Notes under the pieces: generated by a model
What the model was told of the DNA's origin: nothing
Seen by the model: only the letters and a program-made list of their open reading frames with translations
Database searches by the model: none
Program-made: the position numbers and the translations under genes
In this document: positions 1-64,000 of the stretch, piece by piece
Position numbering within the stretch: the first letter of the stretch is position 1
Layout: each line of letters begins with the position of its first letter
IMG/VR virus record: IMGVR_UViG_3300036770_003925
Coordinates: 231 to 64,230 of that record
Strand: one strand, 5' to 3'
DNA from: a virus
Taxonomy: Duplodnaviria; Caudoviricetes
Length of the DNA: 64,000 bases

Positions 1-2
1 CT

Positions 3-848
3 AATGATAAAGACGCAGCCACAGTGACACAATGGGAACAAGAGAATCCTGATAGACTTTGGGTTACTGTTAATGGTTACAGAGTTCCATCAAGTAAATT
101 ACGCCTGAACCAAAATAATAATTTAAGTATTTTAATGCCCATAGATCAAGGTGATCAAGTAATTGTTACAAGTATGATACCTACAGCTACACCAAATGAA
201 GAAGTTTATATGTTAAATGTCAATCAAATTAACGAACCTGAAGTATTTAAGACCAATGTTTATACAAAAACGTGGGTAACTCAGAATGTTTATCAATTAA
301 TTGATACAATTTATGTTGACGATGTTCGTAAAATTACATATGAATTTGTTCAAAATGAAACTGCTCCAATACCAATTGATGACAGATATTCAATTGGATT
401 GATAGCAAATAAGAGAGCTATTGCAAGTATTACAGTTTATAATGAAACTAAAAATGTATTATTAAACGAACAAACATACTATGTTGAACTTGAAAGATTA
501 AGTCCAGTATTAAAGATTATTACAGGATCATTTATAAGCCCAGGTGATAGTTTAGTGATTACCACATTGCAGGGCAATTTAATCTATATCAACGGGGAAC
601 AAATACAATTTGATACGGTTAATATCGCTGATAACTCAATTAGTGGTTTAGTAAGAGGATCTAACGGAACTGGGGAACAATCAATCATACCAAAATATAG
701 TGAGGTATATGGACTTTTGAATAGCAGTATTATGTCAGAAAATAATTATGATGATACATGGAATTCTGATAATTATAATGTAATAGAGGGTGATCCATTA
801 CAAATAAGTACGACTAATGCAGCATTGTTCTTAAGAAGTACTCTATAA
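3..848 (+). CDS. C-terminal part of a large virion structural protein (baseplate-wedge-like), truncated by window start
   Basis: Frame is open from nt 3. Beta-rich N/T/I composition; lies directly upstream of baseplate/tail-fibre-like genes. Confidence 0.55.
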   Translation, partial: NDKDAATVTQWEQENPDRLWVTVNGYRVPSSKLRLNQNNNLSILMPIDQGDQVIVTSMIPTATPNEEVYMLNVNQINEPEVFKTNVYTKTWVTQNVYQLIDTIYVDDVRKITYEFVQNETAPIPIDDRYSIGLIANKRAIASITVYNETKNVLLNEQTYYVELERLSPVLKIITGSFISPGDSLVITTLQGNLIYINGEQIQFDTVNIADNSISGLVRGSNGTGEQSIIPKYSEVYGLLNSSIMSENNYDDTWNSDNYNVIEGDPLQISTTNAALFLRSTL

Positions 849-879
849 ACTGGATATACAGATAATGATAAATAAAAAT

Positions 880-1023
880 ATGACTAATAAAAATGATAAA
901 AAAGTAAAACCTACACCTGTGAAACAGCCAAATGAGGTTGGTGGATTTTATTTTTCTAGTAATATCAAGATTTTTGATCCAAACACCAAGCAAATTTTGG
1001 TTAAAAAAAGAGGTGACCTCTAA
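880..1023 (+). CDS. small late protein (47 aa, MTNKNDKKVKPTP...KIFDPNTKQILVKKRGDL), not in ORF track
   Basis: ATG 5 nt after TAAATA; stop overlaps next ATG (TAATG); shares KIFDPN motif with the downstream gene. Confidence 0.65.
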   Translation: MTNKNDKKVKPTPVKQPNEVGGFYFSSNIKIFDPNTKQILVKKRGDL

Positions 1024-1643
1024 TGTCTGTGATTACAGTATCGTATAAAGTAGAAGGATTTCTTAAGATTTTTGACCCTAATTCGGGTGAAACATTCGTG
1101 GATAAACATAATGCTATTAATTATGAAAACATGAGTGAAGCGATTGCAGATACCTTAAGTGGAAGAGGTTATGGGGAAATCTTTCAAATGGCATTTGGAA
1201 ATGGCGGTGCCAGTGTAGATGAAACCGGTGTTATAACTTATTTGCCACCAAATGTAGTAGGACAGAATGCAGCACTATATAATCAAACTTATGAAAAGAT
1301 TGTTGACGATACCAGCGTGTTAAACCCTGACCCAACGAGAAATAAAATGACAGTGTTACATACACCAGGTAGATTTTACACAGATATTCTAGTGCAGTGT
1401 TTATTAGATTACGGAGAGCCACCTGGACAAGCAGCATTTGATAATAGTACACAAACAGACGGGGAGTATGTGTTTGATGAGTTGGGGTTATTAGCTAATT
1501 ATGGTACTGATATAAATGGGCAAATAATTACTAGGTTATTGACTCATGTTATATTTCATCCAGTACAAAAAGCATTAAACAGACAGATTCAAATAGATTA
1601 TACGGTACGAATACAAAGCTTAACCAACTTAGTAACAATTTAA
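1023..1643 (+). CDS. baseplate/tail-associated structural protein
   Basis: MAFGNGG, FDELGL and LLTHVIFHPVQK-x-LNR-x-IQIDYTVRI motifs typical of myovirus baseplate/tail-fibre attachment proteins. Confidence 0.6.
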   Translation: MSVITVSYKVEGFLKIFDPNSGETFVDKHNAINYENMSEAIADTLSGRGYGEIFQMAFGNGGASVDETGVITYLPPNVVGQNAALYNQTYEKIVDDTSVLNPDPTRNKMTVLHTPGRFYTDILVQCLLDYGEPPGQAAFDNSTQTDGEYVFDELGLLANYGTDINGQIITRLLTHVIFHPVQKALNRQIQIDYTVRIQSLTNLVTI

Positions 1644-1674
1644 GATAAATAAAATTAACGGAGAGTAACAGAAC

Positions 1675-2922
1675 ATGGCATATACAATCGTTAAAAGTAA
1701 TGGTACAACACTAACGACCATTGCCGACGGTACTATTAATACAACAAGTACATCGTTAGGATTACCAGGACGTAATTACGCAGGATATGGACAAACACTT
1801 GATACAAACTTTGTTCATATACTTGAAAATTTTGCAGATACTACACCCCCTGCTAACCCATTGCAAGGTCAACTATGGTATAACACAAATACAGGAACAT
1901 TGTTAGTTTGTCCAACAGATGGAGAAACGAGTGCATCAAATTGGTTGACGCTTACCGCAACCGCTAGTGGTGGAACAACGACATTTGGTTCTGTGGATGT
2001 TACAGGAAATATTACAGCAGGTAATGTATATGCAAATGCTGGAACAATAGGTGGAAATCAAGGAACGTTTTTTGATTTAACAGTTTCAAATCTAGCGACT
2101 CTTGGCAATATTACATCAACAGGGACTGCTAATCTAGGAACTTTAAGGACTAGCGCAATTACTACAGCAGCAGGAACTGCTACTAGTGCAGGTACATTGT
2201 CAGGAATTTGGACAGTAAGTGGTGGCGATGGTACTAGTAAAGCCAATGCAGTGATTTTTAATTCAGGTGGCATTTATATTAGTAATTCAGCAGGGGCAAA
2301 TTTATATGGTATAAAAACTGATTTATATATGTATGCAAATGGAGACCCTGTTTCATTTGCAGGTACGTATTCTAATTCTAACGTACAAAGTTATTTACCA
2401 ACGTATGGTGGCGTTGTTTTAGCAAGTTCTGTTAATGTTCAATCAGGTGGAACGCTTACTACAGGTGGAAGTTCAGCACCAGGAACAATAACTGGTAATT
2501 GGACTTTGAGTGCTAATTCAAGATTACAAGCAACATATGCTGACTTAGCAGAACGTTTTGAAAGTGATACAGATTATGACCCAGGTACTGTTGTAGAACT
2601 TGGTGGAGAAAAAGAAATTACTGCGGTGAAGTTTGAATTAAGCGACGATATTTTCGGCGTGATTTCAAATACTGCTGCATATCTAATGAATTCAGGTGCG
2701 GGTAGTGACAAAACACATCCTCCAGTAGCAGTAAGTGGTCGTGTTCAAGTTAAAGTAACAGGTAAAGTTAAAAAAGGAGATAGATTAGTCAGTGCAGGTA
2801 ATGGTATTGCACGAGCCGCCAGTAAGAATGAAGCAACAGCATTTAATACTATAGGTAGGTCATTAATTAACAAACTTGATGATGAAGTTGGATATGTTGA
2901 AGCAATCGTAAGTATTAGGTAA
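1675..2922 (+). CDS. tail fibre/baseplate-anchored fibre protein
   Basis: N-terminal MAYTI...G-x-NYAGYG...NFVHILENFA...P-x-QGQLWY, G/T/S/N-rich shaft, C-terminal ATYADLAE...GRV-x-VKV domain common in large-phage fibres. Confidence 0.7.
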   Translation: MAYTIVKSNGTTLTTIADGTINTTSTSLGLPGRNYAGYGQTLDTNFVHILENFADTTPPANPLQGQLWYNTNTGTLLVCPTDGETSASNWLTLTATASGGTTTFGSVDVTGNITAGNVYANAGTIGGNQGTFFDLTVSNLATLGNITSTGTANLGTLRTSAITTAAGTATSAGTLSGIWTVSGGDGTSKANAVIFNSGGIYISNSAGANLYGIKTDLYMYANGDPVSFAGTYSNSNVQSYLPTYGGVVLASSVNVQSGGTLTTGGSSAPGTITGNWTLSANSRLQATYADLAERFESDTDYDPGTVVELGGEKEITAVKFELSDDIFGVISNTAAYLMNSGAGSDKTHPPVAVSGRVQVKVTGKVKKGDRLVSAGNGIARAASKNEATAFNTIGRSLINKLDDEVGYVEAIVSIR

Positions 2923-2927
2923 TAAAC

Positions 2928-3878
2928 ATGACATACGCACAATATGGCACAGTCCAAGTCACTGATTATAACGACTTAATTGGTACTAATCCAAACACTA
3001 CATCTGGTAAATTGAACACAGTATGGTCAACAGGTGGGGGAACTACTGGTTATGGACAAACAGCAATAGCCACACTTACAGCAGGAGATAGTGTAACAAG
3101 CACTCAATGGGCTACCTTAGTCAATACAACTGCTAGTGCTGCATCACATCAAGGCTCCACTATCACAAGTGTAACTGCCCCAGTAACTGGTGGTACAATT
3201 ACATATCTATCTGCTATTCCTACTAATCTTACTACAATTTATACTAATCGTTTAAATGCTAGTGCACAAGGATCAACAACATCAAATACTGCTACACGTG
3301 GTACAGCTTGGTCTGATTCATTGACATTTACTCATACTGCAACTTTTGCCAATGGTGATGCGGCTAGATACTTTTTTAATGCAGGTGGACAATTAGCTAT
3401 TACTGTATCTCACCCCAATGGTTCGGGTGTTGATTTATTATTTAACAATTTAGCGAGTAATGTAGGTACTGTTGTATTAAGCGCACCCACTAGTGGTAGT
3501 ATAACTGTATCTAGTACCTCATATAATGGGGTAACTAAAGTAGGTGGCGGTGGCAATTCTCCTACTATAAGTCAAAATAATGGTTATTATGCATTGACAA
3601 CAGGAAATGCTACGGTATTTACACAAACTGCAAGTACAGGTCCAAGTAGCTATTTAAGTAGTTTTATACGTGTTATTGTTAAGTCAAACGGAACACAAGG
3701 ATCAAATAGTGATGCAGGTAGTATAATTACAATTTATACAGTTTGGGATGAAGTTCCAAATGGACTAACAGTTTCTTCAGGGTCAGCTACGACCCTTACC
3801 GCAAGACCTCCATCAATAACTAATATAGCAAATACTTGGGGCACAATCACACTTGCGGGATCAGTGACAGGATCTTAA
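2928..3878 (+). CDS. virion structural (fibre-like) protein
   Basis: T/S/G-rich; GYGQ and ARYFFNAGG motifs seen in phage fibre-associated proteins; follows the fibre gene. Confidence 0.6.
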   Translation: MTYAQYGTVQVTDYNDLIGTNPNTTSGKLNTVWSTGGGTTGYGQTAIATLTAGDSVTSTQWATLVNTTASAASHQGSTITSVTAPVTGGTITYLSAIPTNLTTIYTNRLNASAQGSTTSNTATRGTAWSDSLTFTHTATFANGDAARYFFNAGGQLAITVSHPNGSGVDLLFNNLASNVGTVVLSAPTSGSITVSSTSYNGVTKVGGGGNSPTISQNNGYYALTTGNATVFTQTASTGPSSYLSSFIRVIVKSNGTQGSNSDAGSIITIYTVWDEVPNGLTVSSGSATTLTARPPSITNIANTWGTITLAGSVTGS

Positions 3879-3893
3879 TTTTAATACATGTAA

Positions 3894-3931
3894 TATCTAT
3901 CTAAATACTCACAGGAGTGTTTAGATGGATA
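3894..3931 (+). promoter_or_regulatory. late promoter (TAAATA) inside a 17-bp hairpin that sequesters the SD and ATG of the next gene
   Basis: tatctatctaaatactc-acag-gagtgtttagatggata pairs fully, with 2 G-U pairs. Confidence 0.65.
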
Positions 3932-4236
3932 CGAATCTTTTAATAAGTCAAGCAAAAGCAAGATTTAGCCATAATGCTGCTAAAGCAGCACTACAAGAAA
4001 AATATAATGCAAAATTAATTATAGCGGAACAAGGCGGGCTTTGGAAAGCCGATAAAGAAACAATTAATTTTTTGTATCATTCACATTTAATACAAACAGA
4101 AATAGTATTGATGGATACTTTCAATAATCCAGTTAAAGTAAATACTTTGGAATTATATCAAAAACTATTCAAAGTTTATAATAATGTAATGAATGAATGG
4201 TATGACGAATATATTCAATTAGAGACTAAAAAATGA
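3925..4236 (+). CDS. hypothetical protein (first gene of modification operon)
   Basis: ORF with SD (aggag); overlaps next gene. Confidence 0.6.
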   Translation: MDTNLLISQAKARFSHNAAKAALQEKYNAKLIIAEQGGLWKADKETINFLYHSHLIQTEIVLMDTFNNPVKVNTLELYQKLFKVYNNVMNEWYDEYIQLETKK

Positions 4237-5033
4237 GTAAAGGAGTGTTACTCTTTGCACATAACACCCCAAAATATAATTATCTAAAAATGGCTGTGTT
4301 TTGTGCAAATAGAATCAAACATTTTTTAGGTTTACCTATTACAGTAATCACTGACGTTGAATCTACAACAAATTGTGATACTAGCATTTTTGATAACATC
4401 ATTTATTCTATACCTAATAAAACTAATAAAAAAGAGAAAGAAGTTTGGATTAATAAAGATAGATTTAAGGCATATGAGTTAAGTCCATATGATGAAACTA
4501 TTCTACTAGATGTTGACTATGTAGTTAACAGCGATAAGCTACTTAAAACCTTTGATATTGTTGAAGATATTTGTGTGCATAATAACACAGAGTTTGTAAT
4601 GAGTCCTAAATTGCCTCAAGAAATGATTAGCTCTTATAGTTTCAAAACATGTTGGGCAACGGTTATTACTTTTAAAAAAACATTAAAGGCAAAACAAGTA
4701 TTCGAATGTATGAAAATGATACAAGAAAATTATAACCACTATGCGAACATTTATAATTTTGTTGCAGGTACTTTTAGAAATGATTATGCCGTAAGTATTG
4801 GTCTACAAATTGTAAATGGACATTTACAAAATCCTGTAGATTTTATTCCATGGAATCTATATCATGTGGGTAAACTGACTTCGGTGTATAAAAATAATGA
4901 TTCTACACTATGTGATGAATTTTTAGTTATACATGATAATTGGAAAAATAATAAGATTAAGAAAGAATATATTATCTTAAAAAATATAGATTTTCATGTA
5001 ATCAATAAAGACAATTTTGTGGAACTGTTATAA
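4233..5033 (+). CDS. glycosyltransferase (GT-A fold, GT8-like)
   Basis: SPYDETILLDVDY DxD motif, FRNDYA, terminal HV-x-NK. Confidence 0.7.
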   Translation: MSKGVLLFAHNTPKYNYLKMAVFCANRIKHFLGLPITVITDVESTTNCDTSIFDNIIYSIPNKTNKKEKEVWINKDRFKAYELSPYDETILLDVDYVVNSDKLLKTFDIVEDICVHNNTEFVMSPKLPQEMISSYSFKTCWATVITFKKTLKAKQVFECMKMIQENYNHYANIYNFVAGTFRNDYAVSIGLQIVNGHLQNPVDFIPWNLYHVGKLTSVYKNNDSTLCDEFLVIHDNWKNNKIKKEYIILKNIDFHVINKDNFVELL

Positions 5034-5833
5034 TGGATAAAGGGTTTGTAATATTAGCTCAAAATACAGAAAAAGTTGATTATGTAAAATGTGCAGATGC
5101 ACTTGCGTTGAGCATTAAAAAACATATGCCTAACGCAAAGGTTTCATTAATAACAGATAATATAGTAAACAATAGAATATATCATAAAATAATTCCTTTA
5201 CCATACGGTGATTTGGGTAAGGATAGTGATTGGAAACTTATTAATGATTATCAAGTATATGAAGCAAGCCCTTATGAGTACACTATAAAATTAGAAGCGG
5301 ATATGTTTATTCCTAAATCAATAGATTATTGGTGGGAAATTTTAAAGTCAAGAGATATAGTAATTTCTACTACCATACGAAATTTCAAACAAGAAATTAG
5401 TGACATAAAAGTGTACAGAAGATTTATTTACGACAATGACCTACCCGATACCTATAATGCTATAACTTATTTTAAGAAATCCAATATAGCAAAAGATTTC
5501 TTTGATATTGTCAAAAATGTTTTTGTTAATTGGGAATCTTACAAACAAATTTTAAAATGTAATGTTAATGAAATCGCAACAACGGATTTTATATATGCAA
5601 TAGCAAGTCATATTATTGGGGTTGAAAAAACTACATTACCTACTTTTACAGATATGTCTATGGTACATATGAAACCTTTTATCAGTGAATTTAACAGTGA
5701 TAAATGGAGCGATGTTTTAATTTATGAACTAAGCGATATAATAAAGATTAATACTCACCCTCAATTATATCCACTTCATTACGTAGACAAAACTTTTGCA
5801 AATAAATTGTTAGAAAAATATGGAAACACATGA
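5033..5833 (+). CDS. glycosyltransferase-like protein (GT8-like, paralog of previous)
   Basis: SPYEYTIKLEADM (ExD variant), TDFIYAIA, HY-x-DK. Confidence 0.65.
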   Translation: MDKGFVILAQNTEKVDYVKCADALALSIKKHMPNAKVSLITDNIVNNRIYHKIIPLPYGDLGKDSDWKLINDYQVYEASPYEYTIKLEADMFIPKSIDYWWEILKSRDIVISTTIRNFKQEISDIKVYRRFIYDNDLPDTYNAITYFKKSNIAKDFFDIVKNVFVNWESYKQILKCNVNEIATTDFIYAIASHIIGVEKTTLPTFTDMSMVHMKPFISEFNSDKWSDVLIYELSDIIKINTHPQLYPLHYVDKTFANKLLEKYGNT

Positions 5834-6161
5834 TCATGTAATTATTTGGGAAGCCCCAAAGATTGAAAAGCCCGAATTTCGTTTATATTATGATGACAAC
5901 GGTAAAGTAATATGTTATACTTGTGATAAGTTACCAGGTAAATATATAATTATTGACGCGGCTACGTTTGCAGAATCAAGACCTGACGTTAGAGTATTAG
6001 AAGGAAAACTAGTTAGGACTTCAGAAATTCAAGTAATTAGTAAGTTAGTTCCGTCACTAGATTCACCTACCGTATATTGCCATGAAGATGATATTGCTAT
6101 TATTGTGAGCATGGATTGTAAACAAAAGAAAGGATGGAAATATAAAACATATGAGTTGTGA
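5820..6161 (+). CDS. hypothetical protein
   Basis: Translationally coupled ORF within the operon. Confidence 0.55.
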   Translation: METHDHVIIWEAPKIEKPEFRLYYDDNGKVICYTCDKLPGKYIIIDAATFAESRPDVRVLEGKLVRTSEIQVISKLVPSLDSPTVYCHEDDIAIIVSMDCKQKKGWKYKTYEL

Positions 6162-7101
6162 TATTATTGATGTTGCTGATTTAGATTGTATCTATTTGAG
6201 TTATGACGAACCTCAAAAAGAAGAATTTTGGCTAAAGATTAAGAACATGATTCCATGGGCAAAACGTGTAGATGGTGTTAAAGGTAGTGATGCTGCACAT
6301 AAAGCTGCAGGAGAAGCTAGTGACACTGAACGTTTTATATTAATTGATGGCGATAACATGCCAGAGGAAAGTTTTTTTAATATCCAATTAGATTTTACAG
6401 GATTAGATAAAAACTATAAATTAGCACAATTTCGTTGGAAGGCAATTAATCATATTAATGGATTACGATATGGCAATGGAGGCATGAGTAGTTGGACAAA
6501 AGAATATGTTGCTAATATGAAAACGCATGAAAACCAAAATGAAGGTGATGTTTCACGTATTGCTGATTTTTGTTTAAACTCTAGTGATAACTTATATTGG
6601 GCTATGTATGATTGTTATAGTACAACTTATCCTAATTACACACCTTTTCAAGCTTGGCGTGCAGGATTCCGTGAGGGTGTTAAGATGTGTTTAGATAGAG
6701 GTTCTGTTCCTACTATTGATAAGTTCAAGGATAACGTGTCCAGTAGAAATTTAAATAACTTAACTATTTGGCACAATGTTGGTATGGATGTTGAGAATGG
6801 AAGTTGGGCTATATATGGTGCGAGATTGGGTACCTATATGACAATATTAACAGATTGGGACGTACATAACGTTCAATGGTTTGATAATTATATTAGTATG
6901 TGGGAAGAATATAAAGATAAAGATCCTGAACGTGAATTAACAATACTAGGATTACCATTAAGTGATAAATTAGGTTTACCTATGTGCACAATGGATAGTG
7001 TACAAAGTAAGTTCTTTAAAAGACATTATAATGCTGACAAATATAATCGCGGACCACTTGTTAGAGAAATGGATATTGTTCGTGAAATGGAAGGTTGGTA
7101 A
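6151..7101 (+). CDS. glycosyltransferase-like protein (GT-A fold)
   Basis: LSYDEP, RVDGVKG...AH, FILIDGD (DxD), GLRYGNGG, AWRAGFREGVKM; homologous to the C-terminal domain of 23026..28677. Confidence 0.6.
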   Translation: MSCDIIDVADLDCIYLSYDEPQKEEFWLKIKNMIPWAKRVDGVKGSDAAHKAAGEASDTERFILIDGDNMPEESFFNIQLDFTGLDKNYKLAQFRWKAINHINGLRYGNGGMSSWTKEYVANMKTHENQNEGDVSRIADFCLNSSDNLYWAMYDCYSTTYPNYTPFQAWRAGFREGVKMCLDRGSVPTIDKFKDNVSSRNLNNLTIWHNVGMDVENGSWAIYGARLGTYMTILTDWDVHNVQWFDNYISMWEEYKDKDPERELTILGLPLSDKLGLPMCTMDSVQSKFFKRHYNADKYNRGPLVREMDIVREMEGW

Positions 7102-8528
7102 TGTCTGATAATATACGAGGAGACGAAGTTAAAAAAGTAGATGGAAAGTTTGCTAGTCTTTATCAACATAGTAGTGAGGAAGTATTTAAAAAACTTAATA
7201 CCGTAAGTTCTAGTTTTTGTTTGGCTAAATGGTTTAATGTAAGTATACATATTCCTACAGGTAGAACACATAGTTGTTATCATCCTCCCACACATGAAAT
7301 ACCATTGCAAGAGGTTAAAATAAACAGCAGTGCGTTACATAATACAACATATAAAAAACAACAACGAAAAATGATGTTGGAGGGAAAACGTCCAAATGAA
7401 TGTAATTTCTGTTGGGAAATAGAAGATACAAGCAATAATTTAAGTGATAGAGCATATCGTAGCAAAGACATATACAAAGAAGGGATTATTGATGAAGCAT
7501 TAAGCTTGGGATACGAGCACAATGCAAAACCAAGATACGTAGAAGTTAATTTTAACCAAGCCTGTAATTTTAAGTGCTCATACTGTAGTCCACATTTATC
7601 GAGTGCCTGGATGCAGGATATTGAAAAAAACGGAGCATTTATTTTAGCTGACCGTTGGCATAATGATATGAATTGGATGAAACAATCAAACATGATGCCT
7701 AATAATAGACCAGACAACCCTTACTTGTTAGCATTTTGGGAGTGGTTACCTACTGTATATTCTAGTATTGAAACATTTAGAATGACAGGTGGCGAACCAT
7801 TAATGGATAAGAATACATTTAAAATGTTTGATTATATCAAAAAAAATCCTAATCCTAAATTACAATTAAGTATTACAAGTAACTGTTGTCCACCAGCCGG
7901 CCAATGGGATAAATTTATGTTAGATTTGAAAGAAATAACTGATTTAGATGCAATTGATCATTTCATGTTATTTTGTAGTTTAGACAGTTGGGGTAAACAA
8001 GCAGAGTATATAAGAAATGGAATGGATTTTGATTTGTTATACAAAAACATTACAAGTTTTTTAAAAAATAGTAATAAACACAGTTTAACATTCATAGTGA
8101 CATTTAATGTACTAAGCTATAATGGTTGGGTAGAATATATTAAACAAATTCATAACTTAAGAAAATCATTTTGCACATATAGACAATTGATATGGTTTGA
8201 TGTTCCAATGTTAAGCACACCTGAATGGTTAAATCCTAAGCTATTTCCAAACCTAGTTGTTGAATTGGATAAATCTATTGAATATATGTTAGAGCATAAA
8301 GAAGACGATCATAATAGATTTAAAGGGTTCAAAGACTTTGAAATAAATAAAGTTAAACGTTTAAAAGATTGGGTATTAGCAGATAATTCTATTGATAAAA
8401 CAACACAACTTAAAAACTTCTACCTATATTGGACCGAGCATGATAAACGCAGAGGTACAAATTTTTTAGAAATATTTCCTGAATTAGTTAATGAATGGGA
8501 ATTATGCAAAAAAACAAATTTTTCATAG
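7095..8528 (+). CDS. radical SAM protein with N-terminal Cys-rich (twitch/SPASM-like) domain; likely start 7101
   Basis: CNFKCSYC (CxxxCxxC), TGGEP, N-terminal C...HSCYH...CNFCW. Confidence 0.85.
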   Translation: MVMSDNIRGDEVKKVDGKFASLYQHSSEEVFKKLNTVSSSFCLAKWFNVSIHIPTGRTHSCYHPPTHEIPLQEVKINSSALHNTTYKKQQRKMMLEGKRPNECNFCWEIEDTSNNLSDRAYRSKDIYKEGIIDEALSLGYEHNAKPRYVEVNFNQACNFKCSYCSPHLSSAWMQDIEKNGAFILADRWHNDMNWMKQSNMMPNNRPDNPYLLAFWEWLPTVYSSIETFRMTGGEPLMDKNTFKMFDYIKKNPNPKLQLSITSNCCPPAGQWDKFMLDLKEITDLDAIDHFMLFCSLDSWGKQAEYIRNGMDFDLLYKNITSFLKNSNKHSLTFIVTFNVLSYNGWVEYIKQIHNLRKSFCTYRQLIWFDVPMLSTPEWLNPKLFPNLVVELDKSIEYMLEHKEDDHNRFKGFKDFEINKVKRLKDWVLADNSIDKTTQLKNFYLYWTEHDKRRGTNFLEIFPELVNEWELCKKTNFS

Positions 8529-9894
8529 GAATGCGATGGATAACAGAGTAACATATATAAAAAGCGTAAGAGATAGACTTAATAAAGTAGGTTCAGGGTT
8601 TTGTACTATGAAGTGGCTACACCAAACCTTGTATTTACATACTGGTGATAATCATAGTTGTTATCATCCTAGACCTCATCATATTCCATTACATGAAATC
8701 CAAGATGATCCTAGCGCATTACATAATACATCTTGGAAAAAACAACAGAGAAAAACAATGCTTGAAGGCGGTAGACCAAGTGAATGTTATTATTGTTGGA
8801 ACATAGAAGATTTACCAGGGGAACATATCAGTGATAGAATGATTCATAGTAGTAGTGATTTTAGTGACCCCTTTATTGAAAAATTAGCTGAAATGCCATG
8901 GGATAGAAATATAAACCCTAGGTATTTAGAAATAAGTTTTGGAAATGGGTGTAATTATCGCTGTGGGTATTGCTGTCCACAAGCCAGTACAATGTGGATG
9001 GAAGAAATTAAAAAACATGGTAACTATGATTTAACATATAATCAGTATGGAATTGAGTTTTTGAAATCAGGAAACTACTATGGCCCTAAAGATGCGAACC
9101 CTTATATTGACGCATTTTGGAAATGGTGGCCCTCATTGAGGCATGATTTACACACCTTGAGAATTACTGGCGGAGAACCATTAATGAATCCGGGTGCTAT
9201 GCAGTTTTTTGATTTATTGGAAACTGAGCCTGCACCAAATTTGGAAATTACACTTAATAGTAATTTAGGAGTTAGTTTCGAAAAGATTGATAGGGTAATT
9301 GAACGTGTAAATTCACTATTAGCAAATAATAAAATACGCAAGTTTAGCTTTTTTACTAGTATAGAAAGTTGGGGTGAGCAAGCAGAATATATGCGTACAG
9401 GTCTTAAATGTGACCATTGGGAAAGAAACATGAAAGCCATTATGACAACTGGAGCAACAATTAATTTAATGTGCACTTTTAATGTTTTATGCGTAACAAA
9501 TTTTGAAAAACTATTACATAAAGTTATTGAATGGCGTAAAGAGTTTGGGAAACATAGTGTGGCATTTGATACTCCTTATTTAAAAGAACCACCGCATTGG
9601 ATGATTAATATTCTTACTGAAGACTTTATGCCACATATGGATAGAAAATTACAATTCATTGAGACTAATCCAGAACACTTTCATGCAGTAGAATTTGAAA
9701 AATTTAAACGAGTTACAAATTATATGAAAGAAAATCCTGTTACAGATGATATGATTAGAAGAGGAAGGAGAGATTTTTACAGTTTCTTTACAGAAAATGA
9801 TAAAAGATTAGGGACTAGTCTTTTAAAAACATTTCCTGAATATACTAATTTTTATTACTTCTGTAAAAATATTTACGATAATTACGATAAATGA
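8491..9894 (+). CDS. radical SAM protein, paralog of 7095..8528; likely start 8536
   Basis: CNYRCGYC, TGGEP, N-terminal HSCYHP...CYYCW. Confidence 0.85.
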   Translation: MNGNYAKKQIFHRNAMDNRVTYIKSVRDRLNKVGSGFCTMKWLHQTLYLHTGDNHSCYHPRPHHIPLHEIQDDPSALHNTSWKKQQRKTMLEGGRPSECYYCWNIEDLPGEHISDRMIHSSSDFSDPFIEKLAEMPWDRNINPRYLEISFGNGCNYRCGYCCPQASTMWMEEIKKHGNYDLTYNQYGIEFLKSGNYYGPKDANPYIDAFWKWWPSLRHDLHTLRITGGEPLMNPGAMQFFDLLETEPAPNLEITLNSNLGVSFEKIDRVIERVNSLLANNKIRKFSFFTSIESWGEQAEYMRTGLKCDHWERNMKAIMTTGATINLMCTFNVLCVTNFEKLLHKVIEWRKEFGKHSVAFDTPYLKEPPHWMINILTEDFMPHMDRKLQFIETNPEHFHAVEFEKFKRVTNYMKENPVTDDMIRRGRRDFYSFFTENDKRLGTSLLKTFPEYTNFYYFCKNIYDNYDK

Positions 9895-11132
9895 TAACAG
9901 AAAATAATAAACATTCTTGGTGTGTTAATGCATTTCATGGTATGAGTGCAAATAATGATGGTTCAACTAAAATGTGTTGTATGATTAGACATAATTATAT
10001 GCATATGGACAAATCTAAACCATGGAATTTGACAGATACAAATATATATGACAATTTTAATAGCAAACCATCTATTGAAATTAGAAATGCATTGAACAAT
10101 GGTGTTCGTCATGAAGCATGTACACTATGTTGGCAAGAAGAAGATGGTGGTAGGAAAAGCAAACGGTTAAGAGATAACCATAAATATTTTCATAATATAG
10201 AATGGAATAACGGTAAGCCGTTTAACGGATTAGCAAAATTTGAATTAAATTTAGGCAACACATGTAATATTAAATGTAGAACATGTCATCCTTCAATCAG
10301 TTCAACTTGGATGAAAGAAGACTATGAATTAAATCATAAAAATAATACTACGTTTAAAGTCTACAGCCAAAGCATGAAAAGGTATCACCAAACTTATGAT
10401 GAAGATAGTATGTTTTGGGAAGATTTAAAAAATAATTTGCATACAATAAAGCAATTTGATTTTTATGGTGGAGAACCCTTTCTTAGCAAAAAGATGTGGG
10501 AAATTTTAAAAATATGTGTAGAGAAAGGTTACAGTAAAGATATTGAATTACACTATAATACCAATGGTACAAATTGGCCAAATGAAGTTAATTTATGGGA
10601 ATCATTTAAAGAGGTAAATCTAAGTTTTAGTATTGATGGAATAAACGATAGGTTTACTTATATGAGATTTCCTGCTGATTGGAATGAAGTAAAAAGTAAT
10701 ATGGTTAAAGCTAGAAATCATAATCTTCTCAATAAGAACATGTCATTAAGCTGGTGTATAACATTAAGTAGTTTAAATATTTTTTATTTGCCAGAAATTA
10801 TTAAAGAATATTATGATAACTTTAATGATTTTGGAATGTATTTAAATTTAGTACATTATCCTGATATACATAACATTAGTAAGTTGCCAAATAGTATTAA
10901 AATTAAAGTAATCGAACAACTTAACACTATACCTAAAGAATATCTCAATGCTTGGTATCAACTACCTGGAATCATTGGATTTATTGAAAATGGAGAATCA
11001 AGTGAAAAATTATGGAAAGAGTTAGGATTAACTGTGCATAAACATGACGTATACCGAGAACAAAGTTTTAGTAAAACTTTTGCAGAATATTACGAACAAA
11101 TAGGAAAACATTATGACAATTTTTTGGGATAA
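9891..11132 (+). CDS. radical SAM protein with N-terminal twitch-like domain
   Basis: CNIKCRTC, YGGEP, YNTNGT, FSIDG, N-terminal C...CC...CTLCW. Confidence 0.85.
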   Translation: MITENNKHSWCVNAFHGMSANNDGSTKMCCMIRHNYMHMDKSKPWNLTDTNIYDNFNSKPSIEIRNALNNGVRHEACTLCWQEEDGGRKSKRLRDNHKYFHNIEWNNGKPFNGLAKFELNLGNTCNIKCRTCHPSISSTWMKEDYELNHKNNTTFKVYSQSMKRYHQTYDEDSMFWEDLKNNLHTIKQFDFYGGEPFLSKKMWEILKICVEKGYSKDIELHYNTNGTNWPNEVNLWESFKEVNLSFSIDGINDRFTYMRFPADWNEVKSNMVKARNHNLLNKNMSLSWCITLSSLNIFYLPEIIKEYYDNFNDFGMYLNLVHYPDIHNISKLPNSIKIKVIEQLNTIPKEYLNAWYQLPGIIGFIENGESSEKLWKELGLTVHKHDVYREQSFSKTFAEYYEQIGKHYDNFLG

Positions 11133-12408
11133 AAAATTATTGTCTCAAATGCATATAGAATTGACCAATGGGTGTAACGCTGCATGTCCTATGTGCGTAA
11201 GATTTTATAACAATAGTCCTCATGTAAGACCTGATTTAGAAATAGGTCAAATAACACTAGATAAATTTAAAAGTTATTTCCCACCAAATATTATTAAAAA
11301 ATGCCATTTAATTTTATTCTGTGGTGTACATGGAGATCCATGCACTGCAAGAGATACACTAGAAATTTGTCAATATATACATGATTGTTCAAAATCTACT
11401 GCTGTAAGGATTAATACCAACGGTGGGATGCGTAGGCCAAATTGGTGGGCAGAAATGGGCAAGCTTTTTTCATTACATAATCTAGATAGACCAGGAGATC
11501 CGCATTGGGAAATCGTTTTTAGCATAGATGGATTAGAAAGTACTAATCATCTTTATCGTAGAAACGTTGATTGGAAAATATTAATTGATAATGTTAAAGC
11601 CTTTGTCAATGAAGGTGGCTATGCTGTTTGGGATTATTTGATTTTTAAGCATAACGAACATCAAATTGAAGACGCTTATAATTTTTCTAAAGAATTGAAA
11701 TTTAGAGATTTTGTTCCTAAAAAGGCTTTAGGAGTTGATAACGGTGAATATTTAACACAAATGTCTGTATTAAATAAAGATGGAAAAATTGATTACTGGA
11801 TTGAAGCTCCTACTAATCCTAAAAATAGAAATCTAGAAAATCCAATAGCTTCGCTGCTAGGAAAAGCATATGAATTTGATTTAGATTATTATAGACAACT
11901 AAAAGCTAATAAACAATCAGGAAAAGATTATCAAACAATGGTCGAAAGTGTTTACACTGACAGAATTAATAATGAAAATTTTGAAAAATATGATAGTTGT
12001 GAAATAAGTTGTAAGTCATATGTATGGCATAATAAAGGACGTGAAATTTTTGTTGATAATTTTGGTAGAGTAATGCCTTGTTGTTATATAGGCACACATT
12101 TAAATGGTAAGCATACAGATACACAAAGCTTGCAATTACACAAGGCAATGAATGATTATGGTTGGGATAAGTTCAGTTTAGAAGAACATACACTAGAACA
12201 AATTCTTGATCAAGGTCACTTGGATCGTGTGTTTGCAGATACATGGACAAAACCCAGTGTCAAAGAAGGAAAATTGGCGTATTGTTCAGAAATATGTGGA
12301 AAAAATTCACGTATTGACAAAATTTTCACACATGAAACAAATGACAAAATGAAAATGCGTAGCAAGTTTGTTGAAGATGTTAAAGATTCGACATGTAAAA
12401 TTAAATGA
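11113..12408 (+). CDS. radical SAM protein with C-terminal SPASM-like domain
   Basis: CNAACPMC, HGDP, TNGG, FSIDGL, C-terminal C...PCC...CSEIC. Confidence 0.85.
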   Translation: MTIFWDKKLLSQMHIELTNGCNAACPMCVRFYNNSPHVRPDLEIGQITLDKFKSYFPPNIIKKCHLILFCGVHGDPCTARDTLEICQYIHDCSKSTAVRINTNGGMRRPNWWAEMGKLFSLHNLDRPGDPHWEIVFSIDGLESTNHLYRRNVDWKILIDNVKAFVNEGGYAVWDYLIFKHNEHQIEDAYNFSKELKFRDFVPKKALGVDNGEYLTQMSVLNKDGKIDYWIEAPTNPKNRNLENPIASLLGKAYEFDLDYYRQLKANKQSGKDYQTMVESVYTDRINNENFEKYDSCEISCKSYVWHNKGREIFVDNFGRVMPCCYIGTHLNGKHTDTQSLQLHKAMNDYGWDKFSLEEHTLEQILDQGHLDRVFADTWTKPSVKEGKLAYCSEICGKNSRIDKIFTHETNDKMKMRSKFVEDVKDSTCKIK

Positions 12409-13142
12409 AAAAAATAAATTTAAACGATATTAATTCTTTTAATTTTTATGGGTGTAGCCATACTCAAGGGCATGAGTTAATTGATCATATAGTATTAAAT
12501 ATGAGTTACCAAGAATGTAATGAGTACAAAAAAACAAATTTTGAAAGTTATATAAAGGAAATTAGAATTAAAGAACCTCATTTAAAGTTTAAAGAAAAAC
12601 AAAATAGTTATGCTGCACACTTGGCTAATATGATAGGTAAACCATTTAAAAATTATGCAAAACGAGGAAATAGTTTAGATTTTATTTTGTTTCAAATTCT
12701 TCGTAATCAGACGGATGACACAATTTTTATTGGTATGCCGCCTCCTGAACGATTAGTTTATTTTGACGAAGATAATTTCATTGTGAACAAACAACTAAAG
12801 TCTTTGGTTGAGGAAAACAAAGATTATTTAATATTGCTTGATATTTTAACCCCTTATACATGTTATCAAAATTATATAAAAACAATCGTTCTTATCAATT
12901 CAATTAGGTCAAATGTAATTTTTTGTTTTAATAATTTTAACTTGAATATTGTAGTTCGAGATATCAAACAACCATACTTAAAAAACTTATTTACTAAGGT
13001 AATAACAATGGTATTAGAAAAAAATTTTATAATTGATGAACAAATCAACTCAAATTATATGCATGCTTTTGGACATTACACATTAGAGGCTCACCAAGAG
13101 TATGCATTAAATATATCAAAGTACTTTATTAATAATGAATAA
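12405..13142 (+). CDS. SGNH/GDSL-like hydrolase/acyltransferase-fold protein
   Basis: YGCSHT-x-G block I, NYAKRGNS, C-terminal GH...H. Confidence 0.55.
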   Translation: MKKINLNDINSFNFYGCSHTQGHELIDHIVLNMSYQECNEYKKTNFESYIKEIRIKEPHLKFKEKQNSYAAHLANMIGKPFKNYAKRGNSLDFILFQILRNQTDDTIFIGMPPPERLVYFDEDNFIVNKQLKSLVEENKDYLILLDILTPYTCYQNYIKTIVLINSIRSNVIFCFNNFNLNIVVRDIKQPYLKNLFTKVITMVLEKNFIIDEQINSNYMHAFGHYTLEAHQEYALNISKYFINNE

Positions 13143-13225
13143 TATAACAGGTTATAAAAAGATATTTTCTCTAAAGCAGTCATAAAAATACAGGTAATTG
13201 GCTATAAATATACAAAGGACAGAGC

Positions 13226-14053
13226 ATGAAGTGTGATTTAAAAAAAATTGAACGAATAGTTGCATATGGATGTAGTTTTACTTGGGGTTCGGAACTAGCA
13301 GATCATGATTTTATTCCTAATATGACTGTTGAACAAGTAGATCAAGAAAAACGTAGCTTAGGATATGAAAAATTTTATAAAACCTATGCAAAATACTATG
13401 ATAAAGATAACAGTATATTACGAAGTAAACTAGAAAATGATAGAAGTTGGATAAGTACATTTGGAAAATTCTTAAATAAACCAGTTATTAATAGAAGTAA
13501 ACCAGGCTCATCCAATCGTGAAAATATATACATGTTGGAAAAAGATATAAAAAATAATCGTGTTAGTGAAAGAGATTTAGTTATATTAGGATTTACTTCA
13601 AAAGAAAGGTTATTTTATTTTACAGAATTGGGTTTACATGAAAGCCTTACGTACAATGAGAATGACCAACGATGGCCTAATAAAGACATGAGAAAACTTT
13701 TTATAGAAAATTTTGTCAATGATTTTTTTACTGCGTATGAATTATATATAGATATTTTACACTTTGATTGGTTACGTAAGGCTTCTAATTTAAATTTATA
13801 CGGGCAATATGTGCATAGTACATTTAATGAAAACTTTACTTTTGATATGAATAAAAATGTTGATTTTTGTATGGTTTCACAAAACATCAATAAAGTTGAA
13901 TGCATAATTAACAAGGATATGAGTTTCGGATGGCCTCCATTAGAATGGCATAAGAAAGAAAATCAACATGGATTTATTCATCCAAAAGTAGAAATACAGG
14001 ATAAGTTTGCAGAGCGTATAGCAGAATCTTTTAAGGAAAACTTTTTAATATGA
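13226..14053 (+). CDS. SGNH/GDSL-like protein
   Basis: AYGCSFTWG, NRSKPGSSN, terminal HP; preceded by TATAAATA. Confidence 0.55.
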   Translation: MKCDLKKIERIVAYGCSFTWGSELADHDFIPNMTVEQVDQEKRSLGYEKFYKTYAKYYDKDNSILRSKLENDRSWISTFGKFLNKPVINRSKPGSSNRENIYMLEKDIKNNRVSERDLVILGFTSKERLFYFTELGLHESLTYNENDQRWPNKDMRKLFIENFVNDFFTAYELYIDILHFDWLRKASNLNLYGQYVHSTFNENFTFDMNKNVDFCMVSQNINKVECIINKDMSFGWPPLEWHKKENQHGFIHPKVEIQDKFAERIAESFKENFLI

Positions 14054-15270
14054 ACAAAGAAACATTTTGTAGTCTACCATTTAGTGGGTTATTCTTGGGC
14101 AGTGACGGTGGATTAAGACCTTGTTGTAGTCTACGCGGAGATTTAGGAAACATCAATAATAATACAGTTGAGGAAATACTACAAGGTGATATTTCTACTT
14201 CTATTAGAAAAAGTATAATTAATAATGAATGGCATCCTATGTGTAGTCAATGTAAGGAACTTGAATCAAGAGGTGCTAGAACTGAAAGAACTGGAACGAC
14301 ATATAGAATTGATGATTTTAAAAACGCCGATGAAAAATTTTTCAGATTAGAAAAACTAGATTTAAGATGGAGTAATACCTGTAACTTAACCTGTAATTAT
14401 TGTTATGAATATTTTAGTTCTAAATGGGCTGAAATAAAAGGTATTAGAATAAATGCTAATAAGGATGACGCAGAGTTTAAAGTTTTTAGTTTTATTGAAG
14501 ATCATAAACAACATCTAAATAATATAAACCTTTTAGGAGGTGAGCCACTGTTACAGAAACCTAACATTAGATTATTAGATACTATTCCAAACTCAGTACC
14601 AATTTACATTCTTACAAATTTAACACAGCCTTTGGAAAAAAATGCGGTAGCACAAAAATTGTTAGAAAATCCAAATGTATCTTGGGGTATTAGTTTTGAA
14701 ACTATAGGTAAAAGATTTGAGTATGTTAGACATGGAGGAAGCTGGTATCAACTGTTAGATAACTTGCATTATTTGAGTTATAAAAAAGTAATTAATATTG
14801 ACACACATCCTTTATATTGTTTATATTCAGCTTTTAATATTATGGAATATTATGATTTTATAGAAAGTGAAGGATATTTCAATCACCTATATTGGCAAGT
14901 ATTACAAAATATCGAAGGTTTAGATGTATTTAGAAGTGCTTATCCACTTAAAGTCAAAGCAGTAAATGAACTAGAAAAAGTATTTGTTAAGTATGAAAAC
15001 AAATATGATATGACACTACTTAAGAAAATATACGAATCATTATTGAGTACATTGACTACTCAATTTTTTACTAGTAATGATGCGATTAATTTCTTAAATA
15101 CGCTTGACAAACAAATACCAAATAAAAAGCAAGAATTTATAATCAATTATACTGATTTGTATATCGAACTATTAGGTACACAATACTTTGTATTAAATAG
15201 CGAAACAGAAGGAATAGTTTGTAACATTGATAATACTCCAGTATACTCAAGTGCTGAAATAATTATATAA
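14050..15270 (+). CDS. radical SAM protein with N-terminal twitch/SPASM-like domain
   Basis: CSLPF...RPCC...CSQC, CNLTCNYC, LGGEP. Confidence 0.85.
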   Translation: MNKETFCSLPFSGLFLGSDGGLRPCCSLRGDLGNINNNTVEEILQGDISTSIRKSIINNEWHPMCSQCKELESRGARTERTGTTYRIDDFKNADEKFFRLEKLDLRWSNTCNLTCNYCYEYFSSKWAEIKGIRINANKDDAEFKVFSFIEDHKQHLNNINLLGGEPLLQKPNIRLLDTIPNSVPIYILTNLTQPLEKNAVAQKLLENPNVSWGISFETIGKRFEYVRHGGSWYQLLDNLHYLSYKKVINIDTHPLYCLYSAFNIMEYYDFIESEGYFNHLYWQVLQNIEGLDVFRSAYPLKVKAVNELEKVFVKYENKYDMTLLKKIYESLLSTLTTQFFTSNDAINFLNTLDKQIPNKKQEFIINYTDLYIELLGTQYFVLNSETEGIVCNIDNTPVYSSAEIII

Positions 15271-15271
15271 T

Positions 15272-16489
15272 ATGTCTATAATTAATAAGGATGATTTTGT
15301 ACATATTATGTCTTGGGGACTTAAAAATGATCATCACCCTATACGGATACGACAAATTAAAGATCAAGGGCATCATCATTTATATTTTAAGCTACATAAT
15401 TGGTCTAACGATAATTATTGGTATGTAGAATTTTTACATGGTGATGCTTTTTATTGGCACCCAATAAGTACATTAACGGATTCCGATACTTTTAAAAAAA
15501 TTCAAAATGGTGAAGTAAAACTTATACTATGCAATAATCAAGAAGCATATCATTCTATAGTTGATGAGATATATGAATATGTAGTGATAAGGGATAATAT
15601 ACCAGCTGAAAACATCATTTTATTAACTAACAGTTTTGATATTGTTAAAGAAATTGATTTCGTCAGTCACAAATATAATCAAAATAAGATAAAAGTAATT
15701 TATATGTGTGAATTTTTATTAACAGCACGGAACTATGCCATCCATAATTTACCAACTTTATTAGAATCCCACAATTCAAAAAAAACTTATACAAAAAAAT
15801 TTATTTCATTTAATGGATTTGATAGACCGCATAGAGTAGGCTTTGTAAATTTACTTAATATACACAATTTATTACAATTTGGTCACGTAAGCTATAACAC
15901 TAACATGAACGGTAATGTTCATTTTTCAGGAACAGAATATTTTAGAAGAATGAAAAATAATTTTAGACCTGACAGTAAATTAATACAAGATATAATTAAC
16001 AATGAAGATAAGGTTACTTCCCTAGGTCCAATTTGGTTAGACTCTACATTAAAGACTGCCCGTAATCAGTCAGGATACATAGAAAATAAAACAGATTATT
16101 ATGTCAATACATATTTTAGTGTAGTCACAGAAACACTTTGTATGTTGCGACATAGTGCAGATGGACATCTTGGGATAGGTAGGGCTTTAAGTGAAAAAAC
16201 TTTTAAACCAGTACTTTGTCTGCATCCTTTTATATTATTAGCAGTTCCTAAATCTTTAGAATTATTTAAATATTTAGGGTTTCAAAGTTTTCATCCGTAT
16301 ATAAATGAATCATATGATGATATTACCGATGATTCAGACAGAATTTATGCTGTTTTTGAAGAAACAAGACGTTTATGTAATTTAACACCTGATGAGACTA
16401 ATGAATTCATAAATTTTTGTATGCCAATTTGTATGCATAACTTTAAAACTTTATTAAAATATAAAGATTTTTCAATAAATTTAAATTAA
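15272..16489 (+). CDS. GT-B-like (fucosyltransferase/exostosin-like) protein
   Basis: RPHR, FSVVTET, SEKTFKP...HPF...GF...YDD motif set. Confidence 0.5.
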   Translation: MSIINKDDFVHIMSWGLKNDHHPIRIRQIKDQGHHHLYFKLHNWSNDNYWYVEFLHGDAFYWHPISTLTDSDTFKKIQNGEVKLILCNNQEAYHSIVDEIYEYVVIRDNIPAENIILLTNSFDIVKEIDFVSHKYNQNKIKVIYMCEFLLTARNYAIHNLPTLLESHNSKKTYTKKFISFNGFDRPHRVGFVNLLNIHNLLQFGHVSYNTNMNGNVHFSGTEYFRRMKNNFRPDSKLIQDIINNEDKVTSLGPIWLDSTLKTARNQSGYIENKTDYYVNTYFSVVTETLCMLRHSADGHLGIGRALSEKTFKPVLCLHPFILLAVPKSLELFKYLGFQSFHPYINESYDDITDDSDRIYAVFEETRRLCNLTPDETNEFINFCMPICMHNFKTLLKYKDFSINLN

Positions 16490-17577
16490 TGTACACCGTA
16501 TTTGCAAATATGAAGCCTTACTGTATTAAAGATGATGTGGTTGTAACACCTTTGATAAAATGGTATCCTTGTAACAATTCAATAATACTTGCACATTTTG
16601 ATCAAATTGATTATATTCTTAATACAGTAAAAGACTTTTTTAAAATTGATAAAACTTCTAAGTTAGTTATTATTCATGATTGGTCACCTTCTTATATAAA
16701 TGGTTATGCTGATATTTTAAAAGAAATTATAAGCAATTTTCAGATGTTGCCGTCGCAATTATATTTTATAATGTTAGATATGAACCAAGTTGAACAGTTT
16801 AAGACTGCATTAAAAGATAGAGGAATAGGGGAAGTTAATATTGAAGCTAGGAACCATTTGTTGATCGACCAAAACCCAATATACGAAGCAGAAGAAAATA
16901 TTACAAATAAGTTTAGTTTATGTATAAGATCGTATAGACCATGGAGACTACATTTTTTTGTAAAGTTAATTGAAAATAATTTATTGGATGATTTTGTTTA
17001 TACATTTAGTAATATAGAGCCGTTTTTACCTATTGTAGCTGAACGAGAACATGACAAAACAATATTGAAAAATTTGGATTTTGTAAACAATTCACCCAAA
17101 AAAGATTACATTACTAAGTGGATTGATAACATGCCTTATTTGGTAGGCCAGCATATTAATGATGTTTTTTCTTTAGAAGTATTCAAATTGATTAAACGTA
17201 GTTATATTAATATTGTTTTAGAGTCACATATAGAAGAACAAATGATATTTATAACTGAAAAAACAGGTAAAGCAATTGCTTGTAAAAAACCATTTATAAT
17301 TTTTGGAGTAGCTGGTTCATACGAATGGTTAAGAAAATTAGGTTTTAAAACTTTTCATCCTTTTATTGATGAAACCTTTGACTCTATAACTGATTCAAAT
17401 GTAAGACAAGAAAAAGTTATAATGGAAATAGAAAGAATTAATAACCTACCTACACATTTACTAGTAGATTTACTTAATAAGTGTAGACCTAATATAGAAT
17501 ATAATTTTAAAAAACTATTGGAAATTAAACAGCACCAATATAGTCAATCATTTACACAGTTAAACATATTCAGGTAA
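16489..17577 (+). CDS. GT-B-like protein, paralog of previous
   Basis: INIVLES, ITEKTGK...KPF...LGFKTF...DETFD. Confidence 0.5.
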   Translation: MYTVFANMKPYCIKDDVVVTPLIKWYPCNNSIILAHFDQIDYILNTVKDFFKIDKTSKLVIIHDWSPSYINGYADILKEIISNFQMLPSQLYFIMLDMNQVEQFKTALKDRGIGEVNIEARNHLLIDQNPIYEAEENITNKFSLCIRSYRPWRLHFFVKLIENNLLDDFVYTFSNIEPFLPIVAEREHDKTILKNLDFVNNSPKKDYITKWIDNMPYLVGQHINDVFSLEVFKLIKRSYINIVLESHIEEQMIFITEKTGKAIACKKPFIIFGVAGSYEWLRKLGFKTFHPFIDETFDSITDSNVRQEKVIMEIERINNLPTHLLVDLLNKCRPNIEYNFKKLLEIKQHQYSQSFTQLNIFR

Positions 17578-18330
17578 ATTGTTTAAGAGTAATTCGGCTA
17601 TTTGTTCTTGACAATGTATGCTGGTATGTGCAATCTCAGGTCCTTGTATAGGGTTTCTTCCCCAAGCATTATCAATATTTACTAAATCTGCTATATTATT
17701 CTTAATAGCCTTTTTTGCTATTGGTATCCAAGAAATATTGTCAATAACATTTAATAAATCAAAACAAATTATATACGGAATATTTGATTCGTGCAATTCA
17801 TGTAAAATAGCATACATAGTCCACTTATCTAATTGTTTCTTCCAACTTGGATAATATAACCATGTAAAATATTTAAAAAGTGCTTCTTGTTTTTCACTAG
17901 AATTTTCTATATTATTTAAAGTTCTTTTACCAAATGTTTTAAAAGTTTTTTTGTCATTAGTAATAAACTCATGCAAATTTGAAGAAACTAGTAAAGGATT
18001 TTTATGCCAATCATAATATGTGCTTATACTATTATAATGGCAATATTGGATGTGAGTAACATCAAAATCAACATTCTCAGGAGTATCGCCTATAGGAAAT
18101 TCTATTCTATCAAAATGAGAAGTTCCTACTAGTATTAGATTTGGGTTTCTTTTAATAGCTGATTTTATCTGTAATGCTATGCCCCCATTACTCATTCCTT
18201 CTCTTGCAAAAAATTCAATATCATAATTCAATTTGGTAGCAAGAATTTGACAAAAATGCTTGCCTGTTAAATCACTAAAATTTGGAACTGCGGTCATAAA
18301 GCTATCACCGCAGACAATCATTTTTTTCAT
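17560..18330 (-). CDS. SGNH-like protein
   Basis: VCGDSF block I, GMSNGGI, C-terminal H. Confidence 0.55.
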   Translation of the reverse strand: MKKMIVCGDSFMTAVPNFSDLTGKHFCQILATKLNYDIEFFAREGMSNGGIALQIKSAIKRNPNLILVGTSHFDRIEFPIGDTPENVDFDVTHIQYCHYNSISTYYDWHKNPLLVSSNLHEFITNDKKTFKTFGKRTLNNIENSSEKQEALFKYFTWLYYPSWKKQLDKWTMYAILHELHESNIPYIICFDLLNVIDNISWIPIAKKAIKNNIADLVNIDNAWGRNPIQGPEIAHTSIHCQEQIAELLLNNLPEYV

Positions 18331-18695
18331 ATCACCAAAATATTCCCGTAGTTTTTTCTTTCTTTTACCGAGTCATTTAATTTTTCTGCAATAATATTTT
18401 TAAGATGGTATCTTTCTTCCATTATGTCACGCAAATGTAAAGCTCTACGTCCTACTTCTTCCAAACTATATAGTTTTTCAACACGGTATTTTTTGAAATC
18501 ATCTTCAAGTTCCCATACAGCTTTATGTACTTCGTAAAGTCTTTTTAATTCTGTGTCTATTTTGGACAAGTCAATTTGTTTTACTTGATCTATGTAAAAA
18601 TCAAGTTCTTCTTTATTATTACCTAATTTGTCAAACTTAAGTTTGGCTATACAATATCTATCAACTAACTCTATTACTGGAAATTTAAACATCAA
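18327..18695 (-). CDS. hypothetical coiled-coil protein
   Basis: ELVDR-x-xIAKLK...VWELEDD...R-x-x-LKN pattern; coupled within the minus-strand operon. Confidence 0.55.
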   Translation of the reverse strand: MMFKFPVIELVDRYCIAKLKFDKLGNNKEELDFYIDQVKQIDLSKIDTELKRLYEVHKAVWELEDDFKKYRVEKLYSLEEVGRRALHLRDIMEERYHLKNIIAEKLNDSVKERKNYGNILVI

Positions 18696-19872
18696 TTTGT
18701 ACCTTTGGAAAATATTTTATATAACGATCATTATCATTTTGTCTTACTTTTTTGATTCTATAACGTATCTCATTAAAAAAGTTCCAAGCCAATGGAATAA
18801 ACAAAATCTTTTCATCAATATTATTTAATATATCAATAGACACAATTGGAATTTTCATTCCCGGGGTATAAGTTCCTTGTTTCAACTCATTATCATCAAT
18901 GATATAATCAAGCTTTACTTTGATATAATTTAGTAAAGTGTTACCTTTAGCTGCTGCTCCGTACCCAATAATTTTATAATCTTTGCGATATGTAACCAAT
19001 GTTTCTTGCAAATATTGCATGTTAGTTTTTATTGTGTTTTCCCAATGTTGATATATAGTCAAGTTATCAAGTTGTTCACACGCTATAGCATTTTGAATTC
19101 TATAATGGTTGCCATTCTTAATACCTAAAATGAACACGTAACTAGTACCATGTATTGGAGTTCTAATAACGTCAACAAATGCTAATCCTGCCCGTTCAAC
19201 ACATTTTTTCATACTATTGATATTAAAAAAGTTAATATGTTCGTGATATATAGTATCAAACTCATTATTTAAAACCATGTTAGCTTGACTAGTTTGTATA
19301 AACAATAAACTATGTTCTCCCATTAATTTTCTACATTCCAATAAAAAATCTAAAGGATTAGGATTGTGTGCAAAAACGTTTTGGGCAGTGATTGCATCAA
19401 ATGTTTGGTTTATTGTTTTATATATATTTTTCTTAAAGTAATCACATGTAATGGTATGATGTAATGAACTTGTTTCATATAAATTTTTGGCTGGGTCTAT
19501 ACCAAATGTATTGTAACCCAAGTCTCTAAAGTAGTTAAGTTGTGTTCCGTCGTTACACCCTATATCTAGTATACTATTGTATTTTTTTGTAATAGTTTCA
19601 TTTACAAAGTTTGCAAACCATTTTGAATAATCACGTAGTGTTTGTGTAGTTCCGCTTACATAAAGATAATTTTCATAAATTATAGACGGATCAACAATGT
19701 GTGTCAGTTGTAAATGATAACAATCATGACATAAATTTACACAAAGTGGATAGAGGTTATCAGTATCATCCACTTTTTTTAAATAGTTGTTAGCTAAGGG
19801 TTGTTTTCCTAAATCTAATGACTTGTGTATATTTTTACTACCGCAGGCTAAACATTTTGTAATTTTTTTCAT
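18685..19872 (-). CDS. NDP-sugar C-methyltransferase (TcaB9/Methyltransf_13-14 type)
   Basis: N-terminal CxxC...LG-x-QPLAN...CxxC, DIGCNDG SAM motif, FDTIYHEH, GYGAAAKGNTLLN. Confidence 0.85.
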   Translation of the reverse strand: MKKITKCLACGSKNIHKSLDLGKQPLANNYLKKVDDTDNLYPLCVNLCHDCYHLQLTHIVDPSIIYENYLYVSGTTQTLRDYSKWFANFVNETITKKYNSILDIGCNDGTQLNYFRDLGYNTFGIDPAKNLYETSSLHHTITCDYFKKNIYKTINQTFDAITAQNVFAHNPNPLDFLLECRKLMGEHSLLFIQTSQANMVLNNEFDTIYHEHINFFNINSMKKCVERAGLAFVDVIRTPIHGTSYVFILGIKNGNHYRIQNAIACEQLDNLTIYQHWENTIKTNMQYLQETLVTYRKDYKIIGYGAAAKGNTLLNYIKVKLDYIIDDNELKQGTYTPGMKIPIVSIDILNNIDEKILFIPLAWNFFNEIRYRIKKVRQNDNDRYIKYFPKVQIDV

Positions 19873-20739
19873 TTAGTAATTTATAAAATTATTTCTATCA
19901 CCTGTTATAATAGGTGTATTATTAAGTAAATCTTCTACGATTGTTGCTACAGAATCCTTGAATTTAAAATCAAAAGTTTGTTCAAAGTTTATGTTATCAA
20001 AATAAAAATCATATGGATTACTAGTATCAATTTCATATTGTATGGGTACATTTAATTTTTTTGAAATATCTTGTGCTATACCTTCTACAGTGCTATTAAA
20101 GCTACATAGGTTGTATATTCCGGTTACCGGTTTTAATAAAATTTTATTGATTCCTTTAGTAAGATCATTAATACCCAATATTGGGCGTCTTACTTTTACG
20201 TTATTAATAGTAATTTTCTGCTGTGTTGTAGCTGATCTAACCATTGCGTTTATCATTAATTCATTGCGTAAGTTAGGACTATGTCCGTTAACAGTACCTA
20301 ATCGTAACCCTATAATAGTTCGTTCTTGCATAAATTGTTGGCTGTGCAAATCCAATATATACTTTGTTAAATCATAATTATTGGTAGGTAAAAATAGATT
20401 GTCATCATTATGTGTGTAAATGCTTCCGCTGCTAGCGTAAATTATAACTTGATGTTTACTACAGTTTTTTACTAGATTTAAAAAATTGTATACATTGTTT
20501 TTATAGCTCGCTTGAATAGGACCATCACACATTTTAACACTACTATGTCCTGCTAGCAGGATTATGCTATCAAATTGTTTTAAAAAACTACTATCTATAT
20601 TTTTGTAGTCCATTGGGATTGAATCATTGATCGTTCCGTACCAATTAATATCAATTCCAGTCACGTTGTAATTTTCTAACAACTTTTTATAAAGTTCAGA
20701 TCCTATGTATCCATTAGATCCAATTAATAAAATATTCAT
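19873..20739 (-). CDS. NAD-dependent sugar epimerase/dehydratase
   Basis: GSNGYIG Rossmann motif, ASSGSIY, YDLTK (YxxxK). Confidence 0.85.
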   Translation of the reverse strand: MNILLIGSNGYIGSELYKKLLENYNVTGIDINWYGTINDSIPMDYKNIDSSFLKQFDSIILLAGHSSVKMCDGPIQASYKNNVYNFLNLVKNCSKHQVIIYASSGSIYTHNDDNLFLPTNNYDLTKYILDLHSQQFMQERTIIGLRLGTVNGHSPNLRNELMINAMVRSATTQQKITINNVKVRRPILGINDLTKGINKILLKPVTGIYNLCSFNSTVEGIAQDISKKLNVPIQYEIDTSNPYDFYFDNINFEQTFDFKFKDSVATIVEDLLNNTPIITGDRNNFINY

Positions 20740-20747
20740 ATAAAATT

Positions 20748-20763
20748 TATTTAGCTATAAATA
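20748..20763. promoter_or_regulatory. back-to-back divergent late promoters
   Basis: tatttagctataaata gives TAAATA on both strands between divergent operons. Confidence 0.5.
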
Positions 20764-20784
20764 CTCTTATTCTGAGAAAATAAT

Positions 20785-20901
20785 ATGAAACATTACCTAA
20801 AAAAAATTTATCAAGCTCTCTTTGGTAAACTAATAAGAGAATATAAATTTCGGAAAAAGCTTAGAGAAATTAAAAAAAGAGATCCTTTTATTTATAAATA
20901 A
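20785..20901 (+). CDS. small basic protein (38 aa, ending KKRDPFIYK), not in ORF track
   Basis: ORF after late promoter; stop abuts next start. Confidence 0.6.
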   Translation: MKHYLKKIYQALFGKLIREYKFRKKLREIKKRDPFIYK

Positions 20902-20902
20902 C

Positions 20903-21544
20903 ATGACTAATATAAAAGATATATTAATAATAGGTGATAGTTTTGCCACAGACAGGGACCCAAACAATTCTTGGCTTGGCGTTTTAAATAAATGTTTTAT
21001 GGCTGACCTAAGGGGCGCCGGATACCCTGGTAATTCTTTTTGGCCAGTAAGAAATTTGTTTCATGAAGAAATTTCACAGAAAGTTCCTGACCTTCTTATT
21101 TTATGTCATACTTCCTACTATAGATATCCTTGCAAGGATAACAAATTTGGAGGATATAGAAGCGGCGATAAAGTTTTTACTACGTGGTATGAAAACTATT
21201 TTAATTTTGATTTTCACCTTTGGGCTAACATTAAATGGTACGAAGAATTAGATAATGCGCTTACAACTTATAACATACCTTATGTTATTCATTTTTTTTG
21301 TTTCGAAGAGGATACTAGGAACTATAAGTTTAAAAATGGAATTACAAGTGTAGAAGATTTATACAGTATTCAAAAAATATGCGAAAAGCTTCATTCGTGT
21401 GACCCCTGTCTGATACATAATCATTTTTGTTATGAAGATAATATTAAAATCGGCAAGAAACTTCATGAAAAAATCAATCATATTGAACCTTATTTAAACG
21501 GGTGTATAATCGATTTTGAATTATCAAAAATATATGAAAAATGA
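20903..21544 (+). CDS. SGNH-like protein
   Basis: IIGDSFA, GYPGNS, C-terminal NH. Confidence 0.55.
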   Translation: MTNIKDILIIGDSFATDRDPNNSWLGVLNKCFMADLRGAGYPGNSFWPVRNLFHEEISQKVPDLLILCHTSYYRYPCKDNKFGGYRSGDKVFTTWYENYFNFDFHLWANIKWYEELDNALTTYNIPYVIHFFCFEEDTRNYKFKNGITSVEDLYSIQKICEKLHSCDPCLIHNHFCYEDNIKIGKKLHEKINHIEPYLNGCIIDFELSKIYEK

Positions 21545-23016
21545 ATTTTATTGGTATCAGCAACGGATTTCATGATGCAGCAGCTAGTATAATAAATGAA
21601 AACGGCAATATACTTTTTGCAGGGCATAGTGAGCGTTATAGTAAAATAAAACACGATAAAGATTTATCAGTTGGACTAGTTAATGATTTATTGAATTATG
21701 CAACAGACCAATCTACAATTCATTATTATGAAAGACCAATATTTACTTCTTTAAGGCAACTTATTGCAGGTCAGTCTGTTGATTTTGAAACAGTGAAAAC
21801 TAGAATAGGTAAAACGTATCTAGAAACGATTAAACCTCAAAGAATTTACGCACATAATCATCATTTAAGTCATGCCGCTGCGGGGTTTCAAACCAGTCCA
21901 TTTAATGATGCCACTGTAGTTATTATCGATGCTATTGGAGAACTTGATTGCATATCTATATGGAAAGCTTATTATGACATAGATGGGTATGCACGTTATA
22001 AAAAATTATATTCAAAAAAATATCCTAATAGTATAGGATTGTTTTATAGCGCAATGACACAAAAGGTTGGATTAAAACCATTAGACGAAGAATATATATT
22101 GATGGGTATGAGTGCATACGGGACTCCTAAATACACAGGTGATATGCTAAAGTTTTTTGATAATGTTAGTAACATTGAATTTAATACTAATCTACATATT
22201 GGCTGTGATGAAAGTTTTTTACCTGATGCAGACGTAATGGATATAGCAAGTAGTGCACAAATGGTTACCGAACAACTTATAGAGTTTGTAATTAGTAAAG
22301 CAAAACATTTAGGTAATAGCAATAATTTAGTTTATGGTGGAGGTGTAGCGTTAAATTGTTTAGCCAATCGCAATTTAGGAAACTTTTTTGATAACATTTG
22401 GATTATGCCCAATCCAGGTGATGCTGGTAGTAGTTTAGGCGCCGCTGCATTGGGTTATAGGAAAAGAGTAGAATGGATTAACGCATTTTTAGGTTATGAC
22501 ATTAAGGGATCATATCCGACCAATCAGATTATAGATGGATTGTTAAAAGATAAAATAGTAGGAGTTGCTAATGGACGTGCAGAGTTTGGCCCACGGGCAT
22601 TAGGCAATCGTAGTTTATTGGCAGATCCACGTGGTCAAGAAATTAAAGATAAGGTCAATGAAATTAAACGTAGACAAAAGTTTAGACCATTTGCACCAGT
22701 TATTTTAGAAGAATATGTTGATCAATATTTTGTAATGCCTAACGGATTTAATACAAGTCCTTATATGCAGGTAGTTGCAAAGTGTAAGAAACCAGAGTTG
22801 TTTCCTGCAATTATACACCATGATGGGACGAGCAGAGTGCAAACCGTAGGTAAAGATAATACAGGAATACGTGAATTATTAGAAAAATGGTACATCCTAA
22901 CTGAATGTCCAATGTTATTAAACACTTCACTTAATATACGTGGTGAACCAATGGTCAATGATAGAACTGATGCAGATCGTTTTGAAAAACTATATGGAGT
23001 AAAAGTCTATTCATAA
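21541..23016 (+). CDS. carbamoyltransferase (NodU/CmcH/TobZ family)
   Basis: HDAAA, HHLSHAA, GGVALNC, PGDAG, EFGPRALGNRSLLADP, FRPFAP, DGTSRVQTV, LNTSLN. Confidence 0.92.
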   Translation: MNFIGISNGFHDAAASIINENGNILFAGHSERYSKIKHDKDLSVGLVNDLLNYATDQSTIHYYERPIFTSLRQLIAGQSVDFETVKTRIGKTYLETIKPQRIYAHNHHLSHAAAGFQTSPFNDATVVIIDAIGELDCISIWKAYYDIDGYARYKKLYSKKYPNSIGLFYSAMTQKVGLKPLDEEYILMGMSAYGTPKYTGDMLKFFDNVSNIEFNTNLHIGCDESFLPDADVMDIASSAQMVTEQLIEFVISKAKHLGNSNNLVYGGGVALNCLANRNLGNFFDNIWIMPNPGDAGSSLGAAALGYRKRVEWINAFLGYDIKGSYPTNQIIDGLLKDKIVGVANGRAEFGPRALGNRSLLADPRGQEIKDKVNEIKRRQKFRPFAPVILEEYVDQYFVMPNGFNTSPYMQVVAKCKKPELFPAIIHHDGTSRVQTVGKDNTGIRELLEKWYILTECPMLLNTSLNIRGEPMVNDRTDADRFEKLYGVKVYS

Positions 23017-23025
23017 GTATATTTT

Positions 23026-26000
23026 ATGATTAGAGATGTTTTTTATTACGGCAACAAACCCAACGTACACCCAAGAGAAAAGTTCGCAAAAAACTTAGCT
23101 GATGCTAGACAGCAGTCTGTCACTGAGCATTTTTGGATAATCAATGAATTTTGTGATTATAAAGACTTTGATTGGGAATTTGATTTTGATTACTTACCTG
23201 ATGAAGATGTATGGGCACAAGATCATAATAACATATGGCCAAGTACACATCAAAAAGATAGTGGCACATGGTTATGTCCAAAAGAGCATAGTGATATATT
23301 GATTTATCGTGCCGATGTAAATCCTATTAAACGTAAACAGTTGGTTAGTGGACATTGGAAACTACTTGATAATGTTGATACCAGTAAATGGGATTTTAGT
23401 TGGCATCCTGATCCTACTGATCCTCCGTATATATACCATTGGGGATGCAAGTTTTTCCCTGTAGAATTTAAGCATGTATTAGAATATCATGTTGAAAATG
23501 CTACAAAAATAAAGTATATGGAAAACATTGTCGAATTGTTACCTAGTGAATGTTTAAAAGAATACATTAAAGTTGACAAAAATAAGTTTGATATTAGTTG
23601 GAGACCAGACCCACGTGACGAACCATATATCTATGTATGGGGTAATAAATATATTCCAGGAGAAATACAATCAACTATAGAGTATCATGTACCTGGTGCC
23701 ACTGATAAGAAGTATATGGGTGTTGCTGAAGTATTACCTGAATATGAAAAATGGCATGAGTATGTTAAAGTAGATAAAACAAAATTTGATATGTCATGGA
23801 GACCAGATCCACGTGAACCTGCATACATTTATGTGTGGGGAAACAAATATATTTCAGGTGAAGAACGACCTACATTAGAATATCACACACCTAGTGCTAT
23901 AGAACGTAAGTATATGGGTGTTGTTGATCTTGAACCACAATGGGATCGTTGGCATGAATATCAAAAAATTGACAGAACAAAGTTTGATTTGACATGGCGT
24001 CCAGATAACTTGTATGAAGATCCATATATCTATGTATGGGGTAACAAATATGTACCAGCAGAAATACAACCTACATTAGAATATCACACACCTAGTGCTA
24101 TAGAACGTAAATATATGGGTAATATTGAAGTATTACCTGAACGTGAAAAATGGCATGAATATGCTAAAATAGATAAAACAACTTTTGATTTAACATGGAG
24201 ACCTGATCCACGTGAACCACCTTATATCTATGTATGGGGAAATAAATGGATAGCAAGTGAGTTAGAACCGACAATAACTTATACGTGTGATAATGCTACA
24301 GAAATAAAATACATGTCTGAACTAGTTGAAGTGTTACCTCAATTTGAACGTTGGGTAGAAAATCAATTAATTGATAGGACTAAATTTGATATGTCATGGA
24401 GACCTGATCCACGTGAACCTCCTTATATCTATGTATGGGGTAATAAGTATATTCCTGCTGAGATAGAATCTACCCTAGAATATCATTGTCCAAACGCAAC
24501 AGAACGGAAGTATATGGGCAATATCGAAGTGCTTCCTGAGTTACATCGCTGGGTAGAAATACAATCGATAGATAAAACATTATTTGATTTAAGTTGGAGA
24601 CCTGATCCACGTGAACCTCCTTATATATATGTATGGGGTAATAAGTATATTCCCGGTGAGTTGCAGTCAACGATAGAATACCACACGCCTAATGCAGTTG
24701 ATAAAAAATACATGGGTGATGTTGTAGTGACTCCAGAAACATCACGGTGGAATATAATTCAACAACCTAAAAACTTTGATTTGAGTTGGCGTCCAGATCC
24801 AAGAGAACCTGCATATATTTATGTATGGGGTAATAAACATATTCCAGGGGAGTTACTATCTACAATAGAGTACCATACACCCAATGCCACTGAGAAAAAA
24901 TATGTTGGGGAAGTTGAAGTAGAACCTGAATACGAACGTTGGAATATAGTACAGCAAGTAACAGAGAGTTTTGATTTGACATGGAGACCAGATCCACGTG
25001 AACCTCCGTACATCTATGTATGGGGTAACAAGTATATTCCTGGTGAGTTGCAACCAACAATTGAATATCATACTCCTAATGCGGTTGAACGAAAGTACAT
25101 GGGTGTTGTTGATGTTCTTCCCGAAAATAATTGGAAAATTACACAAACTATTGATGTAAGTAAGTTTGATTTATCATGGAGACCTGACCCAAGAGAACCT
25201 GCATACATATATACTTGGGGTAACAAATATGTACCAGCCGAAATATTACCTACATTAGAATATTATTGTGAAGGTGCTATTGAAAGAAAATACATGGGTG
25301 ATGTTGAAGTTATACCTGAGTTTAATCGTTGGGTAGAAATACAACCGATTGATAAAACTAAATTTGATTTAACATGGAGACCTGACCCACGTGAACCTCC
25401 TTATATCTATATTTGGGGTAATAAACATATCTCGGCTGAACTAAAATCTACACTAGAATATCATACTCCAGGAGCAACTGATAAAAAATATGTGGGGAAT
25501 GTAGAAGTTATCCCACTAAGTGAAAATTATAAAATTACACAACAAGTAAGTAATTTTGATTTTACGTGGAGACCTGATCCTAGAGAGCCTGATTATATCT
25601 ATGTATGGGGTAACAAATATATACCTGGGGAATTACTTCCTACGATTGAATATTATTGCCCTAATGCTATTGAGCGTAAGTATATGGGTGACGTTGAAGT
25701 AACTCCTGAATGGGACAAGTATAAAATACTCATACCCGTAGATAAAACTAGTTTTGATTTTGCATGGAGACCTGATCCACGTGAACCTCCTTATATCTAT
25801 GTTTGGGGTAATCAAAGTAACAGTGCTCAAGTAGAACCTACTATTGAATATCATTGTCTAAACGCTACTGAACGAAAATATATGAACGATAAAGTAGCTA
25901 AAACTATACCAAACATTGAGAATTATAAAGTATTAATTAATACAGTGGATTTTGACTATAGTTGGAGACCTGACCCAGGAAGCCCTCCCTACATTTATGT

Positions 26001-28677
26001 ATTCGGCAACCAATGGCATGATGCAATGACTGAGCCTACTGTAGAGTATCATACCCCCGGGGCTACCGATAGAAAATATATAACTGATATTATCGCTAAG
26101 GTTAATCCTACACAAGAAAATTGGAAGACATTAATTCCAGTGACTGGTTTTGATTATAGTTGGAGACCAAACCCGCATAGTAGTCCTTATATTTACGTAT
26201 TCGGTAATCAATGGAATCCTATAGAATTAGAACACACGGTTGAATATCATGTACCAGGCGCTACTGATTACAAGTATATAACAGATATTATTGCTAAGTT
26301 AAAACCAACCAACACAGAAAAGCATTGGAAACAACTTATTCCTGTTGAAAGTTTTGATTATAGTTGGAGACCAGACCCAAGAGAACCTGCACTAATATAT
26401 GTATTTGGTAATAAATGGAATGATGCTAAAACAGAACCTACTATAGAGTACCATTGTGAAGGTGCAACCGAAAGAAAATATTTAGATTTTCCTGTTGCCG
26501 TTCCTCAAACAATTTTTAAATATTGGTCTATTAGTAACAATGATGATTTAGAAACTTTTGATTTTAGTTGGAGACCAAACCCATTTAGTCAACCACAGAT
26601 ATACCAATGGGAAAACAACGGCCCAAGGTATACAGTTCCCGAGGCAACAGAAGTAGTTTTAATGAAGCGAGATGGTACAAACAATAAGCAAATTATTAAT
26701 CGTTATTATATTAATACCACACTGGAACAACTGATCAATGAGCATCCTGACGAGGTTTTTTGGGCACTGAACCCTGACTTAAACTATGATAAATTTGATT
26801 TTAGTTGGCGTCCGAACGAAGAAAACTTTAGACATATTAATGTATTTGGTAATCAATATAGTAAAAACACTCATACATATTATGTGAATGGACCCATGTA
26901 TGTATTAGGACACCGCGAATACAATTATGTTACAGATAATATAGTTACTGCTGAAACAAATTTAAGTATGTTTTTTGTTGATAAAGGGAATAAAGAAAGC
27001 AATGATAGATATGAACACCTTAAAGATAGATATCCAAACATACAAAAAACACGATATATAAATAGTTGGGTCGATACTATAAATCGATGTATCAATAAAT
27101 CACAAACAAAATTGTTTTGGATAGTAAGCAGTGAATTGGATTATAATGGTTTTGAATTTGACTTTTATCCAAGTCCATGGCAAGAAAAAATGGTTCATGT
27201 GTTTGGTACACAATGGAGCCATTGGGGCAATACTTACTTAATAAACAAAGAGACATTTGTTGAAGACACTAAATACGTAAAAATCATAGAACATTTATCT
27301 TGTTTAAATTTTGTAAAAACTAAGAGAGCTAAAGCTGTTAATGTCTTATATGATACCGTGCTTATTGATCATGGAAATGATATATCTATCACAAATAAGT
27401 TAAATGACAAAGAACTATTAATTGTAAAATATGAGGGTAGTTATTTAGAAACTTTTAAAAAAGTTTGTAAGTTATTACCTGAGAAAAGAGATCATTATAT
27501 TTGGGTAATAAGTTCAGTATGTGATTACACAGATTTTGATTTTTCTTATGTATGTGATCCTTTTGCAAAAGATCAATTACATGTTTTTCCTAGTGACAAA
27601 CAAAAGTTTGGGGATACATTTTTAGTTGATGTTAATAAGTTAAAAGTCATGTTGAATGAGATGAATCGTTTAAGTGATTACGTAAAGATTAATTTTAACA
27701 ATCATCAAACTGTTAAGCGAATATCTCCTCCCGAGTTTATAACAGAAGAAACACACATTAATTTTAAAAATTTTGATTATAATTTTCCCTACGCAGTATT
27801 TAAAACTAATGATTGTTTGTTAACTCGTTGTGATGAAGAACCTATGAATTTATGGTCTAATACTGAAAAAAATATAATTATAACCGTAGAAGGTGGGTCA
27901 AGAGTTATTATACCAAAATTAGCAAATGATTATGTTAAAACTGAATTATATGATTATCCTTATATTGTAAGAAGTAAAAAATTATTTGATCCCAGTACTA
28001 TGGATATTATTTTTGTTAGTAACCAAGAATTGTGTGCTGAAAGCAATTATAATTTTTTGCAAGAATTCATCAATAATTCTAGCAATAAGTTAAATAGGAT
28101 TAAAAATATAAATGGAAGAACTGAAGCACTGAAAGCGGCCGCGACATTAAGCACTACACCATGGTTTTTTGTTGTTCCTGGTAAACTTAAAATAGACAAA
28201 TCTTTTAATTTTAATTATCAACCTGACAGATTACAGATTCCTAAGCATTATATTTTTAATGCTATAAATCCAGTGACTGGGCTCACATATGGTCATCAAG
28301 GTATGGTACTCTATAACAAGAACTTAGTTCTTAATAACAATGGGAATTCTTTAGATTTTACTATGCATGATCCACACCAAGTAGTAGATTTAATATCTGG
28401 TACAGCAACAGGAGATACAGATAATTATAGTACTTGGAGAACTGCATTTAGAGAATGTATAAAATTAAATTATTATGTTGAATTTTTCTTAGATAAGATG
28501 AGTAAAGAGCGTTTAAATATATGGCTCACTGTTGGCAATGGTAAATATGGTGCTGATAGTATTAAAGGAGCAAATGATGCTTTAGAGTTTTATCAATCAG
28601 TTGATGGGGATTTGAACGAACTTAAAAAGACTTACAGTTGGGATTTTTGTAAACAATATTATGATAGCAAATATTAG
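23026..28677 (+). CDS. 1883-aa protein: 17 tandem Trp/Pro/Tyr-rich repeats plus C-terminal glycosyltransferase-like domain(s)
   Basis: Repeat FD-x-SWRPDPREPPYIYVWGNK; C-terminus aligns by eye with 6151..7101. Confidence 0.75.
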   Translation: MIRDVFYYGNKPNVHPREKFAKNLADARQQSVTEHFWIINEFCDYKDFDWEFDFDYLPDEDVWAQDHNNIWPSTHQKDSGTWLCPKEHSDILIYRADVNPIKRKQLVSGHWKLLDNVDTSKWDFSWHPDPTDPPYIYHWGCKFFPVEFKHVLEYHVENATKIKYMENIVELLPSECLKEYIKVDKNKFDISWRPDPRDEPYIYVWGNKYIPGEIQSTIEYHVPGATDKKYMGVAEVLPEYEKWHEYVKVDKTKFDMSWRPDPREPAYIYVWGNKYISGEERPTLEYHTPSAIERKYMGVVDLEPQWDRWHEYQKIDRTKFDLTWRPDNLYEDPYIYVWGNKYVPAEIQPTLEYHTPSAIERKYMGNIEVLPEREKWHEYAKIDKTTFDLTWRPDPREPPYIYVWGNKWIASELEPTITYTCDNATEIKYMSELVEVLPQFERWVENQLIDRTKFDMSWRPDPREPPYIYVWGNKYIPAEIESTLEYHCPNATERKYMGNIEVLPELHRWVEIQSIDKTLFDLSWRPDPREPPYIYVWGNKYIPGELQSTIEYHTPNAVDKKYMGDVVVTPETSRWNIIQQPKNFDLSWRPDPREPAYIYVWGNKHIPGELLSTIEYHTPNATEKKYVGEVEVEPEYERWNIVQQVTESFDLTWRPDPREPPYIYVWGNKYIPGELQPTIEYHTPNAVERKYMGVVDVLPENNWKITQTIDVSKFDLSWRPDPREPAYIYTWGNKYVPAEILPTLEYYCEGAIERKYMGDVEVIPEFNRWVEIQPIDKTKFDLTWRPDPREPPYIYIWGNKHISAELKSTLEYHTPGATDKKYVGNVEVIPLSENYKITQQVSNFDFTWRPDPREPDYIYVWGNKYIPGELLPTIEYYCPNAIERKYMGDVEVTPEWDKYKILIPVDKTSFDFAWRPDPREPPYIYVWGNQSNSAQVEPTIEYHCLNATERKYMNDKVAKTIPNIENYKVLINTVDFDYSWRPDPGSPPYIYVFGNQWHDAMTEPTVEYHTPGATDRKYITDIIAKVNPTQENWKTLIPVTGFDYSWRPNPHSSPYIYVFGNQWNPIELEHTVEYHVPGATDYKYITDIIAKLKPTNTEKHWKQLIPVESFDYSWRPDPREPALIYVFGNKWNDAKTEPTIEYHCEGATERKYLDFPVAVPQTIFKYWSISNNDDLETFDFSWRPNPFSQPQIYQWENNGPRYTVPEATEVVLMKRDGTNNKQIINRYYINTTLEQLINEHPDEVFWALNPDLNYDKFDFSWRPNEENFRHINVFGNQYSKNTHTYYVNGPMYVLGHREYNYVTDNIVTAETNLSMFFVDKGNKESNDRYEHLKDRYPNIQKTRYINSWVDTINRCINKSQTKLFWIVSSELDYNGFEFDFYPSPWQEKMVHVFGTQWSHWGNTYLINKETFVEDTKYVKIIEHLSCLNFVKTKRAKAVNVLYDTVLIDHGNDISITNKLNDKELLIVKYEGSYLETFKKVCKLLPEKRDHYIWVISSVCDYTDFDFSYVCDPFAKDQLHVFPSDKQKFGDTFLVDVNKLKVMLNEMNRLSDYVKINFNNHQTVKRISPPEFITEETHINFKNFDYNFPYAVFKTNDCLLTRCDEEPMNLWSNTEKNIIITVEGGSRVIIPKLANDYVKTELYDYPYIVRSKKLFDPSTMDIIFVSNQELCAESNYNFLQEFINNSSNKLNRIKNINGRTEALKAAATLSTTPWFFVVPGKLKIDKSFNFNYQPDRLQIPKHYIFNAINPVTGLTYGHQGMVLYNKNLVLNNNGNSLDFTMHDPHQVVDLISGTATGDTDNYSTWRTAFRECIKLNYYVEFFLDKMSKERLNIWLTVGNGKYGADSIKGANDALEFYQSVDGDLNELKKTYSWDFCKQYYDSKY
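23380..26640 (+). repeat. coding tandem repeat array, 17 units of 192-204 nt
   Basis: Conserved TGG of the W-R/H-P motif at 23401, 23599, 23797, 23995, 24196, 24397, 24595, 24787, 24982, 25177, 25375, 25567, 25765, 25963, 26161, 26365 and 26569. Confidence 0.9.
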
Positions 28678-29297
28678 TGTTTTACCCAAATACACATGTA
28701 TCTGTCATAAATTTCACAATCAATATTACCTTCGAAAACTACACGATTGGGAACATGATTCATCAACTTGAAGTCATTTAAGGATTTGCTGCAACGTATG
28801 TGTTCGTCACAATTAAAAAAATTATTCCCTTGAATTAGTACAATAGTTTTGTTTGGTATATTTTTATACCAAACATCGTATGTTTGTTGAGTGATGTGTT
28901 CTGTACTAGTGTTAATAACTAAATTTGGTTGCTGCTGATAAGAAAATGTAGCCATATCTTCAGTGATTGAGGTAAATTGTTGTTTATGTGGTTCACATAT
29001 GATATTACTTATATCTCTACACCATGGGTCAATGTCGATACTAGTGATATGTTCTATGGGGTAAGTACTGGATTGAAACATAATACTTGCAAGAACTCCT
29101 ATCCATCCGCCAAAAATTACAATATTGGTTGGTTTATCAATATAATTGTTGCATATATCAACTAGCCAAACCTTGCTTTTTATTTGTCCATACCAAAATG
29201 CATCTAATGCTCTATTTTTTTGATCATTAGGTAAGTTTCTTATGGCATTAAACCAATAAATTAAATCGGTGGGGTTCATCATTATTTTAGTATTCAT
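28674..29297 (-). CDS. SAM-dependent methyltransferase-like protein
   Basis: GQIKSKVW, IFGGWIG, SIDID, INTSTEH. Confidence 0.7.
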   Translation of the reverse strand: MNTKIMMNPTDLIYWFNAIRNLPNDQKNRALDAFWYGQIKSKVWLVDICNNYIDKPTNIVIFGGWIGVLASIMFQSSTYPIEHITSIDIDPWCRDISNIICEPHKQQFTSITEDMATFSYQQQPNLVINTSTEHITQQTYDVWYKNIPNKTIVLIQGNNFFNCDEHIRCSKSLNDFKLMNHVPNRVVFEGNIDCEIYDRYMCIWVKH

Positions 29298-29347
29298 TAT
29301 TTTATTTAAAGATTATATTTGTTACATAATTTTTTACTAAGTAGAAG

Positions 29348-29542
29348 ATGTTCACTACTAAAAATCCAAGATTCATTAAATTTGCAAAGCAAGCAGGCAT
29401 AGAATTATCTGAAGAAATAGAACTTTTTGCTGAATTAGTAGCCGAAGAGTGTGCTGATATTGCAGAGAATACTTGGGAAGTAAATTTGCCTGCTGCCCCC
29501 GTTATAAGAAGACATTTTAACATACCCGAACCAAAGCGTTAA
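29348..29542 (+). CDS. hypothetical phage protein
   Basis: FAELVAEECADIA motif common in small phage ORFs. Confidence 0.5.
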   Translation: MFTTKNPRFIKFAKQAGIELSEEIELFAELVAEECADIAENTWEVNLPAAPVIRRHFNIPEPKR

Positions 29543-29557
29543 TTTCATAAATACTGT

Positions 29558-30118
29558 ATGCGTAGTTATGAATTTATTATTGAAGGTCGTGAAGGATACT
29601 TATATCACGGTATGGAATTGGATAAAGCTATAAATGTCTTTAAAAACGACATGATACCTGCGATGTGGGAACATAATATACCAGGTATAGGTAGAATTAA
29701 AGGTAATAGTTTTACTAGAAACAAGTTGTTGCGTTGGGGATTTGTGAAACTAACAGTAGACCAACAAAAGTTAGCACAGAATAATAAAATTATTCCGTTG
29801 GATGCGGATTATGTTCATCTACAAAAATTTAACAAATCAGAAAAACCTATACCATGGAATGCTAAAATAAGTGATAGAAATCAGATAAGTCCACATACAT
29901 GGTTTAAAAAAACTCCTGAGGAATTTTTACAAGAAGAATTTGTAATTGGCGATATTAAGAATTTACATATTAAGCTAGTACAGATTGAGTTAAGATTAGA
30001 CACAAAATTTACACACAATTTAGGGATGTACCCAAAAGACAATTTGTTAGAGCTGCCAAATATGTTAAAGAATATGCTTATAAATATAATAACCCATTTG
30101 TTATTGACAAAGGGATAA
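29558..30118 (+). CDS. putative capsid-packaged protein, possible ADP-ribosyltransferase-like fold
   Basis: N-terminal MRSYEFIIE; LYHG...SFTR...QEEFV arrangement; late promoter 4 nt upstream. Confidence 0.45.
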   Translation: MRSYEFIIEGREGYLYHGMELDKAINVFKNDMIPAMWEHNIPGIGRIKGNSFTRNKLLRWGFVKLTVDQQKLAQNNKIIPLDADYVHLQKFNKSEKPIPWNAKISDRNQISPHTWFKKTPEEFLQEEFVIGDIKNLHIKLVQIELRLDTKFTHNLGMYPKDNLLELPNMLKNMLINIITHLLLTKG

Positions 30119-30132
30119 AGGTAAAGTAGTAT
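30104..30132 (+). promoter_or_regulatory. sigma70 promoter of the tmRNA gene
   Basis: TTGACA-17 nt-TAGTAT. Confidence 0.7.
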
Positions 30133-30138
30133 TGTAGG

Positions 30139-30520
30139 TATTGTTGTATGAAGTTGATGGAAAAGTGCTGCGGACGGGGGTTCAATTCCTCCCAGGTCCA
30201 CCAAAAAGTAATTTAATGGAGTCAGTTAAAAAATTTATAGATAAACAATTAAACAAGATTGATATTGATAGACAACGAGAGTTGATTATAAAACAGGCTT
30301 GTGAAATTGATAAACAAACTGAAATAATCTCAAAGTTATTTTTTGAAGGGCCTGATTCTGGTTTCGACGGGGTAAAGAGTACGGATATGGACAACACGGT
30401 AGGCGATCTCCGTAAAAGAAGCAAATATAATAGACGCAAATGACGACTATTTTTATCAGGAAGTTAAGCTAGCCGCTTAACCCTGACGGGGCAGGAAAGG
30501 CCTTGTTATCAAACAAACCA
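30139..30520 (+). ncRNA. ssrA: circularly permuted (two-piece) tmRNA gene: acceptor piece ending CCA at 30203, intervening segment 30204-30347, coding piece from 30348, tag ANDDYFYQEVKLAA (30436-30480)
   Basis: T-arm GGGTTCAATTCC followed by CAGGTCC-A-CCA; downstream GGGCCTG pairs with it giving G3:U70; GATTCTGGTTTCGAC D-loop-like segment; tag ORF starts GCA-AAT-GAC and ends LAA-stop. Outer ends approximate. Confidence 0.88.
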
Positions 30521-30521
30521 G

Positions 30522-30545
30522 TAGGCTCTACGGAGCCTATTTTTA
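30522..30545 (+). terminator. rho-independent terminator after tmRNA
   Basis: taggctc-tacg-gagccta followed by a T run. Confidence 0.75.
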
Positions 30546-30593
30546 TATAATAAAATAATAAACATAAATAACTCTTTAAACAAGGATACACAC

Positions 30594-31508
30594 ATGCCAA
30601 TTACAACAAAATTGACAATAGCAGATAAACCAATCAATGCAACATATGAAAATGTAACAGGACTAACAGGAGGTACTGACTTAGGTGCAACGTTTGATGT
30701 TACAAAAACTGATGGAGTTTATACAGTAGTAATGGATTCTAGCGCAGGAAGTGCAGGATCAGGTTATGCTCCTGGTAATACAGTTACAATTAAAGGAAGT
30801 GATTTAGGTGGAGTAGATGGAACTAATGATCTTATCGTTACAGTAGCTACAATCGGTGCAGGTGGTAAAATCGCTACATACGGTGCTGTTGGTACAGGAC
30901 GTGTAGGGGACGGTGATATTGATGTATTATTTGAAGGAACAGGTACTTCAGCAAAAGCAGAAACATTTTTATTGGGCGGGAAAAAGTTTGAATTTAATCT
31001 TAGTGTAACATCCAAAGGTGTTGCTACAGTAACACATCCTGTTTTGGATAATGTATCACTAGTGCTTACCGATGTTGAACGATTAGCTTTCTCTGATAAA
31101 ACAGTAGCATTTGATGTTAAAGGAGATGCAGGAGAAGTTTACGCATTATTAGCAGCAGCGTTTGGTAACGGCGATGTTACTGAAAAATTATTAGGCAAGT
31201 ATATTGCAGCAAAGGATTCTGGAAAGACTGATTCAGAAGTAGCACAACTAATTCTTAATAGCAAAGAATACAAAGAAGATGCACTTGGTTCAAGTAATGA
31301 AACCTTTGTCAAACAGGTATATAAAAATGTAACTGGAGAAACAATTGGGATGAGTGATTTGGAATACTTTACAGGTATTTTGGATCGTAAAGAAATATCA
31401 CAACCAGATTTACTTGAATATGCTAGCAATTTAGAGTTTTTCCGTAGTGAGGATTATATTGATTTGGTAGGAATGACTACAATTACTTATGTTCCTGAAG
31501 CTATTTAA
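30594..31508 (+). CDS. surface-layer-like protein with C-terminal DUF4214-like domain
   Basis: VERLAFSD...AGEVYALL-x-AAF...SNETFVKQVYKNV motif of DUF4214 proteins; N-terminal G/T-rich (GSGY-x-PG) structural segment. Confidence 0.6.
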   Translation: MPITTKLTIADKPINATYENVTGLTGGTDLGATFDVTKTDGVYTVVMDSSAGSAGSGYAPGNTVTIKGSDLGGVDGTNDLIVTVATIGAGGKIATYGAVGTGRVGDGDIDVLFEGTGTSAKAETFLLGGKKFEFNLSVTSKGVATVTHPVLDNVSLVLTDVERLAFSDKTVAFDVKGDAGEVYALLAAAFGNGDVTEKLLGKYIAAKDSGKTDSEVAQLILNSKEYKEDALGSSNETFVKQVYKNVTGETIGMSDLEYFTGILDRKEISQPDLLEYASNLEFFRSEDYIDLVGMTTITYVPEAI

Positions 31509-31635
31509 GCTATATTACCAAATATCTTGATATATTTTGAGTAAATTAGTAATGTATTAATGTTTAGTTAAAACGACTAAATATTAATCTTAAATTGAAT
31601 TTTTAATAAATTCAAAAATTTAAAAGGAAAATTGG

Positions 31636-32517
31636 ATGAAAAAACTTTTATTAGCAACGTTAGTTACGGCAGTATTTTCAGCAGCGGCAAGTGCACAAGT
31701 TGTAGTAAGTGGTAAGATCAACAAGACATTTGACCGTACTGAAGTTGGCACAACTTCAAACAATACAGTTTGGACTGATCCAACTAGTAATATTGCAGTA
31801 AGTGTTACTGAAAAGATCGGTGGAATGACAGCCCGTGGCGTAGTAGAAACAAGCCTAAGTGGAAACACATTTGGTACAAGTGATACACGTTTAGGTGATC
31901 GTCAAACTACAGTTGGTTTGGCAGGTAGTTTAGGAAGTGTAGACTTTGGACGCAATGTTCATAGTCATTTTATTAATATTACCAGCAATGATGTATTTGG
32001 TACACTATATGGAAGCGTAGCAGGAGATGTACATCCATTGCATGGATTGCGTATGAGTGATGCAATGTTTGTTGCAATGAAGCCAACCAAAGATACAACT
32101 GTAATGTTAGAGCGTACACAAACAGGTAATCAAGAAATTACTGTATATGGTGCTAACACAAAGGTTGCTGGTGTTAATGCAACATTAACACGCTATGATC
32201 AAGGCAGCACAAAGAGTACAACATTAGGTCTAGGAGCTAAAGGACCAATGAATACTGCATTGCATTATGTTTATAGTAATAATGAAGGCGTTATGAACGG
32301 TAAGGCTCACTTGGTCGGTGCAGCCAAACGCCATGATAACTTTACTATGAAAGCAAGCTATGGTAAAAACGATTTAGATGTTAAAGCATACTCAGTTGGT
32401 GCTGATTATCATCTAAGCAAACGTACTGATGTTACAGTAGCCTATCGTAATGTTGATAGAGCTGGTGCTGCATTTGACGTTTCACAAGTTGGTGTAGGTA
32501 TCACACATCGTTTTTAA
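31636..32517 (+). CDS. Gram-negative outer-membrane porin (betaproteobacterial type)
   Basis: Signal peptide, RQ-x-x-VGL-x-G-x-x-G-x-x-x-FGR, GADYHLSKRT, terminal GITHRF beta-signal. Confidence 0.85.
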   Translation: MKKLLLATLVTAVFSAAASAQVVVSGKINKTFDRTEVGTTSNNTVWTDPTSNIAVSVTEKIGGMTARGVVETSLSGNTFGTSDTRLGDRQTTVGLAGSLGSVDFGRNVHSHFINITSNDVFGTLYGSVAGDVHPLHGLRMSDAMFVAMKPTKDTTVMLERTQTGNQEITVYGANTKVAGVNATLTRYDQGSTKSTTLGLGAKGPMNTALHYVYSNNEGVMNGKAHLVGAAKRHDNFTMKASYGKNDLDVKAYSVGADYHLSKRTDVTVAYRNVDRAGAAFDVSQVGVGITHRF

Positions 32518-32536
32518 TTGTACTTAAGTAGTATAG

Positions 32537-32566
32537 AAAAGGGCACATATGTGCCTTTTTCTTTTT
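32537..32566 (+). terminator. terminator after porin
   Basis: aaaagggcac-atat-gtgccttttt. Confidence 0.7.
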
Positions 32567-32648
32567 GTGCTAAATAAAATCATGTATAAAATAGAATATA
32601 CCAAAAACATTATCGCCCGTGTAAGGGCTTTTTTTATGGAGAAAAATT

Positions 32649-32759
32649 ATGTCATGGTTTAGACAGTTTAGGCCCAAGAACCCACCGTACCCACCTTATA
32701 AAGAACCTAGTCCAATTCCTATACAGGAAAATAAGGAGCCAGTCAAACCAAAACAATAA
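32649..32759 (+). CDS. small Pro-rich peptide (36 aa, MSWFRQFRPKNPPYPPYKEPSP...), not in ORF track
   Basis: GGAG SD upstream; clean ORF between terminator and next late promoter. Confidence 0.5.
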   Translation: MSWFRQFRPKNPPYPPYKEPSPIPIQENKEPVKPKQ

Positions 32760-32766
32760 ATACTAG

Positions 32767-35700
32767 ATGGATATTAAAGAACTACACTCATTCCGTCTAG
32801 GTGACGCTGTTAAATTTCAAAACGTACTAAACCCTAAACTTTTTAAGGGTAATCGTCTTGATCCTGCTGTAAAAAATCAACTAATAACTATATCAAAAGA
32901 CTTTTTAACTGAATTGGGTGTTGGTGATGTTAAGGTAAAAGATATTACGATATCAGGATCTAATGCAGCTTATACCTATACCCCAAACAGTGACTTAGAC
33001 TTACATATTATTGTTGACTATAATCAATTCCCCAATGATAATGTATACAAAGAATTGTTCAATGCTAAGAAAAATCTATATAATGATAGTCATAATATAA
33101 CGATTCGTGGCATTCCAGTTGAAGTATATATGGAAGATAGCAGTGAACCAGTAATTAGTGTTGGTGAATATAGTGTATTGAAAGATAAATGGAATCAAAT
33201 TCCAACTAAGCGTAGAGCAAATTTTGATCAAACAACCACCAAAGCCAAATATGGTAAGTTAAATGATTTTATTCTAAGAGCACTGAAAGAGAAAGATAGC
33301 AAAAAGATATCTAAAGCATTAAAGATTATTAAACGTTATAGACAGGCAGGGTTGGATAAAGGTGGTGAGTTTAGTCCTGAAAATTTAGCCTACAAAGCAC
33401 TACGTAGTCAAAAAGCCATTGAAAAACTATACAAGTTACGTGATGAGTTACATAGTAGAGAATTAAGTATTGAAAATATGTATACTGAGGCCAAACTTGA
33501 ATCAGATAAACCTATTATATACTTTGATATGGATGGTGTGTTAGCTGACTTTAACGGTGGGTATGAAAAACTATTTAATAAGCAACCAAGTGATAGTGCT
33601 AGAGATGATCCTAATGTAGGTAAGTTAGTTGGTAGTGATTTTTTTGCCACACTCAATAAATTACCAGGTGCTGATGCTTTAATTAAAACTGCTGTACAAT
33701 TGTTCGGTGGATATAGTATATGTAGTAGTCCATTGCGTAATGATCATAAAAATAGTGAATTGAATAAAAGATATTGGATTACAAAAAATTTAAACCCACA
33801 ACCTGAGAACATAGTAATAACTGGTAAGAAAGATAGTTATGCTAAGGGTAAAAATGTATTGATTGATGATAAGCCAAAGAATATTATTCCATGGCGTGAA
33901 CGAGGTGGTATTGGTATATTATATAATGCTTATACTGACAGTATAAATGATGTGATTGAACAATTAAAACAAATTGCTAGTCAAATTGATGAAGATATTC
34001 CAGTAACACAAGGCCCAACTCAAAAACAACGAGCAGCAGCAATAGCTAAGACACAACCTAAATTAGGAAGTGGATACTTTGGTAAAGTTTATGATCAACC
34101 AGAAGGGGAATTGGGTATTGGTACAGCAAAGAAAATATCTAGATTTGACCAAGATAAACCATCAATGGACGGTTATTACGCATATATTAATAGGTTAATG
34201 TCATTAAAGGATCAGAACGATAATCCTTATTTACCCCAAGTTTACAATGCTAATGTAGTAAAGCCTAAAAGAGGTGCGCCTTATTTTGAACTAGACATGG
34301 AAAAGTTAAGTAAATGGGAAGACCTTGATGAAGATGAATTGCTAACAATTTTTAGTAGAGCATTAGATGTTCAACTTGATAGTATAGAGGACTTTAGACA
34401 GTTAGTTGGAAGAAAAAGTATTCCTTTTAAAGATATTATAATGACAGAATTGTTGCGTTATATTACTAAAACTTTAAGTGATCCTAACTATAAAGATATA
34501 AAAGGTAATAGTATTAAAGATCCGCAACTAATTGAAGCAATTAATATTATTAGATATTTAGAAAAGACAGGTTATGGAGAAGATTTGCATGCGGGTAACA
34601 TTATGGTACGTAGAACAAAATACGGACCACAACTAGTATTTACTGATCCATTATCATTTGGTAGTCAAAGAAAAATTGATCAGGTAGGGCAAGGAAAGAT
34701 TCGTGTTAACACGATTGGCATAACAGTTCCACCTGATTATTTTGTATATGCTTACGATAAGTTTAATAATAATGCTGTAGAAATTGAAAAGATGTATGGT
34801 AGTTATGATGAAATTAAAAAAGAAGTTCGTCAAAATTATGATCCATATTGGTATGATGTTGAAATTATAGCTAATGATAGAAAATTATATAATCCAGCAC
34901 AACCACCAAAACCAAGAAAAGTTCCTACAGGTGCCGAACAGATTCCAGCAACTACGACCCGAGAAAAAGAAGCTAGAAATAAACAGCACAGTCCTAAAAA
35001 GTATGTTGTATATGATCAACCAAAGAATGCTCCTCCATGGCAAACTAAAAAGATGATTGGAAGTGTTAAAGCAACTAGTGAAAATGAGGCATTGCGATTA
35101 GCTAGACAAAAATTTCAAAATGTCCCTCCTCATAAAATTAGCGTGATGATTGATATAATGCCAAGTGATTCTGGTAATAAACTTGATGAAGAAGATGATT
35201 ACAGTATAGAGGGTAGAGAAATTGATAAAAGACTTAAAGCAGCTGGATATAAAAAATTGGGTGCTGGTGCAGAAGCAGCAGTTTACATAAGAGATCAAGG
35301 ATCCGTAATTAAAATCATCATGCCTGATTTAGAAGATATGAAAAATTTGAACAGAGATTTTTACAACGCAGAGAAAACTTTTTTAAATTTCTATAACTTT
35401 GTTAAAAAAAATAAAGGTAATCCATTCTTACCTAAGTTTATTCCTATACAAGGAAAAGATTATACTAGATTTAAAATTGGAGATAGAACATTCTTGCAGA
35501 TCAGTATGGAGCAACTATACCCATACAAGAAAAATTCATTAGAAGAAGCTATTGTTTGGGCTTTTAGCGAGTTTGCTGCTAGTAAAATGCCATGGTCGGA
35601 AGTTGAAGATAATATGGGTAATCCTGAGACTTTTGAATATTTTGGTGATAATCCACAACAAGATTACTTCAAAGCAAAAAACACTAAGCCTTATAGTTTT

Positions 35701-36429
35701 TCCAAAGCTTGGCAAACACTTGCCATGACTGATAAAAATAAGTTACAATATTATCAATTACTTTATGAAACAATGGCAACATTATATACCTATGGTAGAG
35801 CAAACAATATGGGTTGGGACTTACATACTGATAACGTAATGCGTAGAAAAGATGGGACATTAGTCATTACTGATCCATTCTATGGCTTTATTAATAATAA
35901 GTTAAACGAAGAAAGAATGTTGTCTGAAAATAATCCAAGTATGGACGAGAAAGAAGGTCTAGATTGGGAAAGAAAATTAATGAGATCATGGGCTCCAAAA
36001 GCAGCAATACATATGGCTAAGGTTGTGAAAGATTCATTTAACAGTTTGTATCCCAATGTGCCAATTCGGGTAAGGCGAGAAGATATTTTTATAATGGCTA
36101 CAACTGATCCTAGTGCTGATATTCGTAATCTTGATATAGATGTTTTTAGTCAGCGTGACAACCCTAATTGGGAATGTAATTTCATAGTTAGTCCGCTTTA
36201 CTTTAGGGATGATAGGAAGCCCTATCTTGAACTAATGGTGGATTCTGCTGCCAGTGGTCAATATAAGGGTGTATGGAAATTGATAGCACAAGGCTGGGCA
36301 AGGTATGCCAACAGCCAGTTACAAAAAACTAATGCCAAAGCAGTAGTTTTTTCAGTAGATGAAGACCATAGTGATGCTTGGGCAGTTATTGCTAATCAAG
36401 CAGGTCTTAAGTTTATAGTTCATAATTAA
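32767..36429 (+). CDS. polyvalent protein: Pol-beta-type nucleotidyltransferase + HAD 5'(3')-nucleotidase + two Ser/Thr kinase-like domains + unknown modules
   Basis: GSNAAY...SDLDLH; DMDGVLADF...LIDD; LGSGYFGKVY...DLHAGNIM...FTDP; LGAGAEAAVY...DLHTDNVM...ITDP. Confidence 0.8.
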   Translation: MDIKELHSFRLGDAVKFQNVLNPKLFKGNRLDPAVKNQLITISKDFLTELGVGDVKVKDITISGSNAAYTYTPNSDLDLHIIVDYNQFPNDNVYKELFNAKKNLYNDSHNITIRGIPVEVYMEDSSEPVISVGEYSVLKDKWNQIPTKRRANFDQTTTKAKYGKLNDFILRALKEKDSKKISKALKIIKRYRQAGLDKGGEFSPENLAYKALRSQKAIEKLYKLRDELHSRELSIENMYTEAKLESDKPIIYFDMDGVLADFNGGYEKLFNKQPSDSARDDPNVGKLVGSDFFATLNKLPGADALIKTAVQLFGGYSICSSPLRNDHKNSELNKRYWITKNLNPQPENIVITGKKDSYAKGKNVLIDDKPKNIIPWRERGGIGILYNAYTDSINDVIEQLKQIASQIDEDIPVTQGPTQKQRAAAIAKTQPKLGSGYFGKVYDQPEGELGIGTAKKISRFDQDKPSMDGYYAYINRLMSLKDQNDNPYLPQVYNANVVKPKRGAPYFELDMEKLSKWEDLDEDELLTIFSRALDVQLDSIEDFRQLVGRKSIPFKDIIMTELLRYITKTLSDPNYKDIKGNSIKDPQLIEAINIIRYLEKTGYGEDLHAGNIMVRRTKYGPQLVFTDPLSFGSQRKIDQVGQGKIRVNTIGITVPPDYFVYAYDKFNNNAVEIEKMYGSYDEIKKEVRQNYDPYWYDVEIIANDRKLYNPAQPPKPRKVPTGAEQIPATTTREKEARNKQHSPKKYVVYDQPKNAPPWQTKKMIGSVKATSENEALRLARQKFQNVPPHKISVMIDIMPSDSGNKLDEEDDYSIEGREIDKRLKAAGYKKLGAGAEAAVYIRDQGSVIKIIMPDLEDMKNLNRDFYNAEKTFLNFYNFVKKNKGNPFLPKFIPIQGKDYTRFKIGDRTFLQISMEQLYPYKKNSLEEAIVWAFSEFAASKMPWSEVEDNMGNPETFEYFGDNPQQDYFKAKNTKPYSFSKAWQTLAMTDKNKLQYYQLLYETMATLYTYGRANNMGWDLHTDNVMRRKDGTLVITDPFYGFINNKLNEERMLSENNPSMDEKEGLDWERKLMRSWAPKAAIHMAKVVKDSFNSLYPNVPIRVRREDIFIMATTDPSADIRNLDIDVFSQRDNPNWECNFIVSPLYFRDDRKPYLELMVDSAASGQYKGVWKLIAQGWARYANSQLQKTNAKAVVFSVDEDHSDAWAVIANQAGLKFIVHN

Positions 36430-36431
36430 TC

Positions 36432-36614
36432 ATGAAAGCCAAAGAATTTATTAATGAAGCTTCAGGATATATTCCTAGCGAAAAAGAAAAAAACGATCCA
36501 CGCTTCAAAACAGCATTGACCGTTGATGTACGCCCTGACAGCATTAAAAAGAATGCCAAAGCATTTGGATCAAAAATCAGTAGGGCAGGTATTCCCCCAC
36601 TACTACGTCCTTAA
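36432..36614 (+). CDS. small putative internal head protein
   Basis: N-terminal MKAKEFINE resembles the T4 capsid-targeting sequence. Confidence 0.55.
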   Translation: MKAKEFINEASGYIPSEKEKNDPRFKTALTVDVRPDSIKKNAKAFGSKISRAGIPPLLRP

Positions 36615-36623
36615 ACCCAAAAT

Positions 36624-36652
36624 TTGACAATAATTACCCGTTGTGCTATACT
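36624..36652 (+). promoter_or_regulatory. early sigma70 promoter 1
   Basis: TTGACA-17-TATACT with extended TG. Confidence 0.8.
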
Positions 36653-36680
36653 ATGGGTATAGTAAATCAACGGGGTAGAC

Positions 36681-36764
36681 ATGCAAGATATCAATGATTT
36701 TTTGTTAGGGATTGTAAGTTCTGGTGGTTTAGTCTTGTTGGTTACCCTGTTCAAAGCAATTTAA
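36681..36764 (+). CDS. 27-aa hydrophobic peptide (MQDINDFLLGIVSSGGLVLLVTLFKAI), not in ORF track
   Basis: Fills the space between promoters 1 and 2; GGGG SD-like sequence. Confidence 0.45.
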   Translation: MQDINDFLLGIVSSGGLVLLVTLFKAI

Positions 36765-36769
36765 TAGTC

Positions 36770-36798
36770 TTGACAATAAATGGTCAAGGTGTTATAAT
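36770..36798 (+). promoter_or_regulatory. early sigma70 promoter 2
   Basis: TTGACAATAAAT...TGTTATAAT, 17-nt spacer. Confidence 0.85.
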
Positions 36799-36828
36799 AT
36801 CGGTATAGTCTAGAAAACGGAGCAAGAA

Positions 36829-37125
36829 ATGTCTAAGTTACTTATCACTACCCAAGTTTACGAAAACTACGGTTCCGCTCAAAAACCCTACTGGAAAGCC
36901 AAAGGAGGCGAAGATTATGTGGTACCAAACTTTACCGATTTCAACACCGTCACAGAGGTCGTCCTTAGTCTCCGTGACCAAATCGAGTCCGACACCGATT
37001 ATTTCCGTGAATCAATCATCTGCTGGAACGTGGTTGAGGACAGCTACCTTACGCAATTTGAGCGTAGCCAACTTAAGTACGAAGGTCATATCACATACCC
37101 CGCGAAACAACTGGTTTTAGCCTAA
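36829..37125 (+). CDS. early hypothetical protein
   Basis: TQ-x-YENYG...YWK-x-KGG motif common in phage early ORFs; SD GGAG. Confidence 0.7.
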   Translation: MSKLLITTQVYENYGSAQKPYWKAKGGEDYVVPNFTDFNTVTEVVLSLRDQIESDTDYFRESIICWNVVEDSYLTQFERSQLKYEGHITYPAKQLVLA

Positions 37126-37134
37126 GGAGCTATT

Positions 37135-37392
37135 ATGTTTGTGGTCTATCATAAAGCAAGCACTAAAGTTGTTAAGACTTTTAATCTTAAAAGTGCCGCA
37201 AAGCGTAGTGCGACCTGTTTAAATCGTAAGGCAGGGGACGTATACTACACCCATGCCGATATTGAGACCTACGAAAAACGTGTGGTTACTCGCAAAAAGG
37301 TAAGGAATTTGATGACAGGCCAAGAAGTGGAAATTGATAGTAATACCCCGCGATGTTGCGACCCATCCAGTGAAACTTATTGGTCAATGTAA
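37135..37392 (+). CDS. early hypothetical protein
   Basis: NLMTG...NTP-x-CCDPSSETYWSM C-terminal motif; SD AAGGAG. Confidence 0.7.
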   Translation: MFVVYHKASTKVVKTFNLKSAAKRSATCLNRKAGDVYYTHADIETYEKRVVTRKKVRNLMTGQEVEIDSNTPRCCDPSSETYWSM

Positions 37393-37393
37393 T

Positions 37394-37422
37394 TTGACAA
37401 TAAATGGGCATGGTGCTATAAT
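37394..37422 (+). promoter_or_regulatory. early sigma70 promoter 3
   Basis: TTGACAATAAAT...TGCTATAAT. Confidence 0.85.
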
Positions 37423-37455
37423 AGCATTATTGACAGTTGATTGATGGAGACAGCA

Positions 37456-37689
37456 ATGAAAATTGGTGATATTGTTAAGTCTTTAGATTTCCCAGGTGTA
37501 CACAATTGCTACATGATTGGAAAAGTCACAGGAGTACATTTTGACGGCACTTTTAGGGCCAAATTTATCAAGCGTGTTTGGCTAGGTAATGAGGATCGTA
37601 AGTTTACTACCGACTATTTTACTGCTCCTACCCAAGGTAATTACTTTTTGGACAATGATACTGATCCTAGGGTAATTGTTGTAGGTTGA
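37456..37689 (+). CDS. early hypothetical protein (SH3-like MKIGDIVK start)
   Basis: GGAG SD before ATG at 37456. Confidence 0.6.
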   Translation: MKIGDIVKSLDFPGVHNCYMIGKVTGVHFDGTFRAKFIKRVWLGNEDRKFTTDYFTAPTQGNYFLDNDTDPRVIVVG

Positions 37690-37714
37690 CAATAAATGGG
37701 TTTGGTGATATACT
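37686..37714 (+). promoter_or_regulatory. early sigma70 promoter 4
   Basis: TTGACAATAAAT...TGATATACT. Confidence 0.85.
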
Positions 37715-37740
37715 AACGGTATACTGAAATTTAGGAGATT

Positions 37741-38013
37741 GTGATGCGTACAAAGCGATTGATTACTGGTCTTGACAATAGCCAAAAAATCCGTGTTATC
37801 ATCAACGGAGTTGGTTTCTATACTACGGTTCGTGGTGCTTTTGATTTGTGTTTTCAAAGCCAACGTATCGCGGTAACTTCGGCATTAACCTCACTAGGAT
37901 TCAACCAGTCATTACCTATAGACCGTCGTCCAAGTGGGTTCGGTACTCGCATGACGGTATATGACCATGATAGTAAACATGTAGAAATCGATGTTCAGGT
38001 AGATTTGTGCTAG
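37741..38013 (+). CDS. early hypothetical protein
   Basis: AGGAG SD; follows promoter 4. Confidence 0.6.
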   Translation: MMRTKRLITGLDNSQKIRVIINGVGFYTTVRGAFDLCFQSQRIAVTSALTSLGFNQSLPIDRRPSGFGTRMTVYDHDSKHVEIDVQVDLC

Positions 38014-38019
38014 ACTTGC

Positions 38020-38048
38020 TTGACAATAAATCAAGTATTTGATATACT
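38020..38048 (+). promoter_or_regulatory. early sigma70 promoter 5
   Basis: TTGACAATAAAT...TGATATACT. Confidence 0.85.
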
Positions 38049-38080
38049 AAGTTTTCTTAAATACAACAACAGGAGTTTTT

Positions 38081-39178
38081 ATGAGTAAAGTTTCCGATAA
38101 TCACACTGTGACTAGTGTTCAGACCCGCAAGTCTTTGCTTAAGGCGTTTGAAGCAAAACGTCCGATTTTCTTGTGGGGCCCGCCAGGTATCGGTAAGTCT
38201 GAAGTAGTCGCAGAAGTTACTGCGGAGCTTGGTGGTTTTATGATTGATTTGCGTATGGCGCAAATGGAACCAACTGACATTCGGGGTATCCCGTTTTTCA
38301 ATCGTGACCTTAACAAAATGGATTGGGCTCCCCCGATCGATTTGCCCGATGAGGAACTTGCAAGTCAGTATCCATTGATTGTGTTATTCCTTGATGAGAT
38401 GAACAGTGCACCCCCTGCAGTGCAGGCAGCAGGTTATCAATTGGTATTGAATCGCCGTGTAGGTAAATACGTGTTACCTGATAACGTTGCTATCGTTGCG
38501 GCAGGTAATCGTGATAGTGACAAAGGTGTTACTTATCGTATGCCAATGCCCCTAGCTAATCGTTTCATTCATTTGGAAATGCGAGCAGATTTTGCAAGTT
38601 GGCAAGCATGGGCCGTCAATAAAGGCGTGCACAAGGATGTAGTAGGCTACTTGTCATTTAGCAAGCAGGACTTGTACGATTTTGACAACAAGAGTTCTAG
38701 CCGTGCTTTTGCTACTCCGCGTAGCTGGGTCTTCGTTAGCGATTTGCTCAATGATGAAGATAGTGATCCTGATACCCTCTATAACTTGGTAGCAGGTAGC
38801 GTTGGTGATGGTTTGGCAGTCAAGTTTATGGCACACCGTAAAGTTGCAAGTCGCATGCCTCAACCAAGTGAAATTTTAAGTGGTAAAGTTAAGGATTTGC
38901 AGGTTAAGGAAATTTCTGCAATGTATTCACTGACTATTTCAATGTGCTATGAATTACGTGATGCATTGGATAACAAGAAAGTGGATACCAAGAAATTCCA
39001 TGACATGGCAAACAATTTCTTTACTTATATTATGGCTAACTTTGAGACTGAGTTGGTTGTAATGGGTGCTAAGATTGCTTTGAAAACTTACAAGCTTCCA
39101 ATTGAACCAAGTCAATTGAAAAACTTTGATGAGTTTCACAAGCGTTATGGTAAATACATTGTAGAGGCAGGTAACTAA
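38081..39178 (+). CDS. MoxR-type AAA+ ATPase
   Basis: GPPGIGKS Walker A, LFLDE Walker B, AAGNR, PLANRF, ATPRSW. Confidence 0.85.
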   Translation: MSKVSDNHTVTSVQTRKSLLKAFEAKRPIFLWGPPGIGKSEVVAEVTAELGGFMIDLRMAQMEPTDIRGIPFFNRDLNKMDWAPPIDLPDEELASQYPLIVLFLDEMNSAPPAVQAAGYQLVLNRRVGKYVLPDNVAIVAAGNRDSDKGVTYRMPMPLANRFIHLEMRADFASWQAWAVNKGVHKDVVGYLSFSKQDLYDFDNKSSSRAFATPRSWVFVSDLLNDEDSDPDTLYNLVAGSVGDGLAVKFMAHRKVASRMPQPSEILSGKVKDLQVKEISAMYSLTISMCYELRDALDNKKVDTKKFHDMANNFFTYIMANFETELVVMGAKIALKTYKLPIEPSQLKNFDEFHKRYGKYIVEAGN

Positions 39179-39179
39179 G

Positions 39180-39344
39180 ATGAGACAACTAGGGGGTAAA
39201 AAATACTTTTACGCCCTTGGTCAGTGGGCCCGATCGAAAGGGCTCACTAAGGATCAAGGATTTCGTATTTTAGGTATTAGTGAGGGTACATATGCAAGTA
39301 TTGCATATGATAAAGGTTATCGTGGATTATCAACTAAAGGTTGA
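39180..39344 (+). CDS. hypothetical protein (54 aa, MRQLGGKKYFYALGQW...), not in ORF track
   Basis: Open frame exactly between the ATPase stop and promoter 6. Confidence 0.45.
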   Translation: MRQLGGKKYFYALGQWARSKGLTKDQGFRILGISEGTYASIAYDKGYRGLSTKG

Positions 39345-39369
39345 CATTAATTCCTCGATATACTATACT
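39341..39369 (+). promoter_or_regulatory. early sigma70 promoter 6
   Basis: TTGACA-17-TATACT. Confidence 0.75.
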
Positions 39370-39391
39370 AACAATATTATGAGGAGTTTAT

Positions 39392-40651
39392 ATGTCTGAG
39401 GTAATCGGTCGTAAGTCAAAAAAGCGTAGTGCTAAATTTGAAAATCTTATCGGTCCAACTGATAGTAAGGTTGATAATGTAGCCCGTGAAAAGCTTGTTA
39501 CAGCACGTATTGGGTTGTTACTACGCCATTCGTTTTTCGGTAACTTAGCTACCCGTCTTAAATTAATCAATGCGGATGAATGGTGTTCAACTGCGGCTAC
39601 TGACGGTCTTAAGTTTTACTACAATTCACGTTTCATCAATATGCTTAAGCCTAAGGAAGTAGAGTTCCTAGTTGGTCATGAGGTATTGCATGTAGTATAT
39701 GATCATATGGGTCGCCGTAATAACCGTGATCCTCAATTGTGGAATATTGCTGATGATTATGCAGTAAACGCAGACCTTAAACGGCACCGTGTTGGTGAGT
39801 TTATCAAAACTGTTCCATGCTTGTACGAAGCAAAATATGATGGTAAATCCGCTGAGGAAATCTATGATGACCTCATGCAAAACGTACAAAAAATTAATAT
39901 CGAGGACCTGATCGACCAAATGATTGATGATCATATGGATGGTGAAGGTGATGGTGAAGGTGATAGTGAAGGCAGCAAGCGTCCTAAGATGAGTGCTGAG
40001 GAGCGTGAACGTGTTCGCCAAGAAGTAAGACAGGCTATTCTCAATGCCGCACAGGGTGCTGATGCAGGTAGTATTCCAAAAGGTGTAGAACGTTTGATCA
40101 AGCAACACACCAACCCAGTTATGCCATGGCGTGAACTGATTCAAACTAACTTGACTAGCGCCATTCGTACTGATTTTAGTTGGATTCGCCCTAGTCGCCG
40201 TGGATGGCATAGTGATGCAATTATGCCTGGTATGACTCCTGGTGAAGAAATTGATGTAGTTGTTGGTTTAGATATGAGTGGATCGATTACCAATAAACAA
40301 GGACAGGCATTCTTAGGCGAGGTCGCTGGTATGATGGCAAGCTTTGATGGATACAAAGTCCATGTGTTTTGTTTTGATACTGATGTTTACAATCCTGCGG
40401 ATTTCACTTCAGAGAATTTGGATACGATTGATGATTATGAACCTGCAGGTGGAGGTGGTACTGACTTTGATGTTATCTTTTCTTACCTTAAAGAACATGC
40501 AATCGAACCAAAACGTTTGATTGTGTTTACTGATGGTTATCCCTGCGGAAGTTGGGGTGATCCTGATTATTGTGATACAACTTGGATTATTCACGGTGAT
40601 AAGGATCCTAATCCCCCGTTTGGACAATTCGCATTGTATGATGACAAGTGA
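39392..40651 (+). CDS. metallopeptidase-like + VWA domain protein (DUF2201-type), MoxR partner
   Basis: TAATDG, HEVLH zincin motif, DMSGS MIDAS, GGGGTDF, FTDG. Confidence 0.85.
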   Translation: MSEVIGRKSKKRSAKFENLIGPTDSKVDNVAREKLVTARIGLLLRHSFFGNLATRLKLINADEWCSTAATDGLKFYYNSRFINMLKPKEVEFLVGHEVLHVVYDHMGRRNNRDPQLWNIADDYAVNADLKRHRVGEFIKTVPCLYEAKYDGKSAEEIYDDLMQNVQKINIEDLIDQMIDDHMDGEGDGEGDSEGSKRPKMSAEERERVRQEVRQAILNAAQGADAGSIPKGVERLIKQHTNPVMPWRELIQTNLTSAIRTDFSWIRPSRRGWHSDAIMPGMTPGEEIDVVVGLDMSGSITNKQGQAFLGEVAGMMASFDGYKVHVFCFDTDVYNPADFTSENLDTIDDYEPAGGGGTDFDVIFSYLKEHAIEPKRLIVFTDGYPCGSWGDPDYCDTTWIIHGDKDPNPPFGQFALYDDK

Positions 40652-40886
40652 TGAGCCATTAATTTTTACATCACCAGATGGTGGCAATACGGTCTATGCT
40701 AGAAAGATTGGTGAGACCGATAGCCACCTATATCATGTTGATCCAAGATATTTAAGAGAACAAAAATTATATCATCGTTGGGAAAAACTAAAGCCAGCAG
40801 TATTTTTGGCTGATAGTGATCCCACACTCAATGATGCAATTGAAAAAGTTGAGATTTTATATGCCCTCAAGAAAAAAGAAACTTAA
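40641..40886 (+). CDS. hypothetical protein
   Basis: IF-x-SPDGG-x-TVYAR motif; start refined within track ORF 40521..40886. Confidence 0.55.
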   Translation: MTSDEPLIFTSPDGGNTVYARKIGETDSHLYHVDPRYLREQKLYHRWEKLKPAVFLADSDPTLNDAIEKVEILYALKKKET

Positions 40887-41235
40887 TAGATTTCTTGTAG
40901 TATATGATATGCTTGGATTGGAATCAATATTTGATATCGACCATGCTATGGAAACTATTAATAATTATGAAAAACAACTTGTTTGGAGTAAACTAAAAGG
41001 AGAAGAAGTAGAGGTCAAAAAACCAAATCCTATCCCATTGCAACATATCTTGCTAAGAGCAAGAGTTAATTTACATCGTAGTTATGAAATATATACCTTC
41101 TCTACTAGTATGTCTATGGCCGAGGTTAGAGAACAGTTTGATAATGACCCGCAGCCCATTGTAAATTGGATAAGAGACAACGGTATGAAAATTTATAGCG
41201 ACTATAGCAAAAAAATTCAACCAAAAATTTTCTAG
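40861..41235 (+). CDS. hypothetical protein
   Basis: ORF coupled to neighbours; start refined to ATG at 40861. Confidence 0.55.
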   Translation: MPSRKKKLNRFLVVYDMLGLESIFDIDHAMETINNYEKQLVWSKLKGEEVEVKKPNPIPLQHILLRARVNLHRSYEIYTFSTSMSMAEVREQFDNDPQPIVNWIRDNGMKIYSDYSKKIQPKIF

Positions 41236-41266
41236 TGTAGTGTCCAAAATTTGGCATAAGTAAAAA

Positions 41267-41503
41267 ATGTCAACAATAAATTTACATACATGGTTTATAG
41301 ACAGAGAGTTAACTTACTGCCCTCCTCATTTCGTTAAAACAAGAACGATTGCCAATAAAGAAAACATAGGTTGGATTAAAGAAAAACTAATTGGCAGATT
41401 TACTTTTGTTCCATTAATAGATGGAGAATATGTAATGGGTGATTATAGTCCTGCTTTTGAAGATCCAAAAGAAGCTGTGTTATATGAGTTAACTTGGTCG
41501 TAA
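41267..41503 (+). CDS. hypothetical protein
   Basis: C-terminal FEDPKEA-x-x-YELTW motif. Confidence 0.55.
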   Translation: MSTINLHTWFIDRELTYCPPHFVKTRTIANKENIGWIKEKLIGRFTFVPLIDGEYVMGDYSPAFEDPKEAVLYELTWS

Positions 41504-41558
41504 TAAAATATTAATACATTAATCTAATCTATTAAATATTAATATCAAGGAGATAATA

Positions 41559-42221
41559 ATGGCTTTTTTAAGACACGTTGGTAAGCATGGTGACAGAAAA
41601 GTTGCTGTAGTTTTCAGAGAAATTCCAGGGGAAACACACATGTGTTTAGTAACCTATACAGAACTATTAAACCAAAATATTCATGATCCAATGATCAAAT
41701 GTATTGAAAGTGATATTGGACAGAATAGTGAAAATCTAGCCGACGCATTAAATAGAACACATACTAAAGATGGGCGTATCATTTTACAAGTATTACATAG
41801 TGAAGCTCAACTAAAAAAAGTTAACACAGAACAAGTAATAATGACACCACAGCCTAATGTTAAAATTAAGTTAAATGAATTAAACAAGATTTTAGACGAG
41901 ATGAAACAGGGCGAGGATGCTGTTAAGAAATTAGCAGAAATGGATGCTAGTATGGGATTACAAAATCCAGTTGATGTAGCTAAACGTTTACGTGGAAACA
42001 AACAGCAACAACCAGTTGTTTCAACAGGTGATACTTTGAGTGACAGTCATTTAGCCAATCAATTACGTGAGCAAGCAAATCGCATGAGTATGGAAGCTAG
42101 AGGATTAATGGCTGAAGCAGATAGATTATTGAAAGAAGCGGTTAGTCTAGAACCATTAATGGCACAACCAGAAGTTGTTGCACCAAGTAAACGAGGTAGA
42201 AAACCAAAAGTAAAGGCATAA
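41559..42221 (+). CDS. conserved hypothetical phage protein (coiled-coil C-terminus)
   Basis: Strong SD AAGGAG; basic KRGRKPK tail. Confidence 0.65.
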   Translation: MAFLRHVGKHGDRKVAVVFREIPGETHMCLVTYTELLNQNIHDPMIKCIESDIGQNSENLADALNRTHTKDGRIILQVLHSEAQLKKVNTEQVIMTPQPNVKIKLNELNKILDEMKQGEDAVKKLAEMDASMGLQNPVDVAKRLRGNKQQQPVVSTGDTLSDSHLANQLREQANRMSMEARGLMAEADRLLKEAVSLEPLMAQPEVVAPSKRGRKPKVKA

Positions 42222-42225
42222 TATA

Positions 42226-42522
42226 ATGTCACCTGATTTCATTAAAAAGTGGGAACATATCCTAGAAGATGTTGAGAAACAAAAAATTCCAATACAGTTT
42301 ATAAAAAAACTAGTAATAAAATTAGAAGGTAAAAGACAACAAACAATTAATATACAAAGATTGTTATTACAAGGACTCGATCCTGATCAAGTAGAGTCAG
42401 CAGTAAGTAAAAAATTACATGAACTTGATGATGAAATCAATAGTGTTGAATTTGTATTAAATGTAGAGAGTATTGCAGAAATCGTACAACCTGAAACAGA
42501 TAGATTACTTAATAAGTTATGA
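42226..42522 (+). CDS. hypothetical protein
   Basis: Coupled ORF. Confidence 0.55.
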   Translation: MSPDFIKKWEHILEDVEKQKIPIQFIKKLVIKLEGKRQQTINIQRLLLQGLDPDQVESAVSKKLHELDDEINSVEFVLNVESIAEIVQPETDRLLNKL

Positions 42523-42968
42523 AATTGATATTAGCCTGTGACTTAAAAGGTGGCATAGGTTACCGAAATAAATTACCATGGCACATACCATTAGATTTAA
42601 TACGATTTAAAAATCTTACAGAAAATGGTGTGATTGTAATGGGTAGAAAAACTTGGGAAAGTTTACCTAAGAAGCCTTTACCTAATAGGGTAAATGTTGT
42701 AATAAGTAATACCATTAAAGAATTAGACGATGCTATCGTACTTCCAAATATTGGAAGATTAAAAAGTGCAGATGATGTATGGGTAATAGGTGGTAATGGT
42801 TTGGTAGAATCTATTTGGGATTATATACATGAAATACATTTAACACTTGTATTATCGGAACATTTATGCGATACTTATATTGATTTAGAAAAAATTAAAA
42901 ATGATTTTACGCAAATTACTGGGAAGGGTTACGGAGATCATAGTTACGAAACATGGATTAGAAAATGA
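42519..42968 (+). CDS. folA: dihydrofolate reductase
   Basis: GGIG-x-x-N-x-LPW...DL-x-RFK...MGRKTWESLP...LPNR, WVIGG. Confidence 0.92.
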   Translation: MKLILACDLKGGIGYRNKLPWHIPLDLIRFKNLTENGVIVMGRKTWESLPKKPLPNRVNVVISNTIKELDDAIVLPNIGRLKSADDVWVIGGNGLVESIWDYIHEIHLTLVLSEHLCDTYIDLEKIKNDFTQITGKGYGDHSYETWIRK

Positions 42969-43813
42969 AACAATATCATGAATTATTAACAGACATTTTA
43001 GAAAACGGGGAAGAAAAAGATGATAGAACTGGTGTGGGTACCATTAGTGTTTTTGGTCGTAATCTTCGCTTTGATTTGCGTAGAGGATTCCCTGCCATTA
43101 CCACTAAGAAACTTGCTTGGAAAGCTGTCGTTGGTGAGTTACTTTGGTTTATTGAAGGGTCAAAAGATGAAAGACGATTAGCAGAAATCACACACGGAAC
43201 AAAAGAAGGTACTGTAACTATTTGGACACCAAATAGTCTAGCACCATATTGGAAAAATAAAAAGAAATTTGATGGAGATGTTGGACGCATATATGGAGTA
43301 CAATGGCGACGTTGGCGTAAACCATTTAACGGTGGTTATGTTGATCAATTAGAAAATTTAATCAACAGTTTAAAAAATGACCCACATGGACGTAGACACA
43401 TACTGACAGCATGGAATCCTGGTGAATTAGATGAAATGGTATTACCACCATGCCATATGACTGCACAATTTTACGTTAATAATAACAATGAACTAAGCTG
43501 TAGTATGTACCAACGTAGTGTAGATGTTTTTTTAGGATTGCCGTTTAATATTGCTAGTTATGCATTATTCACACATATGATTGCCCAAGTATGTAATTAT
43601 AAAATCGGTGAACTTATTATTAACATGGGTGACACACATTTATACAAAAATCACATTGAACAAGTAAAAGAACAACTTGCTCGACCTTGTTTGGCTTTAC
43701 CTGCGCTTGTTTTAAACCCTGATATTAAAAATATTAATGATTTTACAATAAGTAATATTAATTTACTTAATTATACATCTTATGGACCAATTAAAGCCGA
43801 AATGGCAGTCTAA
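42965..43813 (+). CDS. thyA: thymidylate synthase
   Basis: DRTGVGT, YGVQWR, LPPCH, YQRSVDVFLGLPFNIASY, GDTHLY. Confidence 0.95.
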   Translation: MKQYHELLTDILENGEEKDDRTGVGTISVFGRNLRFDLRRGFPAITTKKLAWKAVVGELLWFIEGSKDERRLAEITHGTKEGTVTIWTPNSLAPYWKNKKKFDGDVGRIYGVQWRRWRKPFNGGYVDQLENLINSLKNDPHGRRHILTAWNPGELDEMVLPPCHMTAQFYVNNNNELSCSMYQRSVDVFLGLPFNIASYALFTHMIAQVCNYKIGELIINMGDTHLYKNHIEQVKEQLARPCLALPALVLNPDIKNINDFTISNINLLNYTSYGPIKAEMAV

Positions 43814-44054
43814 ATACAATATTATTGAAGTTTATAGTTTTACGTTAGGAGATGTTTCAGATCCTGAAATTTATGCAGGACATAAGCTATATGAATGGCA
43901 ACATAGCGAAATGGGTAAATATTGTATGAAAAATTGTTTAGAAACACCGACATATGAAATTAGACCATGTTTTAGTTCATTTGGTTATAGAATATCTATT
44001 AAAGCAAGATTTACAGAGGAACAGCTAACATATTTCAACTTAAAATATAAATAG
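43782..44054 (+). CDS. hypothetical protein (start uncertain)
   Basis: GDV-x-DPEIYA...W...G motif; fills the gap after thyA. Confidence 0.5.
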   Translation: MDQLKPKWQSKYNIIEVYSFTLGDVSDPEIYAGHKLYEWQHSEMGKYCMKNCLETPTYEIRPCFSSFGYRISIKARFTEEQLTYFNLKYK

Positions 44055-44058
44055 TTTT

Positions 44059-44526
44059 ATGTTTATATTTACTATATTACCTGAACTTTTTGTACATTTA
44101 ATATTCGGCTTAGGAGTAAGTCTTACGATAGTAGGATTTTTTTTAAGCTTTATTCCATTCATTAGTGCATATAAACTACCTATTAAAATAGTTGGTTTTG
44201 CTATCTTGCTCTTTGGCACTTATTTAGAAGGTGGGTTGGCAGACAATAAAGAATGGGAACTCAAAGTAAAAGAAGTTGAAGCCCAAGTAGCTCAAGCTGA
44301 AGCTAAAGCCAGTGAAAAGAATATAGAGATACAAGAAAAAGTAGTTACAAAAACAAAAATTGTAAAAGAAAAGGGTGATGAAGTTATAAAATATATTGAT
44401 AGAGAAGTTGTTAAGAAAGAAGAAGTAATCAAATATATTGAGAATTGTCCTGTCCCGAAAGAAATTATAGATGCACATAATGCTGCTACAATATTAAATA
44501 AAGCCATAGAGGGTAATAAAAAATGA
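44059..44526 (+). CDS. putative inner-membrane spanin (Rz-like)
   Basis: N-terminal TM segments, periplasmic coiled coil, C-terminal Cys; overlaps the lipoprotein gene. Confidence 0.6.
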   Translation: MFIFTILPELFVHLIFGLGVSLTIVGFFLSFIPFISAYKLPIKIVGFAILLFGTYLEGGLADNKEWELKVKEVEAQVAQAEAKASEKNIEIQEKVVTKTKIVKEKGDEVIKYIDREVVKKEEVIKYIENCPVPKEIIDAHNAATILNKAIEGNKK

Positions 44527-44801
44527 AATACACTTTATTATTACCTATAATTTTGTTGTCAGGATGTGCATTTTTTAAACAACCTGTTCCAGTTGTACCA
44601 AAGTTTCCTAATGCAACTCCTGAGTTAATGAAGAAATGTGAAGACTTAAAAAAGATTGAAGGTGACAACGTATCCATAACTGATATGTTAAAAGTCATTG
44701 TTAGTAATTATACATTATATTACGAATGCTCGACTAAAGTAGAAGGTTGGCAAGAATGGTATGTTGAGCAAAAAAAACTATACGAGGCAATTAAAAAATG
44801 A
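44523..44801 (+). CDS. putative outer-membrane spanin lipoprotein (Rz1-like)
   Basis: Lipobox LSGC, Pro-rich linker, two further Cys. Confidence 0.65.
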   Translation: MKYTLLLPIILLSGCAFFKQPVPVVPKFPNATPELMKKCEDLKKIEGDNVSITDMLKVIVSNYTLYYECSTKVEGWQEWYVEQKKLYEAIKK

Positions 44802-45667
44802 AATCAATTTTTACCACATGTTTTATAGCACTATCAATTTGTGGTTGTGCATCAGGTCCAAATAATTATCAATTATATGCCGAAACACAAAAAGCAATCG
44901 CTCAAGCCAATGCAGTGGCAGAAACAGCAAGATTCAATGCCTTAGCAGAAATTGCTAAGACAGGTGATAGTGCTGCCAAAGTTGCAGCAGTGCTTAGTAT
45001 TCAACTTGGTAGCAACAATAATGGTGGGCACCGTACTCAACAAATAATGGCTGCACCCGAAGATTGGGACGCAAAATTGCTGAAATGGGCAGGCGTTTTA
45101 TTACCTGCAGCCATGCAAGGTTTAGCAGTAGGAGCCCAAATACATAATGCTAATACTCAAAAGCAAATAGCAATTACACAAAGCAACAATGCTTTAGCTA
45201 CAGCACAGAGTACCAATAACACATTCGCTGCAATGAGCGGTAATATGGCAACATCAAACACTAACATAGCAACTGTTGGATTTAATGCTGTAACTGCAGG
45301 CTCTACTGCATTAGTCAACGTAGCCAATGCTGGATTAAGTGCGACAAGAGCAACAGCAGCCAATGGATTTACTGCCACTCAAAATATAGCAACAGCAGGG
45401 TTGAATGCCACATCAACACTAGGTGCTAATGGTATTACAGGGGTTAATGCGGCTGCTAGTGCTGGACTTACTGCTACTACTAATTTAGGAACTGCTGGTA
45501 TTACAGGAGTCAATAATGCTATATCTAACGGAAATGCTTTAACAAATAATATAGCAACTGGTTATACTAGTGCTTTACAAACTGCTATTAATAAATTAAC
45601 TGGAACAACTACAACTACAACTACTACAACCACTACGACAACAAACAACACAGAGGTCAAACCATAA
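44798..45667 (+). CDS. lipoprotein with 11-residue Ala/Thr/Gly repeats and poly-Thr tail
   Basis: Lipobox-like ICGC; hendecad repeats. Confidence 0.6.
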   Translation: MKSIFTTCFIALSICGCASGPNNYQLYAETQKAIAQANAVAETARFNALAEIAKTGDSAAKVAAVLSIQLGSNNNGGHRTQQIMAAPEDWDAKLLKWAGVLLPAAMQGLAVGAQIHNANTQKQIAITQSNNALATAQSTNNTFAAMSGNMATSNTNIATVGFNAVTAGSTALVNVANAGLSATRATAANGFTATQNIATAGLNATSTLGANGITGVNAAASAGLTATTNLGTAGITGVNNAISNGNALTNNIATGYTSALQTAINKLTGTTTTTTTTTTTTTNNTEVKP

Positions 45668-45686
45668 CTTTTGATAAATACATATT

Positions 45687-46529
45687 ATGACTTCGAACGT
45701 AAGCATTGCAAACATTAATGTAGGATCATTACCAAACGATGGCACAGGAGATCCATTACGTGCTGCTTTTGAGAAAATTAATAATAACTTTAGTAATCTT
45801 GTAGCATCAAATGTATTTGCAAATTCATCAGTGGAAATGGTAGAATTAGAATTACTACCAAATGATAATATAACCACAACTAATATTGTAAACTTTAATC
45901 AAATCAATATTAATAACAATATTTCTCCAAGTACAGTTCCTGCTACTATTAACTTGACCGCAGTGTATGCAGAAAACGTTGTAACACCACCTGGACCATA
46001 TGGCAATCAAGAATATATACAAATTGGTAATACCCCAAATGATGGACAAGGTGATCCATTACGTGTTGCGTTTGGTAAAATCAATAACAATTTTAGTAAT
46101 TTATTTTTTACTACAACAAATACAACAACCACATATACTGTGGGATTAGGTGATCAGGTTATATTTGAAACAGATGTAAACAATTTTACTCAAGCAGAAT
46201 TTCAAATTAGAAGTAGTGATAGTGAAGGACCTAATAGCCAAAGTATACTTATTAGTGCACAACTTAAGAATAGTGGATTGGGTGTGCGTTGGGTAGGCTA
46301 TGGAACAACATTTGAAGGGGACGCATTAACACGTTATAATATGGATGTAATAGGTGGCAATGTAGTCATTATTGCACAGCCACTAGCAAACACAGTGATG
46401 ACACATTTTATAGCAAGTTCAATTACATGGCAGGGCAGTTCATTACCTGGCTTAGATTTACAGTTAGATGGGTATTCAAATGCGCTAATGGCAACGGAAA
46501 ATGATTTAAATATAGCGACTGAAAACTAA
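45687..46529 (+). CDS. baseplate/fibre-connector-like structural protein (gp9/gp10-type N-terminal motif, duplicated)
   Basis: IN(V/I)G-x-x-PNDG-x-GDPLR-x-AF-x-KINNNF occurs twice. Confidence 0.7.
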   Translation: MTSNVSIANINVGSLPNDGTGDPLRAAFEKINNNFSNLVASNVFANSSVEMVELELLPNDNITTTNIVNFNQININNNISPSTVPATINLTAVYAENVVTPPGPYGNQEYIQIGNTPNDGQGDPLRVAFGKINNNFSNLFFTTTNTTTTYTVGLGDQVIFETDVNNFTQAEFQIRSSDSEGPNSQSILISAQLKNSGLGVRWVGYGTTFEGDALTRYNMDVIGGNVVIIAQPLANTVMTHFIASSITWQGSSLPGLDLQLDGYSNALMATENDLNIATEN

Positions 46530-46930
46530 TGCGAGCAAGAGAATTTATTAATGAACAAAAGTTAAGTGACGTTCACGATGGATTGGACGTTGCTGCAAAA
46601 GCTTTACCTAATACCTTTGTATTACCTGAACTAAAAAATCAAGACTTTTATGATTTATATCGGTTTGGTGTGGCAATAGCTGATGTACGCGGTAATATGG
46701 GTGATGTAAAAAATATTGATCCATATAAACCTGAATTTCGTGCTGAGACAACTTGGGGTGAAAATCAAATTGTAAGTAGTTTTGATCCCAACATCGGTAA
46801 AGTTATAGACCAAGCACTAAAGAAAGTACATAAATCAGGAAAACGTGCAGTAAGCACACCAGGTAGTCAAGAGTTTGATGATACACTAAAACAATCACCT
46901 ATTAAAGCTTTTAAAGGATATAAAAGATGA
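46529..46930 (+). CDS. putative internal head protein
   Basis: MRAREFINE N-terminus; ends PIKAFKGYKR. Confidence 0.6.
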   Translation: MRAREFINEQKLSDVHDGLDVAAKALPNTFVLPELKNQDFYDLYRFGVAIADVRGNMGDVKNIDPYKPEFRAETTWGENQIVSSFDPNIGKVIDQALKKVHKSGKRAVSTPGSQEFDDTLKQSPIKAFKGYKR

Positions 46931-47301
46931 GAGCAGTAGAATTTATATCTGAAGAAAAACGTGGTAAAATTACAAAGGATCAACAGTTTCCTACTAGAGG
47001 ATTACATAAATTCCGTGACAACGATTTTCAAGATAGACACTACGAAATGAATCGTTTGGGAATGGCGTTAGCTAGTACAGATGGAGAAACATTGCCAGTA
47101 CTTGATAACGAATCGTACACAGGTAAATGGAATACCGTACATCCTTATACTGAAGTCGAACAAAAAATGCTAAAAAAAGCATTTCAAGCATTAGGGACTT
47201 TACATAAAGATTTAAACAATGGTGATTTACGCAGTCAGGAACCTCCCGGTGGCAACACAACAAGTATAGTAAAACCATTTAAGGGTTATAAGAAAAAATA
47301 A
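46927..47301 (+). CDS. putative internal head protein, paralog of previous
   Basis: MRAVEFISE N-terminus; ends VKPFKGYKKK. Confidence 0.6.
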   Translation: MRAVEFISEEKRGKITKDQQFPTRGLHKFRDNDFQDRHYEMNRLGMALASTDGETLPVLDNESYTGKWNTVHPYTEVEQKMLKKAFQALGTLHKDLNNGDLRSQEPPGGNTTSIVKPFKGYKKK

Positions 47302-47347
47302 TTATAAGCTAATTCTTACTAAGTAATCTTATCATTGAGGATTACTA

Positions 47348-48046
47348 ATGAAAGAAATTATTGATATCAACAAAACAATTGACCTAGTAAAAATTAAATT
47401 TTATAATGAATGGTTATACGCTAATCATATCTATGATGAAGGTGATAGTCAATTCCATAAAGAACTAACTACTCAAGTAGTACAAAAATATATCGATCCA
47501 TTAAACTTACCTAAGAATGCTAAAATATTAGACCTAGGATGCGGTCCTGGTTATTTTTTAGATGAAATGAAACAACGTGAATATACTGATATTACTGGTA
47601 TAACATTAAGCCCGGGTGATGTTAAGATTTGTGAAGACAAAGGTCATAAAATTAAAAAATATGATTTAAGTTTTTTGCCGCAAACAGATGGATATTATGA
47701 TGAAAGTGTTGACTTTATATTCTTAAGACATGCATTAGAACATAGTCCTTATCCAATCTTTTCACTAATTGAATATAATAGGGTGCTTAAACAAGGAAGT
47801 AAAATTTATGTTGAAGTTCCTGCACCCGATTGTGAAAGACAACATGAATTCAATGCTAATCATTATAGTATATTGGGTTCAATGCAATTAGGAGCATTAT
47901 TAATACGTGCAGGTTTCAATATTGATGTTTTTAACAACCTTGAGTTTGATTTGCAAGTACCAAACAATGAAGGTAATCTAAAAACCTGTAAAGAAAAGTT
48001 TTATTGTATCGTAGCTACTAAAGTCAAGCCATTAGATATTAAATAA
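47348..48046 (+). CDS. class I SAM-dependent methyltransferase
   Basis: ILDLGCGPG, RHALEHS, RVLKQG. Confidence 0.85.
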   Translation: MKEIIDINKTIDLVKIKFYNEWLYANHIYDEGDSQFHKELTTQVVQKYIDPLNLPKNAKILDLGCGPGYFLDEMKQREYTDITGITLSPGDVKICEDKGHKIKKYDLSFLPQTDGYYDESVDFIFLRHALEHSPYPIFSLIEYNRVLKQGSKIYVEVPAPDCERQHEFNANHYSILGSMQLGALLIRAGFNIDVFNNLEFDLQVPNNEGNLKTCKEKFYCIVATKVKPLDIK

Positions 48047-48052
48047 AAATTA

Positions 48053-48078
48053 CATACCTATATAAATATATAGGTATG
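48053..48078 (+). promoter_or_regulatory. late promoter TATAAATA in the loop of a perfect hairpin that buries the terminase ATG
   Basis: catacctata-taaata-tataggtatg. Confidence 0.7.
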
Positions 48079-49629
48079 AATAAATCCGGTACCGCTACAT
48101 TAATAAAAGATCCATATGTAAAAACAGTTTTTAAGACACAACAAGAACTTGACGATTTCATTAAATGTTGTGATCCTGTAAATGGTTACTTACATTTTAT
48201 GGATAATTTTTTTTATATACAACACCCTACTAAAGGGTCAATGGTATATCATCCATACGCATATCAAAAACGTTTAATAGAAACATATCATAACTATCGT
48301 TTTAGTATATCTTTAATGCCAAGACAAAGTGGTAAATCTACAAGTGCTGCTGGTTATCTATTATGGTATGCTATGTTTGTTCCTGATAGCACAATATTAA
48401 TTGCTGCACACAAGTACACAGGTGCACAAGAAATCATGCAGCGTATACGTTATGCATATGAAAACTGTCCTATGCATATTAAAGCAGGTGTTACTACTTA
48501 TAATAAAGGTAGTCTAGACTTTGAGAACGGCAGTCGAATAGTTTCAGCAACTACAACAGAAAATACAGGTCGTGGTATGAGTATTTCACTACTGTACTTA
48601 GATGAATTTGCGTTCGTCAGACCAACCATAGCGGAACTATTTTGGACTAGTATTACGCCAACATTAGCAACTGGTGGTAAAGCAATTATAACAAGCACTC
48701 CCAACAGTGATGAGGATCAATTTGCTTTAATTTGGAAATTAGCTAATAAAACTGAAGACGAATATGGTAATCAAACAGAATTAGGAAAGAATGGTTTTAG
48801 AGCCTATAAAGCAGATTGGTGGGAACAACCAGGACGTGATGAAGCTTGGGCTAAAGAAATGCGAGCACAACTTGGAGAAGAACGTTTTAGGCGTGAAATA
48901 GGGTGCGAATTTATTATAGCAGATGAGACACTTATAGCTCCTACTACATTGGTTGATTTAGAAGGTATAGAACCTGTACAACGTATGGGACAAGTTCGTT
49001 GGTATAAAAAACCTGAGAAAGGTAACATATATGCTATAGGATTAGACCCAAGTCTTGGAACAGGAAGTGATCCTGCAGCAATACAAATATATGAAGCTAA
49101 TACTACAATACAAGTAGGTGAATGGAAGCATAATCAAACTGATATCCCAAATCAAGTCAAACTATTAGCACAAATATGTAAGTATATTGAAGAATGTACA
49201 GGAGAACCTAACAACATTTATTACAGTATAGAAAATAATACTATTGGTGAAGCTGCATTAGTTTCCTTAGCTGAATATGGAGAAAGCAATATTCCTGGAA
49301 TCTTTTTGAGTGAACATGGAAAGAAAAGAAAAGGTTTTAATACGACACATAAGGTTAAATTAGCAGCATGTGCTAAGTTTAAGACATTGGTTGAGAGTAA
49401 AAAGATGAAGGTCCATAGTAGAAGTTTGGTCAGTGAGTTAAAAACCTTTGTTGCATTAGAGGGTAGTTATAAAGCTAAGATTGGTGAAACAGATGATTTA
49501 GTTATGGCTAGTTTATTGGTTGTACGTATGTTACAGCATTTGAGTGATTATCATATAGATTTAGAAACACAAATACGTGACCACGATGAATATATAGCAC
49601 CATTACCATTCTTCGCTGTTCTTAATTAA
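48076..49629 (+). CDS. terL: terminase large subunit (T4 gp17-like)
   Basis: PRQSGKS Walker A, LYLDEFAFV, ITSTPN, nuclease GLDPS...DDLVMA. Confidence 0.93.
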   Translation: MNKSGTATLIKDPYVKTVFKTQQELDDFIKCCDPVNGYLHFMDNFFYIQHPTKGSMVYHPYAYQKRLIETYHNYRFSISLMPRQSGKSTSAAGYLLWYAMFVPDSTILIAAHKYTGAQEIMQRIRYAYENCPMHIKAGVTTYNKGSLDFENGSRIVSATTTENTGRGMSISLLYLDEFAFVRPTIAELFWTSITPTLATGGKAIITSTPNSDEDQFALIWKLANKTEDEYGNQTELGKNGFRAYKADWWEQPGRDEAWAKEMRAQLGEERFRREIGCEFIIADETLIAPTTLVDLEGIEPVQRMGQVRWYKKPEKGNIYAIGLDPSLGTGSDPAAIQIYEANTTIQVGEWKHNQTDIPNQVKLLAQICKYIEECTGEPNNIYYSIENNTIGEAALVSLAEYGESNIPGIFLSEHGKKRKGFNTTHKVKLAACAKFKTLVESKKMKVHSRSLVSELKTFVALEGSYKAKIGETDDLVMASLLVVRMLQHLSDYHIDLETQIRDHDEYIAPLPFFAVLN

Positions 49630-49648
49630 GCATGGACTAAATATAACT

Positions 49649-51958
49649 ATGCCACTAGATAAAAATTCATATAACTTAAAATTATATAACCTTTTGAAGA
49701 CAAGAGGTTATCGTCCTGTTCCATTAGATAGTAAGGGCGAACGTTCAGAAGCACCCCAAGAAGCAGATGTTTTCAAATTTACTTTTTCAAAAGATGATGA
49801 AAAAGTAGGTACAATGTATGCTACTGTAGAAGAAGGTGATATAGTCCTTTACTATGATGAACAAGAGGTTAGTGGTTCAAGTGATGCAAATACAAGTGGA
49901 ACAGAGTTTACAGATAGTTTTAGTGGATTAGTTAGACATTTAAAACACTGGGCAATGACAAGACAATTAGGTTTTAGAACAGAACCAGATGATAAATTAG
50001 CCAGTGACATGGCACAAAGGGAATATATGAAAAAGAAAGAAAACATTAGCGAGGGATACTACCCCATGGGTAAATCAGCAAGTTACAATGATGCTGTACC
50101 TACTGTAAAGATTATATTGCACCATACTCGCCAAATACAAGAAGGTGAGCAGCGTTTTCGCCATGTTAATAAAATCTTTTTAGAGAATAGTTTAGGTGAA
50201 AGAATTTTAGCACCAACTATCCGTCCAGGTATTGCACAAGTATATGCTAGACATTTAGCCGAAGGTGGTATACCAAATGATGAGCGTTGGAATCATATTA
50301 AAAGCCTTTGTGAAGATTATACCAAAATGGCAGGCTTTGTCCGTGCCGTAAAAAATAATCAATTTAATGAATCAGCACAACAATTAGTTAATGAAGGAGT
50401 AAATCATTACCAAGGTTTACGTGAAACATTAGGTAGGATGCGTGGTCATCGTGGTTACAATACCTATTTTGAAAGTTGGACACCAACATTAATGGAAGAT
50501 GAAAGTTCAGACAATACATTAAATGAGTTATTTGTACAAGAAACGTTAGATCCTAGAATAGAGAGTGTTCTTCCAATATTAAGTAAGTTAAGAAAAACAG
50601 TTGGTGAGATGAAAGAAGTAAATGAGTTAGCAGAATGGGCTGAAGAATTAACAGAGGCACCAGGAAGTGAAACATTAGCGAATAATGAAAAAACAGAAAA
50701 GCAACGATTAGATGCTTTTGATTTAGAAGAAAGTGATGATGCCGTAAAAGCAGGACAAACTGCCCGTGATAAAATTAAAAAGCCTGCGTTTATGCGTAAA
50801 GCAGCAGGTGAGAAACCAGCAACATTAGGTGATGTAGAGCGTAGTCAACAACATCGTAGTAGCCAAGCAATGGTCGGACAAAAAGGCCAAGAAGTTGAAG
50901 AAAGCGGACTACAGGCATATCTTGGTAATAAGAAGTATGGGAAAGCTGGCATGGACGCATTACGCAAAGCAGGTCGTGATGGTGCTAGCAAAGAAAAGAT
51001 GGCAAACATTCGTGCCAAATATGATAAGTTAGATGAAGAAGGTATGGAAGAAGGTTGGAATGATAGATTAGATGATCCAGATAGGTATGAGGAATATTTG
51101 GAAAGACTCAGAGACCTAGCCGACTACAATCGTAAAAGAGATATAGAGGATCCTCCTCAAAAACATAAAGCTCCTACAGACGATAGTAAAAAACAAGCTG
51201 ATGAATCTGTAGACGATATGTTTAGTTTAAGCGGTAAACTGCCACCTACTGATAGAATAGATAAAGTTGGTGGACAGGATAAGTCATTTGATGAAAAAAT
51301 GATAGCTAACACCATTAAGCATTTATTACAAAAAAATCCTAGTTTGTCACAAGATGAATTAAAAGGCAAGTCTGCTGCTGAATTAATTAGCATGTTAAGA
51401 GAAGGTGTGGCGGAAGGCGTTGGCGGATGGTCGGGACCATTGTATGACCCTGCTCTACAAGGCAATGGTAAGAAACAACGATATGAAATGATGTTCAAAA
51501 ACGGACAAGTAAAGCGATTTAGTGCCATGAATGATAATGAGGCAAGAAAGATTGCTGCTGGGCACGGAGCCAAAAGTGTTATCAAGATGAAAGGCAATGT
51601 TCCTGGTGACAAGATAGGAGAGCAAGGTGTGGCGGAAGACCTTGATGCTAACCAAAAGCGTGTAGGTCAATTAGGCCCAACTGAAAAAGTTAAAAACAAT
51701 AACATCGGTAAATTAGTAGGTGCTAATGAATCATTGGAGTTAAATGAAATGGATAAGTCACAACCATCAAGTGATAGAGGCGGTGAGAGTTCAGGTAACC
51801 CATATGCTAAAGGTGGTAAGGCTACACCAATCAAAGCAAAAGATGCTGAGAAAGATGCTGAAAAGGCATTAAACAAGTCTATGGATAAGGCTCATAAGAA
51901 AGATGTGAAAGAGGGTCAAGAAGACCTCGATGCTATACTAAGAATTATAAGAAAGTAA
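49649..51958 (+). CDS. large acidic putative head/internal protein with many potential prohead-protease sites
   Basis: Late promoter; recurrent hydrophobic-x-E junctions (NISE, FNE, LME, LTE, LEE, LDE, GVAE x2, LNE, VKE). Confidence 0.6.
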   Translation: MPLDKNSYNLKLYNLLKTRGYRPVPLDSKGERSEAPQEADVFKFTFSKDDEKVGTMYATVEEGDIVLYYDEQEVSGSSDANTSGTEFTDSFSGLVRHLKHWAMTRQLGFRTEPDDKLASDMAQREYMKKKENISEGYYPMGKSASYNDAVPTVKIILHHTRQIQEGEQRFRHVNKIFLENSLGERILAPTIRPGIAQVYARHLAEGGIPNDERWNHIKSLCEDYTKMAGFVRAVKNNQFNESAQQLVNEGVNHYQGLRETLGRMRGHRGYNTYFESWTPTLMEDESSDNTLNELFVQETLDPRIESVLPILSKLRKTVGEMKEVNELAEWAEELTEAPGSETLANNEKTEKQRLDAFDLEESDDAVKAGQTARDKIKKPAFMRKAAGEKPATLGDVERSQQHRSSQAMVGQKGQEVEESGLQAYLGNKKYGKAGMDALRKAGRDGASKEKMANIRAKYDKLDEEGMEEGWNDRLDDPDRYEEYLERLRDLADYNRKRDIEDPPQKHKAPTDDSKKQADESVDDMFSLSGKLPPTDRIDKVGGQDKSFDEKMIANTIKHLLQKNPSLSQDELKGKSAAELISMLREGVAEGVGGWSGPLYDPALQGNGKKQRYEMMFKNGQVKRFSAMNDNEARKIAAGHGAKSVIKMKGNVPGDKIGEQGVAEDLDANQKRVGQLGPTEKVKNNNIGKLVGANESLELNEMDKSQPSSDRGGESSGNPYAKGGKATPIKAKDAEKDAEKALNKSMDKAHKKDVKEGQEDLDAILRIIRK
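51402..51638 (+). repeat. 15-bp direct repeat AAGGTGTGGCGGAAG flanking an in-frame 222-nt module
   Basis: Identical copies at 51402-51416 and 51624-51638. Confidence 0.85.
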
Positions 51959-51967
51959 TTCTCCCAA

Positions 51968-51991
51968 AAACCGCACAAAAAAGTGCGGTTT
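51968..51991 (+). terminator. hairpin/terminator after 769-aa gene
   Basis: aaaccgcac-aaaaaa-gtgcggttt. Confidence 0.6.
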
Positions 51992-52002
51992 ACCACATCT
52001 GG

Positions 52003-52043
52003 GATAAATAGTTATTGACACGCTCTGTTTTATAGTATATATT
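52003..52043 (+). promoter_or_regulatory. tandem late (GATAAATA) and sigma70 (TTGACA-17-TATATT) promoters of the SSB gene
   Basis: Direct motif match. Confidence 0.55.
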
Positions 52044-52111
52044 ACACAGTGTGTTTAGGCAATTTTTAGGCACAAAACAAAGACCATCTTAATGAAATAA
52101 GGAGAAATATT

Positions 52112-53128
52112 ATGGCAAGTTTAGCAGATATCCGCGCAAGAATCGCAGCGCAAGAAAACAAAACACAAAAAGGTCAAGTAACGACCGACAACGCAGTATA
52201 TCCCCACTGGAACATGGAAGAAGGCACAATCGCAACGATTCGCTTTTTGCCTGACGCAGACAACAATAACACTTTCTTTTGGGTAGAACGACAAATCATC
52301 AAACTTCCTTTCAATGGATTGAAAGGTGATCCTAATGTAAAACAACTTACAGTACAAGTACCATGTGCTGAAATGTATGGTGATGTTTGTCCAGTACTAA
52401 CAGAAGTTCGTCCATGGTATAAGGATGAAACATTAAAAGAAATGGCTAATAAGTATTGGAAAAAACGCAGTTATCTATTCCAAGCTTTTGTTCGTCAAAA
52501 TCCAATTGGTGATGACAAAACTCCAGCTAACCCTATTCGTAGACTTGTCATTAGTCCACAAATCTTTACTATCATTAAGTCTAGCTTAATGGATCCTGAA
52601 ATGGAAGAACTACCTACTGATTTTGTTCGTGGTCTTGATTTTAATATTAAGAAAACAAGCAAAGGTGGTTATGCTGATTATTCAACAAGTAATTGGGCTA
52701 GAAAAGAAAGTCCATTAACTGAGGCAGAACAAGCAGCAATTGAGGCACATGGACTATTTAATCTAGCAGACTTTTTACCAAAGCGTCCTTCAGAAGCAGA
52801 ATTGAACATCATCAAAGAAATGTTTGAGGCTAGTGTAGATGGACAACCATTTGACAATGAGCGTTGGGGTAGTTATTATCGCCCATACGGAGTAGATGCT
52901 CCACAGCATACACAAGACGATGGTGAAGTTGCTGAGAAAAAAGTATCTGTCCCTGTTAGCAAAAAAGAAACAGTTAAACCAACTGTAGCTAAGGAAGAAA
53001 CAGCTCCTTGGGAAGATGAACCAACTGAAGCAAGTGCACCTGTTAGTGTTCCATCAAAGTCAACATCTAGTGATAAAGCGCAAGATATTTTGGCAATGAT
53101 TCGTAACCGTCAAAACAAAGCAGCCTAA
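52112..53128 (+). CDS. single-stranded DNA-binding protein (T4 gp32-like)
   Basis: IRFLP, CP, K-x-x-x-Y, G-x-DF-x-IKK-x-x-KGGYADY-x-x-S, acidic linker. Confidence 0.85.
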   Translation: MASLADIRARIAAQENKTQKGQVTTDNAVYPHWNMEEGTIATIRFLPDADNNNTFFWVERQIIKLPFNGLKGDPNVKQLTVQVPCAEMYGDVCPVLTEVRPWYKDETLKEMANKYWKKRSYLFQAFVRQNPIGDDKTPANPIRRLVISPQIFTIIKSSLMDPEMEELPTDFVRGLDFNIKKTSKGGYADYSTSNWARKESPLTEAEQAAIEAHGLFNLADFLPKRPSEAELNIIKEMFEASVDGQPFDNERWGSYYRPYGVDAPQHTQDDGEVAEKKVSVPVSKKETVKPTVAKEETAPWEDEPTEASAPVSVPSKSTSSDKAQDILAMIRNRQNKAA

Positions 53129-53136
53129 GGTAATAC

Positions 53137-53157
53137 AGGGAGGATAACATCCTCCCT
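53137..53157 (+). terminator. stem-loop after SSB gene
   Basis: agggaggat-aac-atcctccct. Confidence 0.55.
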
Positions 53158-53173
53158 AATTTAGGAGAATACC

Positions 53174-53410
53174 ATGACATTACCAGATGAAAGATACCGA
53201 GCCCTTAAGCAAGGTAAACGGTTATTGGAAGAATTATGCGATCCAGGTCGCACACCACGAGTACCTGCATTGATTAGAGATAGAGCAAGGGCAGCATTAA
53301 AACATTATCCAAGTGATTACGAATTAGATCGTATTGCTGATAGTTGCCCAGATATCCTTGATAAAGTCTCATTTAATGATAGAATGTATATGAAAGTGGC
53401 AAACAAATAA
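53174..53410 (+). CDS. hypothetical protein
   Basis: MTLPDERYRA...PRVP...LKHYP; SD AGGAG. Confidence 0.65.
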   Translation: MTLPDERYRALKQGKRLLEELCDPGRTPRVPALIRDRARAALKHYPSDYELDRIADSCPDILDKVSFNDRMYMKVANK

Positions 53411-53423
53411 TAAGGAGAGACCC

Positions 53424-54491
53424 TTGGGGAAACCATTTGATGTTAGCAAATTTAGAAAAGATATTACCAAGTCCATTGAAGGACTTAGTATCGGATTTAA
53501 CGACCCAACAGATTGGGTTAGTACAGGAAATCACGCACTTAATTATCTCATTAGTGGTGATTTTAATAAAGGGGTACCTCTTGGTAAAGTTACTGTCTTT
53601 GCCGGAGAGTCAGGATCAGGAAAAAGTTACATATGTGCGGGCAACCTTGTCCGTCACGCACAACAACAAGGAATCTTTGTAGTATTAGTTGATACTGAAA
53701 ACGCACTTGATGAAGATTGGTTACATAACTTGGGAGTTGATACGAACGAGGAAAAACTATTAAAACTAAACATGGCAATGATTGATGATGTTGCTAAAAC
53801 AATTAGTGAATTTATGAAGGGCTATCGTATTATTCCAAATGAAGACCGTCCTAAAGTATTATTCATTATTGATAGTTTAGGAATGTTACTCACTCCAACC
53901 GATGTTAATCAATTTGAAGGCGGTGATTTAAAAGGTGATATGGGTCGTAAACCAAAAGCATTAACAGCACTTGTAAGAAATTGTGTTAATATGTTTGGTA
54001 GCCATAATGTAGGATTAGTCGCAACTAATCACACTTATGCTAGTCAAGATATGTTTGATCCTGATGATAAAATCAGTGGTGGGCAAGGCTTTATCTATGC
54101 AAGTTCAATTGTAGTAGCAATGAAAAAATTGAAACTTAAAGAAGATGAAGATGGCAATAAAACAAGTGAAGTACTTGGTATTCGTAGCGCATGTAAGGTT
54201 ATGAAAACAAGATATGCGAAACCTTTTGAAAGCGTACAAGTAAAGATCCCATATTCCACAGGAATGAATCCATATAGTGGATTATTAGACTTGTTTGAAA
54301 AATCAGGATTATTAGTTAAAGAAGGTAATAGGTTAAGTTATACTACGCTTGATGGCGAGATTATCAAATACTTTCGTAAAGGTTGGGAAACTAATAGTGA
54401 TGGATGTTTAGATAAGGTTATGAGTGAGTATAGTAAAAGAAATGAAAATAAACTAAGTAATGTAACAACTGAGGAGGAAGTTACAGAATGA
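53424..54491 (+). CDS. uvsX: RecA-like recombinase
   Basis: GESGSGKS, VDTENA, IIDSLG, NHTY, SGG; TTG start with SD AAGGAG. Confidence 0.9.
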   Translation: MGKPFDVSKFRKDITKSIEGLSIGFNDPTDWVSTGNHALNYLISGDFNKGVPLGKVTVFAGESGSGKSYICAGNLVRHAQQQGIFVVLVDTENALDEDWLHNLGVDTNEEKLLKLNMAMIDDVAKTISEFMKGYRIIPNEDRPKVLFIIDSLGMLLTPTDVNQFEGGDLKGDMGRKPKALTALVRNCVNMFGSHNVGLVATNHTYASQDMFDPDDKISGGQGFIYASSIVVAMKKLKLKEDEDGNKTSEVLGIRSACKVMKTRYAKPFESVQVKIPYSTGMNPYSGLLDLFEKSGLLVKEGNRLSYTTLDGEIIKYFRKGWETNSDGCLDKVMSEYSKRNENKLSNVTTEEEVTE

Positions 54492-54733
54492 GTTTGACAT
54501 TGATAAGTGAAGCATGGGAAGCATTGCGCCAACATATCCAACTGGCAGATAAAAGTGATGCCGCTGATTCATTAGTTAATTTACTAATTGATCATGGATA
54601 TGATGTTGATGAAATCAAAGAGAATTTTCGTGGTGACAAAGATATCGCAAATGCTTTAGTTTATTTTTCAGAGCAGGAAGAGTACGAAGAAGATTGGGAA
54701 GACGAAGACACATCCGACGACGATGAATGGTGA
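54488..54733 (+). CDS. small acidic hypothetical protein
   Basis: Coupled ORF between uvsX and uvsY. Confidence 0.6.
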   Translation: MSLTLISEAWEALRQHIQLADKSDAADSLVNLLIDHGYDVDEIKENFRGDKDIANALVYFSEQEEYEEDWEDEDTSDDDEW

Positions 54734-54737
54734 TTGA

Positions 54738-55196
54738 GTGAATTACTACTCAAAGATAACGGATGATCTGTCCGTTATCCCTGATTTTATTAGCCATTAT
54801 GAAAACGAATTACATTTGGCTAAACGTGATGTTAAGATATTTGGTAATGTTGAGAAAAATGTATCATCATTACCAGGTATCACAGAACATCGTTTTAATC
54901 AACTGCAAGAAATCGAAGCAGTATTAAATTTCTTAAACATACAATTAAAGAAAATTCGCCGAAAACATTTTCAAAAATACCTAGAGGCGTATAATAGAGT
55001 ATTGACTAGCCGTGATGCTGAAAAGTATGTTGATGGCGAGGATGAAGTAATTGATTTTGAAACTATTATTAATGACGTAGCATTGCTTAGAAATAAATGG
55101 TTGGGTGTAATGAAAGGACTTGACAGTAAAAATTTTATGTTAGGTCATATCGTTAGGTTACGTTCAGCTGGTATGGAAGATGTTACTGTAAGTTAA
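54738..55196 (+). CDS. uvsY: recombination mediator (UvsY-like)
   Basis: Helical protein with Y-x-x-x-Y...AEKYVDGE...K-x-LD-x-K...I-x-x-LR-x-AG, adjacent to uvsX. Confidence 0.7.
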   Translation: MNYYSKITDDLSVIPDFISHYENELHLAKRDVKIFGNVEKNVSSLPGITEHRFNQLQEIEAVLNFLNIQLKKIRRKHFQKYLEAYNRVLTSRDAEKYVDGEDEVIDFETIINDVALLRNKWLGVMKGLDSKNFMLGHIVRLRSAGMEDVTVS

Positions 55197-55204
55197 GGAA
55201 AGAT

Positions 55205-55918
55205 ATGACAAACGTAGTAAAAAATTTAACAGTTAAATCAAGTTTGGCTGATTTGTTTTTAGAAATTCCAGAAAAAGCAGAAGCATTACAAACTGTAAAA
55301 ATACCTTTACTTGTAATTGCTTGTTGTGCTTATAGATTATCTGAAAACAGATCAGAAAAATATTCTATTTTAGATAATCTTGTATTAAAAGGTGTAAATG
55401 AATCTGATTATATATTAGCAGATAAGATTAAAGATTATTATAGTAAAAAACTAGCGTGGTTAAAACTAAAAGGAAATAAACTAACTAAGTTTCGTGAAGA
55501 ACTTGGGAACCTTCTATATGATGATTTTAGTACACAATTAGGTGAGTATACCTATCCATCAAAATATATGGGTATGGCGTATCGTTTACCTTATTTTTAT
55601 TGTTACGATACTAGTGTAGATGAATTCTGTACAAAAGATAACATTTCATACATACCATTTAAGGGTAGTAAATCATTAATTTATATTACTGTGTTAAAAA
55701 GATATGTAAGGCATCAATTATGGTATGATTATTATTTTCATGATGAAAATAACTTTAAATATTTTATCCCAATAAGTAAAGAAAATACTTGTCGCAGTTT
55801 AGTAGATAATATTTTAAAAAAACATACATTAGTGGTAAGTGGAGTTTTTAAAGTTGTTAGAAATGATTATGATTTTTATGTGCCAAACAACGACAAATAT
55901 ATATTAGATATTGAGTAA
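55205..55918 (+). CDS. hypothetical protein
   Basis: Long ORF with SD AAGGA. Confidence 0.6.
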   Translation: MTNVVKNLTVKSSLADLFLEIPEKAEALQTVKIPLLVIACCAYRLSENRSEKYSILDNLVLKGVNESDYILADKIKDYYSKKLAWLKLKGNKLTKFREELGNLLYDDFSTQLGEYTYPSKYMGMAYRLPYFYCYDTSVDEFCTKDNISYIPFKGSKSLIYITVLKRYVRHQLWYDYYFHDENNFKYFIPISKENTCRSLVDNILKKHTLVVSGVFKVVRNDYDFYVPNNDKYILDIE

Positions 55919-56516
55919 TATGATAGTACCAACACATACTAATTATTATGTAAAAGTTTTTGACAATGTATTAGAGAAGAAATTTTGTCAGAAAATTATT
56001 ACACGGATTAATAAAAATGATGTTAATTGGCTCACACATAATTGGAATGTAGGGTATGATAAAGAAACAGGGGAAAATCTTCCCAACCAATCAATTCATG
56101 ACCAAGAACTTTCAATTGTAACCATTGAAACAAAAGAAGCAAGGTTATTAACAGATAACTTATGGGAAGTTATTAGACGTTATTATGATGAGGTATTAGA
56201 AGGATTCACTTGGTATACTGGTTGGGAAGGGTACTCACATGTACGTTTTAATAAGTATGATGTTAATACAAAAATGAGTAAACATTGTGACCACATTAAA
56301 ACATTATTCACAGGTAATCGTCGAGGAATACCTGTGCTTACTGTGTTAGGAGCATTAAATGACAATTATGAAGGTGGTAATTTAATTATTGGAAATGATG
56401 AAGTGATATTAAAAACAGGGTCTGTTGTAATATTTCCTAGTAATTTTATGTATCCTCATGAAGTGCAATTAGTAACTAAAGGTACACGTTATAGTTTTGT
56501 AAGTTGGGTATATTGA
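55911..56516 (+). CDS. 2OG-Fe(II) oxygenase (prolyl-hydroxylase-like)
   Basis: HCD...LNDNYEGG...FPS...H-x-V...G-x-RYS. Confidence 0.85.
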   Translation: MSNMIVPTHTNYYVKVFDNVLEKKFCQKIITRINKNDVNWLTHNWNVGYDKETGENLPNQSIHDQELSIVTIETKEARLLTDNLWEVIRRYYDEVLEGFTWYTGWEGYSHVRFNKYDVNTKMSKHCDHIKTLFTGNRRGIPVLTVLGALNDNYEGGNLIIGNDEVILKTGSVVIFPSNFMYPHEVQLVTKGTRYSFVSWVY

Positions 56517-56522
56517 CACAAA

Positions 56523-56556
56523 TTGTAATAATTCTGTAATAATAATATGCTAATAT
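56523..56556 (+). promoter_or_regulatory. Pho box promoter upstream of phoX
   Basis: TTGTAAT-AATT-CTGTAAT (11-bp period), 10 nt before a TAATAT -10. Confidence 0.65.
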
Positions 56557-56593
56557 ATATGTAAATATAAAAAATCATTTACAGGAGAAAACA

Positions 56594-58798
56594 ATGAATG
56601 ATATTGAAAACACCTCTAATAATAAACATTTAAGTGAAATTATTAGTGAGATGATGATTAATCCTAATCGCCGTAATTTCTTAAAAGGAAGTTCGGCTTT
56701 TTTAACGGCGGCGACAGGGGCAACTTTAGCAGGCTGTGCTAGTAGTGATGATGATCTACTACCAACACCTAGCACACTGAGTTTCGAAGCAGTTCCAAAG
56801 AACACCTTTGACAAGGTTACATTGCCCCCGGGTTATCAATTCACAGTGCTACATGGCACAGGAGATAGGCTAGTCAGTACTATCCCTGCCTATTCAAACA
56901 AGGGCGTGGAGACAGATGATTGGAGTCAGCGAGTAGGTGACCACCACGATGGCATTGAATTATTTCATATTGATGCCAATGGTAAGTATACTACACAGAT
57001 GACTGGTCGTGCTGTGTTGGCAATGAATCACGAAAGTTCAGCAGACGCACATTTTTTCCATCCCCATGGGCAAACCAGTAACGGTCAAAATGGTAAAAAG
57101 TTTGATCAGTTTGGTCAATGGGATTTGGGTGTTCGTCCCGGATTAGAAGTATTAAAAGAAATCAATCACCACGGTGTCAGTCTCGTGGAGATTAACAAGG
57201 GTAGCACAGGTTGGACATACAAGGTAGATAGCGGATTAAATAGAAGGGTTACGGCACAAACTCCCGTGCGAATCAGCGGACCGGCCGCAGACATGGCTAA
57301 CATAAAAGGTTTAATGTCTACCAAATTTGATCCAACAGGTGCTACTGCTCGAGGCACATTAAACAACTGCGGCACAGGGTCTACACCTTGGGGCACCATG
57401 TTGACCTGTGAAGAAAACTGGGCTGTATATACTCATATGCCCAAAGGCAGCAATCCAGTAGATGCCAGACTGGTTCAAACTCGCAAGCGTTATGGCGTAG
57501 CAGCAGAACCACTATCCGGTAGTGCCACAGCCAGCACCAGTCAAGGATGGCATACTCCTTCAGACCTACCCGACACAGGCCTGCGTTTTAGTCGCTGGGA
57601 TACCAGTGCTCGTGGAGCCACAGCACATGAAGACTTTCGCAATGAACCACATACTTTTGGTTACAATGTAGAAATTGATCCTCTCAATCCCAATGCTCAA
57701 CCAGCCAAGCGTGTGGCCATGGGTCGTTTCGCACACGAAGCCGCTGTATATGGTAAACTAGAAGCAGGTAAGCCTGTGGTGTTTTACATGGGCTGCGATA
57801 GTCGTAATGAGTATATCTATAAGTTTGTCAGTGCTCAACCTTGGAACCCTGCTGATGTAGGCGGCGGTATGGCTGCTGGTGACAAATATCTCAACGAAGG
57901 TAAATTGTATGTGGCCAAGTTTAACAATGATGGAACAGGCACATGGATTGAATTGAGTATTGCCAATCCTGCTATTGCCAACTATGCCACATTCAAATTT
58001 AATAATCAAGCAGAAATATTTGTATTCACTCGCATAGCCGCTGATGCTGTAGGTGCTACCAAGATGGATCGTCCAGAGTGGGGTGCTGTAAATCCTGCCA
58101 ATGGCGAAATCTATTTTGCCCTGACCAACAACTCAGCCAGCAATCGCACTCCAATGACCACAGATGGTGCCAATCCAAGAAGTTATGCTGATCCTGATGG
58201 CAACAAGCGCACAGGCAATCCCAATGGACATATCATTCGTTGGCGTGAGACTGCTACAGGATTTCAATGGGATATCTTCTTGTTTGGTTCAGAAGAGGAC
58301 AATGCTTCCAGTAACATTTCAAAACTCACTGCCAAGAATTCGTTTAGTAGCCCAGACGGATTGTGGTTTAGCAAGGCCACAGGTCTTTGCTGGATACAGA
58401 CAGATGATGGTGCGTTTACAGATGAAGTACATAATCAACTGTTAGTAGCCATTCCTGGTCGGGTAGGAGATGGTGGGGCTCGAACCATTACCAATACACT
58501 AAGCGGTGCTACTAAAGATCAGGCCACATTTGTGGGTGCTGAATTAGGTGAGACCAAACTGCGTAGGTTCTTAACTGGCCCAGCAGGTTGTGAAATTACT
58601 GGTATTGCTGAGTCAGCAGATGGACGCACTATATTTGTCAATGTTCAGCATCCAGGCGAGGACACAGAAGCCACTTTCTGGAAAGGATCTGCTCCACAAA
58701 GTCAATGGCCAGCCAATCAAGGCTATGGATCACAAGGTCGTCCGCGTTCAGCCACTTTGGTAATCACCAAGGTTGACGGCGGACTAATAGGCGTATAA
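56594..58798 (+). CDS. phoX: PhoX alkaline phosphatase (Tat-exported lipoprotein)
   Basis: NRRNFLK Tat motif and LAGC lipobox; HHDG, NHE, NNC...TPWGT-x-LTCEEN, GRFAHE, MDRPE, SPDGL, CEITG, NVQHPG. Confidence 0.93.
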   Translation: MNDIENTSNNKHLSEIISEMMINPNRRNFLKGSSAFLTAATGATLAGCASSDDDLLPTPSTLSFEAVPKNTFDKVTLPPGYQFTVLHGTGDRLVSTIPAYSNKGVETDDWSQRVGDHHDGIELFHIDANGKYTTQMTGRAVLAMNHESSADAHFFHPHGQTSNGQNGKKFDQFGQWDLGVRPGLEVLKEINHHGVSLVEINKGSTGWTYKVDSGLNRRVTAQTPVRISGPAADMANIKGLMSTKFDPTGATARGTLNNCGTGSTPWGTMLTCEENWAVYTHMPKGSNPVDARLVQTRKRYGVAAEPLSGSATASTSQGWHTPSDLPDTGLRFSRWDTSARGATAHEDFRNEPHTFGYNVEIDPLNPNAQPAKRVAMGRFAHEAAVYGKLEAGKPVVFYMGCDSRNEYIYKFVSAQPWNPADVGGGMAAGDKYLNEGKLYVAKFNNDGTGTWIELSIANPAIANYATFKFNNQAEIFVFTRIAADAVGATKMDRPEWGAVNPANGEIYFALTNNSASNRTPMTTDGANPRSYADPDGNKRTGNPNGHIIRWRETATGFQWDIFLFGSEEDNASSNISKLTAKNSFSSPDGLWFSKATGLCWIQTDDGAFTDEVHNQLLVAIPGRVGDGGARTITNTLSGATKDQATFVGAELGETKLRRFLTGPAGCEITGIAESADGRTIFVNVQHPGEDTEATFWKGSAPQSQWPANQGYGSQGRPRSATLVITKVDGGLIGV

Positions 58799-58834
58799 AA
58801 TATAAACAGTACAATTTGAAATTAAAGGAAAATT

Positions 58835-59842
58835 ATGAAAAAATTATTATTAACATTAGCAACATCATTTTTTGCTTTTACAGCACAGGCAGCAGAGATT
58901 ACAGGGGCAGGGGCAACCTTTCCCTATCCTATCTATGCTAAGTGGGCTGAAGCATATAACAAAGCAACAGGTAATACTCTAAACTATCAAAGTATTGGTA
59001 GTTCAGGTGGTATTCGCCAAATCAACAACAAAACGGTGTCATTCGGGGCAAGTGATGCTCCAGTAAAAGGAGAAGACCTTGACAAATTGGGACAAGTTCA
59101 ATTCCCTGCTATCATCGGTGGTACTGTACCTGTTATCAATCTTGATGGTTTTAAGCCAGGTGAACTTCGTATCACAGGACCTGTTATGGCAGAAATGTTT
59201 ATGGGTAATATAACTAAATGGAATGATCCAAAATTTGCAGCCCTTAACCCAGGTAAAAAGTTACCCGATATGAATATCACTGTGGTTCATCGTGCTGATG
59301 GTTCTGGCACCACATTTAACTGGACTGACTACCTTACTGTGATCAGCCCAGAGTGGGAAAAGCGTGTGGGTCGTGGTGCTGCTGTAAAATGGCCTGCTAC
59401 CAGTTCAGTAGGAGGAAAAGGTAACGAAGGTGTTGCTGCCAATGTAAATAGAATTAAAGGCAGCATAGGTTATGTAGAATATGCATATGTTAAAAAGAAT
59501 TTGATGAATTATATGCTGTTACAGAACCTGGCTGGTAACTTTGTTGCCCCTGATGATACAACTTTCGCAGCGGCCGCAGCGGGAGCAGATTGGTTCTCAG
59601 TTCCAGGAATGGGCTTGAGTATTGTAAATCAGGGCGGCAAAGATACTTGGCCTGTTACAACAGCAAGTTTTATTATTATGTATAAAGAACCTGCAGACAA
59701 AAAAGCTAGTCAAGAAGTCATCAAGTTTTTTGACTGGGCATTCAAGAACGGCAAGAAACTTAGTGAGGAACTCGATTATGTTCATTTACCAGACAAATTA
59801 CAAAATGATATCCGTAGTAAAGTTTGGAATCAAATTAAGTAA
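58835..59842 (+). CDS. pstS: phosphate ABC transporter periplasmic binding protein
   Basis: GAGATFPYP, YQSIGSSGG, FGASD, HRADGSGTT, GKGNEGVA. Confidence 0.95.
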   Translation: MKKLLLTLATSFFAFTAQAAEITGAGATFPYPIYAKWAEAYNKATGNTLNYQSIGSSGGIRQINNKTVSFGASDAPVKGEDLDKLGQVQFPAIIGGTVPVINLDGFKPGELRITGPVMAEMFMGNITKWNDPKFAALNPGKKLPDMNITVVHRADGSGTTFNWTDYLTVISPEWEKRVGRGAAVKWPATSSVGGKGNEGVAANVNRIKGSIGYVEYAYVKKNLMNYMLLQNLAGNFVAPDDTTFAAAAAGADWFSVPGMGLSIVNQGGKDTWPVTTASFIIMYKEPADKKASQEVIKFFDWAFKNGKKLSEELDYVHLPDKLQNDIRSKVWNQIK

Positions 59843-59876
59843 TTGTCATAAAATTGTAGTAATAAAAAATTGATAT
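59843..59876 (+). promoter_or_regulatory. second Pho box promoter, upstream of the plcP-agt operon
   Basis: TTGTCAT-AAAA-TTGTAGT, 10 nt before TGATAT. Confidence 0.6.
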
Positions 59877-59923
59877 CCTTGTAAATAGTGTTGAGAGTCA
59901 CAAGCTCTCAATACTAACAAGGA
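59876..59923 (+). promoter_or_regulatory. long hairpin containing GTAAATA on the 5' arm and the SD on the 3' arm
   Basis: tccttgt-aaa-tagtgttgagag-tcacaag-ctctcaatacta-acaagga. Confidence 0.6.
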
Positions 59924-59931
59924 GTCACAAA

Positions 59932-60147
59932 ATGAAACTTGAAATGCGTGCCTGGGATCTAGATGTCAAATTGGAATTAGAAGATGATGACAGTCTAGAC
60001 CAATTACAGGTTTTGGATACAGTAAAGAATTTACTTGAAACATTAGCACAGTATGAAAAGGTTGATATAACAATTAAACAATTATATACTGAAGAAAATG
60101 TTCAAGACCGTCATATTGAAGATGACGATCACGATATAATGGCTTAA
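59932..60147 (+). CDS. small acidic hypothetical protein
   Basis: SD AAGGAG. Confidence 0.6.
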   Translation: MKLEMRAWDLDVKLELEDDDSLDQLQVLDTVKNLLETLAQYEKVDITIKQLYTEENVQDRHIEDDDHDIMA

Positions 60148-60170
60148 GTAGTACAGGTTCTCCTAATGAA

Positions 60171-60953
60171 ATGGTTTATAACGCTATCTTTATATCAGAT
60201 GTACATTTGGGCACGAAGGGATGTAAGGCAGAACTTTTATCAAATTTTCTAAAACATAATTCTTCAACAAAGTTATATCTTATAGGTGATATAATAGACG
60301 GCTGGAAGATACAACAAAATAAATGGGTCTGGAAACAGACCCATTCCAATGTAATACGCAGGATATTAGGTCTTGCTAAACGGGGCACAGAAGTAGTGTA
60401 TGTATTAGGTAATCATGATGAGTTCATCAGACCATTATTACCCTACAACATAAATTTTGGTAAAATCAAAATAGCAAATCAATATACCCATAGTGGTATT
60501 GATGGCAAGAAATATTTAGTGGTACACGGAGATTTATTTGATGGAATAACAAGATTAGCTCCATGGATAAGTTTTTTTGGAGATAAAGCATATGATGTTC
60601 TTTTATCACTTAATACCCAGTTTAATCGTATTCGTCACCGTTTTGGCTTCGGCTATTGGAGTCTTAGTCAATATCTTAAGCACAGAGTTAAACGGGCTAT
60701 GGATTTCATTTTTAGATTTGAGAATAATTTGGCTGATTATTGTATTAAGCGTGGGTTTGACGGAGTTATATGTGGTCATATACATCATGCTGAAATCAAA
60801 ACAATTAAAGGTATACGATATATGAACGATGGAGATTGGGTAGAAAGTTGTACAGCATTAGTAGAACACACAGATGGTAGTTGGGAAATAATTTATTGGA
60901 CAAAGGAATTGTTAGATGTGGATATTGTTTCTAATAGTGGTCAACATATATGA
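60171..60953 (+). CDS. plcP: PlcP-type phospholipase C (LpxH2-like metallophosphoesterase)
   Basis: FISDVHLGT-x-GC-x-AE, GDIIDGW, GNHDE, HGD-x-FD, CGHIH, NDGDWVESCTALVE; GNHD rather than the GNRD of LpxH; next to a GT4 and within a Pho island. Confidence 0.8.
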   Translation: MVYNAIFISDVHLGTKGCKAELLSNFLKHNSSTKLYLIGDIIDGWKIQQNKWVWKQTHSNVIRRILGLAKRGTEVVYVLGNHDEFIRPLLPYNINFGKIKIANQYTHSGIDGKKYLVVHGDLFDGITRLAPWISFFGDKAYDVLLSLNTQFNRIRHRFGFGYWSLSQYLKHRVKRAMDFIFRFENNLADYCIKRGFDGVICGHIHHAEIKTIKGIRYMNDGDWVESCTALVEHTDGSWEIIYWTKELLDVDIVSNSGQHI

Positions 60954-61119
60954 CCCAACTGACATTCCTGGAAGAATACAACTACAATTTAAAGATGAAG
61001 TTACTTGTAGTGTAGCGTTACAAAACATGAATTATTGGGTTAAGTTTTCTTGGTTTAAAGTAGAGGGTAAATGTGAAAAAAATACTGATAGTAACAGACA
61101 ATATACGAGACCAAATTAA
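60916..61119 (+). CDS. small membrane/secreted hypothetical protein
   Basis: Hydrophobic N-terminus, two Cys; overlaps both neighbours. Confidence 0.4.
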   Translation: MWILFLIVVNIYDPTDIPGRIQLQFKDEVTCSVALQNMNYWVKFSWFKVEGKCEKNTDSNRQYTRPN

Positions 61120-62065
61120 TGGAGTGGTCACAACATACAAAAATTTGGAGGCGTATGCGCTTCGGGATGGTTATACTTTTGTTTATATTACTCCCGATGA
61201 GTTCCGCTACTTTGATTGCCCTATCTATAACGAAGTCAAGATTGCCTATCCAAAGAAAATGGGCGAGAAGATTGAGGAGATCAATCCACATCATATCCAC
61301 ATCGCCACAGAGGGTCCTGTGGGTTTGTGGGCTAGAAAATATCTTACAAAATCTCATACTAGGTATAATACTGCTTACCATACTAAATTTCCTGAAGGAT
61401 TGGAAACCCTTTTGGGAATTCCTGAGTCCATTACTTGGCGCTACATAAAGTGGTTTCATAAACATACGGGAAGAGTATTAACTACTACTCCAAGTATGGT
61501 TGAACAACTTAGACAAAAGGGTATAAAAAACCTTGTTTCTTGGACTAGAGGGGTTGACAGAACTATTTTTTCTAGTAAACTACGCAATAAGTCATCAGAA
61601 AAACTAAATCTTGTTTGTGTAAGTCGTGTTAGTAAAGAAAAAAATTTAGATGATTTTTGTAGTCTTAAATATTTTCATGCACATAAAATTTTAGTTGGTG
61701 ACGGTCCTTATCGTAAAGAACTTGAAAGTAAATATCCTGATGTTGAATTTGTTGGGTTTAAAACAGGAACTGAATTGGCAAGTTATTTTGCTAATGCAGA
61801 TGTATTTGTTTTTCCAAGTCGTTGGGAAACTTTTGGAATAGTTATGATAGAAGCAATGGCATGTGGTACACCAGTAGCTGCCTATCCATGTCAAGGCCCA
61901 ATTGATGTAGTAGACCATGGCGTAACAGGATTTTTAAGAGATAATTTAAAACAGGCAATAACTGAATGCCTTACATTAGATAGATACGATGTTGAAATTG
62001 GTAGTAAGAAGTATGATTGGGAAAATGCTTGGCAAATATTCAAAAAGAATTTATTAGAGGTATAA
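61073..62065 (+). CDS. agt: GT4 glycosyltransferase, Agt-like diacylglycerol glycosyltransferase
   Basis: IVTD...QINGVV, ATEGPVG, YHTKFPE, RVSKEKN, VFPSRWETFGIVMIEAMACGTPV. Confidence 0.75.
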   Translation: MKKILIVTDNIRDQINGVVTTYKNLEAYALRDGYTFVYITPDEFRYFDCPIYNEVKIAYPKKMGEKIEEINPHHIHIATEGPVGLWARKYLTKSHTRYNTAYHTKFPEGLETLLGIPESITWRYIKWFHKHTGRVLTTTPSMVEQLRQKGIKNLVSWTRGVDRTIFSSKLRNKSSEKLNLVCVSRVSKEKNLDDFCSLKYFHAHKILVGDGPYRKELESKYPDVEFVGFKTGTELASYFANADVFVFPSRWETFGIVMIEAMACGTPVAAYPCQGPIDVVDHGVTGFLRDNLKQAITECLTLDRYDVEIGSKKYDWENAWQIFKKNLLEV

Positions 62066-62066
62066 A

Positions 62067-62285
62067 ATGGGTGATTCGGCGGGTGGGTTTTTAGGAGTCT
62101 TTGAGCAAAGAGTAGGACAGTTACGAAAAAGACTCAAAGATGAATTAGAAAAAGATAAACCTATCCGCTGTCGCAGAACGCTTAAGAAAATAATTAGAGA
62201 AATTAAAGAATGGGAAGATGTACTACATCAACATCGTAAAGATTCGAAAAGATGCCCACATTGTGGTGAAAAATTAGATTTTTAA
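62067..62285 (+). CDS. small coiled-coil protein with terminal CPHC
   Basis: ORF; CxxC. Confidence 0.5.
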   Translation: MGDSAGGFLGVFEQRVGQLRKRLKDELEKDKPIRCRRTLKKIIREIKEWEDVLHQHRKDSKRCPHCGEKLDF

Positions 62286-62357
62286 ACCACAACACTTGCT
62301 AAATAGCAATGAACATGATATAGTTCTAGACAGACTTACAACACACAAGGAGAAAAT

Positions 62358-62951
62358 ATGAAGACAGTAGGACACACAATTGAGCCTTTCGCAATGACAG
62401 GCGTAAAACCAGGAGCATTAACACCAGACAATGCTTTTGAAACAATCACAGAAAAAAGTTTTGAAGGTAAATGGAAAGTAATCGTTTACTATCCCAAAGA
62501 TTTTACATTCGTTTGCCCCACAGAAATTGTAGCGTACGATAAACTTAATAATGATTTTGCAGACCGTGATGCTGTATTACTAATTGGTAGTACTGATAAT
62601 GAATTCTGTAAATTAGCTTGGCGTAACGCACACGAAGATTTGAAGAAAACAAATAGTTGGATGTTTGCTGATACTGCCCGTGAAGCGGATGAGCGTTGGA
62701 ATAACGACAAATCAACCTATGACAAACACCAACATGAAGGACTTGCTCAACAACTTGGTATTTTTTATAAACCAGCTGGAGCAGCACTAAGAGCAACATT
62801 TATCATTGATCCAAACAATGTTATTCAACATGTTACAGTGAACAATTTGGATGTTGGTCGTAACCCAGATGAAACACTGCGTATACTAGACGCATTACAA
62901 ACTGGTGAATTATGTCCATGTAGTCGTCCAATTGGTGGCGAGACTCTGTAA
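62358..62951 (+). CDS. ahpC: peroxiredoxin AhpC
   Basis: YPKDFTFVCPTE, ALRATFIIDP, GRN-x-DE-x-LR, LCPC. Confidence 0.93.
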   Translation: MKTVGHTIEPFAMTGVKPGALTPDNAFETITEKSFEGKWKVIVYYPKDFTFVCPTEIVAYDKLNNDFADRDAVLLIGSTDNEFCKLAWRNAHEDLKKTNSWMFADTAREADERWNNDKSTYDKHQHEGLAQQLGIFYKPAGAALRATFIIDPNNVIQHVTVNNLDVGRNPDETLRILDALQTGELCPCSRPIGGETL

Positions 62952-63040
62952 TGAAAGTTTGGCTGTTAATAATAATAACCTTATTTTTAACAGCCGTAAT
63001 AGCAATAACAATAGTAGAACATTTTAAAGAAAAAAAATGA
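62951..63040 (+). CDS. 29-aa single-TM peptide (MKVWLLIIITLFLTAVIAITIVEHFKEKK), not in ORF track
   Basis: Start overlaps the ahpC stop (TAATG); stop overlaps the ahpD start (ATGA). Confidence 0.5.
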   Translation: MKVWLLIIITLFLTAVIAITIVEHFKEKK

Positions 63041-63552
63041 ATTGGATTGAACAAATCAAGCAAAGTATTCCTGATCATTGTAAAGATAACAGATTAAATC
63101 TTGACAGTGTTATGAATCGTAGTGGGTTAGATGAAGTTGATGCACATGCTTGTGCGTTGGCAGCAGCAATTGCAGCAGGTAATGGTGAGTTAGCGTTTGA
63201 TATTCAAATGAATGGCCCACTAAAAGGTACAGTAGAACGTGAAGCTGCAAAAACGGCAGCAGCATTAATGGGTATTAATAATGTATTTTATCCATTTGTT
63301 GAAATGTGTAATGATCCTGATTTAAAAGGGTTACCACCTGGATTACGTATGAATGCATATGCTAATCATGGAGGTGTTACAAAGAAACAGTTTGAGATGT
63401 ATGCGTTAGCAGCAAGTATTGTTGGTAAGTGCCATTTTTGTGTTAAAAATCATTATGACACATTGAAAAAAGAAGGGCTCACTGTACAGCAATTACAGGC
63501 AATTGGTAAGATTGCCAGTGTAATTGCTAGTATTAATAAAATTGCTATTTAG
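63037..63552 (+). CDS. ahpD: alkylhydroperoxidase AhpD
   Basis: D-x-RLNL, AAALM-x-x-NN, FEMYALAAS-x-x-GKCHFC-x-x-x-H. Confidence 0.9.
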   Translation: MNWIEQIKQSIPDHCKDNRLNLDSVMNRSGLDEVDAHACALAAAIAAGNGELAFDIQMNGPLKGTVEREAAKTAAALMGINNVFYPFVEMCNDPDLKGLPPGLRMNAYANHGGVTKKQFEMYALAASIVGKCHFCVKNHYDTLKKEGLTVQQLQAIGKIASVIASINKIAI

Positions 63553-63998
63553 ATAATCCACCATTTTCCTGCACGGAAAACACAGCTTACACTTTGATAG
63601 GGGACGCCAATTACATAATTGATTTTCCCATCAATAAGTTCTGTAGCTTGTGGTTGTATAGTTATTTTACCACTACCTTGTCCATACTCATCTTTAATAG
63701 TATAGACACGACCTGCTATACCAAGTGGTAGTGTTATAGTAACAGCATTGGCTGAAAACACTCCGATATATTCATCAGTGACACTTGCTGTATAGTTTGA
63801 TGTAACTCCTACAACATTAATCAAGTCAAACCCAAATGAACTAATCGTAATATTACCTGTGTTACCGCTTAAATTAATACCAGTTCCTGCATTAATGTAA
63901 GTTACACCTGTATTAGTTACAGTAAAGCTTGCACTGTAACCATTTGAAACAAGGTTAGATACATTTATACCTGTTCCTGCACTTGGTGTTACACTAGT
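63549..63998 (-). CDS. C-terminal part of a fibre-like structural protein, truncated by window end
   Basis: Frame open to the edge; AGTGI repeats; ITLP...G-x-x-Y-x-IKDE-x-G...IDG C-terminal domain. Confidence 0.65.
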   Translation of the reverse strand, partial: TSVTPSAGTGINVSNLVSNGYSASFTVTNTGVTYINAGTGINLSGNTGNITISSFGFDLINVVGVTSNYTASVTDEYIGVFSANAVTITLPLGIAGRVYTIKDEYGQGSGKITIQPQATELIDGKINYVIGVPYQSVSCVFRAGKWWII

Positions 63999-64000
63999 TA

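Follow-up and report, generated by a model that had tools for sequence, protein, structure and literature searches.

In a clade of uncultured jumbo T4-related phages from freshwater, a DNA word of 15–17 bases encoding the peptide GVAE joins variable protein modules in frame. Comparison among relatives shows that modules are inserted, deleted and replaced at this linker, which is kept as DNA with its silent positions included. We consider it probable, at roughly two chances in three, that the linker is both a standard in-frame junction for cassette exchange by recombination and a T4 gp21-type head-protease site that frees packaged cargo. The broader proposition, that one 15–17-base word does two jobs, as an in-frame DNA connector between genes and between genomes and as a head-protease site, giving an integron-like cassette system that fills capsids with a fast-changing set of small cargo proteins, probably injected, appears to us evenly balanced. 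The window, a stretch of 64,000 nucleotides, is a fragment of one such phage from freshwater; the source record has 64,230 bases and is ~16% complete.

The linker-bearing gene, P0001, encodes 769 amino acids on the + strand (49649..51958). It is bordered by the large terminase gene (48076-49629) and a gp32-like gene (52112-53128), and the UvsX, UvsY and gp32 genes adjoin it. The open reading frame and its translation fall into three parts, an N-terminal core and a C-terminal segment that are both constant and, between them, an array of variable cassettes, and no Pfam family was found in the protein at E<=0.01. More than 2150 homologues were recovered, with a conserved N-terminus and lengths of 550–1139 aa among the 120 listed, 73 of which are without any GVAE. 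One homologue, PA5oct gp278, shares the same synteny and is annotated 'virion structural protein, ESI-MS/MS'; it is also without GVAE.

The N-terminal core (aa 1-345; 49649..50683, +) shares 70–88% nucleotide identity with relatives across aa ~95-331 and 27% amino acid identity with PA5oct gp278, and it matches phrog_13484 (E 1.3e-6). Its AF2 model has a mean pLDDT of 72.5. Searches with this core gave no PDB fold match at E<=0.001, no Pfam family and nothing usable in the ESM Atlas. Its BFVD fold matches are uncharacterised phage proteins, one of which is named 'Large polyvalent protein-associated domain-containing protein' (E 4.1e-14, TM 0.37). Downstream, a V-E-E (aa 416-418; 50894..50902, +) directly before the conserved block aa ~414-468, which has 85–88% nucleotide identity in relatives, is a possible decayed linker. 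A decayed linker, GMEE (GGTATGGAAGAA; aa 465-468; 51041..51052, +), occupies a hypervariable site after ..KYDKLDEE. Elsewhere this site holds a canonical GVAE (L019, L034, L026 and L004) or LAE, DMAE, SFGE or EMEE, and the partner sequence downstream of it varies from phage to phage.

Two cassettes fill the variable site of P0001 in the window. Cassette A (aa 469-589, GWNDRL...LREGVAE; 51053..51415, +) has no PHROG family, and its start comes after a canonical GVAE in L004 and L041. Linker copy 1 (AA GGT GTG GCG GAA G; 51402..51416, +; GVAE at aa 586-589) is followed by cassette B, 74 codons (aa 590-663; 51416..51637, +) with a small strand-strand-helix-strand core, and by linker copy 2 (51624..51638, +; GVAE at aa 660-663). 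The constant C-terminal segment (aa 664-769, DLDANQKRVGQL..., plus the stop codon; 51638..51958, +) recurs in many relatives at 72–97% nucleotide identity, beginning at 51619-51644, and a hydrophobic-x-E linker precedes it in every case.

Two identical + strand copies of the 15-mer AAGGTGTGGCGGAAG, at 51402-51416 and 51624-51638, lie 222 nt from each other and in the same GVAE-encoding frame, as the sequence-only reading had reported. No further copy exists in the window with up to two mismatches allowed, and its 12-mer core has just two occurrences in the full record of 64,230 bases. Two or more matches to the 15-mer arose in 0 of 100 dinucleotide shuffles. The codons had also been called unusual, and indeed GTG accounts for 9.9% of Val and GCG for 6.5% of Ala in a set of 37 long + strand ORFs from the window. 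Elsewhere in the window GVAE occurs a single time, in a 1883-aa repeat protein (nt 23719), and there it is written in the common codons GGT GTT GCT GAA. A supposed likeness of cassette B to a module of a 1220-aa protein fell away (best BLASTP E 5.7), and the 1220-aa protein contains no GVAE. Translational bypassing between the copies in the manner of T4 gene 60 was rejected, the 74 codons being open with no stop after copy 1.

Relatives carry the linker as a conserved DNA word. Loci L003-L044 were found by protein similarity using query peptides that excluded the linker. Across 20 unique ORFs of relatives, 31 of 37 unique GVAE sites read GGTGTGGCGGAA, against 0.11 expected from the codon fractions of the same ORFs outside linkers (GGT 0.527, GTG 0.137, GCG 0.053, GAA 0.792), which bears out the suspected DNA-level constraint; the raw canonical count before the uniqueness filter was 33/42. 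Positions -2 to +12 are near-invariant, and information drops to 0.06–0.56 bits at -3 and +15. The residue preceding the linker is Glu, Gln or Lys, yet its final two bases are AA in 37/37. The consensus is AA GGT GTG GCG GAA G(G/A)C, with the peptide (E/Q/K)-G-V-A-E-(G/A/D). These letters are kept across genomes of 33–48% G+C, and a relative of 45% G+C has identical codons at four of its five GVAE sites.

Relatives have as many as 11 linkers. In five large relatives the 12-mer is present in 4, 3, 3, 0 and 5 copies, all forward, with none for reversed-pattern controls. An exact scan of IMG/VR with the 15-mer recovered at least 137 stretches; these are ascertained by exact match, and silent-site conservation is measured on the 37-site set alone. 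Among the matches listed, no open frame is longer than that of GVAE at 176 of 180 unique 15-mer occurrences. A Chi-like hotspot was discarded because the word is rare (0–5 times per 120–300 kb) and because the copies examined, all four in G001, lie at GVAE codons within ORFs. In a literature search that covered journals other than subscription titles, none of the papers listed concerns a GVAE linker, judged by title or by the opening of the abstract.

Similarity to other phages and other genes starts and stops exactly at the repeat, in agreement with the earlier proposal that cassettes may be gained or lost there; comparison shows replacement as well. The segment 51402-51638 recurs with 97.5% nucleotide identity over exactly that span in L029 and L030, within different genes, and this 237-bp unit is found in other genes at 93.7% in L031, 86.8% in L033 and 80% in L036. 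In L003, cassette A is 92% identical up to 51415 and similarity resumes at 51620 with 95% identity, the two stretches being separated by an unlike insert of 424 nt; in L018, identity of 97.3% runs from 51624 on. Contigs G006-G010 share with window positions 44000-63900, beyond the 237-bp unit, only scraps of 52–68 nt. The contigs that carry module B elsewhere are 2–13% fragments, from which overall relatedness to the window's phage is not readable. The N-terminal core, both cassettes and the C-terminal piece of P0001 each have a distribution of their own, as unrelated domains in one polypeptide.

An orthologue that lacks the module while retaining one repeat had been named as a check, and P0002 is such a protein: exactly 74 codons are missing, one linker is left (..REGVAE|DLDANQ..) and the flanks are ~98% identical. 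The difference fits insertion of module B in P0001 or deletion in P0002 alike. An empty site is also present in L019 and L034 (..KLDE(E/Q)GVAEDLDANQ..), and where a family protein has both anchors (25 cases) these are 5 to 630 aa apart. Public metagenome contigs show the flank continuing into unlike sequence behind the linker at 51418 (three in X5, two in X7). In X2 a contig flank enters unlike sequence at 51638, and what follows, translated by eye, looks like the beginning of the L032/L092 module. The excised junction that had also been suggested was absent from the contigs of X1, X2, X5 and X7 on 50400-52100, where none skips the 222 nt of 51417-51638; contigs drop rare variants. In X7, ~51426-51596 is uncovered with both flanks covered, a hole that proves nothing, and we take neither observation as evidence.

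In T4, the head protease gp21 cleaves after Glu in L/I-X-E and thereby releases head cargo (PMC9026906). G-V-A-E places Glu at P1 and an aliphatic Val at P3, where the published residue is Leu or Ile. Linkers whose DNA has drifted retain hydrophobic-x-E, including GMEE, DMAE, LAE, SFGE, EMEE, DVEE, GVSE and GIAE, which argues for constraint on the peptide itself. The earlier suggestion that V-A-E fits a protease site is thus plausible by analogy. Peptidase_S77 (PF03420) is present in two of the five large relatives (E 8.4e-25 and 5.5e-29), in one of them within a portal-protease-scaffold-capsid cluster; none was detected in the other three, which are all incomplete. The window's own record gave 0 matches to a head protease gene, which is uninformative at ~16% completeness.

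We propose that small unrelated protein modules are joined into polyproteins by the linker throughout this clade. Exchange may proceed via the phage's own homologous or microhomology recombination, with UvsX, UvsY and gp32 encoded alongside, and the G+C-rich 15–17 bases would be the sole in-frame stretch common to otherwise unlike cassettes. Linkers at actively recombining junctions would stay canonical, while those at fixed junctions would decay, as GMEE at 51041 may have done. Inside the prohead, the head protease would divide the 769-aa virion protein into four, the core, cassettes A and B (B with 74 aa) and the C-terminal piece, and the freed small pieces would be packaged, possibly injected, cargo. 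A length of 15–17 bp is short for UvsX-type homologous recombination and counts against the exchange step.

Were the linker a recombination junction only, the uncut multidomain chain would work or be packaged whole, and GVAE would be incidental in a flexible spacer. The direct evidence is all DNA-level, Val differs from the published P3 residue, and polyvalent proteins are described as deliverable uncut (PMC5512222). We nonetheless find this rather unlikely, as hydrophobic-x-Glu survives where the linker DNA has drifted, relatives encode a T4-type head protease and the linkers are predicted to be exposed and disordered. A dedicated site-specific recombinase or homing-type nuclease might instead read the 15–17-mer and carry out programmed exchange like that of an integron or shufflon. 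Letter-for-letter conservation over ~15–17 bases at 33–48% G+C is indeed what one would sooner expect of a site recognised by a protein than of generic homology. Such an enzyme is very unlikely, however, given a motif without dyad symmetry (by inspection, the 15-mer is not self-complementary), no recombinase noticed beside P0001 in this window, and excised circles that at ~222 bp would be very small.

Silent-site conservation could also serve RNA or translation, with a pause at rare GTG and GCG, or an RBS-like AAGG/GGUG, letting one module fold before the next. GTG and GCG are rare here and the linkers lie at domain borders, but the same letters are kept where GTG is common (30% of Val in the 45% G+C relative), the flanking AA and G(G/A)C are conserved across differing residues, and the similarity breakpoints at the linker are left unexplained; we regard this reading as highly improbable. 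A couple of exact 15-mer pairs are expected somewhere in 64 kb by our own arithmetic, so chance, or a one-off local duplication of no wider meaning, might account for a single pair. This is refuted by the relatives' sites and the in-frame occurrences: no shuffle of 100 held two copies, 31 of the 37 independent sites found among relatives match it exactly, and the word recurs in at least 137 IMG/VR stretches, in frame at 176 of 180 occurrences among the matches listed.

If the proposed dual role is true, the linker is a standard plug: any linker-flanked small module could move in frame into any linker-bearing polyprotein and be released by the head protease. This would explain the turnover of large sets of small, functionally uncharacterised proteins in jumbo phages, of which many probably serve in anti-defence or host takeover. 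The linker would also supply a rule for cargo discovery in metagenomes, namely to split predicted proteins at it, and a natural sequence under selection as DNA and as peptide for two jobs. The proposal makes testable how head-internal protein repertoires diversify beyond the one-gene-one-propeptide design of T4, and with the linker as a ready design, foreign proteins could be loaded into large capsids.

The T4 internal proteins IPI, IPII, IPIII and Alt are small, diverse and dispensable; they enter the head and are released when gp21 cleaves behind the Glu of a short hydrophobic-x-Glu motif (PMC9026906), a pattern that the modules described here would share. The same review suggests that the capsid targeting sequence lets T4-like phages pack varied proteins. 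In the T4 system each cargo is its own gene with an N-terminal propeptide, as that text describes it, whereas here many putative cargos follow one another in a single reading frame attached to a constant virion protein. A further difference from T4 is that the codons of the putative cut site are held constant at the DNA level and fall on the breakpoints of recombination. PeSL cassettes of T4-type phages have a short conserved repeat at the borders of variable genes that are not essential, and recombination between its copies lets such genes be inserted, deleted or replaced (Arbiol et al. 2010, PMC2839356). The linker is likewise a short conserved word that coincides exactly with the ends of inserted, deleted and replaced segments when related phages are compared. 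The PeSL, as described there, is a regulatory, intergenic promoter-plus-terminator stem-loop, whereas the linker is 15–17 bases inside an ORF, keeps frame and encodes a peptide motif; both copies lie in ORF 49649-51958. Mini-circles have been demonstrated for PeSLs (PMC2839356), whereas the linker system is known from sequence comparison.

In the gp38 adhesin of T-even phages, short conserved in-frame motifs likewise part interchangeable variable segments (PMC3157838). Those glycine-rich motifs are described as the core of a single domain whose loops are the segments, whereas the linkers here are predicted to be disordered and the modules to be independent and unrelated. In the AF2 model, the cassette B core has pLDDT 85–88 and the linkers fall below 50; the module is predicted to fold on its own, with disordered, exposed linkers. 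Polyvalent proteins, too, carry many unrelated domains, there effector-type, on a single chain that is likely packaged and delivered (Iyer et al. 2017, PMC5512222). They hold two to fifteen unrelated domains, with LPD, MuF and MPTase as signature domains, and their processing is ascribed in that paper to built-in MPTase peptidase domains, whereas P0001 lacks any Pfam family. Neither 'linker' nor 'shuffling' appears as a word in the main text of that paper.

Unlike the domains of polyvalent proteins, the modules studied here are mostly tiny and of no known family. Cassette B has no PHROG family and no PDB fold match at E<=0.001, and it occurs in 107 proteins, eight of them with the N-terminal core. 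Cut from linker to linker, the modules number 110 unique sequences in 93 clusters, 43–440 aa long with a median of 75 aa. Most lack a Pfam family; a few match Sigma70_r4, GNAT, a deaminase, GP88 or DUF6321.

The 15-mer AAGGTGTGGCGGAAG occupies positions 51402-51416 and 51624-51638 on the + strand, and both copies, with their 222-nt spacing, are recovered in the window as the sequence-only reading had reported. No third copy occurs in the window, even with up to two mismatches allowed, and the 12-base core is found only twice across the full 64,230-base record. The two copies encode GVAE (residues 586-589 and 660-663) in one common frame of the ORF 49649-51958, whose 769-aa product is P0001. 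Ten of the 15 bases of this linker are G or C in a genome of ~33% G+C, and GTG and GCG make up 9.9% of Val codons and 6.5% of Ala codons, respectively, in the 37 long ORFs of the window. The sole further GVAE of the window, in a 1883-aa repeat protein, uses the ordinary codons GGT GTT GCT GAA.

Sequence comparison shows the 15-bp repeat to be a word conserved at the DNA level. Relatives (loci L003-L044) were gathered through protein similarity, using query peptides without the linker. In their open frames, GGTGTGGCGGAA is present at 33 of 42 GVAE sites before duplicate removal, and the canonical codons (GGT GTG GCG GAA) at 31 of 37 unique sites in 20 unique ORFs, where 0.11 are expected from the non-linker codon use of the same ORFs. 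The invariant block extends from two bases 5′ of the Gly codon to the first base 3′ of the Glu codon; AA precedes the Gly codon at 37/37 sites, though the residue concerned varies among E, Q and K. Beyond its 3′ end lie a weaker G/A and then a C (29/37), and information content at positions −3 and +15 of the linker is only 0.06-0.56 bits. A relative of 45% G+C, with GTG as 30% of its Val codons, carries the standard word at 4 of 5 GVAE sites. An exact 15-mer scan of IMG/VR, which by its ascertainment informs on spread and frame and not on silent sites, returned at least 137 stretches; 176 of the 180 unique occurrences among the matches listed have their longest open frame in the GVAE register, and many loci hold two to four copies.

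Breakpoints in similarity between relatives also fall on this word. Using blastn with 51101-51958 as query against all loci, the segment spanning module B (the 74 codons between the linkers) aligns to different proteins in L029 and L030 (exactly 51402-51638, 97.5% identity), L031 (51402-51638, 93.7%), L033 (51397-51638, 86.8%) and L036 (to 51638, 80%). The five contigs with module B elsewhere share nothing else notable with window positions 44000-63900, although as 2-13% fragments they say little about overall kinship. L003 matches up to 51415 (92%) and again from 51620 (95%), the intervening 424 nt being unlike and containing two other modules, while L018 matches from 51624 (97.3%) and L019 from 51607 (95.8%). 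In contigs from public metagenome runs, the flanks likewise match as far as the linker and are unlike beyond: the continuation behind 51418 differs in X5 (three cases) and X7 (two), the sequence before 51620-51624 in X1, X5 and X7, and that behind 51638 in X2, where a by-eye translation gives the start of the L032/L092 module.

An orthologue lacking the module and keeping a single repeat, as envisaged from the sequence alone, is found in P0002, a family protein from a 251-kb contig. P0002 matches P0001 at ~98% identity across residues 363-589 and again over the final 106 residues; its junction reads ..REGVAE|DLDANQ.., with exactly the 74 codons missing and one linker left. L019 and L034 have an empty site, in which ..KYDKLDE is followed by a single canonical linker and directly by the C-terminal segment; in other phages, at least seven different continuations follow ..KYDKLDE. 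Both anchors are present in 25 of the 120 family proteins listed, 5 to 630 residues apart. The upstream linker of the window, after ..KYDKLDE, has decayed to GMEE (GGTATGGAAGAA), which also occupies this site in L003 and P0002-P0005, all with one common partner; among the canonical linkers of this site, five different partners occur. Two relatives, P0174 and P0217, carry two linkers back to back (..QGVAEGVAET.. or QGVTEGVAET), representing either an empty cassette or an exchange footprint.

Across the loci, 110 unique linker-to-linker modules fall into 93 clusters; module lengths range from 43 to 440 aa (median 75). Most of the 64 open frames with at least two linkers match no Pfam family, the exceptions being Sigma70_r4, GNAT, cytidine/dCMP deaminase, GP88, DUF6321, DUF6934 and DUF5872. 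Of the 107 proteins with module B (422-1346 aa), just 8 also have the N-core. Behind the module there is almost always a linker, beyond which the neighbours are many and varied; one of these proteins has 11 linkers. AlphaFold (62-row alignment) predicts a strand-strand-helix-strand core for module B (pLDDT 85-88) and pLDDT <50 for both flanking linkers. Neither a PDB fold match at E≤0.001 nor a PHROG family was found for the module. A polyprotein at L033:2-2425 (+) has seven GVAE-type linkers; its final module is a Sigma-70 region 4 domain (E 2.5e-16) and may act as a packaged transcription factor. The proposed likeness of module B to the 1220-aa protein (32767-36429, +) is not supported; this multidomain, polyvalent-protein-like product contains NT5C nucleotidase and kinase-like regions (weak Kinase-PolyVal match) and no GVAE linker.

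The linker may in addition be a cut site for a head protease. T4 gp21 cleaves after the Glu of L/I-X-E, freeing head cargo from targeting peptides, as the relevant passages of PMC9026906 describe; set against this rule, the P1 residue of GVAE is Glu and the P3 residue is Val. Linkers that have drifted in DNA retain hydrophobic-x-Glu (GMEE, DMAE, LAE, SFGE, EMEE, DVEE, GVSE, GIAE, GVVE), which points to a constraint acting on the peptide itself, separate from that on the DNA. A rival reading takes the linker as a junction alone, with no cutting. Two of five large relatives encode Peptidase_S77, one copy lying between the portal and major head protein; this 64-kb fragment does not.

As the sole in-frame stretch common to otherwise unlike cassettes, the G+C-rich word could serve recombination or template switching by the phage's own UvsX/UvsY/gp32 system. 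Cassettes would be inserted, deleted or replaced with the reading frame intact, and exchange could occur within an array, among polyprotein genes or among co-infecting phages; junctions still recombining would remain canonical, and fixed ones would decay. Alternatively, a dedicated recombinase or nuclease might act on the linker, or the word might have a role in RNA or translation. Chance, a further rival, is very unlikely; two copies of the 15-mer were reached in 0 of 100 dinucleotide shuffles. Among the nearest known systems are the T4 internal proteins, which carry a targeting sequence and are cut by gp21, the gp38 adhesin with its glycine-rich motifs (PMC3157838) and polyvalent proteins (PMC5512222, whose main text lacks the words 'linker' and 'shuffling'). 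As far as these sources describe them, none brings together a protease motif and an in-frame connector fixed as DNA, and searches of open-access papers yielded nothing relevant on the linker motif or the idea.

The record is a virus fragment with a CheckV completeness of ~16%. A T4-type large terminase (48076-49629) and gp32-, UvsX- and UvsY-like genes (52112-55196) are encoded, and a further T4-type gene specifies a protein with a gp9/10-type N-terminal domain. The nearest terminase DNA is that of Pseudomonas phage PA5oct and Rak2-like jumbo phages. PA5oct gp278, annotated 'virion structural protein, ESI-MS/MS', is 27% identical to P0001 over the first ~316 residues of the latter and matches it in position, 3′ of the terminase and 5′ of UvsX; gp278 has no GVAE. 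Twenty public runs from 12 studies hold the stretch, spanning freshwater, river, lake, wetland, aquaculture and subsurface metagenomes.

PHROG matches to the gp9/10-type domain of ORF 45687-46529 fall in two stretches, and the N-terminal domain is therefore duplicated; the same ORF contains a 66-nt direct repeat (45732-45797 and 46035-46100, +; 82% identity). At least 14 units of ~65 aa (192-204 nt), all bearing the motif WRPDPREPPYIYVWGNKYIP, are repeated in tandem in the 1883-aa ORF (23026-28677, +), for which no informative family was found. A permuted tmRNA gene lies at 30142-30480 (+; Rfam RF04321, 107.8 bits, gathering 47, E 4.5e-20), with the tag peptide ANDDYFYQEVKLAA predicted by ARAGORN. 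Five promoter-like repeats of 31-43 nt (TTGACAATAAATGG...TATAAT or TATACT), spaced 146-624 nt apart in a stretch free of ORFs ≥100 aa (36618-38050, +), are reminiscent of early-promoter cassettes. Behind a cluster of four radical-SAM genes, one of which has a SPASM domain, come genes for a C-methyltransferase, an NAD-dependent epimerase and a carbamoyltransferase (7095-15270, +, and 17560-23016); the whole resembles an island for modifying sugars or metabolites. The window also encodes a Gram-negative porin homologue (31636-32517, +; Porin_4, E 7.7e-19), the phosphate-stress proteins alkaline phosphatase PhoX (E 1.5e-126) and a PstS-like phosphate-binding protein (56594-59842, +), and AhpC and CMD-family proteins (62358-63552).
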